Shown here: piece after piece, positions 1 to 64,000 of the stretch
How the letters are laid out: each line of letters begins with the position of its first letter
How positions within the stretch are numbered: the first letter of the stretch is position 1
DNA from: Patescibacteria group bacterium
GTDB taxonomy: Bacteria > Patescibacteriota > Minisyncoccia > UBA6257 > GWB1-50-10
DNA: 64,000 bases
Assembly (NCBI GenBank): GCA_040757555.1
Contig: JBFLWN010000002.1
Location: 83,116-147,115, forward strand
Direction of reading: 5' to 3'
Position numbers and translations under genes: made by a program
The notes under the pieces: model-generated
The model's input: only the letters and a program-made list of their open reading frames with translations
Databases searched by the model: none
What the model was told of the DNA's origin: nothing

Positions 1-2553
1 GGAAAATTCGGTGAGCGTGCGTGTATAAAAATTTCCTTTATAAAATTCAAAGTATCCACGTAACGCCTCTCTCCCTCGTTCAAGGGTTTCCGTGTAGTCA
101 TTCTTGGAAAGCGGCTGACGATTAAGATAAAACTCGAATTTTTGAAGAAGAAAATCTTTTCCCACTTCCCGAACCTTCAAATTTTCAAAAAAATCTTTCA
201 ATGCACCATGCATTGCGATTCCGTACATCTGATGTTTTTCTATCGCTTTCGGAATGCGCAAAAGATTTGTATAGAAATATTGCCACGGACACCTCAAATA
301 ATTATTTAATCCGGTAACCGATAATCCATTTTTCATAAATATTTCGCGAATAAAATCCTTGTTGCGTATATCCACTCCCGAAGGAAATGACTCGGAAAAA
401 ATCGAAGATTTTTCGGTGTTATATTTTTCTTCATACTCCCCCGCATCCTCTTCGGCAATACACTCCGATTTTATTTCCGAAAGAAATTGTGATGAGATTT
501 TTTCCTTTCCACTCTCATCGGTACGAGCATAGGAAATATATACTTCCTTTTTTGCACGGGTGAGTGCAACATAAAACAACCGGCGCTCATCATCAATATC
601 GCTTCCGCGGACACTGTTCCCAAAAAGCGAAAATACACGCGGGACAAGCGGGAGGGTATCGGATTTTCTTTTATTCCCCCAATGACCGTCATATGCATTC
701 ACAATATAGACATATTCAAACTCAAGTCCTTTTGCCCGATGCGCTGTCATACAACGCACCCGCGAGGTGATATGCCGTCCTCCGCTCTTTTTGATGGACG
801 CCCCGTGTGCGAGAAGGGTATCGATATAGGAAATAAACAGCTCAAGATTCATCCCACGATGGACTTCGGCCATCGATTTCACCTGATCAAAAAGAGTGAT
901 AAGTTTATCCATTTTCTCGACCGAATCGGGAAGAGAAAGAATATGCGAAAGAAATCCCGATTCACGGACAATTGTTTCGAAAAGTGAAACAATATCGATA
1001 TTTTTGCTTTTTATTTTCCATCCCGATATATCCGAGAAAAACCTCTTTACTGAAGAAATATTTTTCAATCCGAGAGTATCAAGCATTTCGGGACTCTGTA
1101 TGATTGAAAGTAATGACATTTTTTCCCGATGTACGCGATCGATAAGAACATAGATATCTGCCGGATCTATCTTCAAAAAATCGATATGCATCGCTTCAAA
1201 AAAGAGTTCATTACTTCCGAATCCGTGAACTGCACGGAGTAACAGAATAAACTTTCGTATGTCGATATCACCCAACACATCCTGATCGGACTCAATGATA
1301 AAAGGGATTTTATACTTCTCGAAAATATGCGCGACAGGAAAAGCGTCACGATTATCACGATATATCACCGCGATTTCATGAGGATGAACTCCGTGTTCTA
1401 TTTGCTCGGCAATGTGTTTTCCAAGGAAAAAATACTCTATTTCGGGACGCGAAAACGCATACAGAGATAATTTCTTTTCCCCATGGGAAGTATGTGTCTT
1501 GAGGCGCTTTTCTCCCTCAATAAGACTATGTGCCGAATCAAGAATGGTCTGAGTTGAACGATAGTTTTCCTCGAGCGTGATTAATTTTGCATCGGGATAT
1601 TTTTTCTTAAAATAAAGAAAGTTTTCGAGTGAAGCCCCCTGAAATCTGAAGATTGCCTGTTTTTCGTCTCCCACCACAAATATATTCGGATGCTCGTAAT
1701 AATTCGCGAGAAGTTCCAAAATTTTATTTTGTGCATTGTTGGTGTCCTGATGTTCATCAACCAACATATATTGATGCTTTTCCTGTAACATAAGAAGAAG
1801 ATCATTATTGCGCTCAAGTGCCTCAAATACCTCCATAATCATATCGCTATAGTCGTAGTATTTCCTTTGTGCAAGTTCTTTCTGATATATACGAAATACA
1901 TCGGCAAGTTCTTCATTCTTCCGAATTTGTTTCAAAAGCTTCTGATATTCCCCCTTCATTTTCCCCGCATGTGCTCCCTTTGTGTGATAGAGATCGGGAA
2001 TTGCCTCAAATTCAAATTTTTCTTTCTTCACGATTTCGGAAAACCTTTCCGGATTTATCCCTTCTTGTTTTAATTTGTTGATGTTTGAAAGTATCCCCCG
2101 TAAATAATAAAACGGATCGCCAAAGGGTTTTAGTTCTTCAAGTGGCGACGATTCGATGATGGTCTCCACAAGATGTATTTGATCCACTTCGGTAATGTGT
2201 TGTGATCCGATAATCCGCGGAAATTCTTCCGGATAATTTTTTATCACATCATTACAAAATCCATGGAACGTATTAATGACCACTCCATATGCGGGACTCC
2301 CAATAATTTCAACCAACCTCCTTCTCATTGAAGTTGTTCCGGATTCCGTAAAGGTAAGCGCCAAAATATTTTCGGGTTGTGCATCGGTTTTTTTCAGAAT
2401 ATTCGCAATGCGAAGTGTTAAAATCTGTGTTTTTCCCGTTCCCGGTCCCGCAACCACCATCACCGGCCCCTCAATCGTGTCCACCGCCTCTTTTTGTGCG
2501 GGGTTTAGTTTTGCGTACAACTCCTCAAATTTTTGATTCCCCTTTTGCATGTC
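1..2553 (-). CDS. UvrD/PcrA/Rep-family DNA helicase, 3'-partial (runs off window start)
   Basis: Hand translation of the minus strand from ATG at 2553 gives MDMQKGNQKFEELYAKLNPAQKEAVDTIEGPVMVVAGPGTGKTQILTLRIANI (Walker A AGPGTGKT). Motif VI VALTRAKKEV lies at about 540-600. Sampled codons at 1-120 and 1501-1560 have no stops in this frame. Absent from the ORF track because there is no stop inside the window. Over 850 codons in the window implies a long C-terminal extension beyond the helicase core. Confidence 0.8.
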
Positions 2554-2617
2554 CATAAAATTTTACCACTAAAACAGAAAAGTCTGAAAAAATGAAACAT
2601 AAAAGAACAAGGAATAA

Positions 2618-2646
2618 TTGACTGATAATTATTTATATGGTATTAT
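2618..2646 (+). promoter_or_regulatory. Candidate sigma70-like promoter (TTGACT -17 nt- TATTAT) for the 2689 gene
   Basis: TTGACT at 2618-2623 and TATTAT at 2641-2646 with a 17-nt spacer, in the divergent intergenic region between the helicase (-) and a plus-strand gene. Confidence 0.3.
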
Positions 2647-2688
2647 TATAAAAACATCTAATCATTCATAAATAAGGGAGTGTGTGTC

Positions 2689-3102
2689 ATGACACAAAAA
2701 GTATCTTTTCTGGAGAAGATAAAGATAATCCTAAAAGCAATTTCTTATCATCTTTTTCCTGAAAGTTATGAGAGCCTCAAACAATTTGCTGCAGAAGCAA
2801 GAAAGAGAGGTTTCACCGTAACAATCAGAGAGCTTTTCATTCCGAACACAAATTCTCAGAACTCCAATGATTTCTGTTCGTCTGTTTCGCAATGCGTCAC
2901 AGACGGAATGGTATATCTTCATTTGAAGGGTGTTGGAGATGGGAGAAAGCGAGATATCGTGTGTGATATTCCTGTCGGATATTGCAGTCTCCAATATGAC
3001 GACATGAAACGATTTCATGAGGAAAAAGAGAAAAAGATGAAAGAGATAATGGAAACATTAAAATCTTTCATTGTCCCGGTAAAAGTTCAGGAAATTTTCT
3101 AA
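2689..3102 (+). CDS. hypothetical protein (137 aa)
   Basis: ORF with ATG at 2689 preceded by AAGGGAG (2674-2680, spacing 8). The ORF-track start at 2680 is a GTG artefact. No recognisable motifs. Followed by a hairpin terminator. Confidence 0.5.
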   Translation: MTQKVSFLEKIKIILKAISYHLFPESYESLKQFAAEARKRGFTVTIRELFIPNTNSQNSNDFCSSVSQCVTDGMVYLHLKGVGDGRKRDIVCDIPVGYCSLQYDDMKRFHEEKEKKMKEIMETLKSFIVPVKVQEIF

Positions 3103-3134
3103 TTCAGGAGGTTTTTGTGGAAGTACAAGATTAA

Positions 3135-3172
3135 GGGACTCTACGCGCAATGCGAAGAGTCCCAATTTTTTT
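3135..3172 (+). terminator. Rho-independent terminator (GGGACTCT...AGAGTCCC + T-run)
   Basis: Inverted repeat gggactctacgcgcaatgcgaagagtccc followed by aattttttta. Confidence 0.5.
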
Positions 3173-3184
3173 ATCTAAAATATC

Positions 3185-4984
3185 CTATACCACCTCCGCT
3201 TGATAACATTGTTCACAATAGACTATTTCTTTCCTTTCGGGTGCATATGATGTCTCGAATTCATTGGGGCACCTTCCTGTTCCATGTTGATGTTGTGCAG
3301 TGTTTTGATATATTCCATTCTCTGATTTTTCACCAGTACACTGACAAGCGCGATGCCAGAGCTTCATCGGATTGCGTTTGTTAAAACGTTCAAAGTGACG
3401 TGTATTCGGACATTTCCGTGGAAGCGGAATATTCATCCTCCGATAGAATGCTAACTCCTCGGGAATAATGCGAAATGCTTTTGTGCAATTATGTTCGGCA
3501 GTAACATCCAGAGAACCACGCTTCTCCCACGTTTCACATGAAATTATTTCATTCAAAATATCATCACCAATTGAAGAGATGCGTTCAGGAAGATCTTGAT
3601 ATGACTTCGTTGCAACATGTTCTTTTTCCTGCGGATCTTCCCATACATATCCAACTTTTTGAGCTTCTTCTTTTGTCATAGGAAAATGATCATATGCCGC
3701 CGTTGTATTATATGCGGAAGTGGAAAGATCGGGTGGATAAAATTCTCCAAATTTATATTCCCTCCCCTGTTTGTCCTTATACGGCATCGCATTCATGTGC
3801 TCAATAATCTTCGGAACAAGCGCTTCATATTCTTCTTTTGTGTATTGTTTATTCAGAATGCAATATTCTTTACTTTTTAATCCAATGCATCCAAATAAAT
3901 TTGAAGAGGAATAACAATTATCTACATATGTTAAGTCGTGACATGAATCCCACGTCTCGTTCGCAAAACGAATATTCGAAACATTGTATCCGCAATTTGA
4001 TGTTTCATATACAAGCTCGGTGGCTCTCCCCCAATATGAATAATCCATACAATCTTTCGCTTCAAAAATAGAAAGGAGATATTTTCCATTTTCGACTTCT
4101 CTCGACTGGTACGAGTCTTTCACCCTATTACAATTATTTAACCAATTCCCGGAAACATCGGTACTGTTTATATTGGTTACCGACTGATGAATAGTACCAG
4201 CCACAAGTGCGGAAAAACGTTCGGAAAGTTTTTGTAATCCGGCAGCGGTATCAAGATCCAACTCTTTTATCTTTTTTTCATACTCTTCCTTCGTATATTG
4301 CTTATTTAAAATTGAATATTGCGCATTTCTAAGTCCTGCGCACGCAATGCAGTTGGTACAATTTCTGCAATCGAAAAGAAAATAAGAATCGCGACACTGC
4401 TTACACTCCTGACAATATTGAACATTGTAACAATCATTAATATCGATGGATTGATACGCAAGTTCGGATTTATCTGCATTAAAACAATCGGCGCAGTCAC
4501 GTGAATTCCAGAGGAGGTATGAATAGCGGGAATTTTCATTGTAATTTGCCCGAATAAGTAAATAACAATCCTTGTTGTAACTTGCCCGATTACAATATTC
4601 ACTTCCCACAATATCTCCCTGACGAATAAGAGAGGCGCGAGGTACCCGCATTTTCATTTCCTTAAATTGCTCAAAAAACGGTTTATCAAAATTATATTCC
4701 CTTCCGTATGAAATTGGATCCCATTTATCGCTTCGATAACATTCGAGACAATACAGAGGAAAAGATGTTCCGGGCGGATACATCGCAATCATATTTTTTC
4801 CGCATAAACTGCAGGTGTTTTTATACAAATGCCGTTCATTACAAAACGAAAGTCTCCGCTGAAATCGACAGGGAGGACACCAGGTCGGCGCGGGCACTTT
4901 TATTTTTTCATAAAAATCAAAGTCCTCCGGTGCAATGGTAAACGAGTTTTTGCAGTTTTGACACTGTTTTGCCTCCGAATTCAT
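3185..4984 (-). CDS. Cys-rich multi-zinc-ribbon protein, paralog 1 of 5 (599 aa), family not recognised
   Basis: Long intact ORF. N-terminus MNSEAKQCQNCKNSF...PTWCPPCRFQRR is a rubredoxin-like CxxC...WCPxC knuckle pair. Central CRNCTNCIAC...GLRNAQYSILNKQYTKEEYE module, with a second copy degenerate (SSNLFGCIGLKSKEYCILNKQYTKEEYE). C-terminal FYRRMNIPLPRKCP...CQC...CEQCYQAEVV. About 40 Cys. No signal peptide or TM. Confidence 0.8.
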   Translation of the reverse strand: MNSEAKQCQNCKNSFTIAPEDFDFYEKIKVPAPTWCPPCRFQRRLSFCNERHLYKNTCSLCGKNMIAMYPPGTSFPLYCLECYRSDKWDPISYGREYNFDKPFFEQFKEMKMRVPRASLIRQGDIVGSEYCNRASYNKDCYLLIRANYNENSRYSYLLWNSRDCADCFNADKSELAYQSIDINDCYNVQYCQECKQCRDSYFLFDCRNCTNCIACAGLRNAQYSILNKQYTKEEYEKKIKELDLDTAAGLQKLSERFSALVAGTIHQSVTNINSTDVSGNWLNNCNRVKDSYQSREVENGKYLLSIFEAKDCMDYSYWGRATELVYETSNCGYNVSNIRFANETWDSCHDLTYVDNCYSSSNLFGCIGLKSKEYCILNKQYTKEEYEALVPKIIEHMNAMPYKDKQGREYKFGEFYPPDLSTSAYNTTAAYDHFPMTKEEAQKVGYVWEDPQEKEHVATKSYQDLPERISSIGDDILNEIISCETWEKRGSLDVTAEHNCTKAFRIIPEELAFYRRMNIPLPRKCPNTRHFERFNKRNPMKLWHRACQCTGEKSENGIYQNTAQHQHGTGRCPNEFETSYAPERKEIVYCEQCYQAEVV

Positions 4985-4998
4985 ATACCTATATTACC

Positions 4999-6696
4999 CT
5001 AAATTATCTCTGCGTTGTAGCACGTCTCGCAGTAGATGATCTCTGGCCTCTCCGACGAATAAGAAGTCTCAAATTTATTTACACATTGTCCATTATGACC
5101 GTGAGATAATTCTTTGCACATACATTGTCGATGCCAAAGTTTTCGAGGTGGACGAAGTGATATGCGCTTTCGATAGCGACATTCTGGACAATTTCTGGGG
5201 ATCGGAATATTCATTCGCTTATAAAACTCGACTTCGGGATCAACCACATTATAATTTCGATCGCATGAAATACAGGTGAGCGCTTCTTTTGTTATTGAAT
5301 CTGATACATCGACAATAGTATCGGGAATTTGATCGGGGGAAAGAGTTCCCTTTCCACGGGTTACTCGAACGTCATCCTGCCATCGAAATCCCCGAGAAAT
5401 TGCAATCTCTTTCTCCATCGGCATATAGATATCTCCATGGGTCTCGTTATATCCGAAAGGAGATAATGCGGGAGGAAAAAATTCACCATATTCTCCTCTC
5501 TTTTTCATTTCTTCAACGAGCTCACTTTTTATGTGCTCATACTCCTCTTCCGAATATTGCGTATTTAAAATACAATATTCTCCTTTTCTCACACCAACAC
5601 ATCCAAAAAGATTTTGTGAATTATGGCATGAGTCACAATAATCTATAAACGTGTTCTCATATGAGAGATGACAAAACCTCACGTTCGATGCATTGGTAAG
5701 TGCATGCGATTCATAGGTAAGCTCGGTTGTCCCCAATCCAACACTCAAAAGGTCCATCGAATCCTTCGCAATAACGATTGCGCTATGACGAACATTCTCG
5801 CTGTCGTAGGCATAATAGCCATTATATATATTTCGGGAATTATGAATTTCATCCCCCACCACATTCTGTGATTTTTCTATCTGTGCATATTTGTGTATTC
5901 CTTTATGTTGAATAATATCAATCCATTTTTTATACAGTTCCGCGCGTTCTCGATATGATCCCAAATTAAATTCTTTCAATTTTTTGTCGTACTCCTCTTT
6001 CGTCAATTGTTCATTTAAAAAACAGTATTTTTTATTCCTTAAATTCCAGCTCAAGAAACAATTTTGACAATTAGTACAATCAAAACAATATTTACACTCA
6101 ATACTGTCATGCACAAAAAAACAAAATTCACACTTAAAATCCCTATCACAATGAAAACATTCATATAAAAACTCTCCCCCTTCGTATGCAAGATTTACAT
6201 CACAGGAGTCTTTTGTGCCATTCCAACAATTGCTCAAATAAAATCCATTTTCACAATTAAAACAGTCAAATGAAAGATATACATTTTTATTGTCCGCCGA
6301 ATGGTTGGTATATTCACTGTTTACAGAATTTTTTCCAAGAAGTGCAACCCGCGGAACCTTTAATTGTAATTCTTTAAATTGTTCAAAAAACGGGCGATTT
6401 ATATCTATCTTCATTGCAAAATCCATAGGACTCCACGTATCTCCCCACCAACACGTATGACAATACACCTTATATGGTGCGTCAGGATGATAAATCGTCA
6501 CTGTTGATTTTCCACACAAATCACAGTTCCTTCGATAGAGGTTACGTTCATTTCGCCATGCATAACGCCTCATCTGCCGACAATCAGGACACCACATTGG
6601 TAGTGGAACATTTATTTTCCCGTAAAATTCAAAATCTTCACTCTCGAGGGTGAAGTTGTGTTTGCAGTTTTGACATTGCTTTGTCTCAGCATTCAT
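4999..6696 (-). CDS. Cys-rich multi-zinc-ribbon protein, paralog 2 of 5 (565 aa)
   Basis: Tandem with paralog 1 (14-nt gap). Same architecture: MNAETKQCQNCKHNF...MWCPDCR; CKYCFDCTNCQNC...LRNKKYCFLNEQLTKEEYD; CDSCHNSQNLFGCVGVRKGEYCILNTQYSEEEYE; C-terminal NCPECRYRKR...CETCYNAEII. The start codon and 12 upstream nt are identical to paralog 1. Confidence 0.8.
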   Translation of the reverse strand: MNAETKQCQNCKHNFTLESEDFEFYGKINVPLPMWCPDCRQMRRYAWRNERNLYRRNCDLCGKSTVTIYHPDAPYKVYCHTCWWGDTWSPMDFAMKIDINRPFFEQFKELQLKVPRVALLGKNSVNSEYTNHSADNKNVYLSFDCFNCENGFYLSNCWNGTKDSCDVNLAYEGGEFLYECFHCDRDFKCEFCFFVHDSIECKYCFDCTNCQNCFLSWNLRNKKYCFLNEQLTKEEYDKKLKEFNLGSYRERAELYKKWIDIIQHKGIHKYAQIEKSQNVVGDEIHNSRNIYNGYYAYDSENVRHSAIVIAKDSMDLLSVGLGTTELTYESHALTNASNVRFCHLSYENTFIDYCDSCHNSQNLFGCVGVRKGEYCILNTQYSEEEYEHIKSELVEEMKKRGEYGEFFPPALSPFGYNETHGDIYMPMEKEIAISRGFRWQDDVRVTRGKGTLSPDQIPDTIVDVSDSITKEALTCISCDRNYNVVDPEVEFYKRMNIPIPRNCPECRYRKRISLRPPRKLWHRQCMCKELSHGHNGQCVNKFETSYSSERPEIIYCETCYNAEII

Positions 6697-6720
6697 ATAC
6701 CTATATTAGTATAAAACCAA

Positions 6721-7875
6721 CTAAACAGCGAGGCGTTTTTGTATTTTGTTCTTTTCCGGAAGTGGAATTTTTGTTTTCTCTACATACTTCTTCATCGTAT
6801 CAATCGTCACATCATATGTTTTCCTATCCACAGGATATGGTGTGGCGTCTTTTCCTCCATGTGCAAATGAATATCGTGCGGGATCTTCGTACGACGGTTT
6901 TGCGCCATAAATAACCTCCGAGACAAGTGCGAGGGCGCGAATTGTTTTTGGGCCCACCCCTTCAGTTGAAAGAAGTTTTTCATAACTCTCCGGCTGTTCA
7001 TCACATAACTTCCACAAAATTTTCTCGAGATATGCGCTTTTTGAAAAATCTTCCATCACCACCGGGTGTGTCTTGAATTCTTTATTTTCGAGCTCGAGGA
7101 GTGTTAATTGCTTCCCCTCCCCGTTTCCCAATGAAACCATTTTTGAAAGCGGAGAGTAATATCTTCGAAGAAGTTGAATATCTTTCATAAGCACTCCAAA
7201 ACTCTGATGAGTAAGATCGGCACTTATTTCCCGATTCTTTTCGCTTTCATTCGCGGTCATATTCAACACATTCGGAATTTTTATCTGGCTTGAAATTCCC
7301 GAATGCGGTTCGCGAATTAAATCTTTTGCCGTTTCCGAATGCCAATGATATCGTCGTGCAGTTTGGTTTTCTTTATTCATTCCCTGTTGCACCACCGTCC
7401 ACGCTCCATTCTTTGTAAAGAAAAATGTGTGGTGATAAATCTGAAATCCATCTTGAATAAGCGCACTATCCACCTTCGCGGCCATACGCGAATTATATGA
7501 AAGTGCGCGTATGTTTTTTTCACTGAGTGCCAATCGGGACCCCCATGTAAATATTTCGTCGGGTGTTTTTCGAGATGTCTTTCCTTTTCCTCCACAAATA
7601 AAAATTCCGAGGTTACGTTCCTCCCCTCGGATTGCCTCCTTGAGTGCGGCGGTGAGTATTGTCGTAAGCCCCGAAGCGTTCCAATCAAAGGCCAAAACCG
7701 TCCCCAGGGACTGGAACCACACCGGATCCCCAATACGCCGTATAAAGGCATCTGGACCCTCTTCTGCGACGATTACGTGCATCATCTCCCGCCCCAGCAT
7801 CACCATGCGGTCAAAAAGCCACTTTGGGCACTTCCCATAATCAAGTGTAAATGTGGCAATCCCGCGCTGGATCAT
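6721..7875 (-). CDS. DUF763-family protein (384 aa), function unknown
   Basis: N-terminus MIQRGIATFTLDYGKCPKWLFDRMV resembles the conserved N-terminus of DUF763 proteins as I recall them (not a search). Immediately upstream and co-oriented with Cys-rich paralogs 2 and 1 (24-nt gap). Confidence 0.5.
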   Translation of the reverse strand: MIQRGIATFTLDYGKCPKWLFDRMVMLGREMMHVIVAEEGPDAFIRRIGDPVWFQSLGTVLAFDWNASGLTTILTAALKEAIRGEERNLGIFICGGKGKTSRKTPDEIFTWGSRLALSEKNIRALSYNSRMAAKVDSALIQDGFQIYHHTFFFTKNGAWTVVQQGMNKENQTARRYHWHSETAKDLIREPHSGISSQIKIPNVLNMTANESEKNREISADLTHQSFGVLMKDIQLLRRYYSPLSKMVSLGNGEGKQLTLLELENKEFKTHPVVMEDFSKSAYLEKILWKLCDEQPESYEKLLSTEGVGPKTIRALALVSEVIYGAKPSYEDPARYSFAHGGKDATPYPVDRKTYDVTIDTMKKYVEKTKIPLPEKNKIQKRLAV

Positions 7876-8025
7876 AGATTATCGATAACGCACCGAAACC
7901 TTTTTTCCCTGTTTTTTTGCGTGTTTCTTTTTTGCTACTTTCCGTGACTTATTCATACTTCTATTTTACCACCTATTTTCCCAATGAACAGTTTACAAAC
8001 CAATAAAAAATATTTAATTCCTTAT

Positions 8026-8098
8026 AAGCTAATTCGTACGAATGAGCTTATTCCTCTAATGACAAATTTCTTCATTTACTCATTCGTACGAATGAGTA
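8026..8098. promoter_or_regulatory. Two operator-like palindromes sharing the core ATTCGTACGAATGAG, centres about 50 bp apart
   Basis: Site 1 at 8026-8049 is AAGCTAATTCGTACGAATGAGCTT (palindrome with one symmetric mismatch). Site 2 at 8077-8098 is TACTCATTCGTACGAATGAGTA (perfect 22-bp palindrome). They lie between the recQ terminator and the start of the DUF763 / Cys-rich operon (minus strand). Confidence 0.45.
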
Positions 8099-8133
8099 AA
8101 TGATCTGAATACAAAAATATTGGAATATAACTC

Positions 8134-8160
8134 GGGGCACTATGACGCGTTATAGTGCCT
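8134..8160 (-). terminator. Hairpin terminator downstream of recQ
   Basis: ggcactatgacgcgttatagtgcc inverted repeat immediately 3' of the recQ stop. The minus-sense continuation is T-rich (tatttttgtatt). Confidence 0.4.
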
Positions 8161-8180
8161 AAGAATACATTAGTTTAGGG

Positions 8181-9371
8181 TTAATAGTTGCACACATCAC
8201 ACATCCCACAGTTTTTATCAGGATATGCTTCGCCAAAATATGCGAGCAACATTTTTCTGCGGCAATCCCCCGACGTGCAAAATTCAACCATCTTATCCAG
8301 TTGATACTGCGCAACTGCCGCACGATGTTCATTCTTGCTTTGCCGAATGAAAAATTCATGCTTCATCTTATCTCCATATCCAAAAAACAACATACAATCG
8401 GACGGCAATCCGTCTCTTCCTGCGCGTCCTGTTTCCTGATAATACCCCTCAAGATTTTTTGGAATATCGTAATGAATAACAAAACGTACGTTCGGTTTAT
8501 CAATCCCCATTCCAAATGCAATGGTCGCAACGATAATTCGCAATTTCCCTTTCTGAAATTTCTCCTGATTTTCCGTGCGTTCTTTTTGCGGAAGTCCTGC
8601 ATGATAGGGCGCCGCTTCAATTCCATCCATCATTAAATCACTTGCCATACGTTCAACCGATTTTCTGCTGTGACAATAAATAATTCCTGAATAATCGGGA
8701 TGATCTTCCAAATACGCCTGAATATAATAATATGCATTATCTTTCGGACGGATAATATAATTAAGATTCTCTCTATTAAAACTCGCACGGTGTTCACCAT
8801 ACATTCCTTCTTTGAATTTTAACTGTAGTTTAATATCATCTCTCACCTTCCGTGTCGCAGTCGCAGTAAGTGCAACAATAGGCACTCCGGGAAACTTTTC
8901 ACGAAGCATGCCGAGCTTTCGATACTCGGGACGAAAGTCATGTCCCCATTCGGAAATACAATGCGCCTCATCAATTGCAATCAGAGAAATCCCGCAATCG
9001 AGAAGAAAATCTATGAATCCCTCTTTCACCAAACGTTCCGGCGCAACATACAACAATTTCACCCTTCCACTCAATACCTCATCTTTTATCTGTCTTGTCT
9101 CTTTTACCCCAAGACTACTGTTTAAATATGCCGCGGAAATATTTTTCCCCTCAAGTGAATTTACTTGATCCTTCATAAGTGAAATAAGCGGGGATACCAC
9201 AAGCGTCACCCCCGGAAATTCAAGCGCGGGAAGTTGATAACAGAGTGATTTCCCCGCACCGGTCGGAAGCACCGCAATCACATCTTTTTTCTGAAGAATA
9301 TCGGCGATAATATCCTCCTGATATGGAAGAAATGAATGGAACCCAAAGTGTTGTTTTAATAATCGTTTCAT
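8181..9371 (-). CDS. recQ: RecQ-family ATP-dependent DNA helicase, minimal form (396 aa)
   Basis: LPYQEDIIADILQKKDVIAVLPTGAGKSLCYQLPA, DEAH box (AIDEAHCISEWGHDFRPEY), and a C-terminal zinc-binding CxxxxC...CGMCDVC. Lacks HRDC and most of RQC. Confidence 0.85.
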   Translation of the reverse strand: MKRLLKQHFGFHSFLPYQEDIIADILQKKDVIAVLPTGAGKSLCYQLPALEFPGVTLVVSPLISLMKDQVNSLEGKNISAAYLNSSLGVKETRQIKDEVLSGRVKLLYVAPERLVKEGFIDFLLDCGISLIAIDEAHCISEWGHDFRPEYRKLGMLREKFPGVPIVALTATATRKVRDDIKLQLKFKEGMYGEHRASFNRENLNYIIRPKDNAYYYIQAYLEDHPDYSGIIYCHSRKSVERMASDLMMDGIEAAPYHAGLPQKERTENQEKFQKGKLRIIVATIAFGMGIDKPNVRFVIHYDIPKNLEGYYQETGRAGRDGLPSDCMLFFGYGDKMKHEFFIRQSKNEHRAAVAQYQLDKMVEFCTSGDCRRKMLLAYFGEAYPDKNCGMCDVCNY

Positions 9372-9373
9372 GT

Positions 9374-10372
9374 TTATAGGTAACTGTATTTTTTTAATAC
9401 ATCTTCCACTTCATCCGCGCTTCTTGTATTCATAAGTTTTGTTCGCAATTCTTTTGCATTATCAAAACCGGAAACATATGCTTTAAAATGCTTTTTCATA
9501 TTATCAAAGTTTTTGAGTGATGTAGAGCGATTGATGTTTGAATTTCCAAAATATTTCTCGAAAAGACGCGCATGTTCAAGCATCGCCGATAATCGTTTTC
9601 TCAAAATAATCTCTCTCTTATTTTTTGCAAAGAAAAATGGATTTCCGAATATTCCCCTTCCCACCATTATTCCCTCAACTCCCGATTCTTTTGCCTTTTC
9701 CAATCCATCTTCCATGCTCAAAACATCTCCGTTTCCGACGATAAAAGGTCTTTCTTTCTCATCAGAAAAATATCCATCACGTAAAGAAACCGCATCGGCG
9801 ATTCTATCCCAACACGCAGAAACTTTCGACATTTCCTTTCGTGTTCTTCCATGCACGGTGATAACTGCGGGCTCCATTTCAAAAATATACGGGAGCCAAT
9901 CTTCCATCGTATCTTTGTTATATCCAAGACGCGTTTTTACCGATACCGGCAATTTTCCCGCACCGCGTTTTGTTTCTTTGATAATTTCCTGTGCAAGCCT
10001 CGGATTTTTCATAAGTGCCGCACCCGCACCCTGTTTTTCCACTGCACGATCAGGACATCCCATATTGATATCAATACCGTCAAATCCAAGTTCCCCAGCG
10101 AGTAATGCACATTCATAAAAATGTTTTGGTGTCGCGCCAAAAAATTGTGCCACAATCGGTTTCTGTTTTTTTGTATATTTCAGATCAATGAGTAGTTTCT
10201 CTTTTCCGCGTGAACACAATCCATCACACGAAACAAACTCAGTCCAAAAAACATCCGGTTTTCCGTATTTTGTGATAATTTCACGAAATGCAATATCAGT
10301 CACATCCGCCATTGGTGCAATCGCAAAAAATGGCTTTTTTGATTTTTTCCAAAATCCAAATTCCATAAGCAC
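9374..10372 (-). CDS. dus: tRNA-dihydrouridine synthase
   Basis: FAIAPMADVTDIAFREI...GFDGIDINMGCPDRAV...GAGAALMKNP, a Dus family TIM-barrel signature. Confidence 0.85.
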   Translation of the reverse strand: MLMEFGFWKKSKKPFFAIAPMADVTDIAFREIITKYGKPDVFWTEFVSCDGLCSRGKEKLLIDLKYTKKQKPIVAQFFGATPKHFYECALLAGELGFDGIDINMGCPDRAVEKQGAGAALMKNPRLAQEIIKETKRGAGKLPVSVKTRLGYNKDTMEDWLPYIFEMEPAVITVHGRTRKEMSKVSACWDRIADAVSLRDGYFSDEKERPFIVGNGDVLSMEDGLEKAKESGVEGIMVGRGIFGNPFFFAKNKREIILRKRLSAMLEHARLFEKYFGNSNINRSTSLKNFDNMKKHFKAYVSGFDNAKELRTKLMNTRSADEVEDVLKKYSYL

Positions 10373-10482
10373 TCTCTATTTTATAGAGAATAATAACAAT
10401 AACAAGTAGAAATTGACACTTTATTAAATTAATGCTAGAATACAACCAGCAAATTAACTAACTTTCTATAAGGAGATGCACA

Positions 10483-11118
10483 ATGAAAAAGGGATTTTTA
10501 ATTCTTTTGGGAATTATTTTATTTATTCTTTTGTTCTGCTCACAAACACCCGGACAACAATGCAATGGAGCAAGTTGGAGTTTCCAAATGTCCCATTTCG
10601 ACAAAATGAACCATGATGGCATGGATTATAAAAAGGGTTATACATTATATTCTCATGCACGACAACGCTTTGGTAATGTTGGAGTACTACTGATGTTCAA
10701 TTCAATTTCTGATTCTTCATGGGCAGTAGGTGCCGGACTTTCTTATTACTCGAAAACAACAACAACTGATATCGCTGCCGGTCCAAAGTATTCAATAAAA
10801 AACGGGGAAGAAGGAAGGGTTGTTTTTTGGGTTAAGGTACGAGAATATATCGCATTAACAAAAAACATCGAAATAAGAACATTCCTAGATTTTGCTGAAG
10901 TGATAAGTGCTGATGGATATATTTTATATTACTTTGATGAAAATCAAGTATGGGCACTGGGAATAACCGGGCAAACAAAATTTGGAGTTGGTGTTATCGG
11001 TCAATTATCACTAACAAATAACTTCGATATTTCAGCACGATTAATGACCGCTGGAGAAAGAGATAAAAAAGACCGCATCATACCTACTGGAGAAATAATA
11101 TTCAGAGCTACATTTTAA
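10483..11118 (+). CDS. hypothetical secreted protein (signal peptide), 211 aa
   Basis: AGGAG RBS 7 nt upstream of ATG. N-terminus MKKGFLILLGIILFILLFCSQ is a signal peptide. No known motifs. Confidence 0.55.
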   Translation: MKKGFLILLGIILFILLFCSQTPGQQCNGASWSFQMSHFDKMNHDGMDYKKGYTLYSHARQRFGNVGVLLMFNSISDSSWAVGAGLSYYSKTTTTDIAAGPKYSIKNGEEGRVVFWVKVREYIALTKNIEIRTFLDFAEVISADGYILYYFDENQVWALGITGQTKFGVGVIGQLSLTNNFDISARLMTAGERDKKDRIIPTGEIIFRATF

Positions 11119-11122
11119 CTAC

Positions 11123-11157
11123 AAAAAAAGCGCAACAAAATTGTTGCGCTTTTTTAT
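11123..11157 (+). terminator. Rho-independent terminator (gcgcaacaaaattgttgcgc + T6)
   Basis: Perfect 8-bp stem with a 4-nt loop followed by tttttt. Near-identical in sequence to the terminator at 12621-12653. Confidence 0.7.
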
Positions 11158-11223
11158 TGACTAAATAATAATTTTATTTTATAGTGGACCGAGTAAATAA
11201 AAATATAAAAAAGGAGAAATGCA

Positions 11224-12621
11224 TTGAAAATAAGTATCATAGAAGCATCGTCTGGAAATAACCAGATCTTTGGTATTACGGATATGGAGCTTATTGGACC
11301 AATTTTAATTGGTACAGTACTTCGTAATGCCGGATACGATGTAAAAGTATTCAGAGAAACTTCGTCCGGCGGTGTTGATTGGGAATGGGTAATGAATTCC
11401 AACGTCGTTGGTATTTCTTGTATGACCCCATCGGCGTCTCGAGCATACGAAATTGGAGATATCATTAAATCAAAAGGAATTCCTGTAGTTATGGGAGGTA
11501 TACACCCCACACTTTGCCCCAATGAGTGTTTGGAACACTCGGATTTTGTTGTTCGCAACGAGGGCGAAGATACTGTCTTGGAAGTTCTCGAGTTTATAAG
11601 AAACATACCAAAAAATATTAACGAAATATTGGGTATTTCTTATAAAGACACAGAGGGTAATATACATCACAATCCAGACAGACCATTCATAAGGAATCTT
11701 GATGAATATCCGATACCTGACTTTTCATTGGTAAGTGGCATAAAGAAAAAAGGGATTATTGAAAAAACCCTATTTCTTCCGATAAAACCGATTTTTACCT
11801 CAAGGGGATGTCCTTACAAATGCACATTTTGTTCTGTACGAATCATGTTCGGAGGGAAATATAGGACAAAAAGTGTCGAGAGAATCATCAAAGAAATGCG
11901 TTACATGCGACAGTTCTCTAAAAATTTCTTTTTTGTCGATGACAATATTGGAGTCGATCAAAAAAGATTGAGGAATCTGTGTAATGCAATAATCGATAAT
12001 GGGCTAAACGATTGTGCGTGGAATGCGCAGGTAAGATTGGAAATTGCCAAAGACGAGAATCTACTGAAGCTCATGGCGCGGGCAGGATGTACACGGGTGC
12101 ATATTGGTTTCGAATCTGCAAGCGATACCTCACTTGAAGCGATGAAAAAAAATCAAACTGCAGGAGAAATGAAAAAAGCAATTGCAGCATTCCATAATGC
12201 AGGAATAAAGATTCATGGGATGTTTATTCTTGGATTTGATACCGATGATGTGTCTATTTTTGATAAAACTTTACATCATATCAGAAACATCAAGGTAGAT
12301 ACCGCACACTGTACCGCACTTACTATGTTCCCAGGAACCCCTGATTACAAAGAAATACAAAAACAAAATCGACTCATCCCAGGAATACAATGGAAAGACA
12401 TGAATATGTTCAACGTGACATTTCAGCCGGCGCAGATGACCCCTCGTGAACTACAAACAGGAATATTTGGTGTAATGAAAAAATTCTATAATTTCGGATA
12501 TCTCGTAAGAAACATAAGGAGAGAAGGATTTTTTGCATTGCAGGTATACCTTTATGTAAAACTCGCCTTGAAAAAGGCAAAATCACAACTTGATGAATTT
12601 CTTCAAAGATTTAATCTATAA
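11224..12621 (+). CDS. B12-binding-domain radical SAM protein (465 aa), TTG start
   Basis: AAGGAG at 11211-11216, then TTG at 11224. N-terminal cobalamin-binding-like domain and a CxxxCxxC radical SAM motif (SRGCPYKCTFCSV). Confidence 0.75.
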   Translation: MKISIIEASSGNNQIFGITDMELIGPILIGTVLRNAGYDVKVFRETSSGGVDWEWVMNSNVVGISCMTPSASRAYEIGDIIKSKGIPVVMGGIHPTLCPNECLEHSDFVVRNEGEDTVLEVLEFIRNIPKNINEILGISYKDTEGNIHHNPDRPFIRNLDEYPIPDFSLVSGIKKKGIIEKTLFLPIKPIFTSRGCPYKCTFCSVRIMFGGKYRTKSVERIIKEMRYMRQFSKNFFFVDDNIGVDQKRLRNLCNAIIDNGLNDCAWNAQVRLEIAKDENLLKLMARAGCTRVHIGFESASDTSLEAMKKNQTAGEMKKAIAAFHNAGIKIHGMFILGFDTDDVSIFDKTLHHIRNIKVDTAHCTALTMFPGTPDYKEIQKQNRLIPGIQWKDMNMFNVTFQPAQMTPRELQTGIFGVMKKFYNFGYLVRNIRREGFFALQVYLYVKLALKKAKSQLDEFLQRFNL

Positions 12622-12653
12622 AAAAAGTGCAACAAAATGGTTGCACTTTTTTC
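12621..12653. terminator. Bidirectional Rho-independent terminator (gtgcaacaaaatggttgcac)
   Basis: Hairpin flanked by an A-run upstream and a T-run downstream. Serves the radical SAM gene (+) and plausibly the MFS gene (-). Confidence 0.65.
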
Positions 12654-12707
12654 TTTGTGTGGAATACAAAAAAATGGAATCCTCTCAACTCTTTTTTTAA
12701 CACTAAA

Positions 12708-13919
12708 TTAATCTTCAACAACCCCAGTGTTTTTGTAAACACCTGCCCTATATCTACGCGCAATGTACAAATATAACGGGAAAAGTACTAAAAATAGAAT
12801 AACTCCTAAATATAGAAACCCGTACTGATAAGACACTTTCTCAATCATAAACCCAACTCCAAAACTTGAGATTGCAGCAACAATTTGATCAATTTGTGAA
12901 CCAGTTGATAATAATGTGGCCTTAAAATTACTTGATTTGATAATATCAAGTTGATAGCCTTCATCAACTTTATTTAGCCCCCACTGAAACGCATTTATAA
13001 CAATAAAAGTAAGTACTACTATCCACCAAGTTGATGTTATCCCTAAAATAAGAATCAAAAATGTATAAACAATAAATTGGAACTTATAAAAGGAAAGTAG
13101 TGTAACATATTTTTTAATTTTTCCACTATAAGCAAGTATAAGTGAAGCAAACGCTCTTCCTATACCAAAAAACACTCCATACCAAATTACAGGTATTTCA
13201 AGAAGTATCTGATATGGAGCACGGAACCCACCAATACTAAATAATGTTCCACTAATAATTCCAGAAAATAGAGCAATACTGAAGTAATTGAGATGATATC
13301 CTTCTTTTACTACTTGCTTAAAATTTGTTGCCCCAATTTCTTTAATATGCTCCTGTGGCACAGGTGGTATCACTAAAGAAATGGCCGCCAATAATCCTAC
13401 CAAATCAACTACAAGAGCTATAAGAAATGGAGTCTTATAACTCACACCTACCAAAAATGGTATTAATACCATAAATATAATAGGAACAGCAAAACCAATT
13501 GAACTAATCTTCCCCATCACTTTCGTGTAGTCTTTTTCTCTGTTGAGACCCCGTAAAGTCTCATGCATAAAAGCACTCCCCGTGCCACTATGAAAAGCCG
13601 AACTCATACTTAAAAAAATCGCCCCAAGTATTAAGAAAATGATATCATCTGCGACAAGAAAAAATATTGTCGATAATAACATCAAAACTCGAGATATAAT
13701 CAACGCGTATTTGTGTCCGATTTTATCGGAAGCATATCCACTGGGGATCTCAAAAATAAAACCAGAAATACTTCCCGCGAGAAGAATAACTCCAATTATT
13801 TTTGGCGTTACGTCTGGTATGGTTAAATAATAAGCTCCTAAAATTGCAACAAAAATTCTCTTATTGGCAATTAACAAGAGAGTATATTTCCAAATATTAC
13901 TTTGTAGTTTCTTCTGCAT
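12708..13919 (-). CDS. MFS-type transporter (about 403 aa)
   Basis: Around 12 hydrophobic segments. The ORF-track N-terminal extension (MVECDLPKVETRVRFPYPAQKFL) is read-through of tRNA-Gly, so the start was trimmed to MQKKLQSN at 13919. Confidence 0.7.
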   Translation of the reverse strand: MQKKLQSNIWKYTLLLIANKRIFVAILGAYYLTIPDVTPKIIGVILLAGSISGFIFEIPSGYASDKIGHKYALIISRVLMLLSTIFFLVADDIIFLILGAIFLSMSSAFHSGTGSAFMHETLRGLNREKDYTKVMGKISSIGFAVPIIFMVLIPFLVGVSYKTPFLIALVVDLVGLLAAISLVIPPVPQEHIKEIGATNFKQVVKEGYHLNYFSIALFSGIISGTLFSIGGFRAPYQILLEIPVIWYGVFFGIGRAFASLILAYSGKIKKYVTLLSFYKFQFIVYTFLILILGITSTWWIVVLTFIVINAFQWGLNKVDEGYQLDIIKSSNFKATLLSTGSQIDQIVAAISSFGVGFMIEKVSYQYGFLYLGVILFLVLFPLYLYIARRYRAGVYKNTGVVED

Positions 13920-13931
13920 GAGGAATTTTTG

Positions 13932-14002
13932 TGCGGGATACGGGAATCGAACCCGTGTCTCAACCTTGGGAAGGTCGCATTCTACCACTGAACCAATCCC
14001 GC
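13932..14002 (-). tRNA. tRNA-Gly (anticodon CCC)
   Basis: Minus-sense GCGGGATTGGTTCAGTGGTAGAATGCGACCTTCCCAAGGTTGAGACACGGGTTCGATTCCCGTATCCCGCA. Acceptor GCGGGAT/ATCCCGC, anticodon loop TTCCCAA, T-loop TTCGATT. Confidence 0.85.
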
Positions 14003-14007
14003 TTTTA

Positions 14008-14289
14008 TTATTGTGTACTTGTTGCTTTCGGAGGGATCACAATAATCATATTCTCCCCCTGTTTTTTATAATTCAACTGTGCACGTAATTCTTTTACTAA
14101 ATTTTCCGGATTTTTAAAATATTCGATTTTTTCGACCAATGATGCGTTTTCTTTTTTCAACGAATCCGCGGTTTCTTGAAGTTTCTTTACTTCTGCCGTA
14201 AATATTTCTCGTTCTGTTTTCAAACGATAAAAACCCCATACAAGGATACCAAATATAACTATAAAAAGAAGAATTTTGAGAATTTTCAT
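14008..14289 (-). CDS. FtsB/DivIC-like septum formation initiator (N-terminal TM + coiled coil)
   Basis: MKILKILLFIVIFGILVWGFY is a TM segment, followed by a coiled coil (EVKKLQETADSLKKENASLVEKIEYFK). ATG at 14289 has a GGAGAGG RBS. The track start at 14298 is a TTG upstream. Confidence 0.55.
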   Translation of the reverse strand: MKILKILLFIVIFGILVWGFYRLKTEREIFTAEVKKLQETADSLKKENASLVEKIEYFKNPENLVKELRAQLNYKKQGENMIIVIPPKATSTQ

Positions 14290-14330
14290 ATAGCACAAGA
14301 GTTATCCTCTCCGCATCTGATTATATAACA

Positions 14331-14366
14331 AACCCCGACCATTTATAAATAGTCGGGGTTGTTTTG
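14331..14366 (-). terminator. Hairpin downstream of fusA (aaccccgac...gtcggggtt)
   Basis: 9-bp stem immediately after the fusA stop. The T-run is weak. Confidence 0.4.
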
Positions 14367-14381
14367 GAAATTATTTAGTGT

Positions 14382-16493
14382 TTATTTCTTTTTTCCTTCA
14401 ATAATAAGCTGAGCGACATTTCCCGGAACTTCTGCATAATGGCTGAATTCCATAGTAAATGATCCCCTTCCCTGTGTCATTGAACGAAGTTTTGTCACAT
14501 ATCCAAACATTTCAGAAAGCGGTACCTCAGCATCCACCAGACGAGCAGTGCCACGTTCTCCCATTTCATTAATCTTTGCACGCTTTGAACTTAAATCACC
14601 AGTGATGTCGCCCAAGAATTCTCCCGGAGCAATTGTCTGTATTTTCATGATTGGTTCAAGTAATACCAACTTACCGAGTTTTGCGGCTTCCTGGAATGCC
14701 ATTGCACCTGCGATTTGGAAAGCGATTTCGGATGAGTCAACTTCATGGAACGATCCATCATAGAGTGTTACCTTCACATCAGTTACCGGATATCCCGCAA
14801 GCACACCTTTCGTGATTGCTTCTTTCACTCCCTTCTCGATAGGAGCGATAAATTCCTGAGGAATGACCCCCCCTTTAATTGCATCAACAAATTCAAATCC
14901 TTTTCCACGTTCCAATGGTTCAACCTCCAATCGCACATGACCATATTGACCGCGTCCTCCTGACTGACGAATATATTTTCCCTCTCCCTTTGCCTGATTT
15001 TTGATTGTTTCTTTATATGCAACCTGCGGACGACCCACATTCGATTCCACACTGAATTCTCGCTTCATGCGTTCAACAAGTACTTCCAAGTGAAGTTCAC
15101 CCATACCTTCGATAATTGTTTCTCCGGAATCATTTCCACTCACACGGAATGTCGGATCTTCATCCGCAAGACGGCGAAGTGCAAGACCCATTTTTTCCTG
15201 GTCGGCTTTTGTTTTTGGTTCAATACGAATTGAAATAACCGGTTCTGGAAATGTAATTTTTTCGAGAATAATTGGAGTTTCCGGATCGGACAATGAATCT
15301 CCTGTTCCCGTATTTTTTAACCCAACAAGAGCTCCCAAATCTCCCGCATAAATTTCTTCAACCTCTTCTCGATGATTCGCGTGCATACGAACAATACGTC
15401 CCACACGTTCCTGTGTATTTTTCGATGAATTCAAAATATAACTTCCCCGTTTTAATATTCCTGAATATACCCTGAAGAATGAAAGAGTTCCCACAAAAGG
15501 ATCCGCTGCAATCTTGAATGCGAGTGCGGAAAGTGGAGCATCATCTTTTGCAACAATTTCTACTTCTTCGTGTTTTTGATTTAATCCTTTTACCGGAGGT
15601 TTATCGAGAGGTGATGGAAGGTACTCGATGACTGCATCAAGCACAAGCTGCACTCCCTTGTTTTTGAGTGCTGAACCCGCAAGTACAGGAACTAATTTCC
15701 CCGCAAGCGTAGCGGCACGAAGTGCTTTTTTTAATGTGGGAACAGAAATTTCTTTTCCTTCCAAATATTCACTGATTAATTGATCATCGGTTTCCGCTAT
15801 TTTTTCAACAAGCTCGTGGCGCTTTTTCTCCACAAGTTCTTTCATATCTTCCGGCACATCTCCCGATACTATTTTTTCTCCACGTTCACCCTCAAATCGA
15901 TACGCCTTTTTATCAAATAAATTCACAATACCCGAAAATGCATCTTCAGTCCCAATAGGAAGTTGAATTGCAACTGCGTTTGGAGTGAGTCGGTCAATAA
16001 TGGAAGCAAAACTCCTTTCGAAACTTGCACCCATACGATCGAGTTTATTAATAAAACAAAGACGCGGAACATTGTATTCATCAGCATAACGCCAATTTGT
16101 TTCCGATTGAGGTTCAACCCCGGCCACTCCGTCAAACACCACTACTGCGCCATCGAGAACACGAAGCGATCGTTTCACTTCAACGGTGAAATCAATATGC
16201 CCTGGAGTATCAATAAGATTGATACGATATTCGTTTTTCTTTGCATCTGGCGAATTATGATCAATATATGTGGGGGTCCAAAAACAAGTAGTTGCTGCGG
16301 AAGTGATTGTAATTCCACGCTCACGCTCCTGATCCATCCAATCCATTACGGCCTCCCCTTCATGGACTTCTCCGATTTTATGCGAAACCCCGGTATAAAA
16401 AAGAACACGCTCTGAAACGGTGGTTTTCCCCGCATCAATATGAGCGATAATTCCGATATCACGAACTCGTTCCATTGGGTATTGTCTAGGCAT
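14382..16493 (-). CDS. fusA: elongation factor G
   Basis: [14 protein letters not shown]1 motif and full-length EF-G (703 aa). Downstream of rpsL-rpsG. Confidence 0.95.
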
Positions 16494-16569
16494 AAAATTT
16501 TTATTTAATTATTTTTTATAAATATATACCAAAATAAATTTCGCATTTTCATACGAAATCTATCCGCTT

Positions 16570-17040
16570 CTATCTCACGTAACTTGCAAACGCGCGATTC
16601 GCTTCTGCCATTCGATGCATGTCCTGTTTCTTCTTAATTGCGGTGCCCTCATTTTTTGACGCCAAAATCAATTCTTCGGCAAGACGCTTCGCCATTGGAG
16701 ATCCTTTCTTCTTTTTTGCAGTATCAATAATCCAATGTGATGCAAGGAAAAACTTTCTTTCCGGTCTTACTTCACGGGGAACTTGATAGTTTGCACCTCC
16801 CACACGCTTTGAAACTACTTCAAGAAGCGGTGATGCATTCACAATTGCTTTTTCAAAAATTTCTACCGGATCACCCTTAGTAATATTTTTTACTTCATCG
16901 AGTGCACGATAAAATACTCTTTCCGCAGTCGATTTTTCTCCTCCTACCATGATGTAGTTAATAAAACGAGCCATATCGATGCGCTCATGCACCGAATCCC
17001 CCACTATTTCATTTTTTTTAAAACTTGATCTTTTTCTCAT
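16570..17040 (-). CDS. rpsG: 30S ribosomal protein S7
   Basis: S7-like sequence (GGEKSTAERVFYRALDEV...) in the str operon position. Confidence 0.9.
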   Translation of the reverse strand: MRKRSSFKKNEIVGDSVHERIDMARFINYIMVGGEKSTAERVFYRALDEVKNITKGDPVEIFEKAIVNASPLLEVVSKRVGGANYQVPREVRPERKFFLASHWIIDTAKKKKGSPMAKRLAEELILASKNEGTAIKKKQDMHRMAEANRAFASYVR

Positions 17041-17055
17041 ATTGAATAGATGATG

Positions 17056-17469
17056 TTAGCTCTTTGCTCTTTTTGCTCCATATTTTGATCGCTGTTGTTT
17101 TCGCGCATTTACTCCCTGGGTATCGAGTACGCCACGAACAATATGGTAGCGAACTCCCGGAAGGTCTTTTACACGTCCACCACGAATCATTACCACAGAG
17201 TGTTCCTGAAGATTATGTCCTTCTCCCGGAATGTATGCGGTTACTTCCATGCCATTAGTAAGACGAACCCTCGCCACCTTTCGAAGTGCTGAGTTCGGTT
17301 TCTTTGGAGTAGTAGTGAATACCTTCAAACACACCCCTCGCTTAAACGGCGAAGATGAATCAACCGGCTTATTTAATAAGTAATTAAAATAGGTGCCAAG
17401 AGCTGGAACCTTTTTCTTCTTGAGGATTCTTTTCCTTCCACTTTTGATTAATTGAGATACGGTAGGCAT
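17056..17469 (-). CDS. rpsL: 30S ribosomal protein S12
   Basis: [59 protein letters not shown]. The start was trimmed to [13 protein letters not shown]. Confidence 0.92.
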
Positions 17470-17540
17470 AAAAACACTACTGCAAGTGCAGCAGGTATAA
17501 GAATAAGGCAAAACCACTGATTTTGTCAACACGTGATGGG

Positions 17541-18164
17541 TTAAAACCCTATAAAAAGACGATATAAAAAGCGGACAACCGGAGAAAGAAACTCAACTCC
17601 CAAAAATATAAAAATCATCAATACAAAGAATCCATATCGCTCGAATGCGTCAGCGAGATGCTCATATTTTTTTGGAATAAACGCAAAGAGTATTTTTGAT
17701 CCATCAAGTGGCGGAATCGGCACCAAATTAAAAATAGCCAACATAATATTAATCATCACTATAGAGGCAAAAAGCGGTTCAAGAGTGAGCAGTGCCCCAC
17801 TCACACTTGGCACATACATAAAAAGACGATAAAAAATAGCAAATATAAATGCGACGATAAGATTACTTGCGGGACCAGCGGCGGCAATAAGCGCCCCCCC
17901 TTTTTTTGGATCTTTTAGGTTAAGTGGGTTATAGGGAACCGGTTTTGCCCACCCCAAAATAATTCCACCGGGAATGAGGGACATAAGAAGAGGAAGAATA
18001 ATTGAACCAAATGGATCAATGTGTTTTATCGGATTTAATGTAAGTCTCCCTAAATTGCGAGCAGTGGGATCCCCCAATTCTTCAGCAATATATCCATGTG
18101 ATACCTCGTGTATGACCACCGAAAATATAAGAACAATAATTTGAAACAAAATGATAAATTCCAT
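17541..18164 (-). CDS. M50-family (site-2 protease-like) zinc metalloprotease, 207 aa
   Basis: HEVSHGY HExxH motif within a TM helix; polytopic membrane protein. Confidence 0.7.
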
Positions 18165-18204
18165 GATAGGGACATTATATAGGAAAATTATTCCTCATGC
18201 TATA

Positions 18205-18864
18205 ATGAGGGATATGGAAAGAAAAAGTGTTGGTTTATATGTAACCATTGCCCTCGTTTTTGTGTTTGCACTCACTGGATTCTTTTTTGTTTTTGATTCA
18301 ATTGGAACTTTACGCGCCGATGTGAGAAATGTCGAAATGGCACTTGAGCTCGCCAATAAAGAGCGACAAGCAACTCCAGTTGAACAACCAATAAAAAAAG
18401 AGGTGCCAGAAATTAAAAATACCACATCATCGGAAGAACAAGCTCCAGAAACAGTTACCAGCGTTGCAACAGTGCCAACAGCGATTCTTATGGATGTCCA
18501 ATCAAGCCCAACACTCCTCCCACAAACAAACCTTTCTCTTTCTGTGGAGAGTATAAGTAAGAACTCAAACAATACCCTCTCGATTAATTTCAAAATTTAT
18601 ACCAATAAAGCAACAGGAAATTCATCAATCGATCCTTCAAAAATATTCAGTATCGTTGCACTCGATGGCAATAATATCGAATCGTTTAAAACAAATGGAC
18701 AGTTTTCTTCAATACCTCCCAAGAGCATGATTTCCGGAAGTATATTATTTAGAATTTCCCAAGCTCAAAATACGGTTATTCTCCAAATTGGATATGGAGA
18801 AAATATAAAGTTCTATGAAGTGAATTTTTCGGAAAAGAGTTATAAAGAAACGGTTATCGGATAA
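18205..18864 (+). CDS. hypothetical membrane-anchored protein
   Basis: Single TM (VGLYVTIALVFVFALTGFFFVF) followed by a Ser/Thr-rich extracytoplasmic region. The start is uncertain (ORF-track start 18151 overlaps the M50 gene). Confidence 0.4.
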   Translation: MRDMERKSVGLYVTIALVFVFALTGFFFVFDSIGTLRADVRNVEMALELANKERQATPVEQPIKKEVPEIKNTTSSEEQAPETVTSVATVPTAILMDVQSSPTLLPQTNLSLSVESISKNSNNTLSINFKIYTNKATGNSSIDPSKIFSIVALDGNNIESFKTNGQFSSIPPKSMISGSILFRISQAQNTVILQIGYGENIKFYEVNFSEKSYKETVIG

Positions 18865-18924
18865 TATCCCAAAAAATTTGCATTTTTTCGAAAAATAGAT
18901 ATAATACTTCTATATATAAAACAT

Positions 18925-19119
18925 ATGCGCGCGTGCGAAAAATGCGAAAAATCATATAAAATGGGAGGAACCAGAAAGCTTCTCCGTGGACATTACAATC
19001 CAACCACTTCAGGAAAAAAGAAGGCGAATTTACAATGGACGAATCTTCTTGTCCCAGGAAAACGATCGAAGGTGTGTACTACGTGTTTAAGAACACTCAG
19101 TAAGACAAAAAAGAAATAA
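18925..19119 (+). CDS. rpmB: 50S ribosomal protein L28 (zinc-binding variant)
   Basis: MRACEKCEK...NLQWTNLLVPGKRSKVCTTCLR matches the bL28 pattern (C..C ... NLQ ... VCTxCL). Confidence 0.7.
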   Translation: MRACEKCEKSYKMGGTRKLLRGHYNPTTSGKKKANLQWTNLLVPGKRSKVCTTCLRTLSKTKKK

Positions 19120-19120
19120 A

Positions 19121-19148
19121 AGAAAAATCCCCGCCTTTGGGGATTTTT
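19121..19148. terminator. Rho-independent terminator (aatccccgcctttggggatttttt)
   Basis: Stem tcccc/gggga plus T6. Lies between the convergent genes rpmB (+) and 19159-19380 (-). Confidence 0.65.
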
Positions 19149-19158
19149 TAATTAACTC

Positions 19159-19380
19159 TTATTTTTTTTCATCAGAATAAAGAGGGCCAGATATCGCTTC
19201 GTCGCCTCTATCTCCAGGATAAGACCTTAAAGGTTGTTTTTCTTCCTCGAGAAGCACAAGGCCATTTTTTGAAGAAAGAATTCCGATTGGAAATATGGCA
19301 CTAAGCTCATATTCCTCTTGTGTTTCTTTTTTTGGATCAAAGGGTTTATTTGGTCCAATTGTTTTATCCGACATATTCAC
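19159..19380 (-). CDS. hypothetical small acidic protein (73 aa)
   Basis: ORF only; no motifs. Confidence 0.3.
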   Translation of the reverse strand: MNMSDKTIGPNKPFDPKKETQEEYELSAIFPIGILSSKNGLVLLEEEKQPLRSYPGDRGDEAISGPLYSDEKK

Positions 19381-19486
19381 CTCAATATATGTTTAAAAAC
19401 TGCTTTATATTCTAAACTAAAAATACAAAAATGTCCACCCGTAACTATCAATATAATTATCTTTGAGTATAATGAAATAGATCTTT

Positions 19487-19557
19487 CGGGCTGTAGTATA
19501 CCGGTAGTACGCATGCATGGGGTGCATGTAGACCGGGTTCAATTCCCGGCAGCCCGA
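19487..19557 (+). tRNA. tRNA-Pro (anticodon GGG)
   Basis: CGGGCTGTAGTATACCGGTAGTACGCATGCATGGGGTGCATGTAGACCGGGTTCAATTCCCGGCAGCCCGA. Acceptor CGGGCTG/CAGCCCG, anticodon stem CATGC/GCATG, loop ATGGGGT, T-arm CCGGG-TTCAATT-CCCGG. Confidence 0.85.
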
Positions 19558-19600
19558 CATAATTATAAAATCTCGCTTTATGCGGGGTTTTATAATTTAT

Positions 19601-19717
19601 GATGTGTTGGGAATTGAAGGGAACCACGAGCGCATATGGGATATGAATAAGCGAGTGGTCCCTGGTTTCGAAGGAGGAGTGAAACGACGGGAGAGAAAAA
19701 TTCCCGGCAGCCCGACA
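19601..19717 (+). repeat. tRNA-Pro-linked repeat unit 1 (inverted T-arm copy at 5' end, direct copy of tRNA 3' end at 3' end)
   Basis: gggaattgaa at 19609-19618 is the reverse complement of the tRNA-Pro T-loop plus stem (ttcaattccc). ttcccggcagcccgaca at 19701-19717 is a direct copy of the tRNA 3' end. Preceded by an AT-rich hairpin at 19558-19600. Confidence 0.6.
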
Positions 19718-19744
19718 ACGGAGAGATGAAAGTTCGCACTTGAG

Positions 19745-19880
19745 TGCGAATTGTCGGAAATTGAAGGGCGGAGCGATGTGTATTCAGCAGAATGCACCGC
19801 GAGCCCGGGCTCGAAACCTTTTTGAGTGACGGCGAAAAAAGAGTTGAGAGAATTCCCCCCATACCGACATAATTATAAAA
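19745..19880 (+). repeat. tRNA-Pro-linked repeat unit 2 (diverged tandem copy of unit 1)
   Basis: ggaaattgaaggg at 19756-19768 and gaattccccccataccgacataattataaaa at 19850-19880 (compare the tRNA's aattcccggcagcccgacataattataaaa). Aligns with unit 1 along its length (GAGCG, TCGAA, GACGG, TTCCC..CCGACA). Confidence 0.6.
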
Positions 19881-19906
19881 AATCCTGTGACAAACAGGAT
19901 TTTTTA
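19880..19906. terminator. Bidirectional terminator (atcctgtgacaaacaggat + T5)
   Basis: 7-bp stem followed by a T-run. Ends the tRNA-Pro/repeat transcript and also the convergent gene 19904-20227. Confidence 0.6.
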
Positions 19907-20227
19907 TTTCATTTTCTCTATCAATCTCATAATCTCACCTCGATGTTTATTAATAATACTTGGGTCTCTAAAGTTTTTTGAAAATTCTACGAGATTGTTT
20001 ACCGCCCCCATAATTGAATCTTTTGTCGGATGATTAAAGTCACCACCAGAATCCGAAAAAGCCTTTTTTACAACTTCTCTGCAGTATAATTTACTTGCTT
20101 CGCTATCGTTTTCCCCGATATTTGCATCGAGACAATGCGCCTCATAAAAACACTGTGAAATCGCATCACGTACCATAAGTGGCGTCACGACCCCATCTAT
20201 GTCAAAACCATAAATAGACTCTCCCAT
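19904..20227 (-). CDS. hypothetical protein (107 aa)
   Basis: ORF directly upstream of ftsX on the same strand; no motifs recognised. Confidence 0.4.
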   Translation of the reverse strand: MGESIYGFDIDGVVTPLMVRDAISQCFYEAHCLDANIGENDSEASKLYCREVVKKAFSDSGGDFNHPTKDSIMGAVNNLVEFSKNFRDPSIINKHRGEIMRLIEKMK

Positions 20228-20239
20228 GTGTTTATTATA

Positions 20240-21148
20240 CTACACGTGTAAATATTTTCTGATTGCTACCACACCAGACACTATCCCCAACCCAACTCCA
20301 AATAATAACTGATAAAGAAAAAGGGAGAAGAAGTTTTCATTGAAATACGTCTTCAAATTTATCTCAGGAATAAAGTTCGAAACATACGGAGAGACAAAAT
20401 TAATGATTGGAATAAATATGAGAAATCCGATAATCGCGGCAATAAACCCATACATAAGTCCCTCGACAACATAGGGACCCCGGATAAAATTATTTGATGC
20501 CCCTACAAGACGCATCACACTGATTTGTTCGCTGTTAGAAAAAATAGCTAATCGGATGGTATTGAATGTGATCATGACTGCAAGAAATGAGAGAAATATA
20601 GTGAGTAATGCCCCTCCATTTTTCACCGTATCAACAAGTGCAACCAAACGATCAATCACCACATGATTCTGTGCATAAGTAACTTTCTCTATAAGATTTT
20701 TGAATACGGGCTTATCCAAATATTCCGCAATGGTGTCATAATGACGCGGATCATTCGCTTTAATATTTATCGATGCGAGAAGTGGATTTTCGTCGAGTTG
20801 TTCAAGAGTCTGGGTAATCACCTCCTCCTCGGCATGCGCTTTTTTAAATTCAGCAAGCGCTTCATCCCGTGAAATATACTGCACCGCCTTCACCTCAACC
20901 AACCCTTCGAGGGATCGTTTTATATTTAAAATTGAATCTTCGGCAACATTACTCTTGAAATACACACTGATATCAATCTTATCTTGTAACGCGCTTACCG
21001 CCCCCTTTGCCATTACATTAAACACAATAAGACCTTCAAACACGATGAGCGCGAGAATCATAATGCCAATTGTGGAAAGCGAAAGCCATCCATTTCTAAA
21101 AAAGTTGCTCACCCCATAACGAATAATTCTTGATATTTTTACCATCAT
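20240..21148 (-). CDS. ftsX: cell division ABC transporter permease FtsX
   Basis: N-terminal TM, large extracytoplasmic loop and three C-terminal TMs. Adjacent to ftsE. Confidence 0.8.
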   Translation of the reverse strand: MMVKISRIIRYGVSNFFRNGWLSLSTIGIMILALIVFEGLIVFNVMAKGAVSALQDKIDISVYFKSNVAEDSILNIKRSLEGLVEVKAVQYISRDEALAEFKKAHAEEEVITQTLEQLDENPLLASINIKANDPRHYDTIAEYLDKPVFKNLIEKVTYAQNHVVIDRLVALVDTVKNGGALLTIFLSFLAVMITFNTIRLAIFSNSEQISVMRLVGASNNFIRGPYVVEGLMYGFIAAIIGFLIFIPIINFVSPYVSNFIPEINLKTYFNENFFSLFLYQLLFGVGLGIVSGVVAIRKYLHV

Positions 21149-21154
21149 ATAAAT

Positions 21155-21838
21155 TTATCCAATAATAAAACGACCATTTGCTTCATCTTTAATAAGACGA
21201 CCCCCATCGACAGTAATGACTCGCTGTCCCAATGTATTTACAATTTCTTTATCATGAGTCGCGAGAATAACCGTGCTCCCCAATTCATTAATCTTCGTAA
21301 GTAATTTTATGACTTCCCATGTATTGAAGGGATCGAGGTTTCCTGTCGGCTCGTCGGCAATAATCACATCGGGGCGGTTAATCATTGCACGCGCAATTGC
21401 CACCCGCTGTTTTTCACCACCGGAAAGTTCTGCGGGAAAATTAAGCATCTTATCCTTAATTCCCACCATTTCCATCACTTGCGGAACAAGTTCATTAATT
21501 TCTTTTTGTGGACGCCCATTCACTTCAAGTGCAAACGCAACATTCTCAAATGCAGTCTTTTTGGGAAGTAAACGGAAATCCTGAAAAATAACACCAATAT
21601 GCCTTCGGAACTCGGGAAGTTCTTTAGATCTCAATTTATTTACCTCATACGAACCAAAAAACACCTGTCCCTTTGTGGGCTTCTCTTCCCCAATTAAAAG
21701 TTTAATAATAGTAGACTTTCCTGCGCCAGAACGCCCCACAATTGAGACAAATTCATTCGGCTGTATTTTAAAACTCACCTTATCGAGAGCAACCATCCCA
21801 TGGCTGTAGGTCTTCGTTACATTTTGAAAAATAATCAT
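21155..21838 (-). CDS. ftsE: cell division ATP-binding protein FtsE
   Basis: Walker [13 protein letters not shown] signature [14 protein letters not shown], Walker [12 protein letters not shown]. Confidence 0.88.
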
Positions 21839-21877
21839 AGAAAAACTCCTTTGAGGAGAATCTGAATTTATTATACC

Positions 21878-22579
21878 TTATTTCATATTCTCTAACAAAT
21901 CTAAATCCCCATCCAATACCTCTTCTACGCGAGAAATTTTAATCCCCGTCGCATGATTTTTGACTTGTTTATAGGGATGCAACACATATGATCGAATTTC
22001 ATGTCCCCACTCTGGTTTTACCTTCACTTTCAGATTCTCTATGGCGGTTTCGTGTTTTTCTTGCATAAGTGCAATAAGTTTAATCTTCAAAAGTTCCATT
22101 GCCTTATCCCTATTCGCGCTTTGTGAGCGCTCCGATTGCGAAGAAATCACAATTCCAGTCGGTAAATGACTCACCCGCACGGCAGTTTCCACTTTATTTA
22201 CATTTTGCCCACCGGGCCCCGATGAACGGAAAAAATCGGTTTTTATATCTTTCTCGGGAATCTGGATTTTTGAAACTTCCACCTGTGGCAAAATCGGCAA
22301 CACTTCAACAAGTGCAAATGAGGTGTGTCTCAGTTTTTTTGAATCGAACGGAGAAATACGTACCAAACGATGCACCCCCGATTCCCCTTTCAAATATTCA
22401 TACACCCCATCACCCCTCAGAGAAATTGTGATATCATTCACGAATTGTTTTTTCCATCCTTTTTTATCCGCGCATTTTTCATACATCCGAAGAAGCATCT
22501 GTGCCCAATCTTTTGCATCATCTCCCCCTGCCCCCGCGAGCACCGAAAGATACACGCCGTTATAATTTGTTGAATTCAT
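21878..22579 (-). CDS. prfB: peptide chain release factor 2 lacking N-terminal domain 1 (233 aa)
   Basis: SPF tripeptide (RISPFDSKK) and GGQ (SSGPGGQNVNKV). Begins at the residues that follow the frameshift site in canonical RF2 (YLSVLAGAGGDDAKDW). An in-frame stop lies 2 codons upstream and only 30 nt separate it from the upstream gene. Confidence 0.8.
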   Translation of the reverse strand: MNSTNYNGVYLSVLAGAGGDDAKDWAQMLLRMYEKCADKKGWKKQFVNDITISLRGDGVYEYLKGESGVHRLVRISPFDSKKLRHTSFALVEVLPILPQVEVSKIQIPEKDIKTDFFRSSGPGGQNVNKVETAVRVSHLPTGIVISSQSERSQSANRDKAMELLKIKLIALMQEKHETAIENLKVKVKPEWGHEIRSYVLHPYKQVKNHATGIKISRVEEVLDGDLDLLENMK

Positions 22580-22608
22580 ACTTTAAAAACTTTATGGACT
22601 TTATAAAC

Positions 22609-24387
22609 TTAAACCACTTCCGCCTGATAACAACTCTCACAATAGACAATCTCTGTTCTATCGGGAGAATAATTTGTTTCAAACCCATTTGGACAAGAAT
22701 CCTTTCCGTGAATATGTGTAGAAGTATTTTGGTATATTCCATTTTCTGATTTCTCACCTCCACACTGACACTTTCGATACCAATGTTTTATCGTATTACG
22801 ACGTTTTAATCTAGTATAATGCCGACAATTGGGACAAAGCCGCGGAAGCGGAATATTCATAAGTTTATAAAATTCAAGTTCTGACCGAATAATTCTAAAT
22901 GCTGTTGTACAATTATCTTTACATTTTCCTTCATGAGCGCACCCAATAACCTCGTCAAGGATACCGTCACCCGCATCTTTCGCATATGCAGGAAGTTCAC
23001 TTGGTTTTCTTGTAATAGAGTAATTCTTTGTATCAACTATGTGCCAATTAAATCCATTTTCCATTGCCTCTTCCATTGTGAATGGTAAATGTTCTTGATC
23101 CGGAGTCTCATTATATCCAAGGGGTGAAAACTCTGCGGGAAAAAATTCTCCATACTTGTAACTCCTTCCTATTTTATCCTTATAAGGTACCCCACTCATC
23201 TGCTGAACCAATTTTTCAACGAGTACCCCATATTCTTCTTTTGAATATTGTTTGTTGAGAATACAGTATTGTTTATTCCGAAGACCAAAACATCCAAAAC
23301 AATCCGAGGTGGAGATGCAGCTCCCACAATATTGAAGATTTTTTACATTCGTCCAACATTGAAAGCAAAATTTAATATTATATGCACCATCACCGATTTG
23401 ACTACTTTCATACACCAATTCATTACCGATAAAAGTGGAAAGATCATAACAATCTTTATTGGGGCCCGCCTGAAGATACTGACAATACTTAATATCTTCG
23501 CCATCTCTTATTAAAAATGAATTTTTTACATTTTTTGATTGATTAATATAATCCCCCGTAACATCTACATTTTTTGTTCCCTCCATAAATTTTACCGGAA
23601 AATTAAGCCAAAAATTTATTGCCTTCATTTTATATTCCTCAAACAGATCATAGGAACCAGAGAAAATTTTTTTTATTTCTTCTCCATATTCTTCTTTTGA
23701 ATATTGTTCGTTAAAAATACAATAACTTTTGTTTCGCATATTTACACACCCAAAACAATCAGAACATCCCCTTAAATTCTTCGAAAAATAAATATCAAAA
23801 CAGTCTTCACAATTTTCTGAATACACCGCCCTATTGCACCGCGTAAGCCAGAATCCTTCATAACAGAGTTCACTGTGAGAAATATGGGAGTTGTCGAAAC
23901 AACTCTTCGAATAGTCGATGCCGTTTGAATATGCAGAATCTTCCGAATAATTCCCGTTAAAACAAAGATAGCAATTTTTAAAGCCGGTACACTGATTCGA
24001 ATAATCACTTGCTACCGGGTTTATTACGCTTTTTGCGCGCCAAGGAACATCATGCCAAAGTTCAAGAATTTGTTGTAAAAAAGGTTTTGTGAAATCAATA
24101 TTTCTTCCATAATCCATTGGATCCCATTTATCAGAATTCCATATATCGAGTTCATACACCTTTATAGGTGCATCCGGAGCACATTGAGAAAAAATCATTT
24201 CCCCAGAAAAATCGCTTTTTCGCTTGTACAGAAAATGCTCATTACGAAATGCAAATCGTCGTTGAAAACGACATATCGGACACCACGTTGGTGGAGGCAC
24301 ATCTATTTTTTTGTAGAAATCAAAATCTTCACTCTCAATAGTGAAGTTATTATGGCAATTCTGACACGTTTTTACCTCCGAACTCAT
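22609..24387 (-). CDS. Cys-rich multi-zinc-ribbon protein, paralog 3 of 5 (about 592 aa)
   Basis: MSSEVKTCQNCHNNFTIESEDFDFYKKIDVPPPTWCPICRFQRR. Central CSDCFGCVNMRNKSYCIFNEQYSKEEY and CGSCISTSDCFGCFGLRNKQYCILNKQYSKEEY. C-terminal LCPNCRHY...CESCYQAEVV. The second and third N-terminal CxxC pairs are lost (SDFSGE, ELDIW). The start was trimmed from the track's 24495 because that extension reads through a tRNA-Thr 3'-end copy. Confidence 0.75.
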   Translation of the reverse strand: MSSEVKTCQNCHNNFTIESEDFDFYKKIDVPPPTWCPICRFQRRFAFRNEHFLYKRKSDFSGEMIFSQCAPDAPIKVYELDIWNSDKWDPMDYGRNIDFTKPFLQQILELWHDVPWRAKSVINPVASDYSNQCTGFKNCYLCFNGNYSEDSAYSNGIDYSKSCFDNSHISHSELCYEGFWLTRCNRAVYSENCEDCFDIYFSKNLRGCSDCFGCVNMRNKSYCIFNEQYSKEEYGEEIKKIFSGSYDLFEEYKMKAINFWLNFPVKFMEGTKNVDVTGDYINQSKNVKNSFLIRDGEDIKYCQYLQAGPNKDCYDLSTFIGNELVYESSQIGDGAYNIKFCFQCWTNVKNLQYCGSCISTSDCFGCFGLRNKQYCILNKQYSKEEYGVLVEKLVQQMSGVPYKDKIGRSYKYGEFFPAEFSPLGYNETPDQEHLPFTMEEAMENGFNWHIVDTKNYSITRKPSELPAYAKDAGDGILDEVIGCAHEGKCKDNCTTAFRIIRSELEFYKLMNIPLPRLCPNCRHYTRLKRRNTIKHWYRKCQCGGEKSENGIYQNTSTHIHGKDSCPNGFETNYSPDRTEIVYCESCYQAEVV

Positions 24388-24446
24388 ACCAAAATTATAG
24401 TAGAAAACACCATAAAACAAAAATATTTCTTTCAAAATATTTTTAG

Positions 24447-24600
24447 TTGAGCCAATGGTCGGCAATTGAACGTCGCTTTTCAAACTCCCTGACACCTTGC
24501 GGTTTCAGTGCTTCCACCACGGGAAAACTCCCGTTTTCCCGATCCCTTTCCCGTTCAAATCCGACACGCAATAAAAAATACTCTTTTCAGAGTGTTTTTT
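24447..24600 (-). repeat. tRNA-Thr-linked repeat unit (AT hairpin, inverted T-arm copy, direct copy of tRNA 3' end)
   Basis: Minus-sense order after the tRNA: hairpin aaaaaacactctgaaaagagtatttttt; then gtcggatttgaac (revcomp of the tRNA-Thr T-arm gttcaaatccgac; plus-strand coordinates 24553-24565); then a spacer; then gttcaattgccgaccattggctcaa at 24447-24471, which copies the tRNA's last 16 nt ccgaccattggctcaa. Confidence 0.55.
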
Positions 24601-24607
24601 ATTATTG

Positions 24608-24680
24608 AGCCAATGGTCGGATTTGAACCGACGACCCACGCTTTACGAAAGCGTTGCTCTACCAACTGAGCTACATTGGC
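24608..24680 (-). tRNA. tRNA-Thr (anticodon CGT)
   Basis: GCCAATGTAGCTCAGTTGGTAGAGCAACGCTTTCGTAAAGCGTGGGTCGTCGGTTCAAATCCGACCATTGGCT. Anticodon stem ACGCT/AGCGT, loop TTCGTAA. Confidence 0.85.
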
Positions 24681-24726
24681 GATACACCCTTTTAGTCCCC
24701 GACCGAAATCGTCGGGGAATACAAAG

Positions 24727-24963
24727 TTACTTTATATTTAAAAGAGACGCGATTTTTGATTTATCAAAACCAATGATAATTTTTCCATCGATATCAATGA
24801 CAGGAACTCCAAGCTGACCCGACTTCTTAATCATTTCTTCCTGTGCAGGAATATCAGTCATCACGTTTTTTTCTTCAAACTGAACATTATGTTCGGTAAA
24901 ATATGCCTTTGCCATCTTACAAAACACACATGTGGGGGTTGAATATACAATCACTTTTGCCAT
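24727..24963 (-). CDS. glutaredoxin/NrdH-like thiol-disulfide protein (CVFC motif)
   Basis: MAKVIVYSTPTCVFCKMAKAYF...GVPVIDIDGKIIIGFD is a glutaredoxin fold signature. Confidence 0.7.
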   Translation of the reverse strand: MAKVIVYSTPTCVFCKMAKAYFTEHNVQFEEKNVMTDIPAQEEMIKKSGQLGVPVIDIDGKIIIGFDKSKIASLLNIK

Positions 24964-25045
24964 AATAAATTATTTTTAAATACCGTCCGACCTCACCACG
25001 GTATGTACCGAATATATCACACCAAAATTTTTTCGCAATAATGGA

Positions 25046-25480
25046 TTATTTTAATACCATGAGTATCGCACCAATAGTCACAAAAAGCGCACCAATCCCC
25101 GATTTTAACGTGAATTGTTCACCTAAGAAAATAAGGGCAAAAATGAGTACGAATACAACACTCAACCGATCAAGTGCGGCAACTGCAGACGTTGGTCCTG
25201 TTTTTAGGGCAAAGAAATAAAAAAACCACGAAAGTGCCCCGGCAATACCAGAAAGCACAATAAAAAGAAGGGGTTTATTTCCTATAGTGGAAAGAAGACT
25301 CCCCTTTCCAAGTGCAAGCGATACACACACAAGAAAAATAGCCATTACTACCGCACGAACAGAAGTCGCAAGTGTGGTATCAACACTGGTAATTCCAATT
25401 TTTCCCAATATTGCCACCAGCGCAGCAAACACCGCCGAAAGAATTGAAAATAATATCCACAATGGCATAAATTTATTCAT
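25046..25480 (-). CDS. small EamA/DMT-like membrane protein (4 TM)
   Basis: Four hydrophobic helices and a GxxxA-rich EamA-like half-transporter. Confidence 0.5.
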   Translation of the reverse strand: MNKFMPLWILFSILSAVFAALVAILGKIGITSVDTTLATSVRAVVMAIFLVCVSLALGKGSLLSTIGNKPLLFIVLSGIAGALSWFFYFFALKTGPTSAVAALDRLSVVFVLIFALIFLGEQFTLKSGIGALFVTIGAILMVLK

Positions 25481-26030
25481 TTGTGTTAACCTGTTTTTCT
25501 TGTGCTACTCCTTTTGGTTTGTATGGATTCAAGAGAAGATACACAAGATATACAGAAACCCCACCAACAACGAATCCACCGATGATATCGAGTGGCCAAT
25601 GCACTCCCGCAATAATACGGGCACATCCGTTTACGATCGCAAATACAAAAACCCATTTTCCCCATTTTTTATCGAATAACCATAATGCAAACGCAAGTGC
25701 AAAGAAAAATGCAGCATGTCCAGAAGGAAAAGAATGACTACTTTCTTCAAGTAGTGGAACAAATCCAAGTGATTCAAATGGTCTTTGTTTCAAATAAAAA
25801 TATCGAATCACTTCCGTAAGAATTCCTCGGGAAAAGATAAGCGAGAGCACAACAAAGAAAAACATATAAAACCTCTCTTTGAGATTTTTATGGAGTAATA
25901 AAAATATCACAACCGCAATACATACAATATATGCAAGATATTTTGAAAGAAAAACAAAAAGAACGTCGAGGATTCCCGACACTCCTAAAAGTTTATGGAA
26001 AATTCCAAAGAGCGCACCATCAAAAGCCAT
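25473..26030 (-). CDS. PAP2-family phosphatase (phosphatidic acid / undecaprenyl-PP phosphatase-like)
   Basis: PSGH (SFPSGHAAFFF) and the SRxxxxxHxxxD-like RIIAGVHWPLD motif. Integral membrane protein. Confidence 0.7.
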   Translation of the reverse strand: MAFDGALFGIFHKLLGVSGILDVLFVFLSKYLAYIVCIAVVIFLLLHKNLKERFYMFFFVVLSLIFSRGILTEVIRYFYLKQRPFESLGFVPLLEESSHSFPSGHAAFFFALAFALWLFDKKWGKWVFVFAIVNGCARIIAGVHWPLDIIGGFVVGGVSVYLVYLLLNPYKPKGVAQEKQVNTNE

Positions 26031-26045
26031 AGATATATTGTAATA

Positions 26046-26294
26046 CTATCGACGTACAAATGGGAGCAATCCAGCAATTCTCGCGCGCTTTATTCCGTTT
26101 GCAAGATGACGCTGATGTTTTGCACATACTCCGGTATGTCGAGGATCGATTATTTTTGCCTGGCCAGAAACAAATCGTTTCAAAAGCTCAATGTTACGAT
26201 AATCAATTTCCTTTACGTTTTGTGAACAAAAAAAACATTGTCTCATATTTTCTAAATTATATATAATTACACAATTCACCACTCCCGTTTTCAC
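26046..26294 (-). CDS. rpsR: 30S ribosomal protein S18
   Basis: CFFCSQNVKEIDYRNIELLKRF...GVCAKHQRHLANGIKRARIAGLLPF. Sits in an rpsF-ssb-rpsR arrangement. The true start may be the internal MRQCFFC at 26246. Confidence 0.8.
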   Translation of the reverse strand: MKTGVVNCVIIYNLENMRQCFFCSQNVKEIDYRNIELLKRFVSGQAKIIDPRHTGVCAKHQRHLANGIKRARIAGLLPFVRR

Positions 26295-26333
26295 TATCCG
26301 AGCGGGAGAAAGGTTTTATTTCAGATAAAACAC

Positions 26334-26795
26334 TTAAAAAGGTATATCCTCTGCTTTTATTTCATCTTCCTCAATATTAATCTCCGGAAGTTCATCCTTC
26401 ATGTGGATACTCTGATCTTCATTATCTGAAGAGTTTCCACGATCAAATCCCCCATGTGATACCCCACTTCCTCGTGGACCAAGTTGCATTCTTTCACAGA
26501 TAATCTCCGTCGTTTTTCGCGCTTGTCCCTGATTATCCTGCCATGAACGCGTTTGTAATCTTCCTTCTATCAACACTGAACCTCCTTTTTTAAGATACTG
26601 GCCGGCAACCTCCGCCTGCTTTCCCCATACCACGACATTATGAAACTCCGCTTTCTGCTGACGTTGTCCAGATTTATCAACATAAAAAGAATTTGTTGCA
26701 ACCCCAAGTGTACATACCGACTGACCCCCTGGTGTTTGCCGAAGCTCTGGATCACGAGTGAGATTACCGAAGATAAAAACTTTATTTAGATTCAT
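26334..26795 (-). CDS. ssb: single-stranded DNA-binding protein
   Basis: OB fold (VFIFGNLTRDPELRQTPGG...AEFHNVVVWGKQAE) and a C-terminal acidic tail ending DIPF. Confidence 0.9.
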   Translation of the reverse strand: MNLNKVFIFGNLTRDPELRQTPGGQSVCTLGVATNSFYVDKSGQRQQKAEFHNVVVWGKQAEVAGQYLKKGGSVLIEGRLQTRSWQDNQGQARKTTEIICERMQLGPRGSGVSHGGFDRGNSSDNEDQSIHMKDELPEINIEEDEIKAEDIPF

Positions 26796-26844
26796 TATTT
26801 GAAAGCATTGAATATTTCGACCCTTTGTTGTTCATCATCTATTG

Positions 26845-27282
26845 TTATTGAAGAATTTCTTCCAGTTTTTCCTGCAATGCTTCATTCGAAAGCACCGCAT
26901 TGAACCCTGTTTTCTGTTTCGGTGCGCTCACCGTTCTCTTTTTTCTCTGTTGAGCTCTTCCTTCTTCGTCCAATCGAGGAGTAGTTTCCTTTATTTCATT
27001 CTGAACCCCTATCAAAAAACGAAGGATGTCGTGCTCAAGTTTTGCAGCATTAGACAACCCACGTACTGATTCAGGGGGAAGCGTACATTTGATTGTACCT
27101 AAAAATCCTTGTGTCTCCTTCTTAATTGGATATGAGAGTCTCAATTTCACAAGAGGATATTCGTTTAATATTACTCCCCCGTGCTTCTCTATAAGCTGGC
27201 GCGCAAGAACACCGTCCTCACTCTTCTGAATGAAGGAAATGTCATATTTTTTTTGTGTCTCAATAGTTGAAATATCTTCCAT
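26845..27282 (-). CDS. rpsF: 30S ribosomal protein S6 (extended C-terminus)
   Basis: YDISFIQKSEDG...GGVILNEYPLVKLRLSYPIKKETQGF matches the S6 pattern. Located upstream of ssb and rpsR. Confidence 0.65.
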   Translation of the reverse strand: MEDISTIETQKKYDISFIQKSEDGVLARQLIEKHGGVILNEYPLVKLRLSYPIKKETQGFLGTIKCTLPPESVRGLSNAAKLEHDILRFLIGVQNEIKETTPRLDEEGRAQQRKKRTVSAPKQKTGFNAVLSNEALQEKLEEILQ

Positions 27283-27328
27283 ATAAATTACTTGTACACG
27301 ATATCAGTTATTCCTCGGGCGGTCAAAT

Positions 27329-30300
27329 TTATTCCTTAGGAACCTCAGTTTGTCCGACTATTTCTTTTTCTTCCACTACGGGAGCATAGAGAAGCCTTTT
27401 TGCCTCAAGTATCTCCTCGGGGATACCGCGAAACCCAGTTCCCACAGGAACAAGTTTTCCAATAATAACATTTTCCTTTAATCCACGAAGTTTGTCGGTC
27501 TTTCCTTCTACCGATGCATTTACAAGTACACGACTTGTCTCTTGGAAGGAGGCTGCTGATAAGAAACTATCTGAGGTAAGTGCTACTCGAGTGATACCGA
27601 GAATGCGAACAATTGCTTTCGCGGGTTTTTTCTTTGCGTGTTTTACTTCCCTATTCACGCGGAGAAATCTCTGTTTATCAACCACTTCATCAACGGTGAA
27701 ATCCGTATCTCCACTATCTTTCACTATGACACGAGAAAACATCTGACGCACAATAATTTCAACATATTTATCGTTAATTGATGCACCTTCAGGTACATAA
27801 ATCTTCTGTACTTCGTTTACGATATATCGCTGTGCTTCTTCCAAACCTCTGTAAGAAAGAATTTCGCGGATATCGAGTGGACCCTCTGAAAGTTGTTGTC
27901 CTTTTGTTACCCGGTCGCCAACTTTTACAAACAAATTTATGTTGAGAGGAACCACATATTCGGTTACTCCCGCTTTCAACTTCTTTGATTTTGATGTTGT
28001 CCTCTTTGAATTTTTTATCTCAATTATTTTTGTAAGTCCAACCTCTTTAATAAATTCGACGACTCCATCTTCTTTTGCAAGCATCGCTTTTCCTTTTGGA
28101 GGACGTGCTTCAAAAATTTCTTCGACACGAGGAAGTCCATAGGTAATATCAAACCCTGCAACACCTCCGATGTGGAAGGTTCTCATGGTAAGCTGAGTTC
28201 CCGGTTCTCCGATTGATTGAGCCGCAACCACTCCAACTGCTTCTCCTTGCGCAACCATTTTATTCTTACTCAAATCCAAACCGAAACATGCTGAACAAAT
28301 TCCATCAAACGATTTACACGTGATTGGAGAACGCATTTTTACCGATTCTAATTTTGAATCCTGTATTATTTTTGCGACTTCCTTTGTAATAATTTCCCCC
28401 TCTCGTGCAATCAATTTTCGATCGATGCGAATATCCTGTGCTGTTTTTCTTCCAAAAAGACGTTCACCAAATTTATACCCAAAACTATCTCCTTCGGCGC
28501 GAACCACATCAATTCCATCGGTAGTTCCACAATCGTCTTCTTTAATAATCAAATCTTGAGACACATCAACAAGTCTGCGAGTGAGATATCCCGCTGATGC
28601 CGTTTTCAAAGCGGTATCGGTAGAACCCTTACGTGCACCGTGTGTTGAGATGAAATATTCAAGTACTCCAAGTCCTTCCTTATATGAAGATTTCACGGGA
28701 AGTTCAATCGTCTTTCCGTTTGCGTCGAGCACCAACCCTTTCATACCCATCATTTGAATCGGCTGTGCCCAACTTCCTTTTGATCCGGAATCAAAAATAG
28801 AAAAAATCGGGTTTTCTGATGTCATTCTTTTCGGAATAAGCGGAGCAATCTGTTCTCGAATATTGGTCCATACTTCAACAATTTTTTCTCTTCGCTCATC
28901 TTCGGTCAACAATCCATCTTCATAGTGGGATTCAATAAGCTCAACGCGCTTATTTCCCGCTTGAACCAATTCAGGTTTTTCCGTTGGAATAACCGTGTCG
29001 CTTATTGCCCATGTAATACCGGAATACGTTGCATACCTAAACCCTAAACTCTTTATACTATCAAGGTGTTCCTGTGATTCTTCGATTCCATGTACATCAA
29101 TAATTTCTCCCACAAGCTTTGAAAGTGTTTTCTTTGTAAACATCTCGTTCACAAAACGAAATCCTTCAGGAAGAATATTATTGAAAATCAATCTTCCACA
29201 CGTGGTTTCTATAAGCTGCCCTCTCACAATACATTTAATCTTTGCATTCAAATCAAGATATCCGTGTTCGTGTGCAAGCATTGCCTCATTGAATCCTGAA
29301 AATGTTTTTCCTTCTCCTTTTGCTCCTTCTACGACGCGAGTCAAGAAATACGAACCAAGCACCACATCCTGTGTAGGACGCGTAATAGGTTCTCCATTCG
29401 CGGGTTTCAAAAGATTACTTCCTGCATTCATTAACGTACTTGCTTCATATTGAGCCTCAACCGTAAGCGGAAGATGCACTGCCATTTGGTCTCCGTCGAA
29501 GTCTGCATTAAACGCTTCGCAGACGAGAGGAGGAATTCTGATACAAAGATCTTCAATAAGAAGTGGTTTGAACGCCTGAATACCGAGACGGTGAAGTGTT
29601 GGTGCACGGTTTAAGAGCACTTTTTTATCAGCAATCACCTCTTCAAGTATTCCCCATACTTCCGGTGATCGTTGTTCAATAAAGCGATTTGCCTGCTTGA
29701 TGTTATACGCAAGTTCTCTCTCGATAATTTTATTGATGACAAAATGTCTGAAAAGTTCGAGTGCAAGATTTTTCGGTAATCCGCATTCGTTTAATTTCAA
29801 CTCTGGACCCACCACAATAACGGATCGAGCTGAATAATCGACACGTTTCCCCAAAAGATTTTGTCTGAATCTCCCCTGCTTTCCTTTCAACATGTCCGCG
29901 AGAGATCGAAGCGGTCTTCTTCGCGAAGAAAGAAGTTGCGCTCCCGTACGTGCGGAATTATCAATCAACGCATCAACTGCTTCTTGAAGCATTCTTTTTT
30001 CGTTCGTAATAATAACCTCCGGAGATTTCAACTCGATAAGTTTCTTTAAACGATTATTTCGGTTGATCACGCGTCTATATAAATCGTTCAAGTCTGCGGT
30101 TGCGTATCGTCCTCCCTCGAGAGCCACCATTGGACGCAATTCCGGCGGAAGTACCGGCAATACGGTAAACACCATCCATTCAGGTCGAACTCCTGATTTC
30201 AAAAGAGATTTTATAAGTTGTAGTCTGCGCAATACACGTTTTTCCCTGTTTGCGTCCTTTACCGTCTCAAGTTCGTGCTTTGTCTTCTTCATCAAATCTT

Positions 30301-30970
30301 TCAAATCAATTTGCTCCAAAATCTTTCTGATTGCTCCTGCACCACGATCGGCTTCAAACACATCCCCAAATTTTTCGGCCAATGTGTAATACTCCGATTC
30401 GGTGAGAATGAGTCCTGGTTCTAATACCGATACCACATCTCTCAATCGCTCCTTGGATTCTTTTAATTCCTTTGCATTTTCATTCTTGTCCTGTTTTAAA
30501 GATTTATATTCCTTATCAAGCATTTCAAGAACACGTTTCTTGTTTTCTTCATTTACTACCGTCACGATAAACGCGGCATAATAAATTACTTTTTCGAGTT
30601 TTGGAACTGAGATGCCTAAAAGTAAACTCATCTTTGAAGGAACGTTTCGTAAAAACCAAATGTGAGTAACCGGGGTTGCGAGCACAATATGTCCCATGCG
30701 CTCACGACGCACTACTGCACGTGTCACTTCAACACCACATTTTTCGCAGACGATTCCTTTATAACGAATCTTTTTGTATTTTCCGCAGTAACACTCGTAA
30801 TCTTTAGTGGGACCAAAAATTCTTTCCGAAAACAATCCATCCTTTTCCGGTCTCTGTGTTCGATAATTCAATGTTTCCGGCTTTAATACTTCTCCATGTG
30901 ACCATGAAAGTACCTCATCAGGACTTGCAACCCTGATTGAAATTGATTTGAGATCAGCGTTTTTATTCAT
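27329..30970 (-). CDS. rpoC: DNA-directed RNA polymerase subunit beta'
   Basis: 1213 aa. [22 protein letters not shown] zinc-binding element and the [14 protein letters not shown] catalytic motif. Confidence 0.97.
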
Positions 30971-30980
30971 AGTTTTTTAT

Positions 30981-33900
30981 TTATTTATCTTCTTCGTCAT
31001 CATCAATTCGACTTTTGTCATAGTCATATCTCACATTCAATCCAAGTGATTTCAATTCGGCAACAAGCACGTTAAATGAGGCGGGAAGATTTGGTTTCTT
31101 GATTTCCTGACCTCGAATGATCGATTCAAATGCGGCAGAGCGACCCATTACGTCGTCTGATTTAATGGTAAGCATTTCTTGTAATGTGTGCGCAGCACCA
31201 TATCCTTCAAGTGCCCACACCTCCATTTCTCCGAATCGCTGTCCTCCAAGTTGTGCTTTTCCTCCGAGTGGTTGTTGAGTAATTAATGAGTATGGACCAG
31301 TTGAACGCATATGAATCTTATCTTCAACAAGATGGTTCAACTTCATAATGTAAATGTATCCAACAGTAATCGCTTGTCGAAATGGCTGGCCGGTAAGTCC
31401 ATTATAAAGTTTAATTTTTCCTTCTTCCGGAAATCCCGCAGCTTTCAATTCGTTTCGTATATCCTCTTCGGTTGCGCCGATAAATCCAGGAACCACTGCA
31501 CGATACCCTAATGTATGAGCAGCGAGTCCAAGATGTGTTTCTAAAATCTGTCCGAGGTTCATACGTGATGCAACTCCCAATGGGTTTAATACCACATCCA
31601 CCGAAGTTCCATCTTCCAAATACGGCATATCTTCTACCGGACGGACCGTTGAAATAACTCCCTTGTTTCCATATCGCCCCGCGAGCTTATCTCCTGCACG
31701 GATTTTTCTGAGCTGTGCTACTTCAACCTGAATTTTCTTTATAATTCCCGGTTCAAGCTTATCTCCCCGGTCACGTGAGAAGATTTTGATTCCAATAATT
31801 CTTCCCTGCTTTCCATGGGGAAGTGTAAGTGAAGTATCTTTTACATCCCGAGCTTTTTCACCAAAGATGGCACGAAGTAATCGCTCTTCTGAAGTAAGTT
31901 CTGATTCCCCTTTTGGTGAAATCTTTCCCACAAGGATATCGTTCTCTCGCACCTCCGCACCAATACGAACAATTCCTTCTTCATCAAGGTTTCTTAATTT
32001 ATCTTCCGAAACATTCGGAATATCTGGCGTGGTCATTTCAGGTCCAAGTTTTGTGTCTCTTACGGAGCACACAAATGTTTCAATATGAATTGAAGTAAAG
32101 AAATCATCTTTTGCTACTCTTTCGGAAAGGACAATAGCATCTTCAAAATTTCCTCCTTCAAACGGAACGAATGCAACCAACAAATTTCTTCCCAAACTCA
32201 AAATCCCATTTGCGGTCGCGGGACCATCAGCAAGCACTGTTCCTTTTTTTACTTTTTGTCCAACCTCAACAATCGAGCGCTGTGAAACACACGTTGATTG
32301 GTTTGATCGTTTAAATTTCAAAAGGGGAAACGTCTTTTTTCCCGTATCTGTTTTCACTACCACTGCATCTGCATCCACTTCAAGTACTATTCCTTCAACA
32401 TCTGAAATAATCATCTGAGCAGAATCACGTGCCGCACGCTCTTCCTGTCCAGTTCCCACAAGCGGAGCCTCCGCATAAATAGGAGGAACTGCCTGACGTT
32501 GCATGTTTGAAGCCATAAGTGCACGGTTTGCATCGTTATGCTCCAAAAAAGGAACGAGTGACGTAGAAATACTGACTGATTGATTTGGCGATACATCAAC
32601 AAAATGAACCTCTTCTTTTTCGCACATTCCCGCAATACCACCGATACGGGCAGGAATTCTTTTTTCAATGATTTTATTATGTTCGTCGAGCTTCACGTCG
32701 GACTGTGCAATATTATATTTCTGTTCGCTGAATGCATCGAGCCATACCACTTCGTTTTTCACCATACAATTTTCAACCTTGAAATATGGTGTTTCCAAAA
32801 ATCCAAATTCATTCAAACGGGCATAACTTGAAAGATAACTTACCAATCCAATACTTGACCCTTCCGGAGTTTGAATCGGACAAATTCTTCCATAATACGA
32901 ACTATGTACGTCACGAACTTCAAATCCCGCGCGCTCTCGTGTGAGTCCTCCGGGTCCCATTGTGGAAAGACGTCTCTTATGTTCAAGTTCAGCAAGAGGA
33001 TTTACCTGATCCATAAACTGGGACAATTGTGATGATGCAAAAAAGTCACGCACCACTGCGGTCAAAAGTTTATAATTGATGAGTTGTACTGGCTGAAGAC
33101 CATTTCTATCAAATGTGGACATTCTGTCTTGTACCCCCCTTCGAAGTCGCGCAAATCCAACGCGAAGTCTTGCTTGTACTAATTCTCCCACTGCACGAAT
33201 TCTTCTGTTTCCCAAGTGATCGATATCATCGGGTTTTGCATATTGATTGTTATTCAATCGAATAACTTCCTTAATAATATTTACAAGATCCTCACGATCT
33301 AAAATTCCAGCAGTTTTCTTGGTGAATCCAAGGCGCTGATTTAATTTATATCTTCCCACTTTACTCAAATCATATCGGTCAAAACGGAAAAACATCGGTT
33401 CAATAATCGAATGAGCGCTTTCGGATGTCACAAGATCTCCGGGACGAAGACGTCGATAGATTTCCATATAAGAATCTTCAACGGTCTTTGCTTCATCTTT
33501 TTTGAGCGTAGTTTCAATATATTTTATTTTTCCGGTATCCACATCGGCAAATGTTTTTAAAATTTCTTCCGGAGTTTCAATACCAAAAATGCGCAACAAT
33601 TCCGTTACCGGTGCTTTTCTTTTTCGGTCAATTTTAACTCCAAGAAATCCGTCGGCTTCCGTTTCAATTTCGAGCCATACTCCACGGTTTGGAATTACTT
33701 TTGCGCTAAATAATTTTTTTCCACGGAATACATTCATTAAGAAATATACACCGGGAGAACGAATAAGTTGAGAAATGACCACGCGCTCCACCCCATTAAT
33801 AATGAATGTTCCGCGTTCGGTCATAATTGGGAAGTCACCCAAATATACTTCCTGCACTTTTGACTCCTTTGTTTCGTGATTGGTAAGTTTTAAATTTACA

Positions 33901-34163
33901 CGAAGTGCCGCCTCATAGGTTTGATCCTTTTCCTTTGTCTGAAGTTCCGTATATTTCGGAGGATCAAATTTATAATCAAGGAAATGCAACTCGAGCTCTT
34001 CTCCGGTGTGATCTTTAATCGGAGAAATTTCATCGAAAAGCTCGCGAAGTCCTTTTTCGACAAACCACTTGAACGACTTTGATTGAATCTCTATGAGATT
34101 CGGCGACTCAAAAGATGGGCCGCGATACGAAGAGAAAACCTTTGCTTTTAAATGTTGTACCAT
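30981..34163 (-). CDS. rpoB: DNA-directed RNA polymerase subunit beta
   Basis: 1060 aa with rpoB conserved blocks (GDKLAGRYGNKGVIS, MNVGQILETHLG-like). Confidence 0.97.
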   Translation of the reverse strand: MVQHLKAKVFSSYRGPSFESPNLIEIQSKSFKWFVEKGLRELFDEISPIKDHTGEELELHFLDYKFDPPKYTELQTKEKDQTYEAALRVNLKLTNHETKESKVQEVYLGDFPIMTERGTFIINGVERVVISQLIRSPGVYFLMNVFRGKKLFSAKVIPNRGVWLEIETEADGFLGVKIDRKRKAPVTELLRIFGIETPEEILKTFADVDTGKIKYIETTLKKDEAKTVEDSYMEIYRRLRPGDLVTSESAHSIIEPMFFRFDRYDLSKVGRYKLNQRLGFTKKTAGILDREDLVNIIKEVIRLNNNQYAKPDDIDHLGNRRIRAVGELVQARLRVGFARLRRGVQDRMSTFDRNGLQPVQLINYKLLTAVVRDFFASSQLSQFMDQVNPLAELEHKRRLSTMGPGGLTRERAGFEVRDVHSSYYGRICPIQTPEGSSIGLVSYLSSYARLNEFGFLETPYFKVENCMVKNEVVWLDAFSEQKYNIAQSDVKLDEHNKIIEKRIPARIGGIAGMCEKEEVHFVDVSPNQSVSISTSLVPFLEHNDANRALMASNMQRQAVPPIYAEAPLVGTGQEERAARDSAQMIISDVEGIVLEVDADAVVVKTDTGKKTFPLLKFKRSNQSTCVSQRSIVEVGQKVKKGTVLADGPATANGILSLGRNLLVAFVPFEGGNFEDAIVLSERVAKDDFFTSIHIETFVCSVRDTKLGPEMTTPDIPNVSEDKLRNLDEEGIVRIGAEVRENDILVGKISPKGESELTSEERLLRAIFGEKARDVKDTSLTLPHGKQGRIIGIKIFSRDRGDKLEPGIIKKIQVEVAQLRKIRAGDKLAGRYGNKGVISTVRPVEDMPYLEDGTSVDVVLNPLGVASRMNLGQILETHLGLAAHTLGYRAVVPGFIGATEEDIRNELKAAGFPEEGKIKLYNGLTGQPFRQAITVGYIYIMKLNHLVEDKIHMRSTGPYSLITQQPLGGKAQLGGQRFGEMEVWALEGYGAAHTLQEMLTIKSDDVMGRSAAFESIIRGQEIKKPNLPASFNVLVAELKSLGLNVRYDYDKSRIDDDEEDK

Positions 34164-34173
34164 ATGACCTTTT

Positions 34174-35193
34174 TTACAAATATTTTGCGCGTTTTATATT
34201 GTGCTCTTCTAGCGTCTTTGAGAAGAGTGTTTCTTTGGTTTTTGAGGAAGAGAGATAATAGAGATACTGGCTTTTTTGAGGTGAAAGTGCTGCTCGAATC
34301 GCTGACTCTCCCGGATTTGAAATTGGTGTGGGTGGCCATCCCATTCGTTCATACGTATTGTACGGCGAAGCGATACGAAGATCAGAGCGAGTCACTAATA
34401 AATTCTCGCATCCCCGCACCTCTCCATCACACTTTGCATACCCGATTGTTGCATCAACTTGTAACGGCATCTTCAGGGAAATTCTTCTTAGGAGGATCCC
34501 CGCAACAATCTGTCGGTCTTCGAATTCGGGAACTTCTCTTTCAAGAAGCGAGGAAAGAATTAATGTTTCATACCAATTTTTCTGTCCCGAGAGAAGTGGC
34601 CACGCCCTTTCGGAAAATACATCAAGCATTCTTCGAACCACTTTTTCCGGAGATGAATTTAATTCAAAGTAGTATGAATCAGGAAACAAAACTCCCTCGA
34701 GAGAAGAAATGTTATTGAGAAACGGATAATCAGAGGTGAGATTCTTTATTTGAAAATTTTTAATCGTCCCTTTTTCTACAATTTTTGCATCAGCAAGAAT
34801 TACATCGATGTCCGCAAGTGTTGATCCTTCGGGAATAGTTATGAGCACATCACTTCTCCCTTTTGAGGTCAGTACATTCACAATTTGGGGAACACTCATG
34901 GTATCGGACAACATGTATGTACCCGGTTGAAATCGTTGCGCCTTCCCAGTCAAAAGTGCATACACTTTAAAAACGGTAAGTGATTTTACAACAGATTCCT
35001 GTGAAAGACGTGCTCCAATTTCCTTAAATCCTTCTCCCTTTATAATTTTGAATTCTCGTTCTGTTTTTAAAATGTTATTTGGTTGCAAACTGTAGAAAAA
35101 ATAGGCAACTACAATAATACACACCAAAATTATGGCAAGCGCAACGAACACACGAAAGTTCACCGCGCCTCCTTGTTTTAATTGAGGATTCAT
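34174..35193 (-). CDS. mltG: endolytic murein transglycosylase MltG (YceG family)
   Basis: N-terminal TM and a YceG-like domain (...NPGESAIRAALSP...YLYYLSSS). Confidence 0.75.
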   Translation of the reverse strand: MNPQLKQGGAVNFRVFVALAIILVCIIVVAYFFYSLQPNNILKTEREFKIIKGEGFKEIGARLSQESVVKSLTVFKVYALLTGKAQRFQPGTYMLSDTMSVPQIVNVLTSKGRSDVLITIPEGSTLADIDVILADAKIVEKGTIKNFQIKNLTSDYPFLNNISSLEGVLFPDSYYFELNSSPEKVVRRMLDVFSERAWPLLSGQKNWYETLILSSLLEREVPEFEDRQIVAGILLRRISLKMPLQVDATIGYAKCDGEVRGCENLLVTRSDLRIASPYNTYERMGWPPTPISNPGESAIRAALSPQKSQYLYYLSSSKTKETLFSKTLEEHNIKRAKYL

Positions 35194-35292
35194 TTAATCA
35201 AAGGGATAAAATTTGGACACAAAAATACGTGGAAAATATCTTCAAATTTGGAAAAAAATAAGTTGCGCAAAAAACAGCGCTTCCTCGATTTT

Positions 35293-36375
35293 TTAACGGG
35301 ATTCAAATTTGATATGTTCAATTATACTTATAAGTACCCCCGCCGTCAAGAGACTCGACCCCCCGTAACTGAAGAACGGGAAGGTAATCCCAGTAACCGG
35401 CATAAGCCCCAAATCTGAGCCTACATTTATAAAAAACTGAAGTGTAAAGATAATAATAGTCCCTAATAAGACAAATTTTGAATAGTTATCCCCAACTCGA
35501 AGTCCAATTTGTAATAATCGATATAAAAGGAAAAAAAATGCTCCAATAATACATATCCCGCCCAAGAGTCCCCACTCCTCCACAAATGCAGCAAAAATAA
35601 AGTCAGTTTGTGCTTCAGGAAGAAAATGGAGATGTGATTGAGTGCCAAGACCAAATCCCTTTCCAAAAAAACCAGCCGATCCAATCGCAATTTTCGATTG
35701 AATCACATTGTAATTAATCCCAAATGGATCTTTTTCGGGAAACACGAACGCGGTAAGTCGATCTTTTTGATATGGCTTCAAAAATGAAGTCCAGAGAACA
35801 ACAAAAAGAAGAATCGCCACCACGATGCCGAGAAGTAGTCTTTTCTTTTGGATACCACTTACAAAAAGAAATCCAATCCATATTCCCACAATAATGAGTG
35901 TGGAACCAAAGTCGGGATGCATAATCACAAGCCCCGCAGGAATTGCGGTATAAAAAAAAGAAAGAAAAATATTTTTTGTTTGCGATGCAGAGATGTGTCT
36001 TCGAGAAAAAAAATGCGCAAGAATAAACAATAATCCGATTTTTACAAGTTCTACTGGTTCAAACTGAAACCCACCGACTACGAGCCAACTTTTTGTTCCA
36101 CGAATAGTCGTACTCTGAAGATGAGATAACACAAGAAGTCCCACCCCTCCCCAAAATAATCCATGACGAAACCAGCCCTGCCCTCCTAACCACTGCCAAT
36201 TTATCTTTCTCCCGAAAAAAATAAGAAGAAACACTGCAATATACCAAAATATCTGCCTGCGGAAAAAAGCCATATTGGTACTTGCGAGGGATAAAAGACT
36301 TCCTGCCGCAAGAATGGAAATTGAGAAAAAGATTCCCCAATCAAGTTGTTTTCCGTGTACAATGGTCATAACCAA
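35293..36375 (-). CDS. ftsW: SEDS-family peptidoglycan glycosyltransferase (FtsW/RodA)
   Basis: 10-TM protein with a SEDS motif region (GSAGFFGKGFGLGTQSHLHFLPEAQTDFIFAAFVEEWGLLG). Confidence 0.8.
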   Translation of the reverse strand: MVMTIVHGKQLDWGIFFSISILAAGSLLSLASTNMAFFRRQIFWYIAVFLLIFFGRKINWQWLGGQGWFRHGLFWGGVGLLVLSHLQSTTIRGTKSWLVVGGFQFEPVELVKIGLLFILAHFFSRRHISASQTKNIFLSFFYTAIPAGLVIMHPDFGSTLIIVGIWIGFLFVSGIQKKRLLLGIVVAILLFVVLWTSFLKPYQKDRLTAFVFPEKDPFGINYNVIQSKIAIGSAGFFGKGFGLGTQSHLHFLPEAQTDFIFAAFVEEWGLLGGICIIGAFFFLLYRLLQIGLRVGDNYSKFVLLGTIIIFTLQFFINVGSDLGLMPVTGITFPFFSYGGSSLLTAGVLISIIEHIKFESR

Positions 36376-36380
36376 AGAAA

Positions 36381-37148
36381 TTATCGAGTACTTATGAATA
36401 CTTTCGTACGCGAGACGTCAATTTCATCGGTAATAAACTTATTTCCCGGAAATGAGATGACAAAGGGTTTTTCCTCAAGTCCACTCAAATTAGATAGTAC
36501 TGTTTGTCCGGGAAAAACCTCCATATCATATTGGTCATATAATATCGCGGTAATCCTCACCTCCGAAGCAATGATAGAACTCTGATTTTTTAGACTTCCC
36601 GATACACGCACTCCCTGATCTGTCTTTTTTGTCTCCAATCCCGATGATAACACCACATCAGAGCGAAGTGTTTCATATGCCTTTTTCCACGATACATCCG
36701 AAATGAGTAATTCGATTTTATTAATATCTTTTACAGAAGAAGAAATTCTTGGTTCAAATATAATTTTTTTCTCAAGTGCAAAAATTGCATCATTCCCTGA
36801 TATTCTTTCTATCTCGCGATTTCTTATATCATAAACGACAAATGTATACGAAAATTTATCTGAAGAAAAAAACTGATTTGAATTTAATATTTCTGCAAGT
36901 AAAATAACCTTCCCATTATCAAGCGAAAATATACGAACATCTCCCATGTGTTTTAATGGGACAAGCTCAGTAATTTCGCATTTGGTACACCCTCCCCCAC
37001 AGTCAATTCCGGTTTCGTTTTGATTTTGGATGCCATCGGAACATGTTGGCGTACCTATAATTAATCCACCGAATAACCAATAAAAAACCAATCCAAATAT
37101 ACAAAGGTAAAACATTCCATATGCAAACTTTTTTACTCCGCGTGTCAT
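36381..37148 (-). CDS. hypothetical membrane-anchored protein (255 aa)
   Basis: N-terminal TM (FYLCIFGLVFYWLFGGLIIG), a Cys-cluster (CSDG...CGGGCTKC), then an extracytoplasmic domain. Sits between ftsW and Cys-rich paralog 4. Confidence 0.45.
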   Translation of the reverse strand: MTRGVKKFAYGMFYLCIFGLVFYWLFGGLIIGTPTCSDGIQNQNETGIDCGGGCTKCEITELVPLKHMGDVRIFSLDNGKVILLAEILNSNQFFSSDKFSYTFVVYDIRNREIERISGNDAIFALEKKIIFEPRISSSVKDINKIELLISDVSWKKAYETLRSDVVLSSGLETKKTDQGVRVSGSLKNQSSIIASEVRITAILYDQYDMEVFPGQTVLSNLSGLEEKPFVISFPGNKFITDEIDVSRTKVFISTR

Positions 37149-37307
37149 AGTTTTATAATACCTCCAAAATCTATATATTCATAATACTTTCATACTATGA
37201 TAATCACCTTCCCATCAGTTTCCGAAAAAATATCTTTAACCGAAACATACCTGCCTGAAAAAGCATTCGGAAAAGAATTTTATATTTCTTAAGACGCCAC
37301 ATCATGT

Positions 37308-39125
37308 TTATAAAAATTCCGATTTGTAACAATCATGACAATATATAATTTCTTCTTGTTCGGGAGAAAATGTTGTTTCAAATTCGTTGGGACACGATTT
37401 ATCCCCATGAAAATGCTCTGTGGTATTTGTATAGGGTAATAGTTTTTGGTCTTTTATCTTCGGTTGATTACACTGACACCTTCTCCTATAAAGATGAAAC
37501 CCGTTTCGCCATGAAAGTATCTCAGCTGTTCTGCAACTGGGACAAAGACGAGGGAGTGCGATATTCATTTCCCGATGAAATGCCAACTCTTCTTTGGTAA
37601 TACGAAATGCCTTTGTACATCCATCAAGACACGCGTTGTGCTCGGTCTGCCACACATTTGTAGAATGTTCACATTCAATAATTTCATCCAAAATTGAATC
37701 AGGAACATCATTTATATGATCCGGGATATCGCCATACTTCAATGAAATTTTATAATTTCGTTCCGCTTCGTCCCGCCACTGCCATCCCTCCTCGAGGATT
37801 TCCTCTTTGGTTCTTGGATACCAAGGGAATGCTGCAGACTCGTTGTATGCATATGCGGAAAATTCTGGTGGAAAAAACTCTCCGAATTTATATATTCTTC
37901 CTTTTTTATCGATATACGGCATATCGTCCATATGTACTCGTATCACTTTGGACAATGTTTCGTATTCTTCTTTTGTATACTGTCGGTTCAATATACAGTA
38001 TTTTTTATTCTGAATTGATACACACCCGATTGAATGAGACGAATTTCTTGCCCAATCACAATACATTGTGTCAATAGAATTATTTCCTCCCGCTGAAAAG
38101 AAACATCGCTCAACATTCCTTGTCATCGCATAAATTTCATAAAGAAGTTGAGAATTTATCCCCCCTCCACCCACATCATAACTGTCTTTCAAACCCAACC
38201 CTCCAAAGTAAATATATTTACAATTTTCCACGTTATCGAGTGCGGAGAAACATGTTTTGCAATTTTTTGTATCGCGGATAATATCGCCCGTAACATTTTG
38301 ACTATTCAATACGTGGGCATATCGTCGTGGGAGAGAAAGATAAAATGCCCTAAATTTTGTTTTTGCCTCTTGAAGTTTTTTATAACTTCCCAAATCCCAA
38401 TATTTTAATTTCGAGAAATATTCCTCTTTCGAAAATTTTTCGTTAAATATACAATATTTTTGTTTTCTTAAATTCACACATCCAAAACAATCGGAACACC
38501 CGACACAATCAAAAAGAAACAGAGAATCGAGACATTCATCCGAGAAATATCCAAACTGTGTCCGATAGAGACGATTTGAGTGAAGCGAGAAATACACGTG
38601 ATCCGAATTATCGACAACATAAGAATCATACGTATCCTTTGAAAATAAAAGTCCATAATCAAACTGGGAATTCTCCGAAAAATAACTCCAAAATACATAG
38701 TAGCAATTTTTAAGACTCTGGCCCGCGTGTGAATATTCACTTTCAATAAGATTTGTACCGGTAAATGCCGGTCGCGGAACCGCTTCAAGAAGTTTCCGAT
38801 ATTGTACAAAAAATGGCTGCGAAAAATCATATTCCCGACCGTAATCCATAGGATCCCATTTATCGGAAAACCAGCATTCACGACAATACACGGTAAAAGA
38901 CGTTCCTGGGGCGTGAATAGTGATGATCTGTTTTCCGCACAGTCCGCACACGTTTTTATAGAGCGTCCGCTCTTCTCTCCACATCATTCGTCTTAAGTTT
39001 CGACACTCCGGACACCATGTCGGCGCCGGTACATCAATTTTTTTGTAGAAATCAAAATCCTCCGGTTCAATAATAAATTCCGTCTTGCAGTTTTGGCAGA
39101 TCCTATTTTCTTGTTGGTTTTCCAT
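37308..39125 (-). CDS. Cys-rich multi-zinc-ribbon protein, paralog 4 of 5 (605 aa)
   Basis: MENQQENRICQNCKTEF...PTWCPECRNLRR...CGLCGK...CRECW. CVGCSDCFGCVNLRKQKYCIFNEKFSKEEY, with the second module degenerate (SSHSIGCVSIQNKKYCILNRQYTKEEYE). C-terminal LCPSCRT...CHDCYKSEFL. Confidence 0.8.
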   Translation of the reverse strand: MENQQENRICQNCKTEFIIEPEDFDFYKKIDVPAPTWCPECRNLRRMMWREERTLYKNVCGLCGKQIITIHAPGTSFTVYCRECWFSDKWDPMDYGREYDFSQPFFVQYRKLLEAVPRPAFTGTNLIESEYSHAGQSLKNCYYVFWSYFSENSQFDYGLLFSKDTYDSYVVDNSDHVYFSLHSNRLYRTQFGYFSDECLDSLFLFDCVGCSDCFGCVNLRKQKYCIFNEKFSKEEYFSKLKYWDLGSYKKLQEAKTKFRAFYLSLPRRYAHVLNSQNVTGDIIRDTKNCKTCFSALDNVENCKYIYFGGLGLKDSYDVGGGGINSQLLYEIYAMTRNVERCFFSAGGNNSIDTMYCDWARNSSHSIGCVSIQNKKYCILNRQYTKEEYETLSKVIRVHMDDMPYIDKKGRIYKFGEFFPPEFSAYAYNESAAFPWYPRTKEEILEEGWQWRDEAERNYKISLKYGDIPDHINDVPDSILDEIIECEHSTNVWQTEHNACLDGCTKAFRITKEELAFHREMNIALPRLCPSCRTAEILSWRNGFHLYRRRCQCNQPKIKDQKLLPYTNTTEHFHGDKSCPNEFETTFSPEQEEIIYCHDCYKSEFL

Positions 39126-39149
39126 TTAAAACTTAGAATTTAAAATTCT

Positions 39150-40931
39150 TTATACTATTTCCGCTTGATAGCATTGTTCGCAATAGACAATCTCTTTTCG
39201 GTCAGGAGAATAACTCGTTTCGAATTCATTTTGACACGCCCCTTCGTGTTGATGCTTCCCGGTATTTGTGTATATTCCATTTTCACTTTTTATACCCGCA
39301 CATTGGCACGTTCGCTTCCAAAGTTTTAGAGGATTTCGTTGTTTTAGTCGAGCGTAATGACGACAATTTGGACAGAGATTTGGAAGTGGAATTCCATTTT
39401 TCTTATAAAGCTGAAATTCTTGAGGAATAATTTTAAATGCAATCGTGCATTGGTCGTTACAATTTCCTCCATGGGCGCACGCGATAATATCATTAGTTAT
39501 TGAGTCTGAAATATTATTTATATCATCCGGAATATTTTCCGATTTTATGGTTACTTTATAATCTCTCTCTTCTCTATCTCTCCAGGTATATCCCTTTTTT
39601 ATCGTCTCTTCTTTGGTGAGGGGAAAATATTCCTGCACCGCTGCTTCATTATAAGCAAATGGGGAAAATTCTATGGGAAAAAATTCTCCATATTTATATT
39701 CCCTTCCCGCCGAATCTTTATATGGATGTTCATTCATCTGAGCAATAATTTCCCCTACTTTATGCTCATAATCTTCCTTCGTGTACTGTTTGTTTAAAAT
39801 ACAATATTGCTTATTGCGAAGTCCTATACATCCAAAACAATTCGAACAATTTCTCAAAAAATAACAGTAACGAATTGAATAGCTATCCCATACATTTCCC
39901 GAAAACGCAGCGTCATGCATATTGCTCCCCGCGTCCATAACATCATAGCTCTTTTCCATATTCACCCCAACCGCATATGCATCATAAAGATCTCTCATGT
40001 CGGTAACCCCATATATTACAAAACGCGAATCTTCCAATGGCCCCTCTATATCGAAACAATCCTTGCTATTTTTTACCTCTTTCAAATAATCGCCTGTGGC
40101 ATTAACAATGTGACGTGAGTTGGAAAACTTTTTTGGATATTTGAGAACAAGAGAAGAAAATTTTTCTTTGAAATTTTCATTTCCCGTCTTTGTGTTTAAA
40201 TGAAGTGTATTTACCTCATTTTTATATTCTTCTTCGGATAATTTTCTATTTAAAATACAATACTTACTGTTGCGCAAACCGACACAACCAATGCAATATT
40301 GGCAATTTCGACAGTCATAACAATATTTCGAATCAATACAAGTATCGGAAAGAATAAGATGGTCGCTGTTATAACACCCTTCAGAATCGATAAGTTCATA
40401 ACATCCCTCATTCTTACTCGATCCAATCATGTCGGATGAATTTTTGTTTTTGATTGAATGATAAAGGTAAGACGAATCTTCATTCATATCACTCGCAAAA
40501 TTCAAATAACAGTTTTTTGATTGATAGGTGAAATTGCAATAATCACTTTCAACCCCATCAATATTAATGAGTGCGGGAGTAGGCACCTTATAAAGAAGTT
40601 CCTTCCATTGTTCGAGAAATGGACGCGATGGATCATATACCGACCCAAATTCCATCGGATCCCACTTATCACTCCACCAATATGTGTGGTCATATACTTT
40701 TGCTGGTGATTCTGGCGAATACATAGAAATAAGCATCTCCTCGTGACCAGGGGCATCACATTTTCTTTTATAGAGATTACGTTCGTTTCTGAAACTAAGC
40801 CGACGCTGTAATCTACACTCCGGACAAAACGTCGGGGCGGGAACATCCATTTTTTTGTAGAAATCAAAATCCTCACTCTCAATCGTGAACTGATTTTTGC
40901 AATTCTGACATTGTTTAGTTTCTGAATTCAT
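39150..40931 (-). CDS. Cys-rich multi-zinc-ribbon protein, paralog 5 of 5 (593 aa)
   Basis: MNSETKQCQNCKNQF...PTFCPECRLQRR. The second and third N-terminal CxxC pairs are lost (CDAPGH, DHTYW). CRNCQYCIGCVGLRNSKYCILNRKLSEEEY and NCSNCFGCIGLRNKQYCILNKQYTKEDYE. C-terminal LCPNCRHYARLKQRN...CEQCYQAEIV. Confidence 0.8.
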   Translation of the reverse strand: MNSETKQCQNCKNQFTIESEDFDFYKKMDVPAPTFCPECRLQRRLSFRNERNLYKRKCDAPGHEEMLISMYSPESPAKVYDHTYWWSDKWDPMEFGSVYDPSRPFLEQWKELLYKVPTPALINIDGVESDYCNFTYQSKNCYLNFASDMNEDSSYLYHSIKNKNSSDMIGSSKNEGCYELIDSEGCYNSDHLILSDTCIDSKYCYDCRNCQYCIGCVGLRNSKYCILNRKLSEEEYKNEVNTLHLNTKTGNENFKEKFSSLVLKYPKKFSNSRHIVNATGDYLKEVKNSKDCFDIEGPLEDSRFVIYGVTDMRDLYDAYAVGVNMEKSYDVMDAGSNMHDAAFSGNVWDSYSIRYCYFLRNCSNCFGCIGLRNKQYCILNKQYTKEDYEHKVGEIIAQMNEHPYKDSAGREYKYGEFFPIEFSPFAYNEAAVQEYFPLTKEETIKKGYTWRDREERDYKVTIKSENIPDDINNISDSITNDIIACAHGGNCNDQCTIAFKIIPQEFQLYKKNGIPLPNLCPNCRHYARLKQRNPLKLWKRTCQCAGIKSENGIYTNTGKHQHEGACQNEFETSYSPDRKEIVYCEQCYQAEIV

Positions 40932-40945
40932 TTTTTCTTTATAAA

Positions 40946-41632
40946 CTAAAGCTGTTTTGCAATTTTGATCATTTTTTGGAACTCCTTCGCATCAATACTT
41001 GCCCCACCAATCAACAGTCCTGCAATTTCTTTTTTTCTCAAAAAACCTTCTGCGTTTTTTGAATTTGTTGAACCGCCATATAACACGGGTACTGAAACAA
41101 TATTTTTTATAAATCGTGCAACACATGCCGCATCTTCCGGATCGGCATTTTTCCCCGTACCAACTGCCCAAATTGGTTCATATGCAATAATAAGATTTTT
41201 TTTGTCCTTAACAAATTTTAATTGTTTTTTTATAAATTCTTCCGTTGCCTTCTTTCCCTTTTTATAAACAGAAAGTGGTTCTCCAACACATAAAATAACT
41301 TTTAGTCCCGCGTGTATTCCCACCTTCACTTTTTTTGCAATCACCTCATCATTCTCTCCAAGGCGGCGGCGTTCCGAATGCCCAATAACTACATATTTCA
41401 CTCCAAGTTTTTTTAACATCTCTGGAGACACTTCGCCCGTGAATGCTCCTTTTTCTTCATAGAAAACATCCTGTGCGCCGACCGATGCATTCTTCAAAAC
41501 ATTTTTTACCGCTTTCAAAAAAGGAAACGGCGGTATAAGTACCGCGTTTTTGACATCACTTGCCCGCGCAAGTTTCACTGCCTCCACCTCACTTTGTGGG
41601 TTCATTTTCCAATTACCAAAAAGAATTTTCAT
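40946..41632 (-). CDS. tpiA: triosephosphate isomerase
   Basis: VVIGHSERRRLGENDE, CVGEPL and YEPIWAVGTGK catalytic motifs. Confidence 0.9.
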   Translation of the reverse strand: MKILFGNWKMNPQSEVEAVKLARASDVKNAVLIPPFPFLKAVKNVLKNASVGAQDVFYEEKGAFTGEVSPEMLKKLGVKYVVIGHSERRRLGENDEVIAKKVKVGIHAGLKVILCVGEPLSVYKKGKKATEEFIKKQLKFVKDKKNLIIAYEPIWAVGTGKNADPEDAACVARFIKNIVSVPVLYGGSTNSKNAEGFLRKKEIAGLLIGGASIDAKEFQKMIKIAKQL

Positions 41633-41641
41633 CTATTTATT

Positions 41642-42688
41642 TTACACAAAACGGGCGAGGAAGAACAACACAAGACCGAAGGTGGTCATCACCGCGGAGA
41701 TAATCCAAAATCGCATAGTAATCTGACTTTCCGGCCATCCAATTCCCTGGAAGTGATGATGGATTGGAGTTGAAAGAAACACCTTTCTTTTAAATAATTT
41801 TTTGCTTGTTAATTGAATGATCACCGAAAGCGATTCAATCACAAGAATGATTCCAAAAAACGGGAGAAAGAATGCAGTATTCGTCACCATCGCCATCACC
41901 CCAAGTGTAATTCCCAAAGACATCGAACCGGTATCCCCCATAAAAAACTTCGCCGGGTGAATATTAAACCAAAGAAATGCAAGTAATGCACCCAAAAGCG
42001 TTGCGTTCATCATCGCGAGATCGTAGCGATGCATCACAAACGAAACGATCGCAAATGCACCAAACGCCAAAAACATTACCCCCGCCGCAAGTCCGTCCAA
42101 TCCGTCGGTTTCATTTGAAGAAAATGCAGTCGCCACGATAATAAAAACGAAAAACGGAATATACCACCACCCAAGTTCGAGATTTCCCAAAAACGGAACA
42201 TAGACCGTACTCCACCCAAGTCGGAAATAAAACCACCATGCTCCAATAAGTGAAACAATGGCGTAGAGAAGAAGTTTATGTTTTACCTTTAATCCTCCTC
42301 CATGTGGACCGATTCCAAAAATACCGAACAAATCATCAGCAAGACCAACAAGTGCAGCAAAAAGAAGTGCAGCAAGCGGAACATATGTTTCGGCACGATT
42401 TACAAAATTAAAATAACTGGCGAATCCCCCAAAGGCAGCACTCGCAAGAAAAAATACAAGAGCAATTCCCACCACCGTTCCCCAAATAATCACTCCCCCC
42501 ATTGTGGGAGTCGAAGATTTATCTTTGTGATGTTGGTAAAAAACCGGAGCACTTTTTTCGTCTCTAATGTTTTTTTTATTAAAATCAAATTTTTTCAAAA
42601 AATGGAACACAAATGGGGTAACCAAAAGAGCGATGACAAAAGCCATTGCAAACATGATAAGTGCCCGTATTGCTTCAAATAACACCAT
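41642..42688 (-). CDS. mraY: phospho-N-acetylmuramoyl-pentapeptide transferase
   Basis: NETDGLDGLAAG and PIHHHFQGIGWPE MraY signatures; polytopic. Confidence 0.85.
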   Translation of the reverse strand: MVLFEAIRALIMFAMAFVIALLVTPFVFHFLKKFDFNKKNIRDEKSAPVFYQHHKDKSSTPTMGGVIIWGTVVGIALVFFLASAAFGGFASYFNFVNRAETYVPLAALLFAALVGLADDLFGIFGIGPHGGGLKVKHKLLLYAIVSLIGAWWFYFRLGWSTVYVPFLGNLELGWWYIPFFVFIIVATAFSSNETDGLDGLAAGVMFLAFGAFAIVSFVMHRYDLAMMNATLLGALLAFLWFNIHPAKFFMGDTGSMSLGITLGVMAMVTNTAFFLPFFGIILVIESLSVIIQLTSKKLFKRKVFLSTPIHHHFQGIGWPESQITMRFWIISAVMTTFGLVLFFLARFV

Positions 42689-42691
42689 AAT

Positions 42692-43648
42692 TTATTCAGG
42701 AAACGTATATGCTTCCTCGACCCACTTCAATAATGCGGGAACCTCCTCCACTCTATTTGGACTTCCGAGCACAATCACTGCAACTCGGTAGTTCTTTAAT
42801 AAGAATATTCCTAAAAAGTTCTCGTGTGAAGATTCAATAGTTCCCGTTTTTCCCCCAAGAAAATTTCTATTATCAAGAAACGGAATAATATTGGTCACCG
42901 TTCTGGTTTTCGGATCATTCATTGGTTCAACAAGAAAACTATTCGTGCGTGTCCATGAAAAAATCTCAGGGTGTTTTTCGATAATATATTTCGTCAAAAT
43001 TAAAAGATCATGCGCGGTTGAGACATTCAAATCGGAAAGCCCCGATTCATCATAAAATATCGTATCATTCATCCCCAACTCTCGTGCTTTTTTATTTAAT
43101 GCACGCACGAGCTCATCCGATCCATCCATATATTCCCCAAATGCAACAGCGGCATCATTTGAAGAAGTGAGTAACATAATTTTTATAAGATCCCTCGAAG
43201 AATACACCTCTCCACTTTTCAAATCTCCCGCAATCCCTTCAATAAGGGTCGCATTTTTACTTATCGGAATTTTTTTATTTTCTCCAATATTTTCCAATAC
43301 CACAATTGCAGTCATGAGTTTTGATATTGAGGCAATCGGCCACTGTTTATATGTATTGTAGTGAAGAAAAGGAAATCCGCTATCGAGAGATTGAATAAGC
43401 ACTGCCTGAGCTTTTATTTCCGAATCCAACACGCTCCACATTCGCATCGGAAGTTTATAATCATTTTTCGCCGTGCCAGGACGAACTCCCCCTTCATTGG
43501 TAAGAGAAGAATTTGTGTCTACCGACGATTTTTTTTCCTCATCTCTCTCAACGGGAAAAATGTTTGCTTTCCCAAAATCAGTTTTGGTAAGTGCCACTGA
43601 AATCAAGATAATAAGTATAAGAATAAGTGATTGCCAGCGTATATTCAT
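42692..43648 (-). CDS. D-alanyl-D-alanine carboxypeptidase (S11 / low-MW PBP)
   Basis: Signal-anchor and the SxxK active site (IASISKLMTAIVVLE). Overlaps scpB by 4 nt. Confidence 0.7.
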   Translation of the reverse strand: MNIRWQSLILILIILISVALTKTDFGKANIFPVERDEEKKSSVDTNSSLTNEGGVRPGTAKNDYKLPMRMWSVLDSEIKAQAVLIQSLDSGFPFLHYNTYKQWPIASISKLMTAIVVLENIGENKKIPISKNATLIEGIAGDLKSGEVYSSRDLIKIMLLTSSNDAAVAFGEYMDGSDELVRALNKKARELGMNDTIFYDESGLSDLNVSTAHDLLILTKYIIEKHPEIFSWTRTNSFLVEPMNDPKTRTVTNIIPFLDNRNFLGGKTGTIESSHENFLGIFLLKNYRVAVIVLGSPNRVEEVPALLKWVEEAYTFPE

Positions 43649-44298
43649 TGATGTGGGATATCATTCTGTTCTTGTTGAACAACTTCTTCGTTCGACTGCA
43701 CGGGCGGAACCTGAGGAATCAATTGCCCTTCTCCTTCTCGATTTTGAAATTCCTGTCGTTCATAATCTTCAAATATCTGTTTGTATTTTTCATAATCGGG
43801 AAGTTCCGAAACATTTCCAATTCCCATGTGTTTCAAAAAATCAAATGTCACCGAATACTCGTACGTATTTTTCCTTTCGGTTCCCTGTTCTCTCCCGATA
43901 AGTCCGCGTATCAAAAGATTACGGATGATGAAACTTGAATTTACTCCGCGGATATAATCAATGGTCGGACGTGATACGGGACCCAAATATGCAATAAGCG
44001 ATAATGTCTCAAGTGCAGCAGGGGTAAGTTGTTCTTTAAATTCTTCTTCAACAATTTTTCCACTGATGTGCTGATATTCCGGTTTTGTGGCTAATTGCAC
44101 TTCATCTCCATTTCTCATCACCATAAGTCCGGAAGATATATCTTCTCGCATTCTTCCTTCAAGTAATGAAACAAGTTCTGTGCATTCTTCTTCTTTTATT
44201 TTTAACATTGACGCAATACGCTTCAAAGAAAGCGGATTTCCAAAATGGAACAGGAGTGACTCAAGTTCGGGAATTTTATTTTGTGTTTCTTCGTTCAT
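43645..44298 (-). CDS. scpB: segregation and condensation protein B
   Basis: Tandem winged-helix pattern (LESLLFHFGNPLSLKRIASML...LETLSLIAYLGPVSRPTIDYIRGVNS). Confidence 0.8.
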   Translation of the reverse strand: MNEETQNKIPELESLLFHFGNPLSLKRIASMLKIKEEECTELVSLLEGRMREDISSGLMVMRNGDEVQLATKPEYQHISGKIVEEEFKEQLTPAALETLSLIAYLGPVSRPTIDYIRGVNSSFIIRNLLIRGLIGREQGTERKNTYEYSVTFDFLKHMGIGNVSELPDYEKYKQIFEDYERQEFQNREGEGQLIPQVPPVQSNEEVVQQEQNDIPHQ

Positions 44299-44316
44299 AT
44301 AAAAACTTTTTATATT

Positions 44317-45036
44317 TTATTGGCTTTTTTGCGTTTTCGCAACCGTCATCTCCGCAAAATGATTTTCCTGTTCGACGTTAATAAGCTGATCCTTAATGAG
44401 ATGGAGAATGGCAAGAAAAAGCACAACCACCTCTCCCTTTGTCTTCCCCTCTCGTAAATGTTTAAAAAGCGTCGGTGAATCAGTGAGACGAGAAAACACC
44501 TCATTAATCTTTTCTCTTAAATTAATGATCTCCGCTTTTATCACCCCAACGGGACGCAATACTTTTTGAAGCTCTCCAAATGCTTTTTGGATTGAATTGT
44601 GTAGATCGTCTACAGTAATGCGTTTCGGAGGATAAAAAAGAGGTCCCATGGTCATGAGAAATTCACGATGCATCATCTGTGGAAATTCCCTCCATCCTTC
44701 CTTTATATGTGGTTGTGCGTGTTTTAGTTCCTGATATAACCTTAATCGTGCTTCAAAATTTGATATATCGGACTCCTCTTCTTCTGTGAGTGGAAGTGAA
44801 GGAAGAAGCACTTTTGATTTTATAAGAATAAGTTTTGAGGCTACTACAAGAAAATCGGCAATGTATTCTCTTGTTTTTTCTTCTTCTCCAAGTTTTTCAA
44901 TGTATTGTAAAAAATCCCCAGTCACCTCGGCGATGTTCACTGAAGTAATTTCCATTTTTTTCTCCTCAATGAGTTCAAGAAGCTTCTCAAGGGGCCCCTT
45001 ATACGTCTCAAGTTTCAATTCATACACAGCATCCAT
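44317..45036 (-). CDS. scpA: segregation and condensation protein A
   Basis: MDAVYELKLETYKGPLEKLLELIEEKKMEITSVNIAEVTGDFLQY is a ScpA N-terminus. The start was trimmed from the track's 45171 (no support for the extension). Confidence 0.75.
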   Translation of the reverse strand: MDAVYELKLETYKGPLEKLLELIEEKKMEITSVNIAEVTGDFLQYIEKLGEEEKTREYIADFLVVASKLILIKSKVLLPSLPLTEEEESDISNFEARLRLYQELKHAQPHIKEGWREFPQMMHREFLMTMGPLFYPPKRITVDDLHNSIQKAFGELQKVLRPVGVIKAEIINLREKINEVFSRLTDSPTLFKHLREGKTKGEVVVLFLAILHLIKDQLINVEQENHFAEMTVAKTQKSQ

Positions 45037-45044
45037 ACCACCTA

Positions 45045-45434
45045 TTGTATAATGAAATGAAGAATATGGTAAAGAAATTAGAAATGCATCCAGAACACAT
45101 ATTACGACTTGGGCTGGGGCTCGTACTCGTCTATATGGGATTTTACACATTCTTTGATGGGGGCGAATCATTTTCCGCGTACGTCACATTTTTTTCATTT
45201 CTTCCCAATATAGAATTTTTTGTAAAAATATTTTCGGTATTTCAAATTATCGCCGGCATATGTTTTCTTGCTGGATTACTTTTGAGAACTATTTCGTTTG
45301 TTATCTTTTGGGAATTCCTGTTGGGACTCATCATTGGCGGAGCTGATATATCAACATATAAAGATTTCGGGCTCATGACATCAGCACTCGCACTCTTCGT
45401 ACTTTCCAAAAAAACACCTTCTTTAAAAAACTGA
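45045..45434 (+). CDS. DoxX-like small membrane protein
   Basis: Three to four TM helices (LGLGLVLVYMGFYTFFDGG...). Confidence 0.45.
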   Translation: MYNEMKNMVKKLEMHPEHILRLGLGLVLVYMGFYTFFDGGESFSAYVTFFSFLPNIEFFVKIFSVFQIIAGICFLAGLLLRTISFVIFWEFLLGLIIGGADISTYKDFGLMTSALALFVLSKKTPSLKN

Positions 45435-45437
45435 ATA

Positions 45438-45467
45438 AAAACTCCCGAATTTATCGGGAGTTTTTAT
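45438..45467. terminator. Bidirectional terminator (actcccgaatttatcgggagt)
   Basis: 8-bp stem flanked by A5 and T5, between convergent genes. Confidence 0.65.
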
Positions 45468-46483
45468 TATCCGTGTCTTATTACCATCACATCGCCATCC
45501 TGCACCACATACTCTTTTCCTTCAAGACGAAGCCATCCTTTTTGTTTTGCTTGCACCCACCCACCTGCCTGCACGAGTTTTTCATATGAAATAACTTCAG
45601 CTCGTATAAATTTCTGCTCAAAGTCAGTGTGAATGGTGCCGGCCGCTTGTGGTGCCTTTGATCCCCGCTCGATTGTCCACGCACGTGTTTCATCTTCTCC
45701 AGTCGTAAGAAAACTCATAAGATCTAAAATTTTATATGCACTTTTAATAAGTTCCGGAATTGCATTTCCCGAACTCAAATCGGCAATCACATACTCTGCA
45801 TTCATCTTTTTTATTTTTTCTTTCAATGAATCACTCACGTCACTTTCATTTCCGTTTAAAAGAAAAATTTGTGCTTTCGCAGTTAATAATCCCAAATCCC
45901 CAATGGTCTTAATACTTTCAAGAATTTCGGAATGATTTGGAAGTGTAAAAAGAGGAACCCCTTTTTCGATTTCATCTTTTATTTTTTTCAATGCATCTCG
46001 CACTACTATCATTTCTTTCTTTCCACTTCGCGCCTCCGACTCTGCTTTATGATATCGTTTCTCAACCGTATCGAGATCTTTTAATAATAATTCGGTATTA
46101 ATAATATCGATGTCACGCTCCGGATTCGTTTCACCTTCAACATGGATAATTTCTCCCGAAGAAAAACAACGGACTACTTGCACCACTGCCTTACATTCAC
46201 GAATATGGGAAAGAAATTGATTTCCCAATCCCTCACCTTGATTCGCTCCCTTCACAAGTCCCGCAATATCATAAAATTCTACAACTGCAGGGATCTTCTT
46301 TTTTGAATTACTCAATTTCGCAAGTGCATCGACTCGCTCATCGGGAACGGGCACCACTCCTACGTTTGGATCAATTGTCGCAAACGGATAATTTGCAATA
46401 TGCACCTCCTGCGCGGTAAGTGCCCTAAAAAGTGTCGATTTTCCCACATTGGGAAGTCCTACAATGCCAATTGATAATTTCAT
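45467..46483 (-). CDS. ychF: ribosome-binding ATPase YchF
   Basis: MKLSIGIVGLPNVGKSTLF G1 motif, an Obg-like ATPase with a C-terminal TGS-like region. The start was trimmed to MKLSIGIVG. Confidence 0.85.
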   Translation of the reverse strand: MKLSIGIVGLPNVGKSTLFRALTAQEVHIANYPFATIDPNVGVVPVPDERVDALAKLSNSKKKIPAVVEFYDIAGLVKGANQGEGLGNQFLSHIRECKAVVQVVRCFSSGEIIHVEGETNPERDIDIINTELLLKDLDTVEKRYHKAESEARSGKKEMIVVRDALKKIKDEIEKGVPLFTLPNHSEILESIKTIGDLGLLTAKAQIFLLNGNESDVSDSLKEKIKKMNAEYVIADLSSGNAIPELIKSAYKILDLMSFLTTGEDETRAWTIERGSKAPQAAGTIHTDFEQKFIRAEVISYEKLVQAGGWVQAKQKGWLRLEGKEYVVQDGDVMVIRHG

Positions 46484-46550
46484 TCTTGTATTGTTATAAC
46501 TTAATACTATGATAAACATAGAATTTATCAATTATATAAGGGAGGGGCTC

Positions 46551-47192
46551 ATGAAACTCAAAAATCTCATCCGATATACTCTGTTCTGGTGCGGTATGCC
46601 CAAGAGCAAAAATGAACACGAAGGAGATGTTATTCTCGCTCAATCATTCGGAAGAAATTCATTTGATGAAGCGGATATGAAAGTACTTAATGAAAAATTC
46701 GACGAATTCGAATTAGATGAAAAAGTACTTGAGTGGATACGCACAAAAAACTTTAAGCCTGGAAAACCAAACAAAAAAATTGCGGAGGGGGTAATGAATT
46801 TTATGCAAAGACACTATATCCCCGCAATAGTACAGTGGGAAGTTGCCGCCGCATTCCCAAGTGATTGGTATGAGAAAAATAAAAAATACATCACTTGTAT
46901 ATGGCCACCAGCAGGAAATAGTTATATTGATTTACATTCAGTAATTATTGAATCACTTCATGCTATGAAAGAAAAGAAATTATCCAATCCGATTGTCGCG
47001 ACTCACAAAAGACAAATTGTACGGGTGGCGTGTGTTATAAAAAAGCTTTTCGGAAAATTCCCGTTTATCTCGGAAGTACAACCAAAAAACTTTGACAAAA
47101 ACTCTTTGAAATGGGAAACACGAAATTTATTGTATTGGTCACTCAAAGAACCTTTTGTCCGCATGTGCTACATCGTAAAACGATATGTATAA
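46551..47192 (+). CDS. hypothetical protein (about 213 aa)
   Basis: GGGAGGGG RBS then ATG at 46551 (MKLKNLIRY). No motifs recognised. Confidence 0.45.
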   Translation: MKLKNLIRYTLFWCGMPKSKNEHEGDVILAQSFGRNSFDEADMKVLNEKFDEFELDEKVLEWIRTKNFKPGKPNKKIAEGVMNFMQRHYIPAIVQWEVAAAFPSDWYEKNKKYITCIWPPAGNSYIDLHSVIIESLHAMKEKKLSNPIVATHKRQIVRVACVIKKLFGKFPFISEVQPKNFDKNSLKWETRNLLYWSLKEPFVRMCYIVKRYV

Positions 47193-47227
47193 AAAGACGC
47201 CCATCACATCATGCAGCGTCTTTTTTA
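47193..47227 (+). terminator. Probable terminator (agacgc...gcgtct + T6)
   Basis: 6-bp GC stem with a large loop then tttttt. Also adjacent to the end of the convergent gene 47225-47665. Confidence 0.4.
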
Positions 47228-47665
47228 TAGCAAACTTTTTATTTCCATCATCACATCTTCCGGAATTGGATCTCGTTCTGAACTTTTCCCGGGATATCGC
47301 CAGGCCGTGATAATGCGAATTCTCTTTCCCGTATTTCCCAGAAATTTTTGGACATTATCAAGCGAACTCTCTTTCTTATTATTTTCTCCTTTATTTAAAA
47401 CTCGAAATTTAGAATTCGAAATTCCTTGTCGTTTATTAGCGACAAGGCTATACATCACCCATATTTCTTGATAATTTTTTGTTCCTGCGGGCTGCATCAC
47501 CGCAACCGTTTCATCCGCGACTCCCTCTTCAATACGCGTTGGAAAACGGATAATACGTTTTATTCTCCCCTCGGAGATTCCATAATACTGCATTTTCTCC
47601 CACGCATGCCCAGTCCATTCATATTTTGAATCGTTCTGTGGCTGCTTCATAGAAATAAAACTCAA
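47225..47665 (-). CDS. hypothetical protein (146 aa)
   Basis: ORF only; vague resemblance to small toxin-like DUF domains. Not assignable. Confidence 0.35.
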   Translation of the reverse strand: MSFISMKQPQNDSKYEWTGHAWEKMQYYGISEGRIKRIIRFPTRIEEGVADETVAVMQPAGTKNYQEIWVMYSLVANKRQGISNSKFRVLNKGENNKKESSLDNVQKFLGNTGKRIRIITAWRYPGKSSERDPIPEDVMMEIKSLL

Positions 47666-47668
47666 AAT

Positions 47669-48142
47669 TTAGAGATTTGAATTTTCCTGCCTCTTATATT
47701 TTCCCATAAGATCTGTTCGTGCAATCACATGACTTTCAATCGCTCGTTCCAATTCCGGTTTTTTTGTGTCAGGAGGAAGATCAAGTACAATATCGAGTGC
47801 ATACAATTTGAACATATAGTGATGCGCGTCTGCACCGTGCGGCGGACATGGACCCCCATATCGCGCACTCCCCCAACTGTTTATCCCGATCACCGCATCG
47901 AGAGGAAGTGAATCTTCCGAAATATATTGTGTCTTTGGATTAATATTCCACATCACCCAGTGATCCCACACCTTTCCGTTCGTTGCATCGGGATCGTCCA
48001 TAATAAGCACCAAACTTTTTGCTTCTTTGGGCACTCCCCTAATTTCCAAAAGCGGGTTTATATTTTCTCCATCGCACGTGTATCGCGTAGGAATCATTCC
48101 ATCCTCCTTAAATAATGAGCATTTGAGTATAAAATCTGCCAT
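47669..48142 (-). CDS. YbhB/YbcL-family PEBP (Raf kinase inhibitor-like) protein
   Basis: DPDAtnGkvWDHW and GPCPPHGadaHHYmF PEBP signature motifs. Confidence 0.8.
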   Translation of the reverse strand: MADFILKCSLFKEDGMIPTRYTCDGENINPLLEIRGVPKEAKSLVLIMDDPDATNGKVWDHWVMWNINPKTQYISEDSLPLDAVIGINSWGSARYGGPCPPHGADAHHYMFKLYALDIVLDLPPDTKKPELERAIESHVIARTDLMGKYKRQENSNL

Positions 48143-48229
48143 ATGTGATAAGTATACGGCATTTTACACGAAGTAGTAAGTATCGCTCCTCCTTTATGCA
48201 AAATATAGAATACGATATACTGGATGCAT

Positions 48230-49336
48230 ATGCCGATTGCAATATATCGAAAATATCGCCCCGCAACATTCAATGACCTCTTGGGACAGGAAATTATTGT
48301 CCGTATTTTAAAAGAAGCGGCAAAGCGGGATAAACTTTCACATGCATATCTTTTTGCGGGTCCGCGTGGCACGGGAAAAACAACGACCGCGCGTCTTATC
48401 GCAAAAATTGCAAACTGTGAGGCACGAATAAAAGATCCGGTATTTAAGAAAAAAGGAGAGCCGTGTAATGAATGTAAAACATGTAAAGAAATTGATGAAG
48501 GAAGAAATTTGGACACGATAGAAATCGACGGTGCATCAAACCGTGGAATCGATGAAATCAGAAACCTGAAAGAAGGAATTCGCGTCGGACCAAATATGGG
48601 GCGATACAAAGTGTTCATCATCGACGAAGCGCACATGCTTACGAAAGATGCATGGAATGCACTTTTGAAAACACTTGAAGAACCACCGGAATATATTGTG
48701 ATTGTGCTTGCGACTACCGAAGTGGATCGCGTACCCTCCACAATCAGCTCACGCACACAGCAATTTTTCTTTGAGCGAGTCACGGTAAAACAAATCATCG
48801 AAAAGCTCACAAAAATAATCAAAAATGAAAAAATAGAAATTTCTCCCGATGCGCTTGATCTTATTGCGACTTCAGCGGAAGGAAGTTTCCGCGATGCTGA
48901 ATCGCTTCTTGATCAACTCATCTCATTCGGAAAAGGAGAGATATCGCTTGAAGATGTAGAAAAAACAATCGGAAAAGTTGGATTTGGAAAACTTTCCGAG
49001 TTCGCGGAATTATTAATCAAAAAAAATCTTGATAAATCACTTGTCGCACTTTCGCATATCGAAAACGGCGGGTACAATCTTCCGCAATTCACAAAAGACC
49101 TTCTCCAATATCTTCGCCGTGTTGCAGTCTTGAAATTTGCGCCAAGCATGGCGGATCTTATGACGAAAGAACTTTCGGAAGATCATTTGAAAATACTTCT
49201 CGCACACTCAAAGCTCTTCACCGACGCGCATATCGGACTCATTCAATCGCTCATCACCGCCTATGGTCAGATGCGCTACAGCCAATTCCCTATCATCCCG
49301 CTTGAAATCGCAATCATCGAAGAATTGAAAAAATAA
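48230..49336 (+). CDS. dnaX: DNA polymerase III gamma/tau subunit, short form (about 368 aa)
   Basis: YRPATFNDLLGQE, Walker A GPRGTGKTT, zinc module CNECKTCKEI, sensor motifs. Stops after domain III with no tau C-terminal domains. Confidence 0.88.
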   Translation: MPIAIYRKYRPATFNDLLGQEIIVRILKEAAKRDKLSHAYLFAGPRGTGKTTTARLIAKIANCEARIKDPVFKKKGEPCNECKTCKEIDEGRNLDTIEIDGASNRGIDEIRNLKEGIRVGPNMGRYKVFIIDEAHMLTKDAWNALLKTLEEPPEYIVIVLATTEVDRVPSTISSRTQQFFFERVTVKQIIEKLTKIIKNEKIEISPDALDLIATSAEGSFRDAESLLDQLISFGKGEISLEDVEKTIGKVGFGKLSEFAELLIKKNLDKSLVALSHIENGGYNLPQFTKDLLQYLRRVAVLKFAPSMADLMTKELSEDHLKILLAHSKLFTDAHIGLIQSLITAYGQMRYSQFPIIPLEIAIIEELKK

Positions 49337-49361
49337 CGGAGAACTGGTAGGTTTTAATAGG

Positions 49362-49432
49362 TTAGTTTATTGGGGGATCGTCTAACGGTAGGACACCGCC
49401 CTTTGGAGGCGGGTATCGGGGTTCGAATCCCT
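49362..49432 (+). tRNA. tRNA-Gln (anticodon TTG)
   Basis: TGGGGGATCGTCTAACGGTAGGACACCGCCCTTTGGAGGCGGGTATCGGGGTTCGAATCCCTGTCCCCCAG. Anticodon stem CCGCC/GGCGG, loop CTTTGGA; close to canonical bacterial tRNA-Gln. Confidence 0.8.
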
Positions 49433-49477
49433 GTCCCCCAGCAAATATAAATTAGGCACATCTTTATGGTGTGCTTA

Positions 49478-49609
49478 ATTTATATCTCGTTGAAGGGATT
49501 CGAACGGAACTTTTGCGCATGCATTGCATGAAAAAGCAAAAGTCCGTGGCTTCGGAGGAATCCCGCCATCGGCGGGATGGAGGAGAAGGAATCCCTGTCC
49601 CCCAGCAAA
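49478..49609 (+). repeat. tRNA-Gln-linked repeat unit (same organisation as the Pro and Thr units)
   Basis: After an AT-rich hairpin (aaattaggcacatctttatggtgtgcttaattt) comes ttgaagggattcgaacgg (T-arm-derived, 49484-49501), then an internal hairpin aatcccgccatcggcgggat, then ggaatccctgtcccccagcaaa at 49588-49609, which copies the last 22 nt of tRNA-Gln plus trailer. Confidence 0.55.
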
Positions 49610-49610
49610 A

Positions 49611-49645
49611 AAAGAAAGCGACACAAAATGTCGCTTTCTTTATAT
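49611..49645 (+). terminator. Rho-independent terminator (gaaagcgacacaaaatgtcgctttc + T-run)
   Basis: Hairpin at 49614-49638 followed by tttatatttt. Confidence 0.6.
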
Positions 49646-49658
49646 TTTATTCAGTTAT

Positions 49659-50822
49659 CTATTTCCATTCCTTCACTACTTGCCATTTTATATTAAGTGC
49701 GGCACCAAGAGTTATCGCTACCGCAATAGATGTCACAATCCAACCCAGGAAAGGTATCGCACCAAGAAGTACATATACTATCGTGCCAAGTAATATGGTT
49801 TTCCAATTGATAATATAATCCGATTTTTTGAATATCCACTTGTACACGAGAGTGCCCATAACTATCGGAGTGATTATCGCCGCATAGATGCAAAGCATTA
49901 CAAAAGAAAGTAGTCCGAGTATACCGAGAGGAATTCCTATAACAGAAACAAGAAGAATAATCGAAAGCACCGGAAGCACAATGAAAGTAACCACACCACG
50001 CCCAAGTTCCTTGAGTGGGTTTGTAGTGGCTTTTTCCACGAGTTCCTTGCTGTACCGACGGAACATAAGTCCGACGATAAGAGCTGCAACCAATAACATT
50101 ACAAATTTTGCGAGAAGCATCAAAGTAAAGAACCCAAATATTCCCTTTCTTGTATCTTTCTTCATTCCCTCACTCCCTTTTAATTGGGTGAAAACAGTTT
50201 CTCCCCGTACCTTACCTCCCTCTTCTATAACGACGGGATTTGGTGATTCATATTTAAGATTACCTTTTATGTCCGCATCCGGTCCCAAAGTTAAATTTCC
50301 GGCTTTGATATCCACATTGCCTCCGATAGGCGCATTCACATAAACTTTTCCACCGGCAATTTTTACACTTCCCTTTACTTCGGAATCCATTCTCACGGTT
50401 CCACCTGCCATTACTGCATCTCCACCTATTAATTTACCCGACAGGATTAGTTGTCCTCCGCCCACAAGAACATCACCCACAACATCACCATTCACCGTGA
50501 TGTTTCCCCCACCCACGCGCATATCTCCAGAAACCTGACTCAAAATTGTTATATTACCGCCTACGACAAATAAATCGCCTGCAATCGGCCCCGATATGAG
50601 TGCTGTGCCACCGGCGACCAAAAGATCCTTATCTACGCTTCCCGCACTAATAACGGTTCCACCTGCCATATACAGATTCCCTTCTGTTTTTTCTCCAGAA
50701 GTGAATGCTGATTGCTGTCCCGCTCTGAATTCCGCGGCAGATACCAAAACGGGAAACACAAATACAAACAAAGCCAATACCACGAGCACCTTGTTAAAAT
50801 TTTTCATATACATATTATACAC
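49659..50822 (-). CDS. bactofilin-like beta-helical repeat protein with signal peptide and C-terminal multi-TM domain
   Basis: Signal peptide (KVLVVLALFVFVFPVLVSA). More than six GD..VxGG..xI/V repeats typical of polymer-forming bactofilin (PF04519-like). C-terminal about 150 aa with 4-5 TM helices. Confidence 0.5.
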   Translation of the reverse strand: MYNMYMKNFNKVLVVLALFVFVFPVLVSAAEFRAGQQSAFTSGEKTEGNLYMAGGTVISAGSVDKDLLVAGGTALISGPIAGDLFVVGGNITILSQVSGDMRVGGGNITVNGDVVGDVLVGGGQLILSGKLIGGDAVMAGGTVRMDSEVKGSVKIAGGKVYVNAPIGGNVDIKAGNLTLGPDADIKGNLKYESPNPVVIEEGGKVRGETVFTQLKGSEGMKKDTRKGIFGFFTLMLLAKFVMLLVAALIVGLMFRRYSKELVEKATTNPLKELGRGVVTFIVLPVLSIILLVSVIGIPLGILGLLSFVMLCIYAAIITPIVMGTLVYKWIFKKSDYIINWKTILLGTIVYVLLGAIPFLGWIVTSIAVAITLGAALNIKWQVVKEWK

Positions 50823-50850
50823 CCAGAAAACCTAAATCTCATATATTAAA

Positions 50851-50876
50851 AAACGACACAAAGTGTCGCTTTTTTA
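50851..50876. terminator. Bidirectional terminator (cgacacaaagtgtcg)
   Basis: Hairpin flanked by A6 and T6, immediately downstream of glutaredoxin (-). Confidence 0.6.
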
Positions 50877-50883
50877 TCCCCTT

Positions 50884-51123
50884 TTATTTCCCCAACAATT
50901 CTTCAAAGACATCGGGTCTGAATCCTATTATGATTTCCCCCTCAATATCGATTACGGGCACCCCCATCTGTCCGCTCTTTAAAATCATTTCCTGTGCCGC
51001 TGACCTGTCCTCTCCCACATTCTTATCTTCGAAAGAAATCCCCTTTTGTTTGAAATAATCCTTCGTATACACACAATACGGACATGTGGTGGTTGAATAC
51101 ACAATCACTTTTTTATTTTCCAT
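50884..51123 (-). CDS. glutaredoxin (CPYC active site)
   Basis: VIVYSTTTCPYCVYTKDYF...GVPVIDIEGEIIIGF. Paralog of the gene at 24727-24963. Confidence 0.8.
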   Translation of the reverse strand: MENKKVIVYSTTTCPYCVYTKDYFKQKGISFEDKNVGEDRSAAQEMILKSGQMGVPVIDIEGEIIIGFRPDVFEELLGK

Positions 51124-51146
51124 ATTTTTTAATTAATAACGACATT

Positions 51147-51419
51147 TTATTTATATTTGCAGATAAACTTTTTTAAATCCCTCACAAAGACCCCCTTGGG
51201 CAATGTATAGCAGATCTTTTTCCCTTCGCGCACCGGAACAACCAATTTCTCTCCCGACATAACCCGAAGATGGTGGGAGGTGATTGCAACACTCGCGTGA
51301 AGAGTTTTTGCCATATCCGACACACATACCTTCTTCCTTCTGAAGAGTACACATAAAATTCTAAGCCTACTTTCATCCCCAGCGGTACGCATTAATTGTG
51401 CCAACTCATTCAAATGCAT
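51147..51419 (-). CDS. ArsR/SmtB-family transcriptional regulator
   Basis: ESRLRILCVLF...VCVSDMAKTLHASVAITSHHLRVM is an HTH_5 pattern. Directly upstream of glutaredoxin. Confidence 0.7.
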   Translation of the reverse strand: MHLNELAQLMRTAGDESRLRILCVLFRRKKVCVSDMAKTLHASVAITSHHLRVMSGEKLVVPVREGKKICYTLPKGVFVRDLKKFICKYK

Positions 51420-51525
51420 ATTTGAATGCTATATTTTCTATTTATTTTGTCAATAGGATATGAAATAAAAAATACCACACGGTTGTATTACTTATGAAAG
51501 GTCGATTCGGTTCATACAATGGAAC

Positions 51526-51909
51526 ATGATTATTATGAACAAAACAAAAAAAACGGTATTGAGCCTTGGAATGATTGCATTAGTGATGGGCGTGACCATG
51601 ATTTTTGCTGAATCAGTAAGTGCATATCAAGGAGATCCAGCAACAAAAGGTCCCAACTATTCGACAGAACGTCACGCTGCGATGGAAAAAGCCTTTGAGA
51701 CGAATGATTACACCGCCTGGAAAAACCTTATGCAAAACAAAGGTAGAGTTACGCAAGTTATCAATAAAGACAATTTTGCAAAATTTGCCCAGGCGCATAC
51801 ATTAGTGGAAAAAGGCGATATGGTTGGAGCTCAAAAAATAAAACAAGAGCTCGGATTTGGATTGAGAAATGGTGGAGGAAAAGGAATGAGAGGTATGTCG
51901 CAAAAATAA
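51526..51909 (+). CDS. hypothetical secreted protein (127 aa)
   Basis: Signal peptide (TVLSLGMIALVMGVTMIFAESVSA) and a Gly-rich C-terminus. Confidence 0.45.
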   Translation: MIIMNKTKKTVLSLGMIALVMGVTMIFAESVSAYQGDPATKGPNYSTERHAAMEKAFETNDYTAWKNLMQNKGRVTQVINKDNFAKFAQAHTLVEKGDMVGAQKIKQELGFGLRNGGGKGMRGMSQK

Positions 51910-51920
51910 AACCAAATAAC

Positions 51921-51951
51921 AAAAAAGCGACACCTTGTGTCGCTTTTTTGT
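51921..51951. terminator. Bidirectional terminator (agcgacaccttgtgtcgct + T6)
   Basis: Near-identical hairpin family to those at 49614 and 50854. Confidence 0.65.
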
Positions 51952-52160
51952 TATTCCTCTTCAATCTCCCGTTTTATATCTTTAAACTCGTTTTCAACTT
52001 CTTTCAATCTCGTTTTGCTGAGCTTGATGAGTGCCGATGCCTGTTTCACTTTTTCGAGTGCCTCCTCAACATCCAATTCCTCTTGTGCATTAAACCACTC
52101 GAGAATCTTTTCTATCTCTTTTAATTGATCTTTAAATTGTTTTGATTCTTTCTTTACCAT
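51951..52160 (-). CDS. xseB: exodeoxyribonuclease VII small subunit
   Basis: 69 aa helical protein (QLKEIEKILEWFNAQEELDVEEALEKVKQASALIK) downstream of xseA. Confidence 0.8.
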   Translation of the reverse strand: MVKKESKQFKDQLKEIEKILEWFNAQEELDVEEALEKVKQASALIKLSKTRLKEVENEFKDIKREIEEE

Positions 52161-52162
52161 AA

Positions 52163-53296
52163 TTATATAGTAACACGATCGACCGTTGATTCGACACTTC
52201 CGTCGCTCAATTGCACATTCAACGAATCCCCTTTTTCCAAACCACGAGCATTTTTCACCACCTTCCCTTCTTTTCGCACTATTGAATATCCAAATTTCAA
52301 TTGGCGTGTCGGATCATTGAATTTTATCGTCTGCTCTGCAAACGCAATTTTTTGTTTTATTGTTTCTATCCGCTCTATCACATGATCAATAATTGAACTC
52401 CACGACAAATCCACATCCGCATAAATTCTTTTGATCTCCTGTGCAACGCGCGTGAGTATTTGTGACATCTGACCGATTTTTGCGTATGCCTCCTGCCACG
52501 AATAATTAATAAGATGTGTTGCGGCAGTGGGAGTCGAAACCATCACATCCGCGGCAAGCGCCACAAGCGGAACATCTTTATCGTGTCCAATCCCCGCAAT
52601 TACAGGAACCGGAAAGTTCACCACTTCCCGCACCAGTGCCTCATTATTAAATGCCTGAAGTGACTCCAACGACCCTCCTCCGCGGATAATCACCAACACC
52701 TCAATATCTTTTTTTTTCAACGTGTGTATCGCTTCAATGAGTGATTTCACCGCCTGCTGTCCCTCCACTCGTGAATCCACTAAATTTACTTGATATCCAA
52801 ATTTCCCCAAATTGTTTATAAAATCGTGAATCACGGCTCCTTCTCGAGATGTAATGACTCCAATTTTATGAATAAGCTCCGGCAATGGGCGTTTTCGCTC
52901 GGGAGCAAAAATTCCCTCCCCTTCCAATTTCTTTTTCAGCTCATCATATGCTTTTTTAAGTGCCCCTTCACCGCGAAGTTCAATTGTGTCCGCCACAAAA
53001 GAAAATCTCCCCGTTGGAGCGTATATTTGCGGATGACCCGTGAGTAACAATTCCATTCCTACCTCCATATTGATTCCACACCGCATATAATTCCCCTTCC
53101 ATATAACGGAACTCATCACCGCATCACTATTTTGATCTTTTAGCGAAAAATACACATGACCCGATACCGCTTTCTGCACCTGCGAGACTTCACCGATTAA
53201 TTTAATTTCCTCGCGTTTCAAAAACGTGTTCAGTATCTCAATGTATTCCGAAACAGTAAAAATTTTTTCTTTCTGATCTTCCATAGATATTTTCAT
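52163..53296 (-). CDS. xseA: exodeoxyribonuclease VII large subunit
   Basis: N-terminal OB fold (EVSQVQKAVSGHVYFSLKD) and a catalytic core (VITSREGAVIHDF, IIRGGGS). Confidence 0.88.
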   Translation of the reverse strand: MKISMEDQKEKIFTVSEYIEILNTFLKREEIKLIGEVSQVQKAVSGHVYFSLKDQNSDAVMSSVIWKGNYMRCGINMEVGMELLLTGHPQIYAPTGRFSFVADTIELRGEGALKKAYDELKKKLEGEGIFAPERKRPLPELIHKIGVITSREGAVIHDFINNLGKFGYQVNLVDSRVEGQQAVKSLIEAIHTLKKKDIEVLVIIRGGGSLESLQAFNNEALVREVVNFPVPVIAGIGHDKDVPLVALAADVMVSTPTAATHLINYSWQEAYAKIGQMSQILTRVAQEIKRIYADVDLSWSSIIDHVIERIETIKQKIAFAEQTIKFNDPTRQLKFGYSIVRKEGKVVKNARGLEKGDSLNVQLSDGSVESTVDRVTI

Positions 53297-53475
53297 TATA
53301 CCCGAAATCGAATTTCAACCTTATCTTTTTCCTCCACTTTATCACCAAGCACCGCACACCTCCCATTTATAAACACCCGTTTTTTCTTAATCAACTCATC
53401 AATCTCCCTTCGCGTGGAATTTTTCTCACGTGCCAAATATTTATTCACCCGCATTGGAAATATTGATTCCTCCAT
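53296..53475 (-). CDS. S4-domain RNA-binding small protein (58 aa)
   Basis: Hand-translated MEESIFPMRVNKYLAREKNSTRREIDELIKKKRVFINGRCAVLGDKVEEKDKVEIRFRV. Not in the ORF track (under 60 aa). Its stop overlaps the xseA ATG (TAATG). Confidence 0.55.
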   Translation of the reverse strand: MEESIFPMRVNKYLAREKNSTRREIDELIKKKRVFINGRCAVLGDKVEEKDKVEIRFRV

Positions 53476-53477
53476 AA

Positions 53478-54737
53478 TTATTTTTTATGTTCCGCCGATG
53501 CCGTTCCCGCGACAAATCCGGTAGTCCAGCAAATCTGAAGACTATATCCGCCTGACGGCCGATCAATATTCAATACATCGCCCACAACATACAAATTCGG
53601 AAAAAGCCGAGAACGCATTGTTTTAAAATCTACTTCATGAAGCGCGACTCCTCCACTCGTTACAATCGCTTTATCGACTCCAAGAAGCTTACTCACATGC
53701 ATCGGAATACCTTTCAATATCGTGACAAGTTTTAAACGCTCTTCCCGTGTGACGCTATTACACTGGACATCCGGATTAATGAGAGAAAGTTTCACAACAA
53801 GCGGAACCATCGCGGAAGGAATAAGATTCACGAGGGCATTTTGAAATTTTTTCTTATCATGTTCCCGAAATAAATCCTGAAGCTTTTTATTCAATGTCCC
53901 ATAATCTTCCTTTGGGAGTAGATCAAGTGAGAGCACCACATTCCCATATCTCAATAATTCTCCAACATCTTTACTCATGTTGAGCACCGTGGGGCCACTT
54001 ATCCCTACATGCGTAAAAAGAATTTTCCCTTTTGTCACATTTTGTTTTTTTTCATCAAGAAACACCGTGAGCTTAATATCGGAAAGACTCGTTCCTGAAA
54101 GTCGTTTCACCCACCTGTCTTTTATCGCAATCGGCACGAGTGAGGGGGTTGGGGTAATAATCGTATGCCCAATTTTCTTGAGCCACCTAAATCCATCTCC
54201 TGTTGAACCGGTTTCCGGATGCGATGTTCCCCCTGTTGCAATAACAACAGATTTTCCCCGTATAAGTTCTTTATTTTTTAGTGTTACCCCAATAATCTCA
54301 TTTCCCTTGCGCGTTATTTCAGCCACAGGCGAATTGGAAAATATAGTCACTTTATTTTTCTGCATATACTTCACAAGCACATTAAGTACGGACTCAGAAG
54401 AATTTGACATGGGAAATGTGCGCAAGCCCTCCTCCACTTTTGTTGCCATCCCCTTTGCATGAAAAAAATCTAATGTTTCTTTGACACTCCACTGAGAAAA
54501 AGCTGAGAAAAGAAATTTTCCATCACTTTTAAATTTTTCAAGAAGTTTGCGATTGTCGAATTCCGAATTGGTTAGATTACACCGCCCCCCGCCGGTAATC
54601 AGAAGTTTTTTGCCGAGTGTTTCATTTTTTTCAATCACCACCACTTTTGCTCCTTTTTCTGCAGCAACTCCAGCCGCCATCATACCTGCCGGCCCCCCTC
54701 CCACCACAATCACATCCCACAACTTTTTATCGTCCAT
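53478..54737 (-). CDS. HI0933/BaiN-family NAD(P)/FAD-dependent oxidoreductase
   Basis: DVIVVGGGPAGMMAA dinucleotide-binding motif and family-typical length (419 aa). Confidence 0.8.
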   Translation of the reverse strand: MDDKKLWDVIVVGGGPAGMMAAGVAAEKGAKVVVIEKNETLGKKLLITGGGRCNLTNSEFDNRKLLEKFKSDGKFLFSAFSQWSVKETLDFFHAKGMATKVEEGLRTFPMSNSSESVLNVLVKYMQKNKVTIFSNSPVAEITRKGNEIIGVTLKNKELIRGKSVVIATGGTSHPETGSTGDGFRWLKKIGHTIITPTPSLVPIAIKDRWVKRLSGTSLSDIKLTVFLDEKKQNVTKGKILFTHVGISGPTVLNMSKDVGELLRYGNVVLSLDLLPKEDYGTLNKKLQDLFREHDKKKFQNALVNLIPSAMVPLVVKLSLINPDVQCNSVTREERLKLVTILKGIPMHVSKLLGVDKAIVTSGGVALHEVDFKTMRSRLFPNLYVVGDVLNIDRPSGGYSLQICWTTGFVAGTASAEHKK

Positions 54738-54796
54738 TAGCGCTATCCTAACAGAAAAGCGAGGTTGATTCCATCAAACATTTATACAAGGTATTG

Positions 54797-57475
54797 CTAC
54801 AAGATTTTTTCTTTGGAACGATTTTTGTATAATAGTTTTCTAATTTCCTCACATACAAGAATAGTAGCTCCGACTAATACCGCGTGAATCCACTCGGAAA
54901 CAGAAAGCGGGGTAGTATGTAAATATTTCTGCATAAACGGATGATATATAGCAAAAATCTGAAGTACAATAACAGTGATTGTCGCATATACTAAAAACAT
55001 ATTTTTAAATGGATTGAGAGTAAATATTGACCTATCTTCGCTTTTACAATTCCACGCATTGAACCACTGAAATACTGCAAGTGTGGTGAGCGAAATAGTA
55101 ATCGCCTTTTCTATTCCATCGTCTAAGTATTGCGAAAAAATAAAAATTGTTCCAAGTGCAATAATACTTCCCATAAAAAACATTCTTTTTATTGTGAACG
55201 AATCAAGGATATACTTAGGCGGCTTTGTATAATGTTTTTTAAGTAATCCATCTTCTTTTGGCTCCATAACAAGCGATACATCAAGAAACCCGTCGGTAAC
55301 AAAGTTAAGCCATATAATCTGTGCGGGAAGAATCGGCAAGGGAAGTCCAATAAAAATGGCGCCAGAGATCGTCAGCACCTCTCCAATGCTAGTTGAGAAA
55401 AGATAAAGAATAACTTTTTTTATTGTCTTATAGATACTGCGTCCCTCTTCAACCGCAGCGATAATATTCCCAAAGTTATCATCCAAAAGAACTAAATCCG
55501 CTGCCTCTTTCGCTACTTCAGTGCCAACTCTTCCCATTGCAACTCCAAGATCTGCTGCAGCAAGAGATGGCGCATCATTCACCCCATCACCAGTCATTGC
55601 GACGACCTCTCCACGTTTTCTGAAAAGTTCAATAATTCGAAGCTTGTGTCTTGGGGTTACCCGAGCAAACACATTACAATTCTCAAATTTTTCAAGAAGT
55701 TCATCATCGGAAAATTTATCAAGTTCTTCTCCGGTAATAGTGCCCTCCATATGATCCGTTAACCCAGCCTCATCGGCTATGGCACGTGCAGTTATTTTAT
55801 GATCACCCGTTATCATAACAACACGTATTCCCGCATGATGAGCTTCTTTGATGGCAATGATTGCTTCTTCCCGCAAAGGATCTTTCATTGCAAAAAAACC
55901 GCAAAACGTAAGTTGTGGGAGATCATCACTTGAAACAACTGGGGAAACATCATCATTAATAGCAAATGCAAGAACACGGAACCCCTGTTTAGATAGATCA
56001 GAAAAAACCCCCTCCAATTCTTCCCTTTCCTCATTTGAAAGTTTTTCAGATTTGTTTTCACTCCACACGCGCGCGGAAGATTCAAAAATTTTTTCAGGAG
56101 CACCAACTACAGTCAAAAAATTCTTACCTTCAAGTTCGTGTATGGTGAGATGATATTTTGTAAGATAATCAAACGGCAATTCAAAGATTTTTTTTGAATC
56201 TTGTGCCGAATTTTTGAATCCAACTTTTGATCCGAATATTCCAAGTGCTGCCTCTGTCGGATCGCCGGATACTTTCCACATCTTTGTGTCTTCAAAATAC
56301 ATTGCGTTCGCATTAGAACAAAATGATGCAACTCTTCCCGCAAGCATAAGATCTGGATGACTAAGTGGATCTATAATTTTATTTTCAAGGTACACCTCTC
56401 CTTTTGGCTCATACCCAGAACCATGAATATCAAAAAATTGCCCGTTTATGTATACCCTTTCGAGAACCATCTCGTTTTTTGTTAACGTTCCAGTTTTATC
56501 CACCGCAATTATTTTCGCCTGCCCAAGTGCTTCAACTGCCTGTAATTTTTTAACAAGTACATTTCGTTTTGTCATCCGCCATACACCAGTGGCAAGTACC
56601 AACGTCATTACAATCGGTAACCCCTCGGGAATAATTGAAACAGATAAAGAAACGACGATAGCAAACATTTCTCGCAATGGCTTTCCAGACGCGACACCAA
56701 ATATCATAAGCACCGCACTTATAATAAACACAGTAATAATAATCAATTTGGAAAGAAAACGAATGTTTTTTTTGAGTGGAACTTCTGTATCAATAGAAGA
56801 AATTGTCTGTGATATTTTTCCTATCTCAGTTGAAATCCCAGTTTCTACAACAATTGCGGTTCCATTTCCACCTACAATATTAGTCCCTTCGAACACCATG
56901 TTTTTCTGATCATGCGGAGGTAAAAAGGCATCGGGTAATACATCAATAGTTTTCGCTGCTGGAACTGATTCTCCAGTAAGACTCGATTCATTCACCTTAA
57001 GTGAATTACTGATGATAATTCGGGCATCAGCGGGAATTTTATCTCCTTCTTGAAGAATAATAATATCCCCAGAGACAATTTCCTTGTCTGGGATAACGAT
57101 AATTCTATTATCGCGTAATACCGACGCGGATGTTTCAACAAATTTTCTAAGTGCAAGGAGTGTTCGTTGGGCCCTCCCTTCCTGGATCGTTCCCATAGTT
57201 GCATTAAATATGAGCACGAGAAAAATAATAACCGCATCAACGGCGTTACCTATAAAAAAAACAATGATTGCGGCAGTGATAAGTATATAAATAAGCGGAC
57301 TAAAAAACTGTGAAAAAAATACAAAAAAAATACTTGGCACCTTCGATTCTGGAAGTGAATTCGGACCGTTTTTAATTAAACGTTCCTGTGCTTCTTTTAT
57401 ACTGAGTCCAGACTCTGAGGAGTTAAGTTCTTTAGATATTTCAGAAAATTCTTTTGCGTACCAGAAAACACTCAT
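54797..57475 (-). CDS. P-type cation-transporting ATPase (type IIA/IIB, Ca2+-like)
   Basis: DKTGTLT phosphorylation site, TGDHKITARAIA, MTGDGVNDAPSLAAADLGVAMG; 892 aa with about 10 TM helices. Confidence 0.9.
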   Translation of the reverse strand: MSVFWYAKEFSEISKELNSSESGLSIKEAQERLIKNGPNSLPESKVPSIFFVFFSQFFSPLIYILITAAIIVFFIGNAVDAVIIFLVLIFNATMGTIQEGRAQRTLLALRKFVETSASVLRDNRIIVIPDKEIVSGDIIILQEGDKIPADARIIISNSLKVNESSLTGESVPAAKTIDVLPDAFLPPHDQKNMVFEGTNIVGGNGTAIVVETGISTEIGKISQTISSIDTEVPLKKNIRFLSKLIIITVFIISAVLMIFGVASGKPLREMFAIVVSLSVSIIPEGLPIVMTLVLATGVWRMTKRNVLVKKLQAVEALGQAKIIAVDKTGTLTKNEMVLERVYINGQFFDIHGSGYEPKGEVYLENKIIDPLSHPDLMLAGRVASFCSNANAMYFEDTKMWKVSGDPTEAALGIFGSKVGFKNSAQDSKKIFELPFDYLTKYHLTIHELEGKNFLTVVGAPEKIFESSARVWSENKSEKLSNEEREELEGVFSDLSKQGFRVLAFAINDDVSPVVSSDDLPQLTFCGFFAMKDPLREEAIIAIKEAHHAGIRVVMITGDHKITARAIADEAGLTDHMEGTITGEELDKFSDDELLEKFENCNVFARVTPRHKLRIIELFRKRGEVVAMTGDGVNDAPSLAAADLGVAMGRVGTEVAKEAADLVLLDDNFGNIIAAVEEGRSIYKTIKKVILYLFSTSIGEVLTISGAIFIGLPLPILPAQIIWLNFVTDGFLDVSLVMEPKEDGLLKKHYTKPPKYILDSFTIKRMFFMGSIIALGTIFIFSQYLDDGIEKAITISLTTLAVFQWFNAWNCKSEDRSIFTLNPFKNMFLVYATITVIVLQIFAIYHPFMQKYLHTTPLSVSEWIHAVLVGATILVCEEIRKLLYKNRSKEKIL

Positions 57476-57557
57476 TCTTTAATCTTAACAGAAATAATTC
57501 AGTTCAGAAGGGTTCAATAAAATTGATAGAATATGTTTCATATATTATTATTCCTAT

Positions 57558-58127
57558 ATGGGAAAAATAAAACTTGCGGTGTCAGGAGAAAGTGGATCAT
57601 TCTCTGAAGAAGCCGGACTTATTTATGCACAAAGATCAGGAAAAGAAATGGAATTTATATTTGCCATTGATATGGAAGGAGTGCTTTCTCGCGTGGAAAA
57701 AGGTGAAGTTGAATTGGGAATTTTTCCGGTGGTAAATTCACGCGGTGGACTTGTGCAAACCGCGTTTGAAGCAATGGGACGTCACCTTTTCACGATGATC
57801 GATGAAGTGTGGCTCGATGTACATCAATGTCTCATGGTGCTTCCGAATGTAAAAAAAGAAGAAATAAAAAATATCACCAGTCATCCGCAAGCACTCTCAC
57901 AGTGTGAACGATATCTCTCAAAAGAATTCAAGGGTATTCCGCTTACCGAATGGGAAGATACCGCGAAAGCCGCAAAAGATCTTGCGGAAGGAATTCTCCC
58001 GAAAGACACCGCTGTTATTGCTCCTGCCCGCTCGGCGTATATTTATGGACTCTCAATTATCGCGCCAAGTATTCAGGATAATCATCCAAACCTCACCACA
58101 TTCATTGTGGTGAAAAAAACTTCGTAA
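57558..58127 (+). CDS. prephenate dehydratase catalytic domain protein (no ACT domain)
   Basis: Aligns to the PheA PDT domain by eye: LAVSGESGSFSEEA, VELGIFPVVNSRGGLV, ITSHPQALSQCERYL, and NLTTFIVV (the TRF motif region). Confidence 0.65.
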   Translation: MGKIKLAVSGESGSFSEEAGLIYAQRSGKEMEFIFAIDMEGVLSRVEKGEVELGIFPVVNSRGGLVQTAFEAMGRHLFTMIDEVWLDVHQCLMVLPNVKKEEIKNITSHPQALSQCERYLSKEFKGIPLTEWEDTAKAAKDLAEGILPKDTAVIAPARSAYIYGLSIIAPSIQDNHPNLTTFIVVKKTS

Positions 58128-58155
58128 TTATCCCCTGCAGTGATAAACTGAATAC

Positions 58156-59061
58156 ATGCAATGGTTTTGGATCGCACTTGCTGCCCCAATGCTTTGGGGA
58201 ATGGTGAATCACGTTGATAAATTCATCATTTCAAAATATTTCAGTGGAAAGGGAATCGGCTCTCTTGTCATATTTACAAGTTTGAGTGGGTTTTTATTTT
58301 CCATCTTTATCGCATTATTCTATCCGAGTGCACTTTCAATAACCCTTTTCAACGCGATAATTATTGCCCTTAATGGAGCGCTTCTTGTCGCCTCATTTAT
58401 TCCCTACCTTCACGCACTTGAACACGAGGAACCCTCAATGATCACCGCACTTTTCCAGATTATTCCCGTATTTAGTTATTTCCTCGCTCTCTTTTTTCTA
58501 GACGAACATTTAACCATAATACAAATTCTTTCATCTCTCCTTATTCTCGCAGGGGGCATTGTGATTTCCCTTGATCTCTCATTACACATTCGATTCAAGT
58601 TAAAACCATTCTTATGGATGCTCCTTTCCACATTTATGCTTGCGGTAAACGGACTTATTTTTAAAATAGTTGCACTTGATGAAAATTTCTGGGGCACCGC
58701 ATTCTGGGAATATATTGGCGGGGCGATGTTTGGTATATTCCTTCTCGTGTTTATCCCACTTTATCGAAAACAGTTTTTTGCAACAATCGAAAAAAGCAGA
58801 GCGATGGTGCTTGGACTAAATTCTATCGCTGAACTTTTAAATATCATCGCAAAACTTCTCGCAAATTTTGCCAGTCTCTCAGCACCACTTGCACTTGTCT
58901 GGGTCATCAACGGCGTACAACCGCTTGTCGTATTTATTTATGGAGTTATTCTTACCCTCTTCTTTCCGCAAATTGGAAAAGAAACACTCGATAGAACAAC
59001 CATTGTTCAGCGAGTATTCTCAATTATTCTCATCTTTACTGGAGTGTATTTCCTTTTGTAA
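58156..59061 (+). CDS. EamA/DMT-family transporter (10 TM)
   Basis: Two EamA-like 5-TM halves. Confidence 0.65.
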   Translation: MQWFWIALAAPMLWGMVNHVDKFIISKYFSGKGIGSLVIFTSLSGFLFSIFIALFYPSALSITLFNAIIIALNGALLVASFIPYLHALEHEEPSMITALFQIIPVFSYFLALFFLDEHLTIIQILSSLLILAGGIVISLDLSLHIRFKLKPFLWMLLSTFMLAVNGLIFKIVALDENFWGTAFWEYIGGAMFGIFLLVFIPLYRKQFFATIEKSRAMVLGLNSIAELLNIIAKLLANFASLSAPLALVWVINGVQPLVVFIYGVILTLFFPQIGKETLDRTTIVQRVFSIILIFTGVYFLL

Positions 59062-59065
59062 ATAT

Positions 59066-59707
59066 TTAAATAATTTCCCCTATTCTTTTTACCGCCAATG
59101 GCATGTTTCTCATTCCCTGCCCAACAGGATAATAAATGGGATATATATCAAACATTTCTCCCTTTATAAAAAGTTTTTCTTTTTTTATACCCTTATAATC
59201 TCCCACTTTTATCGGTTTTTTAAGAAGTATCGAACTTACTTGATTTCCAAATGTAATAATCACTTTCGGTTTTATAAGAGCTATTTCCCTGTACATTAAT
59301 TCAAGATAGTCCTTAAATACTGAATCATTTAATTTCCGTGCATCAATTTGAGTGCATTTTGCGAGATTTGTTATAAAAATTTTATTTTTTGCAATTTCTC
59401 CATAAAGTTTGGTTGAAAATTCAGGAGTCCAATCATCTACTTTAAGACTTAGTATTTCTTCAAATGTCTTTTTGGAAATAAATCCAACTGCATAAAATAA
59501 TCTCCAGATATTTTTTGTACCAAGCCAAGGTGCCCTTATCCCACTCCATTTATAATTCGTCGAAACATTTCTCCCTGTTGGATTCATGAATATAAACATA
59601 ACCCGCGGACGTTTTATGCACCCAGCACCATAAATCGAAGAAAGGTGTTTTGCTCCGTGTATATTATGGAGCTTATCAAATGCAGCGTGAAGAGTTTTGA
59701 TCTGCAT
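59066..59707 (-). CDS. uracil-DNA glycosylase superfamily protein
   Basis: GAGCIKRPRVMFIFMNPTG resembles the motif-A region of UDG superfamily members (SMUG/family-4-like). Confidence 0.45.
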   Translation of the reverse strand: MQIKTLHAAFDKLHNIHGAKHLSSIYGAGCIKRPRVMFIFMNPTGRNVSTNYKWSGIRAPWLGTKNIWRLFYAVGFISKKTFEEILSLKVDDWTPEFSTKLYGEIAKNKIFITNLAKCTQIDARKLNDSVFKDYLELMYREIALIKPKVIITFGNQVSSILLKKPIKVGDYKGIKKEKLFIKGEMFDIYPIYYPVGQGMRNMPLAVKRIGEII

Positions 59708-59713
59708 ACGCTA

Positions 59714-60634
59714 CTACCTATCAAAGATAGAAACAAGATATAAATCGATTTCGCGTTGCGTTAGATCATAAAAATATTTGTTCTCATCATGAAGTCTTTT
59801 TGCAAGTTGAATTCCCACAAACCGCCAATGCCACGGTTCATATTGATAATATGAGTTCCCCTTCGGATATGAGAGCACAAATCCAAATCGATATGCATTC
59901 TCAGTGAGCCATTTATACGCCGGATCGCTTTCGAGTTGTAATGAGAGAGTTTTTAATTTTGGCGTAGTGAAATCAATCGTCGTGCCAAGTTGGTGTTCCG
60001 AATATCCCTGATCGGCGGAAAATTTATTCGCTCCCGACCCATATATGACCTTATATCCTGTCTTTATAGAAATCTGTTCATCAAATGAGCGATATGCAGA
60101 GACAATTTTCAAATCAACCCCAACACCACTTGCGGTTTTTATCATATCCACAAGAAACGGCTCTACTCCTGCGTGAATCTTTTTTTCGACACTTGAATCA
60201 TATAAATAATCCTTAAAAATACCCGTGAGCCTCGAGGGAATATAATTTTCGCTTAAAAAATAAACTTTCGAATATTTCTGCAGGAGCTCCTTATCGGTTT
60301 GACTCAATTTCTGAAGCGTCCCCACGGTTCCGGAAATATCCTGCACCATCCCCGAAAGTCCAACAACTTGTGATTCAAGACTGGTATTTTTATCAAGTTG
60401 TTCCTGAACGGTCTGAGAAAGGTTTCTATTTCTGTCGCTTAAATCAATGTTCTCGTTTCTCGCGCGAAGAAAATTCTCTTTATTAAATTTTAGCGATTCG
60501 TTAATTTTGGATATTTCGTCCCTCAATATCAGATTTTCGTTATAAAGATTCCAGAAAAGATATCCCCCACTTCCGGCTGCGCTCAGTAGTACAAGTGTCC
60601 CCGCTATAATAAAAAGACGTTTCTTATTCACCAT
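59714..60634 (-). CDS. M15-family D-Ala-D-Ala carboxypeptidase (VanY-like), membrane-anchored
   Basis: N-terminal TM and coiled coil, then SAYRSFDEQ...SEHQLGTTIDF VanY/M15B motifs. Confidence 0.75.
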   Translation of the reverse strand: MVNKKRLFIIAGTLVLLSAAGSGGYLFWNLYNENLILRDEISKINESLKFNKENFLRARNENIDLSDRNRNLSQTVQEQLDKNTSLESQVVGLSGMVQDISGTVGTLQKLSQTDKELLQKYSKVYFLSENYIPSRLTGIFKDYLYDSSVEKKIHAGVEPFLVDMIKTASGVGVDLKIVSAYRSFDEQISIKTGYKVIYGSGANKFSADQGYSEHQLGTTIDFTTPKLKTLSLQLESDPAYKWLTENAYRFGFVLSYPKGNSYYQYEPWHWRFVGIQLAKRLHDENKYFYDLTQREIDLYLVSIFDR

Positions 60635-60721
60635 GTCCTTATACGCCTATAATATCATCTTTTACGAACAATAAAAAATAATATATACTTTGGAAAGTAA
60701 ATAAAAAAAAGAGGTAATCAT

Positions 60722-61459
60722 ATGTCACAATGTCTTGCAATTCACAAAAGTAAAATAGAATCATTGGATGTGTGGAAGAAAATAACCAGAGAAAAAGAAT
60801 CTTCCGAAACACTTTCCGTGTTTCTTCCACTCGAAAAAGAAGAAATAGAAAAACTCATAAACGCCATACAAGAAAATAAAACATTTAAAGAGCGACATGG
60901 AGAAAACGGAGTTGAATCCGATTCTGAATGGCAGCAAATTGTCTTCTATGGACTTATTGTCAAAGGAAAAAAGTTTTTTACCTATACAAGAGGTACCCCC
61001 GAAAAAAACAAGGGATTTGGAGATAAACGTATTGCCGGGAAAATAGCCGTTGGAGTAGGTGGGCACATAGAACCGTTTGATACAAACTTCACTGATTCGC
61101 TCTATCGGGAGATAGATGAGGAGGTGGTGTTTGTAAAAAACAATACTCGTCTTGACTTTAGGAATGGAAGTAAAGATGTGGATATCTCACTTCTCAATAA
61201 AATCATCTCTGTGGAAATAAAGGGAGTTATAAAAGATGATTCGGATGACATTGGAAAAGTACATTTCGGAATTTTTTATGTCGCCCGTATTTTAGATAAT
61301 TCAATTGATGTCGAAGTTAGAGATGATTACGAAAACGAATTTGGATCACTTGTTGATATGGAAGAATATATCACCCTCACCAAACGCGGAGGAATCCCAG
61401 AATCTTGGACAGAGCTTGTTATGAAAAGTGATTTTTTCAAATCAAAAATAATCAAATAA
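60722..61459 (+). CDS. hypothetical protein with a loosely Nudix-like segment (245 aa)
   Basis: GVGGHIEPFDTNFTDSLYREIDEEVV only partially fits the Nudix box. The assignment is weak. Confidence 0.35.
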   Translation: MSQCLAIHKSKIESLDVWKKITREKESSETLSVFLPLEKEEIEKLINAIQENKTFKERHGENGVESDSEWQQIVFYGLIVKGKKFFTYTRGTPEKNKGFGDKRIAGKIAVGVGGHIEPFDTNFTDSLYREIDEEVVFVKNNTRLDFRNGSKDVDISLLNKIISVEIKGVIKDDSDDIGKVHFGIFYVARILDNSIDVEVRDDYENEFGSLVDMEEYITLTKRGGIPESWTELVMKSDFFKSKIIK

Positions 61460-61488
61460 AAAATTCCCCTGCTCCAGGGGAATTTTTA
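61460..61488 (+). terminator. Rho-independent terminator (ttcccctgctccaggggaa + T5)
   Basis: 8-bp stem with a 3-nt loop and a T-run. Confidence 0.7.
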
Positions 61489-61499
61489 TTATATGAGCG

Positions 61500-61694
61500 C
61501 TAACCTCGTATACGTAGATAGTGCTCATCGATCGGATAATAATCTCCATCAAACGATCCTTGTATAGAGCGTTGAATGAATTCGGAAAAAAGCGAAGTAT
61601 TTTCTTCGGGTTTTTTCTCTTTTTCATTCCCAGGGGATTTATTTGTGTCATCTCCCTGAGAGAGATTATTGTGGTTTTTTTCATCTGCAGCCAT
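61500..61694 (-). CDS. hypothetical small acidic protein (64 aa)
   Basis: Strong RBS (GGGAGG, 5 nt before ATG). Preferred over the overlapping ORFs 61442-61711 and 61521-61757. Confidence 0.35.
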   Translation of the reverse strand: MAADEKNHNNLSQGDDTNKSPGNEKEKKPEENTSLFSEFIQRSIQGSFDGDYYPIDEHYLRIRG

Positions 61695-61790
61695 GACATC
61701 CTCCCTTCCATTTTTATTTATAAAAGATCTTCAGGTTTATTTTTCCCTGAGAGATAAAAAGAATATATTCCTTCCATTTCTCAGATAAAA

Positions 61791-61829
61791 ACAAAATTTC
61801 CCGGATAAACCGGGAAATTTCTGATTTTG
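61791..61829. terminator. Hairpin terminator (atttcccggataaaccgggaaat)
   Basis: 9-bp stem flanked by A- and T-runs, downstream of the gene at 61991-62422 (-). Confidence 0.5.
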
Positions 61830-61990
61830 CTTTTTATTCTTATAAAATCACAAGTTCCCGGTTCATACCGAAATAATAAGGACTACAAGAATAAGAACGA
61901 CGTTCGTCGCAATTATTGGTATTCGATATTTTGTGGAAACTGATTTCATATCTATTTTATTATTACAGAAAATGAGAATAAAAATCAATA

Positions 61991-62422
61991 CTACCTAACT
62001 GTTGATAATGGGATTCGTAGTTGAACCGATCCCGCAGTGACACTTCCATCAGAATTAGTGGTCCCAGTTATCATCACATTTTCTCCCACAAGAAGATCAG
62101 CGGATGACCCCTGCACCGACTTCATCACTGGTGTGGAACTCGAAAGAAAAACTATTTTTGACCCCCCGTCACCCAGCTTCACCGTTATGGTAGTTGCGTC
62201 TTTTGATATGATTTCTCCACTCAAAAAGCCCCCTCCCTGGCCCCTTTGTCCCATCATGGCATTCCCCCCTCCTTGTCTTAGATTTTGCCCCCCAAGCTGC
62301 ATTCGTCCGTTTGTTGGTACATTCCATTTATTTCCTCCATACTTTGTACCTACGTAAAACCCTATCGCACCGACAATACACACGATCACAATGACTGGTA
62401 TTATCTTTTTTATATCTTTCAT
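61991..62422 (-). CDS. hypothetical secreted/membrane-anchored Gly-rich protein (143 aa)
   Basis: N-terminal TM/signal anchor (IIPVIVIVCIVGAIGFYVG), a Gly/Gln-rich linker, then a beta-rich domain. Confidence 0.45.
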   Translation of the reverse strand: MKDIKKIIPVIVIVCIVGAIGFYVGTKYGGNKWNVPTNGRMQLGGQNLRQGGGNAMMGQRGQGGGFLSGEIISKDATTITVKLGDGGSKIVFLSSSTPVMKSVQGSSADLLVGENVMITGTTNSDGSVTAGSVQLRIPLSTVR

Positions 62423-62481
62423 ATTTTTTCTTTTTTAGAAATCATCGACGAATGATTCCGTTATGTATATATAATTTTTAT

Positions 62482-63705
62482 TTATTCGTATCTCAATGCT
62501 TCAATCGGATTCAATGATGCGGCTCGACGAGCAGGATAATATCCAAAAATAATTCCAATACCCGCAGAAACACCAAACGCAAGCATCACCGATCCGGAAG
62601 AAATACTCGTCGGAATTCCAGCAAGTTGTGTGGTAAGAAACGCAAGAAACCATCCAAATAACACACCAACAATTCCTCCGAGAAATGTGAGTGCAACGGA
62701 CTCGGTAATAAACTGAATGGTGATATCAATTTTTTTTGCACCGATTGCTTTTCGAAGTCCTATCTCACGCGTACGTTCAGTAACTGTGGTAAGCATCATA
62801 TTCATAATTCCAATACCACCGACTAAAAGAGAAATCCCACCAATCGCTCCAAGAAGAATGGTGAATATTCCAGTCACCGATGACGCAGTAGCAACGATAT
62901 CGGCTTGATTTAACACACTGAAATCCGCAAGTTGTGGATCAGAAATTTTATGACGTTGCAGTAATAAATCGGTAACTTGTTGCTGGACGTCACCCATGGA
63001 AGTTTGGTCTTGAGCTGCAATACTTATTGACGTTACATAAATATCCCCAGCGAGGAATCGCTGCGCGGTCGAAAGCGGAACAAATGCCATATCATCTTGA
63101 TTTCCAAATCCGCTTCCTCCTTTCGATTTTGTAATTCCAATAACTTTAAAATCAACTTTATTTATTCTCACCGATTGTCCAATTGCCTCAGCCCCGACAC
63201 CAAATAAATCATCACGAGTGGTTGGACCAAGTACCACTACACGTGCAAGGCTACTCACCTGCTGATCGGTAATAAATGAACCGGTATCTATTTCGATATT
63301 ACGCACATCTGGATATCTTGATACCGTCCCTATTACTTGTGTATTCGTATTGGTCCCCTTTGCGGTAATTTGATATCTGCGGGAAACTTCAGGAGCAATG
63401 GCTTTTACTAATGTAACATTTTTTGTAATTGCATCGGCATCTTCTTGCGTAAGTGTTTGTGCGGATCCGCGCCCAGAACTCACTTGTACGCCCGCACCAC
63501 GTTGTGTCCCAGGAGATACGATAATCAAATTTGAACCAATTGATTGAATTCTTGATTCGATTGAACCTTGTGCCCCTTGTCCAATCGAAACCATTCCAAT
63601 CACAGAACCAATACCAATCACAATACCGAGCATTGTGAGCCCTGTTCGCACTTTATTCACGGTAAGTGAAAAATATGTTTCTTCTATTAAATCAGATATC
63701 TTCAT
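62482..63705 (-). CDS. ABC transporter permease (MacB/FtsX-like)
   Basis: N-terminal TM, a large periplasmic domain and three C-terminal TM helices. Confidence 0.8.
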
Positions 63706-64000
63706 GTTATTGCGTTATGGGTATGTGCCACCCGTTTATGAATATTCTTTTTATCCTCGAGAATCGCACCATCAACAATATGAATGATTCGATCCGCGTG
63801 TTCAGCGACATACGGTTCATGCGTAATCAAAATAATAGTGTGATTATGTTTTCGATTTAATTCCTGAAACGTGCCGAGAACAATTTCACCTGTTTTTGAA
63901 TCGAGATTTCCCGTTGGTTCATCTGCAAAAATAATACTTGGACTATTTACAAGTGCCCGTGCAATTGCAACACGTTGCATCTGCCCTCCGGAAAGTTGAT
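63702..64000 (-). CDS. ABC transporter ATP-binding protein, 5'-partial (runs off window end)
   Basis: ABC signature [15 protein letters not shown], Walker [13 protein letters not shown] and H-loop ITHE. Overlaps the permease by 4 nt. The N-terminus lies beyond 64000. Confidence 0.8.

What the first reader, a model, noticed from the sequence alone, without database searches (positions are those of the whole stretch)
3185..6696. Tandem pair of very Cys-rich 565-599 aa proteins from a five-member paralogous family I cannot place in any named family
Paralogs 1 and 2 (this pair) are the same family as those at 22609-24387, 37308-39125 and 39150-40931. All five sit on the same strand and share conserved blocks end to end. 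The N-terminal block is KQCQNCKxxFTIExEDFDFYKKIDVPxPTWCPxCRxQRRxxFRNERxLYKRxCxxCGK. Two central modules read [DN]CxNCxxCxGCxGLRNKxYCI[LF]NxQY[TS]KEEYE. A conserved middle block reads MPYKDKxGRxYK[FY]GEFFPxEFSPxxYNE ... FPxTKEE ... GxxWxD. The C-terminal block is FRIIxxELxFYxxMNIPLPRxCPxCRxxxRxxxRNxxKLWxRxCQC ... KSENGIYQNT..H.HG...CPNEFETSYSP.R.EI[VI]YCExCYQAE[VI]V. Each protein has about 35-40 cysteines and no signal peptide or TM segment. Five long, well-conserved intact paralogs in 40 kb of a streamlined genome argues for real, selected function. I recognise only generic rubredoxin-like/zinc-ribbon knuckles and nothing that names the family.
Basis: partly seen in the sequence, partly recalled or inferred. 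Interest (0 to 1): 0.85.

Follow-up and report, generated by a model that had tools for sequence, protein, structure and literature searches.

The report
Unnamed zinc-finger beta-helix protein family
Five intact copies of a large, unnamed protein family found only in tiny Parcubacteria-type bacteria: zinc fingers at both ends, two narrow cysteine-lined beta-helices in the middle, function unknown but often encoded beside DNA/protein-pumping ATPases.

Summary
Five intact ORFs of 565-605 aa lie on the minus strand, with 32-36 Cys each and 37-47% mutual identity. The window comes from a Patescibacteria MAG.

No Pfam, NCBIfam, PHROG, PADLOC or PDB family covers these proteins. Only the terminal fingers give sub-threshold hits, to zf_Tbcl and zf_Tbcl_2.

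The family is large: at least 5,446 clusters at 50% identity. Every named source is Parcubacteria-group, and every named member is "hypothetical".

Two AlphaFold2 models (pTM 0.86 and 0.90) and module HMMs agree on one architecture:
- a finger pair;
- a 12-residue beta-helix plus helix;
- a second beta-helix plus helix;
- an acidic middle domain;
- a second finger pair.

In the first helix, solenoid Cys occur only at every third position, and Ser often replaces them. The closest fold is the Tenebrio antifreeze helix, and the match is weak.

Other genomes carry up to nine tandem copies. The copies are ancient orthogroups, not recent duplicates.

The genes repeatedly sit beside orphan VirD4/TraD-like ATPases: 23 of 80 family-centred loci and 4 of 5 ATPase-centred loci. 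The window has no such ATPase.

Best guess, at low confidence: a soluble zinc-dependent adaptor or scaffold that works with those ATPases. The function is unproven.

The parts
3185..4984 (-). p1, 599-aa family member (p1-type orthogroup: 'CPNTRHF', one ZnA_C cysteine lost, insert before C500)
   Evidence: ORF and translation. It is 100% identical to P0001, NCBI 'hypothetical protein AB1333_01475 [Patescibacteria group bacterium]'. AF2 model has pLDDT 86.5 and pTM 0.86. The subfamily signature is shared with the L001 ortholog.
4999..6696 (-). p2, 565-aa family member (short p2-type: simple CxSC knuckle, lacks the PYKDKxGR and GEKSENGIY inserts)
   Evidence: AF2 model has pLDDT 90.1 and pTM 0.90. 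The DUF763-FAM-FAM order is also seen in L046.
22609..24387 (-). p3, 592-aa family member (second N-terminal finger has lost all four Cys ligands: 'KRKSDFSGE...VYELDIW')
   Evidence: The FAM-prfB-ftsE order is also seen in L067.
37308..39125 (-). p4, 605-aa family member (few Cys in the first beta-helix; the ladder is filled by S/T/V/L)
39150..40931 (-). p5, 593-aa family member (p5-type: 'CDAPGH...VYD', degenerate second finger conserved in orthologs)
   Evidence: 59.9-62% identical orthologs in L051, L030 and L047 share the motif
4835..4975 (-). p1 residues 4-50: ZnA_N treble-clef finger (C8xxC11...C36xxC39)
   Evidence: Sub-threshold zf_Tbcl PF13451 hits. The full ligand set is present in 97% of 97 diverse members. 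The ZnA_N HMM also hits the C-terminal copy at i-E 1e-8 to 1e-11.
4709..4834 (-). p1 residues 51-92: ZnB_N finger, CxxC-x17-CxxC (C58, C61, C79, C82)
   Evidence: Sub-threshold zf_Tbcl_2 / TIGR04272 hits. The ligands are complete in only 56% of the family and are lost in p3 and p5.
4280..4603 (-). p1 residues 128-235: beta-helix A, nine rows of 12 residues ending in the cap motif KxYxILNxQYTKEEY
3827..4150 (-). p1 residues 279-386: beta-helix B, homologous repeat of helix A
   Evidence: solA and solB HMMs cross-hit at i-E 1e-16 to 1e-23. This region is confident in the p2 model.
3545..3799 (-). p1 residues 396-480: conserved acidic middle domain (MPYKDKxGRxYKYGEFFP...YNE...FPLTKEE...GYxWxD)
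   Evidence: Low column entropy and mean net charge -5.4. No Pfam or PDB match.
3365..3544 (-). p1 residues 481-540: ZnA_C, basic second copy of the ZnA finger (net charge about +5)
3188..3364 (-). p1 residues 541-599: ZnB_C. The core ligands C547, C572, C590 and C593 are invariant, and a CxC/HxH insert is optional. The protein ends at a fixed C-terminus ...CYQAEVV.
4982..4996 (-). 15-nt start context TAATATAGGTATATG of p1. The identical string occurs at the p2 start (6694-6708).
   Evidence: (2 matches, 0.13 expected)

Best explanation
SHOWN.
- The five ORFs are intact, ancient paralogs of a very large protein family that appears restricted to the Parcubacteria group of Patescibacteria.
- Each is a soluble, mildly acidic protein of about 590 aa with one fixed architecture: (i) an N-terminal pair of treble-clef zinc fingers, ZnA and ZnB; (ii) two homologous, narrow 12-residue-per-turn beta-helices, each capped by a helix that starts at the motif NxQYTKEEY; (iii) a conserved acidic middle domain; (iv) a second, basic ZnA-ZnB pair that ends at an invariant C-terminus.
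- In helix A the cysteines sit only at every third position of the 12-residue register. Ser, Leu, Ala and Val replace them freely, except in the last two coils.

INFERRED.
- The invariant fingers bind Zn. They are ZnA_N, ZnA_C and the four-Cys core of ZnB_C.
- The third-position residues point into the helix core, by analogy with the Tenebrio antifreeze helix.
- The fingers are the working ends. The beta-helices form a rigid, paralog-specific spacer or recognition surface.
- The protein therefore acts as a cytoplasmic zinc-dependent adaptor or scaffold that holds a macromolecular client, either nucleic acid or protein.
- Because of repeated gene linkage, it most likely works together with the orphan, soluble VirD4/TraD/CedD-like FtsK-HerA ATPases of these bacteria. 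Some of those ATPases carry the same ZnB-type finger.
- The separate orthogroups would serve different clients or form a hetero-oligomer.
For: Family and architecture:
- Named members and the best genome loci are all Parcubacteria-group lineages.
- Two independent AF2 models have pTM 0.86 and 0.90 and complementary confident regions.
- Internal duplications are proven by module HMMs.
- 12-residue register: in helix A, Cys occur only at columns 1, 4, 7 and 10 (autocorrelation 0.56 at lag 3 and 0.48 at lag 12). Non-Cys residues there are mainly S, L, A and V. Helix B follows the same register less strictly.
- Ligand conservation: ZnA_N 97%; ZnB_C core 100%; ZnB_N only 56%; solenoid Cys frequently Ser.
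- A CxxC-x17-CxxC finger of this type was shown by ICP-MS to bind Zn in M. mazei small proteins (PMC12704099).

Soluble and probably cytoplasmic: no hydrophobic segment, pI 5.6-6.0.

Ancient, non-redundant paralogs:
- For 96% of 122 arrayed genes, the best match in another species beats the best same-locus copy (median 56% vs 45%).
- Subfamily signatures are conserved in orthologs.

ATPase link:
- 28 VirD4/TraD-like ATPase genes lie in 23 of 80 family-centred loci (886 kb in total), and 17 of them are directly adjacent to a family gene.
- A published survey found about 2 T4CP homologs per CPR genome (10.1101/2025.01.22.634366).
- The link recurs in several different contexts: SecDF-sigma/HARE-DUF8128-ATPase-FAM, and DnaK-ATPase(700, ZnF)-FAM-ATPase(500)-DnaJ.
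- Reverse test: 4 of 5 ATPase-centred loci carry 2-3 family genes within 10 kb.
- The ~700-aa ATPases carry a significant zf_Tbcl_2 finger (41.8 bits against a 27-bit cutoff).
Against: - No experiment, expression data or interaction data exist.
- The 64-kb window holds five family genes and no such ATPase. There the genes sit among housekeeping genes: DUF763, prfB-ftsEX, tpiA, ftsW.
- One ATPase-centred locus (L087) has the same backbone without any family gene.
- Gene order in these small, mostly one-strand genomes is conserved for reasons other than function. The sampled loci are phylogenetically related, so the enrichment is not a clean statistic.
- Nucleic-acid binding is not shown. Only ZnA_C is clearly basic.
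- The top fold matches are all extracellular beta-solenoids, which fits the export rival.
Confidence: 0.4

Rival explanations
1. Exported or injected substrates. The paralogs are non-Sec cargo of a translocation machine built around the VirD4/TraD-like ATPases, with DUF8128 as the membrane partner and possibly the neighbouring ABC exporter. They act on the cell surface or inside the host of these episymbionts. The Cys-ladder helices would be disulfide- or metal-stabilised outside the cell.
For: - Arrays of many substrate-like genes sit next to one coupling-protein-like ATPase.
- There is no signal peptide, as expected for T4SS or T7SS-type cargo.
- The C-terminus is precisely conserved.
- The best fold matches are secreted proteins: curli CsgA, the insect antifreeze protein, adhesins and tailspikes.
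- DUF8128 (TM), SecDF and an ABC exporter occur in the same clusters.
Against: - CxxC treble-clef fingers are typical of intracellular proteins.
- The family evolves slowly, with orthogroups 52-62% identical across candidate phyla, unlike effectors.
- No immunity-like small genes follow the copies in the window.
- Only 148 of 5,713 CPR T4CP homologs lie near virB4.
- A zinc-loaded beta-helix would be hard to unfold for translocation.
Confidence: 0.2
2. Free-standing nucleic-acid-binding regulators of transcription, RNA or DNA. They would use four zinc fingers per molecule, and the paralogs would have different targets. The ATPase linkage would be mere synteny.
For: - There are four treble-clef fingers, and ZnA_C is basic (about +5).
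- Paceibacteria have few classical regulators (background knowledge).
- The window copies are embedded in housekeeping operons without ATPases.
Against: - The overall proteins are acidic, with net charge -7 to -14 in the window copies.
- About 590 aa with two solenoids is unlike known bacterial regulators.
- The ATPase linkage recurs in several independent contexts.
Confidence: 0.15
3. A metal-cluster, redox or metal-storage protein. The inward Cys of full CxxCxxCxxC coils would hold Fe, Fe-S or Zn along the helix axis.
For: - The coil C206-C209-C212-C215 has Cys at all four ladder positions of the register and is 77-94% conserved. A second such coil (176-185) is common.
- These are anaerobic organisms (background knowledge).
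Against: - Ladder Cys are often Ser (13-33% Ser at six of the eight sites examined near the end of helix A). Only 15-30% of members keep the full sets.
- p4 has almost none in helix A.
- There is no ferredoxin-type CxxCxxCxxxCP motif and no Pfam Fe-S hit.
Confidence: 0.1
4. An enzyme of unknown activity, with the conserved middle domain (GEFFP...YNE...W) as its active site. The paralogs would have different substrates.
For: - The middle domain is among the best-conserved parts, with invariant G413, P417, Y425, N426 and W448.
- Ancient, stable orthogroups resemble isoenzyme series.
Against: - No similarity to any catalytic family or fold was found.
- p2-type members delete part of this domain.
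- The invariant residues are mostly aromatic, Gly or Pro, so they look structural.
Confidence: 0.1
5. Non-functional remnants, or a selfish repeated ORF.
For: None beyond the multicopy state.
Against: - The ORFs are intact.
- Codon-position GC (roughly 0.42-0.44, 0.35-0.39, 0.28-0.34 at positions 1-3) follows the same declining pattern as rpoB and fusA, although position-1 GC is lower (0.56-0.59 in those genes).
- Thousands of full-length homologs exist.
- Orthogroup conservation is strong.
- There are no phage or MGE homologs.
Confidence: 0.01

Closest known systems
Tenebrio molitor antifreeze protein beta-helix (PDB 1ezg; repeat TCTxSxxCxxAx)
   Different: There is no Thr-x-Thr ice-binding ladder and no signal peptide. 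Cys is not present in every coil and is swapped for Ser. Identity is 13%, and no Pfam antifreeze hit was found. Here the helix is embedded between zinc-finger pairs in a bacterial protein that is probably cytoplasmic.
zf_Tbcl (PF13451) and zf_Tbcl_2 (PF23477) / TIGR04272 CxxC-x17-CxxC treble-clef fingers, e.g. the Zn-binding small proteins of Methanosarcina mazei
   Same: The ligand pattern and spacing match: C58-x2-C61-x17-C79-x2-C82. The model positions that match are the same, and Zn binding is documented for this finger type.
   Different: All hits fall below the curated cutoffs (at most 21.3 bits against 27, at most 19.1 against 24, at most 18.6 against 36). The known members are small single-domain proteins. 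Here four fingers flank about 400 aa of novel sequence.
Pentapeptide-repeat proteins (quadrilateral beta-helix, e.g. MfpA/Qnr DNA mimics)
   Different: The period is 12 (4 x 3) rather than 20 (4 x 5). There is no A(D/N)LXX motif and no Pfam Pentapeptide hit.
Clients or substrates of VirD4-type coupling proteins (e.g. XVIPCD-bearing T4SS effectors; relaxosome proteins)
   Same: Multiple paralogs with conserved terminal modules are encoded next to a coupling-protein-like ATPase.
   Different: The ATPases here are soluble, orphan (not near virB4) and below every specific family cutoff. No XVIPCD, BID or relaxase domains are present, and no translocation has been shown.

Membership tests
zf_Tbcl (Pfam PF13451) | Whole-protein score at or above the gathering cutoff (24 bits) | tested here: not met
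   Best scores are 18.5 bits (p4, residues 7-46) and 19.1 bits (family consensus).
zf_Tbcl (Pfam PF13451) | Two CxxC knuckles in a treble-clef arrangement | tested here: met
   C8xxC11...C36xxC39 is present in all five copies and in 97% of 97 diverse members. The fold was not inspected at coordinate level.
zf_Tbcl_2 (PF23477) / TIGR04272 CxxC-x17-CxxC | Score at or above the curated cutoff (27 / 36 bits) | tested here: not met
   Best scores are 21.3 bits (Pfam) and 18.6 bits (NCBIfam).
zf_Tbcl_2 (PF23477) / TIGR04272 CxxC-x17-CxxC | CxxC-x17-CxxC spacing | tested here: met
   p1, p2 and p4 have C58-x2-C61-x17-C79-x2-C82. p3 and p5 have lost the ligands.
Insect antifreeze (TmAFP-type) beta-helix | 12-residue coil with inward small residues at period 3 | tested here: met
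   In helix A, Cys occur only at columns 1, 4, 7 and 10 of a 12-residue register, with S/L/A/V otherwise. The AF2 strand pattern agrees. Inward orientation is inferred from the period, not read from coordinates.
Insect antifreeze (TmAFP-type) beta-helix | One Cys(i)-Cys(i+6) disulfide in every coil, a Thr-x-Thr ice-binding face, and secretion | tested here: not met
Hexapeptide (LbH) acyltransferases / pentapeptide repeats | Period 18 (3 x 6) or 20 (4 x 5) with family motifs | tested here: not met
   The period is 12. Foldseek hits to LpxD and GlmU have TM 0.07-0.11 and E above 5e-3. There is no Pfam hit.
Ferredoxin-type Fe-S proteins | CxxCxxCxxxCP motif with invariant ligands | tested here: not met
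   The motif here is CxxCxxCxxC, with ligands frequently replaced by Ser or Leu. There is no Pfam Fe-S hit.
Anti-phage defence or phage protein families | A match to PADLOC or PHROG models, or homologs in phage genomes | tested here: not met
   No PADLOC hit. PHROG hits have E of 0.005 or worse. No tblastn hit in 50,697 phage records, and none in IMG/VR.
Substrate or partner of a VirD4-type coupling ATPase | Genetic linkage to the ATPase | tested here: inconclusive
   Linked in 23 of 80 family-centred loci and 4 of 5 ATPase-centred loci. Absent from the window itself.
Substrate or partner of a VirD4-type coupling ATPase | Physical interaction or translocation | not testable with these tools
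   No multimer prediction or experiment was available.

The most novel reading that the evidence does not exclude
Parcubacteria-group bacteria may possess a lineage-specific machine. In it, a set of at least five ancient zinc-finger/beta-helix paralogs would act as client-specific adaptors, or as cargo, for exapted and orphan VirD4/TraD-like ATPases. Together with DUF8128 and the DnaK/DnaJ-linked cluster, these would move DNA or protein across the envelope at the symbiont-host interface. The helix itself may be a new structural type: a square 12-residue beta-helix whose all-Cys coils hold metal ions on the helix axis.
Probability: 0.2. Interest if true: 0.85.

Novelty: categorically new. Interest (0 to 1): 0.64.

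Why it matters
The family is one of the most heavily invested gene sets in a major branch of the Candidate Phyla Radiation. This window has five copies in 64 kb. Other genomes, some with contigs of about 0.9 Mb, carry up to nine copies in 22 kb. At least 5,400 clusters at 50% identity exist worldwide. Yet the family has no name, no domain model and no solved or recognisable full-length fold.

It offers three things:
- A predicted cytoplasmic Cys-ladder beta-helix that would be a new structural type.
- A concrete handle on what the roughly two orphan T4CP-like ATPases per CPR genome do. A recent survey left this question explicitly open.
- A marker family for Parcubacteria-type genomes.

If it takes part in DNA or protein trafficking, it bears directly on how these ultra-small symbionts live off their hosts.

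Tried and rejected
- **Phage origin.** One homolog is annotated 'putative phage protein'. Rejected: no tblastn hit in INPHARED phages, no confirmed hit in IMG/VR, and no PHROG family.
- **Defence system.** No PADLOC hit.
- **Recent tandem amplification or arms-race family.** Rejected because 96% of arrayed genes are closer to a gene in another species than to a same-locus copy.
- **Pseudogenes.** Rejected.
- **Hexapeptide acyltransferase fold.** The Foldseek hits to LpxD and GlmU have TM of 0.11 or less and are meaningless.
- **PDB sequence relatives.** None for the full profile or for the N- and C-terminal consensus pieces. The IL-23 receptor and MJ0883 hits are chance.
- **Pfam scan of consensus sub-domains at E up to 10.** Nothing for either helix or for the middle domain.
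- **Other carriers of the modules.** In the window, none. In 80 loci, only the ZnB finger of the ATPases.
- **AFDB Foldseek search.** Could not be run because the library was not installed.
- **Contig context for p1 (P0001).** Not on record.
- **Literature searches.** Searches for cysteine-rich, zinc-finger or paralogous families in Patescibacteria or Parcubacteria, and for PF13451/PF23477, found no description of this family.

Full report
**1. Observation**

The two ORFs of the finding and the three further paralogs are all present on the minus strand, each with an ATG start and no internal stop:

| Copy | Coordinates | Length | Cys |
|---|---|---|---|
| p1 | 3185-4984 | 599 aa | 36 |
| p2 | 4999-6696 | 565 aa | 36 |
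| p3 | 22609-24387 | 592 aa | 36 |
| p4 | 37308-39125 | 605 aa | 32 |
| p5 | 39150-40931 | 593 aa | 32 |

- The five align end to end at 40-47% identity to p1 in the MAFFT alignment, or 37-47% pairwise by BLASTP. The quoted sequence blocks are present.
- Hydropathy shows no TM-like or signal-like segment (maximum 19-residue Kyte-Doolittle value 1.33). pI is 5.6-6.0.
- Codon-position GC declines from position 1 to 3 as in rpoB and fusA, although position-1 GC is lower.

**2. Source organism and context**

- p1 is 100% identical to an NCBI protein: 'hypothetical protein AB1333_01475 [Patescibacteria group bacterium]', on a 148-kb contig.
- The window is a core chromosome stretch. GC is 37-41%, GC skew is uniformly negative, and almost every gene lies on the minus strand.
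- The paralogs sit 14-29 nt from housekeeping neighbours:
  - DUF763 -> p2 -> p1
  - tRNA-Thr -> p3 -> prfB-ftsE-ftsX
  - tpiA -> p5 -> p4 -> a 255-aa hypothetical -> ftsW
- rpoB/rpoC, fusA, rpsL/rpsG, ssb, scpA/B and recQ lie nearby.
- Parts of this order recur in other genomes: DUF763-FAM-FAM in L046 and FAM-prfB-ftsE in L067.

**3. No named family**

- Pfam and NCBIfam give only sub-threshold hits at the termini:
  - zf_Tbcl PF13451, at most 19.1 bits against a cutoff of 24.
  - zf_Tbcl_2 PF23477, at most 21.3 bits against 27.
  - TIGR04272, at most 18.6 bits against 36.
- The roughly 400 central residues match nothing, even when family-consensus pieces are scanned at E up to 10.
- PHROGs and PADLOC give nothing usable.
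- A profile of 70 members finds no PDB sequence at E up to 10, and consensus pieces find only chance hits.
- No phage record or IMG/VR contig encodes a relative.
- Every named member is 'hypothetical protein', apart from one automated 'putative phage protein'.
- Six full-text literature searches found no description of the family.

**4. Size and distribution**

- The word-indexed search saturated: 7,953 of the 8,000 candidates it scored had E of 1e-3 or better.
- An exhaustive HMM search of 1.84 billion 50%-identity representatives found 5,446 proteins at E of 1e-3 or better and 2,296 at 1e-30 or better. Nearly all are 550-600 aa and matched end to end. In 136 full-length representatives the medians are 570 aa, 37 Cys and 6.3% Cys.
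- In GTDB species representatives, at least 556 stretches encode a relative.
- The best 80 loci that carry a specific lineage name come from Staskawicz-, Nomura-, Giovannoni-, Lipton-, Jorgensen-, Sungii- and Niyogibacteria, and from Paceibacteria/Minisyncoccia. These are Parcubacteria-group lineages. Many other loci carry only generic labels ('bacterium', or an automatic 'uncultured Candidatus Saccharibacteria' label on TPA assemblies).
- One 2.2-kb contig in a 'Gammaproteobacteria' MAG (L054) is probably mis-binned.

**5. Architecture**

Two AlphaFold2 models were built:
- p1 with 70 sequences: pLDDT 86.5, pTM 0.86.
- p2 with 97 diverse sequences: pLDDT 90.1, pTM 0.90.

They agree on the layout and are complementary. 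Beta-helix A is confident in p1 and beta-helix B is confident in p2.

Module HMMs prove the internal duplications:
- ZnA_N resembles ZnA_C (i-E 1e-8 to 1e-13).
- solA resembles solB (i-E 1e-16 to 1e-23).
- ZnB_N resembles ZnB_C only weakly.

The layout, in p1 numbering, is:

| Residues | Module |
|---|---|
| 4-50 | ZnA |
| 51-92 | ZnB |
| following | linker helix |
| 128-235 | beta-helix A, then a helix |
| 279-386 | beta-helix B, then a helix |
| 396-480 | acidic middle domain (mean net charge -5.4) |
| 481-540 | basic ZnA' (about +5) |
| 541-599 | ZnB', ending at the fixed C-terminus ...CYQAEVV |

Charges are, and the layout draws.

**6. The cysteines**

- When each helix is written in rows of 12 ending at the cap motif NxQYTKEEY, helix A has Cys only in columns 1, 4, 7 and 10. 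The autocorrelation is 0.56 at lag 3 and 0.48 at lag 12. Helix B follows the register less strictly.
- The other residues in those columns are mainly Ser (22%), Leu, Ala and Val.
- This is the inward-ladder pattern of the 12-residue Tenebrio antifreeze helix (TCTxSxxCxxAx).
- Across 97 diverse members:
  - ZnA_N keeps all four ligands in 97%.
  - The ZnB_C core (C547, C572, C590, C593) is kept in 100%.
  - ZnA_C is complete in 74%.
  - ZnB_N is complete in only 56%.
  - The CxC/HxH insert of ZnB_C is present in about 65%.
  - The solenoid Cys are often Ser. Only the last coils (C206/C209/C212/C215 and C357/C366/C375) are 77-96% Cys.
- So most of the 'extra' cysteines are ladder residues of the helix register, not independent knuckles.
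- Zn binding by a CxxC-x17-CxxC finger of this type has experimental support in M. mazei small proteins (PMC12704099).

**7. Paralogy**

- In 80 family-centred loci, 49 hold two or more copies, and some hold up to seven on one strand.
- L082 has seven or more in a row, and L084 has nine in 21.7 kb.
- These are not recent duplicates. For 96% of 122 arrayed genes, the best match in another species exceeds the best same-locus copy (median 56% vs 45%).
- Each window paralog has a 52-62% identical counterpart elsewhere, against 37-47% to its in-genome paralogs.
- Orthogroup signatures are shared across species:
  - p5-type: 'CDAPGH...VYD', with a degenerate ZnB_N.
  - p3-type: 'KSDFxGE...IYE'.
  - p1-type: 'CPNTRHF'.
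  - p2-type: a short CxSC knuckle and two deletions.
- Several ancient, non-redundant orthogroups are therefore maintained in genomes whose contigs reach only about 0.9 Mb.

**8. Gene neighbourhood elsewhere**

- Clustering the non-family ORFs of the 80 loci gave one dominant neighbour: a soluble P-loop ATPase of 485-700 aa. It occurs as 28 genes in 23 loci, and 17 of those genes are directly adjacent to a family gene on the same strand.
- The ATPase hits TrwB_AAD_bind, TraG-D_C, DUF87/HerA and T4SS-DNA_transf. In NCBIfam it hits TraD, VirD4-like and CedD below their cutoffs.
- The ~700-aa form carries a significant zf_Tbcl_2 finger (41.8 bits). This is the same finger type as ZnB.
- Two main arrangements recur:
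  - SecD-SecF-sigma70_r4/HARE-HTH-DUF8128(TM)-~170 aa-ATPase(~485)-FAM (L004, L016, L038; L084 and L085 place a FAM gene before the ATPase).
  - DnaK-ATPase(~700, ZnF)-FAM x2-3 (with or without an ABC exporter)-ATPase(~500)-DnaJ (L039, L066, L086, L089, L090).
- The ~500-aa ATPase is itself very conserved, at 85-92% identity over more than 120 clusters.
- Reverse test: of five loci centred on that ATPase, chosen only for long contigs, four contain 2-3 family genes within 10 kb and one (L087) contains none.
- A published survey counts 5,713 VirD4-type T4CP homologs in 2,918 CPR genomes, about two per genome. Only 148 lie near virB4. The authors state that exaptation to other functions cannot be excluded (10.1101/2025.01.22.634366).
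- Twenty-eight ATPase genes in 886 kb of family-centred DNA is therefore roughly a ten-fold enrichment.
- Three caveats apply:
  - The loci are phylogenetically related.
  - Gene order in these genomes is conserved for many reasons.
  - The window itself has five family genes and no such ATPase.

**9. Interpretation**

Shown:
- a real, very large, lineage-restricted family;
- a fixed architecture of two finger pairs flanking two 12-residue beta-helices and an acidic domain;
- ancient orthogroups;
- recurrent linkage to orphan VirD4/TraD-like ATPases.

Inferred:
- Zn occupancy of the invariant fingers.
- A role as a rigid zinc-dependent adaptor or scaffold for a macromolecular client.
- Cooperation with those ATPases (confidence about 0.4).

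Rivals:
- exported or injected cargo of the same ATPases (0.2);
- autonomous nucleic-acid-binding regulators (0.15);
- a metal-cluster or redox protein (0.1);
- an unknown enzyme (0.1);
- non-functional remnants (about 0.01).

**10. Novelty and score**

- No family-level, architecture-level or full-length fold-level match exists in any library I could search. Only the component domain types (treble-clef fingers, a narrow beta-solenoid) are known kinds.
- At the level of protein family and architecture, I rate it categorically new.
- Two reservations apply. The function is unknown, and the AlphaFold-database fold search could not be run.
- Interest is 0.64. It is a high-investment, highly conserved unknown in a major uncultured lineage, with an unusual predicted fold and a testable link to an open question: what the orphan CPR coupling-protein ATPases do. 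There is no experimental anchor yet.

Noticed in passing
window 21878-22579 (-): The release-factor gene just downstream of p3 encodes only 233 aa. It matches the RF2 model (TIGR00020) at positions 115-346 of 353 (294 bits, below the 370-bit cutoff), so domain 1 is missing. The p3 stop lies 29 nt upstream, which leaves no room for an N-terminal part. The homolog in L067 is also short (268 aa).
   Followed up: partly
window 4982-4996 and 6694-6708 (-): The identical 15-mer TAATATAGGTATATG spans the start codons of p1 and p2 (2 matches, 0.13 expected). It may be a shared translation-initiation context or a remnant of the duplication.
   Followed up: partly
L086, L088, L089, L090 (and L039, L066); L087 as counter-example: A conserved cluster runs DnaK - VirD4/TraD-like ATPase (~700 aa, with a significant zf_Tbcl_2 finger and a long low-complexity tail) - family genes (with or without an ABC exporter) - a second ATPase (~500 aa, 85-92% identical across many lineages) - DnaJ. 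In L088 the family genes and the ABC exporter lie upstream of DnaK instead. Two coupling-protein-like ATPases thus sit between dnaK and dnaJ.
   Followed up: partly
L004, L016, L038, L084, L085: A conserved run SecD-SecF - sigma70_r4/HARE-HTH protein - DUF8128 (PF26449, N-terminal TM) - ~170-aa protein - soluble T4CP-like ATPase (~485 aa). DUF8128 may be the membrane partner of the soluble ATPase.
   Followed up: no
L084 7465-8134 and 13596-14228: Small RHH/PIN and PIN_3 toxin-antitoxin-like genes are interspersed within a nine-copy family array.
   Followed up: no
window 11224-12621 (+): A B12-binding radical SAM enzyme. Its best matches, all sub-threshold, are to HpnJ, BchE and PhpK-type methyltransferases. 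It is one of the few plus-strand genes in the window.
   Followed up: no
window 36381-37148 (-) and 2680-3102 (+): A 255-aa ORF between p4 and ftsW has only a weak FxLYD-domain hit (20.3 bits against a 23-bit cutoff). A 140-aa plus-strand ORF downstream of p1 has no hit and may not be a gene.
   Followed up: no
L054 (CAYZAZ010000094.1, 2185 bp): A full-length family gene sits on a 2.2-kb contig of a MAG labelled 'uncultured Gammaproteobacteria'. This is most likely a mis-binned Patescibacteria contig rather than a true occurrence outside the group.
   Followed up: no
window 1-64000: Nearly all genes are on the minus strand and GC skew is negative in every 4-kb bin (cumulative -2.15). This is consistent with the window lying within a single replichore.
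   Followed up: no
window 12708-13988 (-) / 13931-14002 (-): The mechanical GTG-start ORF of the MFS transporter overlaps tRNA-Gly(CCC) by about 58 nt, so the true start is probably further downstream.
   Followed up: no

What the first reader, a model, noticed from the sequence alone, without database searches (positions are those of the whole stretch)
19487..19906. tRNA-Pro(GGG) followed by two tandem, diverged 120-nt units that start with an inverted copy of the tRNA T-arm and end with a direct copy of the tRNA 3' end
After the tRNA (19487-19557) comes an AT-rich hairpin (ataattataaaa...ttttataattat). Unit 1 (19601-19717) begins with gggaattgaa, the reverse complement of the Pro T-loop/T-stem (ttcaattccc), and ends with ttcccggcagcccgaca, identical to the tRNA 3' end. 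Unit 2 (19745-19880) repeats the plan (ggaaattgaaggg ... gaattccccccataccgacataattataaaa). The two units align along their length (GAGCG, TCGAA, GACGG, TTCCC..CCGACA blocks). Direct repeats of a tRNA 3' end that begin in the T-loop are the classic footprint of site-specific integration into tRNA genes (attL/attR), and two units would mean serial events. However, no integrase gene is in the window and each unit is only about 120 nt. The alternatives are a small non-autonomous tRNA-targeting element or a lineage-specific structured RNA that is co-transcribed with the tRNA and folds by pairing its tRNA-derived ends. The same organisation recurs at two other tRNAs (next two findings).
Basis: seen in the sequence. 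Interest (0 to 1): 0.65.

Follow-up and report, generated by a model that had tools for sequence, protein, structure and literature searches.

The report
Insertion cassettes stacked behind tRNA genes
Behind the proline tRNA gene lie two small non-coding insertions, each ending in a hairpin plus a copy of the tRNA's last 19 bases; they belong to an apparently undescribed family of cassettes, some carrying a small nuclease gene, that stack up at tRNA gene ends in ultra-small (Patescibacteria) bacteria.

Summary
tRNA-Pro(GGG) (19487-19557) is followed by two about 115-nt units. Each starts with an inverted copy of the tRNA T-loop/T-stem and ends with a direct copy of tRNA positions 57-73 plus CA. 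The same build follows tRNA-Thr and tRNA-Gln in the window, and tRNAs in other Patescibacteria.

The units are not diverged copies of each other: their cores share no significant sequence. U2 has clear homologues in three other genomes, with compensatory changes in its hairpins. The fold is strand-specific, on the tRNA sense strand.

Relatives 86-98% identical in flanking genes gain, lose and permute these modules. In the window the tRNA-proximal copy is perfect and the distal one is decayed.

In related arrays at tRNA-Gln and tRNA-Asn, cassettes of the same layout carry a 90-108-aa GIY-YIG nuclease gene. One population has an extra identical cassette inserted next to the tRNA.

No integrase, reverse transcriptase or transposase was found nearby, there is no Rfam match, and I found no paper describing this.

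Best reading (0.55): these are ORF-less cassettes of a tRNA-3'-end cassette-array system, probably driven by the nuclease. The insertion mechanism and the role of the hairpin are inferred. A co-transcribed structured RNA is not excluded.

The parts
19487..19559 (+). tRNA-Pro(GGG); discriminator A at 19557, followed by CA. CCA is not encoded. This is the target and anchor of the array.
   Evidence: ARAGORN; Rfam tRNA 55.8 bits.
19559..19600 (+). Terminator-like palindrome t1 (ATAATTATAAAA-TCTCGC..GCGGGG-TTTTATAATTTAT). It forms the 'cargo' part of cassette 1. In relative L082 it is the only terminator of the tRNA.
   Evidence: Sequence; L082 comparison. The simple terminator scan did not call it.
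19605..19618 (+). U1 inverted copies. TGTTGGG (19605-19611) is complementary to the last 7 nt, CCCGACA, with one G.T pair. GGGAATTGAA (19609-19618) is the exact complement of tRNA positions 54-63.
19618..19698 (+). U1 core: hairpin 19618-19663, hairpin 19665-19685, then a purine-only linker GACGGGAGAGAAAA. No homologue was found in 2.3 Mb of related DNA.
   Evidence: Fold, (z=-3.5; 89% of unpaired bases are purines); blastn.
19699..19717 (+). U1 direct copy of tRNA positions 57-73 plus CA (AATTCCCGGCAGCCCGACA, 19/19).
19718..19751 (+). Spacer G2 with hairpin TTCGCAC-TTGA-GTGCGAA (19733-19750). It is the 'cargo' part of cassette 2. Homologous 45-49-nt modules occur alone or in tandem behind tRNA-Pro in L082, L198 and L204.
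19752..19765 (+). U2 inverted copies: TGTCGG (complement of CCGACA), then AAATTGAA. GGAAATTGAA at 19756-19765 differs by one base from the complement of tRNA positions 54-63.
19766..19850 (+). U2 core: hairpin P2 (19766-19806) with a GA/GA internal loop, and hairpin P3 (19810-19848). It is homologous to units behind tRNA-Pro in L202, L084 and L015.
   Evidence: Covariation: 92% of cells paired, 16 of 38 pairs compensatory, 0 of 500 shuffles as good.
19851..19869 (+). U2 decayed direct copy of the tRNA 3' end (AATTCCCCCCATACCGACA, 15/19).
   Evidence: The L202 homologue of this copy matches another tRNA-Pro allele 17/19.
19864..19907 (+). Ancestral downstream flank. It starts with the 17-nt repeat CCGACATAATTATAAAA (19864-19880), also found at 19554-19570. 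The bidirectional terminator t2 follows at 19875-19907.
   Evidence: The same flank follows the tRNA-Pro region in L198 and L081.
24448..24606 (-). tRNA-Thr cassette, in order on the minus strand. First a terminator-like palindrome (24606-24566). Then the inverted copy GTCGGATTTGAAC (24565-24553), which complements positions 53-65. Then two hairpins, then the copy GTTCAATTGCCGACCATTGGCTCA (24471-24448). The ancestral terminator follows.
   Evidence: Homologue with three extra hairpins in L082, and an empty site in L081.
49443..49609 (+). tRNA-Gln cassette, in order. First a terminator-like palindrome (about 49445-49486). Then the inverted copy AGGGATTCGAAC (49494-49505). Then two hairpins, then the copy GAATCCCTGTCCCCCAGCAAA (49589-49609). 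The terminator follows at 49611-49641.

Best explanation
The segment is a tRNA-Pro gene followed by an array of two small ORF-less insertion cassettes.

Each cassette has four parts:
- A short 'cargo': a terminator-like palindrome in cassette 1, a small hairpin in cassette 2.
- An inverted copy of tRNA positions 54 to about 63-65, sometimes also of the acceptor 3' end.
- Two or three GC-rich hairpins joined by purine-only linkers.
- A direct copy of tRNA positions 57-73 plus CA.

On the tRNA-sense strand the inverted copy pairs with the direct copy. Every cassette therefore ends in a T-stem-like hairpin followed by the acceptor 3' strand, re-creating the look of a tRNA 3' end.

Cassettes enter next to the tRNA, which stays intact, and push older ones distally, where they decay. 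The 14-21-nt tRNA-end repeats also allow loss and reshuffling.

Related cassettes with the same ends carry a small GIY-YIG nuclease gene. I infer that this nuclease drives the system: it breaks DNA at or near the tRNA 3' end, and repair or recombination templated on the tRNA-end repeats copies a cassette in, much like homing. On this view the ORF-less units in this window are riders or decayed derivatives mobilised in trans.

Shown: the architecture, its recurrence at Pro, Thr, Gln, Val and Asn tRNAs, conserved covarying hairpins, strand asymmetry, gain/loss/permutation between close relatives, one fresh tRNA-proximal insertion of an identical cassette, and the association with GIY-YIG genes.

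Inferred: the nuclease is the driver, a single-stranded folded form matters, and the exact break point. The boundaries of the two copies (inverted copy reaching position 54, direct copy starting at 57) suggest a staggered break in the T-loop, but insertion just after the 3' CA fits equally well.
For: Architecture and recurrence:
- Found at three of the four window tRNAs, and in L005, L015, L068, L082, L084, L202, L204 and L211.
- The boundaries are regular. The inverted copy ends at the complement of position 54 or 53 in 9 of 10 units. The direct copy starts at 56 or 57 in most (and reading).

Structure:
- On a manual alignment of U2-type units from three lineages, 92% of cells pair and 16 of 38 pairs show compensatory changes. 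No shuffle of 500 did as well, and slid controls gave 34-50% pairing.
- The sense strand folds better than the antisense strand in 10 of 10 units. Unpaired bases are 59-89% purine.

Turnover among relatives with about 86-88% nucleotide identity:
- L082 has neither U1 nor U2.
- L202 has the modules in permuted order.
- L081 and L198 carry a different tRNA-Pro allele with remnants or spacer-only modules.

Filled versus empty sites: the ancestral flank follows the last copy at Thr (window versus L081) and at Gln (L211 versus L210).

Fresh insertion: L213 reads tRNA-A-B and L214 reads tRNA-B-A-B. Copies of CCAAGTCCCGCAGC are spaced 371, 176 and 371 nt, and the two B copies are 100% identical.

Nuclease link:
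- B is a GIY-YIG ORF (Pfam 4e-17).
- Its homologues lie directly 3' of tRNA-Gln in 14 contigs and of tRNA-Asn in 10. Each is followed by a copy of the local tRNA end.
- Its terminal hairpin and its 23-nt leader/ORF-end inverted repeat show compensatory changes.

No integrase, reverse transcriptase or transposase lies nearby.
Against: - No GIY-YIG gene is in the window, and none was seen next to the Pro or Thr units. The link rests on shared architecture and on co-residence in the L213/L214 tRNA-Gln arrays.
- The 90-108-aa proteins are bare catalytic domains. No cleavage specificity is known for them.
- The four unit cores in this genome share no sequence, so they are not recent copies of one master element.
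- The deep conservation of the U2 P2 stem-loop base between distant genomes looks like selection on a folded molecule. That would also fit a functional RNA.
- L084 and L015 have no terminator between the tRNA and the unit, so co-transcription is likely there.
- The role of the inverted copy is unexplained by a purely double-stranded homing model.
- The covariation test used a hand-made alignment of only four sequences.
Confidence: 0.55

Rival explanations
1. A folded single-strand recombination site. In single-stranded DNA the inverted and direct copies pair to mimic the tRNA-gene 3' end. This would resemble the forked attP hairpin of CTX phage, or an integron attC site. Another comparison is the guide-plus-hairpin ends of IS200/IS605 elements. 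A recombinase or HUH enzyme encoded elsewhere would join this hairpin to the tRNA T-loop. On this view the GIY-YIG gene is only cargo.
For: - The observed order (tRNA, cargo, inverted copy, loop, direct copy, old flank) is exactly what a CTX-type single-strand exchange predicts (derived).
- The fold is strand-specific, with G.T pairs and purine loops on one strand.
- The inverted copy lies directly 5' of a hairpin foot and spans both sides of the inferred break, like a guide or splint.
- The array has the newest member proximal, like an integron.
Against: - No tyrosine, serine or HUH recombinase was found in the window or next to any unit.
- There are no RYYYAAC/GTTRRRY boxes.
- There are no dispersed near-identical copies such as a transposing miniature element would leave.
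- A free single-stranded circle of about 170 nt has no known source.
Confidence: 0.17
2. A structured RNA made with the tRNA. Read-through from the tRNA promoter yields an RNA whose terminal helix copies the tRNA's T-stem and acceptor 3' strand. It could be cut out by RNase P or RNase Z and have CCA added. It would then act for the host or for itself, for example as a decoy for enzymes or toxins that bind that tRNA end.
For: - Hairpins are conserved with compensatory changes over large distances.
- Unpaired positions are purine-rich and the sense strand folds better in 10 of 10 units.
- L084 and L015 have no terminator between tRNA and unit.
- The L015 copy ends in CCA although the gene does not encode it.
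Against: - Most units follow a terminator-like hairpin.
- Units are lost or permuted between close relatives and decay in place. U2 is decayed; the L202 copy matches a different tRNA allele; the L082 inverted copy no longer matches its tRNA.
- There is no Rfam match even at E<=10.
- There is no intact T-loop.
- In silico, replacing the inverted copy with poly-A did not change how a read-through RNA folds around the tRNA.
Confidence: 0.15
3. Scars of ordinary integrase-mediated islands. Prophages or islands integrated at the tRNA T-loop and were later almost fully deleted. This would leave attL, attR and about 100 nt of the element's arm.
For: - Direct repeats starting in the T-loop and running to the tRNA end are the classic att signature.
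- The loci are variable, and one has a defence island (type I RM, SMODS/SLATT, Fic) behind a truncated unit in L082.
- Stacked tRNA 3' fragments starting in the anticodon stem occur in relatives.
Against: - No integrase or remnant was found in any of the loci.
- Ten independent units would all have to be trimmed to the same architecture.
- The intact cassettes in L213/L214 are only 176 and 371 nt long and move as such.
- Viral-contig scans for the tRNA ends and the U2 core gave only chance hits.
Confidence: 0.08

Closest known systems
Free-standing homing-endonuclease elements that carry a replacement 3' end of the host gene. An example from my own knowledge, not checked here, is the GIY-YIG ORF element at the end of atp6 in Allomyces mitochondria. 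Free-standing seg/mob genes of T4-like phages are reviewed in PMC2988022.
   Same: - A small GIY-YIG ORF sits directly behind an intact host gene.
- The displaced copy of the gene's 3' end lies downstream.
- Presence and absence differ between close relatives, and neighbouring alleles are replaced together with it.
   Different: - The host gene is a tRNA.
- Cassettes form arrays.
- Most members, including all in this window, have no ORF.
- Every cassette ends in a hairpin built from an inverted copy of the target.
- The nuclease is a bare 90-108-aa catalytic domain.
Integron cassette arrays (attI plus attC hairpins) and the folded attP of CTX phage and other Xer-dependent elements.
   Same: - Serial cassettes, each ending in an imperfect palindrome with a variable branched loop.
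- The newest cassette lies next to the anchor site.
- The hairpin stem resembles the target.
- One strand is the structured one.
   Different: - The anchor is a tRNA 3' end, not attI or dif.
- There are no R/L boxes.
- There is no IntI or Xer link.
- Cargo is mostly a terminator or nothing.
tRNA-gene att sites of tyrosine-integrase islands and prophages.
   Same: - The direct repeat runs from the T-loop to the tRNA 3' end.
- The tRNA is restored.
- Tandem accumulation occurs.
   Different: - No integrase is present.
- Inserts are 110-370 nt.
- There is an extra inverted copy.
Miniature non-autonomous elements: MITEs, and the palindrome-associated derivatives (PATEs) of IS200/IS605.
   Same: - They are small, ORF-less, hairpin-rich and polymorphic.
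- They would depend on an enzyme supplied in trans.
   Different: - The terminal repeats are copies of the local target, not of a family consensus.
- There are no dispersed multi-copy families.
- They occur strictly behind tRNA genes.

Membership tests
Tyrosine-integrase island att sites at tRNA genes | Direct repeat of the tRNA 3' part flanking the inserted DNA | tested here: met
   19-21-nt exact copies.
Tyrosine-integrase island att sites at tRNA genes | Integrase gene inside or next to the insert | tested here: not met
   Pfam scan of all window ORFs of 120 aa or more, and of neighbours in L005, L015, L068 and L082.
Integron cassette array | Cassettes each ending in an imperfect palindromic site, with the newest next to the anchor | tested here: met
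   Window Pro array; L213 versus L214.
Integron cassette array | attC core boxes RYYYAAC / GTTRRRY, and an IntI integrase with attI | tested here: not met
   The inverted copies end in ..TTGAA or ..CGAAC and the direct copies start at position 57. No integrase was found.
CTX-type folded attP (Xer-dependent elements) | Two inverted target-like sites about 90 nt apart that fold into a hairpin mimicking the target | tested here: met
   Folds. This is a match of form only.
CTX-type folded attP (Xer-dependent elements) | Target is dif with XerC/XerD arms; the element is a single-stranded DNA phage or satellite | tested here: not met
   The target is a tRNA 3' end. There are no phage genes, and viral-contig scans gave only chance hits.
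Free-standing GIY-YIG homing-endonuclease cassette | Endonuclease ORF within the inserted DNA | tested here: not met
   None in the window (tblastn; Pfam). Present in related arrays L211, L213-226 and L245-254.
Free-standing GIY-YIG homing-endonuclease cassette | Displaced copy of the host gene's 3' end downstream, with filled and empty alleles among relatives | tested here: met
Free-standing GIY-YIG homing-endonuclease cassette | The enzyme cleaves the empty allele near the insertion site | not testable with these tools
   This needs biochemistry.
MITE / IS200-IS605 PATE | Many dispersed near-identical copies with family-specific ends | tested here: not met
   Each core is unique in the window and in 2.3 Mb of relatives.
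MITE / IS200-IS605 PATE | Cognate transposase (TnpA/TnpB) in the genome | not tested
   Only fragments of the genomes were available. None was seen in the annotated loci.
Any Rfam RNA family, including tRNA-like RNAs and small ribozymes | Covariance-model match | tested here: not met
   Gathering scan. E<=10 scans of the three loci gave only tRNA hits and sub-threshold terminator-type hits.

The most novel reading that the evidence does not exclude
These may be members of a new kind of mobile cassette system whose recombination site is a mimic of the tRNA T-arm plus acceptor strand. An internal inverted copy of the target would act as a guide or splint in a single-stranded (DNA or RNA) intermediate. 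Any tRNA could then be targeted simply by carrying the matching pair of copies, with a minimal GIY-YIG nuclease as the only enzyme. That would make it a programmable, integron-like platform anchored on tRNA genes in Patescibacteria.
Probability: 0.2. Interest if true: 0.85.

Novelty: new variant of a known kind. Interest (0 to 1): 0.66.

Why it matters
- Patescibacteria have tiny genomes and few recognised mobile elements. A cassette system that stacks behind tRNA genes would be a so far unrecognised route of gene gain, loss and tRNA-allele replacement in this very large group.
- It would also explain puzzling tRNA-fragment debris in their genome assemblies.
- The target-derived inverted copy, conserved by compensatory change, hints at target recognition by base pairing with a very small nuclease. 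That would interest researchers in mobile DNA and genome engineering.
- In practice, such arrays can mislead tRNA and non-coding RNA annotation, and can break assemblies.

Tried and rejected
- **Known RNA family:** Rfam at gathering and at E<=10 on all three loci gave nothing. By-eye checks for the hammerhead core, a K-turn and group II intron domain V failed: the junctions and bulges do not fit.
- **Phage or plasmid attP:** viral-contig scans with the Pro and Thr 3' ends and with the U2 core motif returned only chance hits in GC-rich coding DNA.
- **Integrase, reverse transcriptase or transposase nearby:** none found.
- **Unit as an inverted pseudo-tRNA:** beyond the T-arm complement there is no similarity to the reverse complement of the tRNA (read).
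- **U1 and U2 as diverged duplicates:** rejected.
- **Multi-copy MITE:** rejected.
- **Inverted copy as an RNA 'insulator':** the idea was that it stops the downstream copy from capturing the tRNA's 5' acceptor strand in read-through RNA. In silico, replacing it with poly-A changed nothing.
- **Exact-sequence look-up of the window's FtsX:** not on record, so the source genome itself could not be surveyed.
- **Covariance model:** I did not build one, because the cores differ too much between tRNA types and motif searches had already found all U2-type members in the fetched DNA.
- **Literature:** five searches found no description of such cassettes.
Full report
**1. What is in the sequence**

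The window comes from a Patescibacteria (CPR) chromosome close to Candidatus Jorgensenbacteria. Its EF-G is at best 77% identical to proteins of uncultured CPR genomes. Its FtsX is 76% identical to a Jorgensenbacteria protein.

ARAGORN and Rfam find four tRNAs:
- Gly(ccc) 13931-14002, minus strand
- Pro(ggg) 19487-19557, plus strand
- Thr(cgt) 24607-24680, minus strand
- Gln(ttg) 49371-49441, plus strand

The Pro gene is followed by these elements, in order:
- A terminator-like palindrome (19559-19600).
- Unit U1 (19605-19717).
- A 34-nt hairpin spacer (19718-19751).
- Unit U2 (19752-19869).
- The terminator t2 (19875-19907).

U1 starts with TGTTGGG/GGGAATTGAA. These are the complements of the last 7 nt of the tRNA and of tRNA positions 54-63. 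U1 ends with an exact 19-nt copy of positions 57-73 plus CA.

U2 has TGTCGG/AAATTGAA at its start and a decayed copy (15/19) at its end.

tRNA-Thr and tRNA-Gln each carry one unit of the same build. tRNA-Gly carries none.

One correction is needed: U1 and U2 do not align in their cores (z=1.2). They share a plan, not a sequence.

**2. Anatomy**

Each unit folds on the tRNA-sense strand into a three-way junction or a larger branched structure. The junction is closed by pairing of the inverted copy with the direct copy.

In ten units from seven genomes:
- The sense strand always folds better than the antisense strand (10 of 10).
- Unpaired bases are 59-89% purine on the sense strand and 16-42% on the other.

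The boundaries are regular:
- The inverted copy ends at the complement of position 54 or 53 (..GAA or ..GAAC) in nine of ten units.
- The direct copy begins at 56 or 57 in most units.
- Five units also carry the complement of the acceptor 3' strand.

The closing helix therefore has the sequence of the tRNA's T-stem, followed by the acceptor 3' strand. Every unit end imitates a tRNA 3' end, with the T-loop replaced by 80-150 nt of hairpins.

**3. Family and structure conservation**

U2 has homologues behind tRNA-Pro(ggg) in L202 and L084, and behind tRNA-Pro(cgg) in the distant L015. They share GAAGGSCGSAGCGATGT...ACCGCGAGSCC.

I aligned them by hand and fixed the alignment with N-padding (alignment A2). 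Results:
- 92% of cells form standard pairs.
- 16 of 38 pairs show changes on both sides.
- None of 500 shuffles did as well.
- Slid controls gave 34-50% pairing.

Caveat: there are only four sequences from three lineages, and I fitted the alignment to the structure myself.

The Thr unit has a homologue in L082 with three extra GC-rich hairpins inserted in loops.

No unit matches any Rfam family, even at E<=10. No core occurs a second time in the window or in 2.3 Mb of related DNA.

**4. Turnover**

Relatives with about 86-88% nucleotide identity in flanking genes differ sharply at these loci:
- **L082** has the window's tRNA-Pro allele. It has only a 45-nt spacer module and terminator t1. U1, U2, t2 and the neighbouring 107-aa ORF are all absent.
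- **L202** has the order tRNA, spacer, U2, t1, remnant. This is a circular permutation of the window's order. Its U2 copy of the tRNA end matches another tRNA-Pro allele (17/19) rather than the resident one (13/19).
- **L081 and L198** carry that other allele, with a remnant or with a spacer only.
- **L204** has a third allele, a mini-unit with a perfect 19-nt copy, and 2.3 tandem 49-nt spacer modules.

At Thr, the terminator that follows the unit in the window directly follows the tRNA-derived end in L081. At Gln, the flank that follows the copy in L211 directly follows the tRNA in L210.

So the units are insertions between the tRNA and its original flank. New ones lie next to the tRNA and old ones decay distally. 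They do not co-evolve with the tRNA afterwards: the L082 inverted copy no longer matches its tRNA's T-loop.

**5. The nuclease link**

In L211 the space between tRNA-Gln and its downstream copy holds a 93-aa GIY-YIG ORF (Pfam E=4e-17).

Contexts of its homologues:
- P0246 (72% identical) and P0259 (75%) lie directly 3' of tRNA-Gln(ttg) in 14 further contigs of other Patescibacteria.
- P0293 (67%) lies directly 3' of tRNA-Asn(gtt) in 10 contigs.
- The P0327 group (66%) has no intact tRNA upstream. It keeps the leader and a tRNA-Asn-type copy (CCTACCCGTGGAGC).
- The P0320 group (64%) is preceded only by a T-arm-like remnant and the conserved leader.

These cassettes share several features:
- A conserved leader follows the tRNA's 3' CA or CCA.
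- A 23-nt inverted repeat joins the leader to the end of the ORF.
- A terminal hairpin, GGTRTTCC..GGAYACC, is a drifted version of the inverted/direct T-arm pair. It shows compensatory changes.
- A copy of the local tRNA end closes the cassette: CCCTGTCCCCCAGC, CCAAGTCCCGCAGC, CCCGGCAGC or CCTACCCGCGGAGC.

Two samples of one population differ by one cassette. A is a non-coding cassette of exactly the window's type: terminator, inverted copy TTGGATTCGAAC, hairpins, copy. B is the GIY-YIG cassette.
- L213 reads tRNA-A-B.
- L214 reads tRNA-B-A-B.
- The tRNA-end copies are spaced 371, 176 and 371 nt.
- The two B copies are 100% identical.

This is a fresh insertion next to the tRNA. It shows that coding and non-coding cassettes share one array and one kind of boundary.

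**6. Mechanism**

Best explanation (confidence 0.55): the window's units are ORF-less cassettes of a tRNA-3'-end cassette-array system. I infer three further points:
- The GIY-YIG nuclease makes a break at or near the tRNA 3' end.
- Repair or recombination guided by the 14-21-nt tRNA-end repeats copies cassettes in and also deletes and reshuffles them.
- The T-arm-mimic hairpin matters in a single-stranded form.

The 54/57 offset between the inverted and direct copies would fit a staggered cut in the T-loop. The GIY-YIG cassettes begin right after CA or CCA, which would fit insertion at the very end of the tRNA. I cannot decide between the two.

Weak points:
- No GIY-YIG gene is in the window or beside the Pro and Thr units.
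- The proteins are bare catalytic domains.
- A double-stranded homing model does not need the inverted copy.

**7. Rival explanations**

- **Folded single-strand site used by a recombinase or HUH enzyme in trans (0.17).** The topology is exactly what CTX-type integration predicts, and the inverted copy sits like a guide 5' of a hairpin foot. However, no such enzyme was seen.
- **Co-transcribed structured RNA (0.15).** Covariation, purine-rich loops, and the lack of a terminator before the unit in L084 and L015 favour it. Terminator-like hairpins before most units, rapid loss, and decay out of step with the tRNA argue against it. An in-silico 'insulator' role was rejected.
- **Scars of ordinary integrase islands (0.08).** There are no integrases, the architecture is uniform, and intact 176- and 371-nt cassettes move as such.
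- **Chance** is excluded.

**8. Comparison with what is known**

The system works most like free-standing homing-endonuclease elements that bring a replacement 3' end of their host gene. In layout it resembles an integron array or a CTX-type folded att site.

It fails defining features of each of these families:
- No ORF in this window.
- No IntI or attC boxes.
- No dif or Xer sites.
- No integrase.
- No multi-copy family.

Five literature searches found no description of it.

I rate it a new variant of a known kind, with a 0.2 chance that it is a new guide-based cassette system.

Noticed in passing
L081 11605-11676, L198 7328-7400 and L204 7165-7236, compared with window 19487-19557: Genomes whose FtsX is 88-98% identical carry three clearly different tRNA-Pro(ggg) alleles, differing in acceptor, anticodon and T stems. 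The same holds for tRNA-Thr (L081, L204) and tRNA-Gln (L210, L211, L213, L217). Whole tRNA genes appear to be replaced together with the cassettes.
   Followed up: partly
L081 4520-4690; L018 downstream of 5555-5631; L015 downstream of 7235-7308; L152 downstream of 1042-1113: This is a second kind of debris: stacked tRNA 3' fragments that begin in the anticodon stem. There are two in a row behind tRNA-Thr in L081. They are separated by only 17-46 nt and have no inverted copy. Some have a GC-rich hairpin in place of the variable loop.
   Followed up: partly
L082 720-870; L084 2479-2516; L081 (behind tRNA-Pro, and about 4740-4790); L204 about 7100-7160; L015; L018: Short GC-rich perfect hairpins (CCCGCC..GGCGGG, CCTGCC..GGCAGG) recur. 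They appear as insertions inside units, inside tRNA-end copies (between the T-stem and acceptor parts) and at a gene start, in otherwise AT-rich genomes. They may be a separate family of mobile mini-hairpins.
   Followed up: no
L204 6980-7070 (also L205-L209); L082 10964-11012; L198 7287-7322: A 45-49-nt module (CGAACGAAGGTGAGGGAGATACTGAGCACAG.AGTGCGAA.GTAC..GAC) follows tRNA-Pro alone or as 2.3 tandem copies. Each copy ends in a few bases of the tRNA end. The window's spacer 19718-19751 is a relative. The motif GGGAGATACT also occurs in the L211 tRNA-Gln cassette.
   Followed up: partly
L082 923-8560: A defence island replaces the 628-aa gene found at window 22609-24495. It encodes type I restriction-modification (HsdM, HsdS, HsdR), SMODS with a SLATT effector, and Fic. 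It abuts a truncated second Thr-unit start (GTCGGATTTGA). No integrase is present.
   Followed up: partly
L210 1721-2407 and L211 4661-5344: A 227-aa protein with an N-terminal helix-turn-helix is inserted between dnaX (or a SET-domain gene) and tRNA-Gln. It contains the segment WLAGIMLYWAEGAK, which I only suspect resembles a LAGLIDADG motif. It is absent from the window.
   Followed up: no
L081 17104-17352: A GIY-YIG homologue (30% identity, tblastn E=2e-8) lies just upstream of tRNA-Gly(ccc). This is in a roughly 350-nt stretch that the window lacks between fusA and tRNA-Gly. L030 18010-18240 has another homologue.
   Followed up: no
window 14002-13929, 19557-19559, 24608-24606, 49441-49443: None of the four tRNAs encodes CCA, yet in all four the discriminator base is followed by CA. 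The unit copies include this CA. In L015 the copy ends in CCA although the gene does not.
   Followed up: no
window 19904-20227 (minus strand): A 107-aa ORF with no Pfam match lies between terminator t2 and ftsX. It is present in L081 and L198-L203 but absent in L082, L084 and L204. It is part of the variable stretch.
   Followed up: partly
L213 1519-1541 with 1784-1806; L211 5403-5429 with the ORF end: The GIY-YIG cassette's 5' leader is complementary to the last codons of its own ORF (23 nt, 91%). There are compensatory differences between L213 and L211. This long-range stem encloses the whole ORF.
   Followed up: partly

Follow-up and report, generated by a model that had tools for sequence, protein, structure and literature searches.

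The attC sites of integrons and of integrase-less CALINs are imperfect palindromes of 60–140 nt. Their variable, structured middle lies between two copies of the core site, one inverted and one direct, and structure is kept more than sequence; their unpaired features are among the properties that have been described (PMC5027507). Integron cassettes stack in tandem at one platform, with cargo optional and the enzyme supplied in trans. In IMEX of the CTX-phi type, an inverted and a direct copy of the target lie about 90 nt apart and fold into a mimic of the target whose centre is mismatched; the elements encode no recombinase and form tandem arrays, and the folded single-stranded hairpin attP mimics dif and is served by the host XerCD. 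REPINs and MITEs are non-autonomous extragenic hairpin elements moved in trans, for example by RAYT; they are intergenic, non-coding, about 100 nt long and found behind terminators, and they show covariation that preserves Watson–Crick pairs. Integrases that target tRNA genes have a classical signature, direct repeats that extend from the T-loop to the tRNA 3′ end. Elements that target tRNA or tmRNA genes, including the integrase-less CIMEs, carry such repeats, accrete successively and bring cargo such as restriction-modification genes; the ssrA islands of Dehalococcoides are an example of site-specific accretion (PMC3146451). Fragments of tRNA genes that result from mobile-element integration have also been discussed, and where this source takes up 3′ fragments downstream of an intact gene they are by-products of large elements (PMC9897764).

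The defining features of these nearest known kinds, as far as they were tested, were found only in part in the element studied here, a non-coding cassette of about 120 bases directly behind the tRNA-Thr(CGT) gene of the window (the whole 64-kb stretch of DNA that was analysed), and in its relatives, although these units share many of the properties listed above, including the greater conservation of fold than of sequence. Unlike attC sites, whose arms read RYYYAAC and GTTRRRY, the units have arms taken from the T-loop to the 3′ end of their own tRNA (GGATTCGAAC ... CGAATCC), and the direct copy is without the GTT that the inverted arm complements. Their platform is a tRNA or tmRNA gene and not attI, no IntI was found in the window or the loci, and their hosts are CPR bacteria and Clostridia. 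They differ from CTX-phi-type IMEX in targeting a tRNA T-arm instead of dif and in measuring about 150 bp with no phage genes. The direct repeats (14–23 nt) are those of tRNA/tmRNA-targeting elements, but the units are 10–100 times smaller than such elements and have a conserved structured core and an inverted T-arm copy; neither an integrase nor integrase remnants were found in the units, the window or any locus examined. In contrast to REPINs and MITEs, unit ends are specific to the neighbouring tRNA and a genome holds one to few diverged copies, with no bursts; the inverted arms derive from the target, and the duplication is variable (14–75 nt), whereas that of a MITE is short and fixed. 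No parent IS of the units was found, and no RAYT-like protein among the window ORFs scanned. The tRNA fragment of a unit is an integral arm, unlike the by-products treated in PMC9897764, and, unlike a tandem tRNA duplicate or pseudogene, a unit has no whole-gene similarity to a tRNA. Searches of the literature on tRNA-linked miniature, hairpin or att elements, including an ncRNA survey, returned no description. The family of tRNA-tail cassettes is apparently new to the literature, and there is a real chance that the underlying machinery is new as well.

Organisation of the unit behind tRNA-Thr

The tRNA-Thr(CGT) gene scored 73.1 bits against the Rfam model (gathering score 29). Reading along its strand, there come next an AT-rich hairpin, a 13-nt inverted copy of the T-arm without mismatches (IRL), a core of about 80 nt and a 16-nt stretch identical to the tRNA 3′ end (Table 1), which confirms the layout given in the original prediction. 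The repeated segment of the tRNA (X0) spans the T-stem 3′ strand to the tRNA 3′ end, plus CAA. The window has the 16-mer CCGACCATTGGCTCAA at exactly two places, 24605–24620 (tRNA 3′ end) and 24447–24462, against a chance expectation of 0.05 even with two mismatches allowed, and GTTCAAATCCGAC occurs once in the tRNA (24616–24628, minus strand) and once inverted (24553–24565, plus strand), with 0.15 expected. The IRL covers the T-loop plus the T-stem 3′ strand and has its homologous position in about 100 related units. Similarity between unit and tRNA is confined to the T-loop-to-3′-end segment and its inverse.

The spacer hairpin at 24573–24600 and its T-run were recognised by eye, the G–C pairs of the hairpin being too few for the threshold of the terminator scan; most related loci have a clear terminator in this position. 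Because terminators follow the direct copy in related loci, the AT-only hairpin at 24413–24444 may be a terminator, either of the cassette or of the native tRNA flank.

Table 1. Coordinates of the tRNA genes, the tRNA-linked units and the start region of Cys-rich paralog 3 in the window
Feature	Position	Strand	Basis or remark
tRNA-Thr(CGT) gene	24608–24680	-	ARAGORN (24607–24680) and Rfam RF00005; CCA not encoded
X0, tRNA segment repeated downstream	24605–24620	-	exact 16-mer, 2 window copies
AT-rich hairpin and T-run (aaaaaacactctgaaaagagtatttttt), terminator-like spacer between tRNA and unit	24573–24600	-	read from sequence
IRL gtcggatttgaac	24553–24565	-	exact reverse complement of tRNA G53 to C65; 13 nt
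Core, family e (GGGAAAGGGATCGGGAAAACGGGAGTTTTCCCGTGGTGGAAG...)	24472–24552	-	nhmmer family e match, E = 1e-25
Hairpin P1 in Thr core	24541–24533 / 24528–24520	-	family e alignment and consensus fold
Hairpin P2 in Thr core	24510–24501 / 24496–24488	-	family e alignment and consensus fold
Imperfect T-loop copy gttcaattg	24463–24471	-	with IRL extends closing stem P0 across a small mismatch
IRR / X1 (ccgaccattggctcaa)	24447–24462	-	exact direct copy of tRNA-Thr 3′ end
AT-only hairpin (aaaaatattt tgaaag aaatattttt) and T-rich tail	24413–24444	-	read from sequence
Cys-rich paralog 3, ATG	24385–24387	-	homolog lengths, shared N-terminus; gene 22609–24387
N-terminal ORF extension of paralog 3 (GTG at 24495)	24388–24495	-	ORF reading, homologs
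TATAAT upstream of paralog 3	24399–24394	-	outside unit, behind AT-only hairpin; read from sequence
tRNA-Gly(CCC)	13931–14002	-	ARAGORN, Rfam
tRNA-Pro(GGG)	19487–19558	+	ARAGORN, Rfam
Unit Pro1 behind tRNA-Pro(GGG)	19559–19717	+	terminator, IRL 19609–19619, family f core, copy 19699–19717
Unit Pro2, tandem behind tRNA-Pro	19718–19875	+	weak family c match
tRNA-Gln(TTG)	49371–49442	+	ARAGORN, Rfam
Unit behind tRNA-Gln(TTG)	49443–49609	+	terminator, IRL 49494–49506, family f core, copy 49589–49609

ARAGORN and Rfam identified four tRNA genes in the window. An inverted T-loop and then an exact repeat of the tRNA 3′ end are also found behind tRNA-Pro (repeat of 19 nt; 19541–19559 and 19699–19717) and tRNA-Gln (repeat of 21 nt; 49425–49445 and 49589–49609), and a unit was looked for at tRNA-Gly and is absent there. 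The second unit behind tRNA-Pro ends in a diverged copy of the tRNA 3′ end, aattccccccataccgaca, and is older and more decayed than the first. It had been proposed that the same unit stands behind tRNA-Thr, -Pro and -Gln; this is correct for the architecture but not for the core, which belongs to family e at tRNA-Thr, to family f in Pro1 and at tRNA-Gln and to family c in Pro2. The window repeats and the core families bear out the accompanying claim of tRNA-specific ends around a middle that recurs across loci.

Recurrence and hosts

Metagenome contigs were scanned with a pattern that combined a T-arm and an inverted T-loop, both generic, with a direct copy of which only 5 nt were fixed. The full architecture was found in about 60 of the 120 loci returned, in a sample for which the IRL ending in GAAS-GG and the spacings were partly imposed by design. 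These loci have an exact 14–23-nt copy of the adjacent tRNA 3′ end, 95–200 nt downstream, and an exact 9–19-nt inverted copy of the T-loop and T-stem, at times reaching the acceptor strand. As the copies are far longer than the 5 nt fixed in the pattern, the recurrence goes beyond what the search forced. Units stand behind 17 tRNA isotypes and, apparently, behind tmRNA, the tmRNA 3′ ends being recognised by eye since ARAGORN was run in tRNA-only mode.

A profile HMM search gave 106 non-overlapping units in six core families. Most (84 of 106) lie no more than 90 nt downstream of a tRNA on the same strand, another 10 are second units of tandem arrays, and several of the remaining matches follow tRNA fragments or apparent tmRNA 3′ ends. 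Core families are common to different tRNAs and organisms, and the cores are mostly 59–99 nt long; that of the Thr unit, family e, is found in other organisms behind tRNA-Tyr, -Gln, -Lys, -Leu and -Glu. Hosts include CPR bacteria, with typical CPR neighbour genes and a Magasanikbacteria MAG (locus L009), and gut Oscillospiraceae, where the YitT neighbour of one unit (L163) shares 85% identity with a protein from a MAG bearing that name. Relatives anchored on dnaX place the window itself in a CPR (Patescibacteria) genome. The Thr unit belongs to a widespread family whose members lie behind the tRNA and tmRNA genes of CPR bacteria and gut Clostridia.

The units measure 100–180 bp and contain no ORF. 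Pfam identified no recombinase among 38 window proteins, and all-against-all clustering of 1310 ORFs from the 120 loci gave no common protein other than housekeeping families. Rfam 15 in gathering mode reported only tRNA in the window and in 13 loci spanning the six core families, as did the E-value mode on the three window units. Viral contigs scanned with tRNA tails of 16, 19 and 19 nt yielded chance or coding matches or nothing; the unit pattern found one real unit there, at a contig edge, and two chance matches. Nothing relevant turned up when a family d unit was compared by BLAST with plasmids and phages, and an exact look-up of the window glutaredoxin found no match on record.

A conserved three-way fold

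In all six families the consensus fold is three-way, with a closing stem (P0) formed by the inverted arm and the direct copy that encloses two hairpin domains. In family d (22 members) 98.7% of the cells are paired, and changes on both sides occur in 15 of 22 pairs. Doubly changed cells number 81, compared with 17.3 in shuffles, and none of 500 shuffles reached 81; with slid partners as controls, pairing fell to 30–45%. Family e, analysed by alignment and consensus fold, shows compensatory changes in 12 of 26 pairs.

The stems are almost purely Watson–Crick (2 G·U in 476 cells in family d). Tallies over the six families gave 46 G·U against 27 A·C; 25 of the 46 G·U fall in family a, where one dubious pair contributes 16 of the tally and without which G·U is about as rare as A·C. 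The tRNAs at unit-bearing loci have 11% G·U. Folding of the sense strand is favoured over that of its complement by 3.3 kcal/mol, a margin equal to that of tRNAs. Family d cores have conserved asymmetric internal loops (UAGUGAAU/AGAG), and GNRA-like loops and purine-rich linkers are present in the cores. The strand asymmetry, the conserved internal loops, the GNRA-like loops and the purine-rich linkers would be in keeping with an RNA. The scarcity of wobble pairs suggests a fold that is read in the form of single-stranded DNA.

Arms follow the local tRNA

Both arms track differences between tRNA genes. The window and a locus 80% identical to it over tRNA-Pro and its unit (L209) differ at the acceptor pair 6:67, where one has T:A and the other C:G, and the downstream copy carries the A or G that matches its own pair. 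Within one core family behind tRNA-Ser(GCT), a G57/A57 difference in the T-loop (L141 and L164 versus L215) is mirrored in both arms. The Thr unit of the window matches the TTCAAAT loop of its own tRNA, and a 90% relative (L246) has TTCGAAT. The IRL includes T54/T55, and G53 where it ends in C, whereas the downstream copy is without these. Copying from mature tRNA was ruled out, since the copies in the window continue into genomic CAA, CA or CAAA and not CCA. A minihelix, in which the IRL would pair through the acceptor strand, fits only the few units with an IRL of 16–19 nt.

Presence, absence and accretion

At the tRNA-Thr loci of the closest relatives (L246, L247 and L248) the Thr unit is absent: in L246 the same tRNA precedes a restriction-modification region, L248 combines a 5′ relic of a tRNA of the window type with a different tRNA-Thr, and L247 has a tRNA-Thr and a partial second copy. 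The original prediction had taken lack of conservation in relatives as a sign that the 16-nt match was coincidental; the unit is indeed missing from these three, but the architecture recurs about 100 times elsewhere, and the match is for that reason not a coincidence. The tRNA-Gln genes of L001 and L003 likewise have no unit. L003 is the nearest relative in hand, with roughly 78–85% nucleotide identity over syntenic blocks, and the 8.7 kb that it lacks at tRNA-Gln, considered as an integrated island, proved to hold housekeeping genes with no far-end repeat.

An insertion polymorphism was found among Oscillospiraceae strains whose upstream genes are 98–99% identical (L244, L163, L113 and L242). 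L244 represents the empty site, with tRNA-Tyr, a terminator (s1) and the downstream region, and the other three have tRNA-Tyr, s1 as in L244 and then IRL, core, copy and a second terminator (s2); the alleles of L244 and L163 are not isogenic, their right flanks being only about 80% identical as judged by eye from the alignment. In L241 an s2-like terminator precedes the unit and a third terminator (s3) follows it. Ten 85% relatives (L231–L240) have an identical tRNA-Tyr and no unit. Most simply, comparison of the L244, L163 and L241 alleles suggests that an IRL-core-X-terminator segment was inserted behind the native terminator and that later recombination between repeats swapped terminators. 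This would also explain what we call class 2 loci (about one fifth of units), in which the tRNA 3′ end and its own terminator are duplicated exactly up to the start of the IRL (34 of 34 nt identical in L133). A T-loop crossover of a copy-spacer-IRL-core segment is a less simple reading of the same Oscillospiraceae alleles.

Different family d cores occupy one tRNA-Ser locus in L127 and L205, and two-unit arrays in L155 and L174 differ in their state of decay. In L165, tRNA-Ser is followed by a pair of identical units and a third that is deleted, then by cargo and a fourth; the cargo, bracketed by units, is a 3.3-kb restriction-modification region with HTH-, methylase- and endonuclease-like genes. 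Copies within a genome are diverged: three cores of L147 differ visibly by eye, and the window holds three families. The tRNA loci are also recombination junctions, with identity changing from about 99% to about 80% across the tRNA (L155/L174 and L163/L244).

Possible nature of the units

We read the Thr unit, with a confidence somewhat short of even, as a non-autonomous, structure-specific insertion cassette moved in trans. Its family would be one of non-coding cassettes of about 100–180 bp that lodge directly behind tRNA or tmRNA genes, the IRL and X, arms from their own tRNA, closing the three-way fold (P0, P1, P2). Folded as single-stranded DNA, such a cassette could present a hairpin mimic of the duplex T-arm/acceptor segment, and this folded arm site may be the recombination site of an enzyme acting in trans and not encoded nearby, as for attC, the attP of CTX-phi and REPINs. 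Exchange, with a crossover point that we place provisionally within the shared 14–23-nt tRNA segment, would give direct repeats, tandem accretion, loss by recombination between repeats and occasional capture of cargo. With movement in trans, the tRNA-specific arms and direct repeats find an explanation, as do the arrays, the decay, the cargo and the missing linked enzymes; the diverged copies within genomes argue against the cassette reading, being unlike burst-type MITEs and closer to long-lived resident genes. The main rival, on balance unlikely, is a structured non-coding RNA gene or module linked to the tRNA and made by read-through from it or by transcription of its own, with a 5′ arm antisense to the T-arm, a 3′ end that mimics the tRNA and its own terminator; it might have a part in processing tRNA or controlling its quality, or be a decoy for tRNA-binding factors, and it would spread by duplication and recombination. 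The conserved three-way fold with its strong covariation and conserved loops, the tRNA-like folding advantage of the sense strand and the terminator that usually follows the direct copy would all fit such an RNA, as would a constant co-orientation with the tRNA, which the pattern partly imposed, and arms that in old, diverged copies still match single T-loop and acceptor changes of the local tRNA. An RNA accords less well with stems nearly devoid of G·U, unlike the tRNAs at those loci, or with a terminator that usually precedes the unit and the lack of a promoter-like site in the Thr unit; the unit is dispensable in close relatives, six unrelated core families are hard to reconcile with one catalytic or binding function, and no Rfam family matches.

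The insertion-cassette reading has a programmable variant, which we regard as quite improbable, in which the IRL (10–19 nt) is a guide to the uninterrupted G53–C65 segment, the core is its scaffold and a recombinase or nuclease is encoded in trans. The IRL does match the intact tRNA gene (T54/T55, G53) rather than the cassette's own copy, and one core family serves many tRNAs with matching arms; yet no candidate effector is linked, copying of the target could equally give guide-like matches, and an element targeting its own intact tRNA gene would need to leave that gene unharmed. That the units are ordinary att scars, left by integrase-encoding prophages or islands that inserted at the T-loop and later lost their genes, or that spread solely by homologous recombination via the conserved tRNA, is improbable: their direct repeats fit the signature of tRNA-targeting integrases and the tRNA loci behave as recombination junctions, but about 100 independent cases with tight size, a conserved fold and an inverted T-loop arm are left unexplained, and no integrase remnants were seen. 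This lineage does have partial tRNA duplicates (L003, L247 and L248), so that decayed tandem tRNA duplicates had to be considered together with chance similarity; the tRNA similarity of the unit stops sharply at the T-loop, its middle is unrelated to tRNA, at most 0.15 occurrences are expected per motif and the architecture recurs in many organisms, by which these explanations are effectively refuted.

A wider proposal, which we consider doubtful, is that tRNA and tmRNA genes of CPR bacteria and Clostridia serve as platforms for protein-less cassettes with a folded target-mimicking or guide-like att made from the T-arm of the tRNA, a structure-specific or nucleic-acid-guided recombinase that would insert, stack and excise them in trans, and capture of defence genes. 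If true, this would amount functionally to an integron seated at the tRNA tail that could be aimed anew at any tRNA. Should the units be mobilised in trans, they would represent a new insertion system whose specificity lies in two short arms copied from the target and is retargetable in principle, and a lead for recombinase discovery in CPR bacteria and gut Clostridia. Should they be RNAs, they would form a large unannotated family of tRNA-linked structured RNAs. In either case the units account for partial tRNA copies, for breaks in contigs at tRNA loci and for spurious ORF extensions, such as the 628-aa call for Cys-rich paralog 3, and they flag the tails of tRNA genes as recombination junctions in small genomes.

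Start of Cys-rich paralog 3

It had also been suggested that the Thr unit supplies the promoter region of the adjacent Cys-rich gene. No sigma-70-like site was found in a promoter scan of the unit, and the TATAAT upstream of the gene lies outside it. In L081 the ortholog (86% identical) has another paralog upstream, and neither a tRNA nor a unit; its 5′ region differs and carries a Shine–Dalgarno sequence. The rearrangement came with a changed 5′ region, and the idea that the unit drives the gene is unsupported. The ORF at 22609–24495 (GTG start, 628 aa) runs through the 3′ part of the core and the tRNA-derived copy. That its N-terminal extension is spurious, with the true start at 24387, is backed by the lengths of the homologs and by a common N-terminus: the 120 best homologs listed for the 592-aa version have 573–612 aa with a coverage of 93–100% (mostly 99–100%), and M-x-x-E-x-K-x-CQNC is common to four window paralogs and the top homologs.

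tRNA loci as sites of exchange and tRNA gene replacement

Two pairs of comparison loci from relatives and metagenomes (L155 versus L174, and L163 versus L244) are about 99% identical upstream of the tRNA and about 80% identical downstream of the array of tRNA and units (non-coding cassettes made up of an inverted T-arm copy, a folded core and a copy of the tRNA 3' end), so that these tRNA loci are breakpoints of inter-strain recombination tracts. In the relatives L003, L247, L248 and L081, partial tRNA copies are broken up by small perfect G+C-rich hairpins, including cctgcctgcgcaggcagg within a D-arm and others of the cccgcc..ggcggg types, and a tRNA-Pro tail relic with an internal 30-nt insert is also among them. 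On L248, a different tRNA-Thr is preceded by the 5' remnant of a tRNA-Thr of the window type. tRNA gene replacement in the lineage of the window runs via junctions at conserved D- or T-loop segments.

Coordinates of features at tRNA loci and of the Cys-rich genes
Feature	Sequence	Position	Remarks
Cys-rich paralog	window	3185-4984	
Cys-rich paralog	window	4999-6696	
Cys-rich paralog	window	22609-24387	
Cys-rich paralog	window	37308-39125	
Cys-rich paralog	window	39150-40931	
Distal tRNA-Pro unit	window	19718-19875	weak match to core family c
Region 3' of tRNA-Gln	window	49443-58155	bactofilin-like, ArsR, XseA, flavoprotein, P-type ATPase, prephenate dehydratase
CCCGCC..GGCGGG hairpin	window	49562-49576	within second hairpin of tRNA-Gln unit
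Interrupted tRNA copy	L003	11398-11590	
Interrupted tRNA copy	L247	5371-5467	
Interrupted tRNA copy	L248	1290-1415	
Interrupted tRNA copy	L081	4990-5066	
Restriction-modification genes and tRNAs	L165	8171-11950	units on both sides
Restriction-modification genes and tRNAs	L246	781-5412	adjoin tRNA-Thr
Family d-like unit	L230	72-168	beside tRNA-tail-like fragment

Units in tandem, behind apparent tmRNA genes and at a viral contig edge

Two units lie in tandem at tRNA-Pro of the window. The tRNA-tail copy of the distal one is mismatched at 4 of 19 positions, and the 12 nt directly after it (taattataaaa...) are those that directly follow tRNA-Pro; this unit looks like an older insertion that was displaced downstream. 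Units were also located 3' of apparent tmRNA (ssrA) 3' ends on L115, L167 and L176 (also L123), which were judged by eye, ARAGORN having been run there in tRNA-only mode, and their arms match the T-arm of the apparent tmRNA. The unit on L230, which sits at one extreme end of an IMG/VR viral contig of 53.8 kb, may mark a prophage boundary.

Genes adjoining tRNAs

In two unrelated organisms (L165 and L246), tRNA genes lie directly 5' of restriction-modification genes. L246 is a 90% relative of the window, and the part of its tRNA-Thr locus that was examined showed no unit. The Cys-rich protein of about 590 amino acids is represented in the window by five paralogs (38–47% identity), in which no Pfam domain was found; it has more than 7000 homologs, mostly in Patescibacteria and frequently in tandem.

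The 8.7 kb 3' of tRNA-Gln are absent from the same place in the syntenic relative L003, and neither a repeat nor a recombinase was found as an island mark in this region. In several other CPR genomes (L004, L005 and L013), a small GIY-YIG-type ORF immediately 3' of the dnaX-linked tRNA-Gln occupies the position of the tRNA-Gln unit of the window. The CCCGCC..GGCGGG hairpin of that unit, the only occurrence in the window, is similar to the small hairpins in the tRNA relics of relatives.
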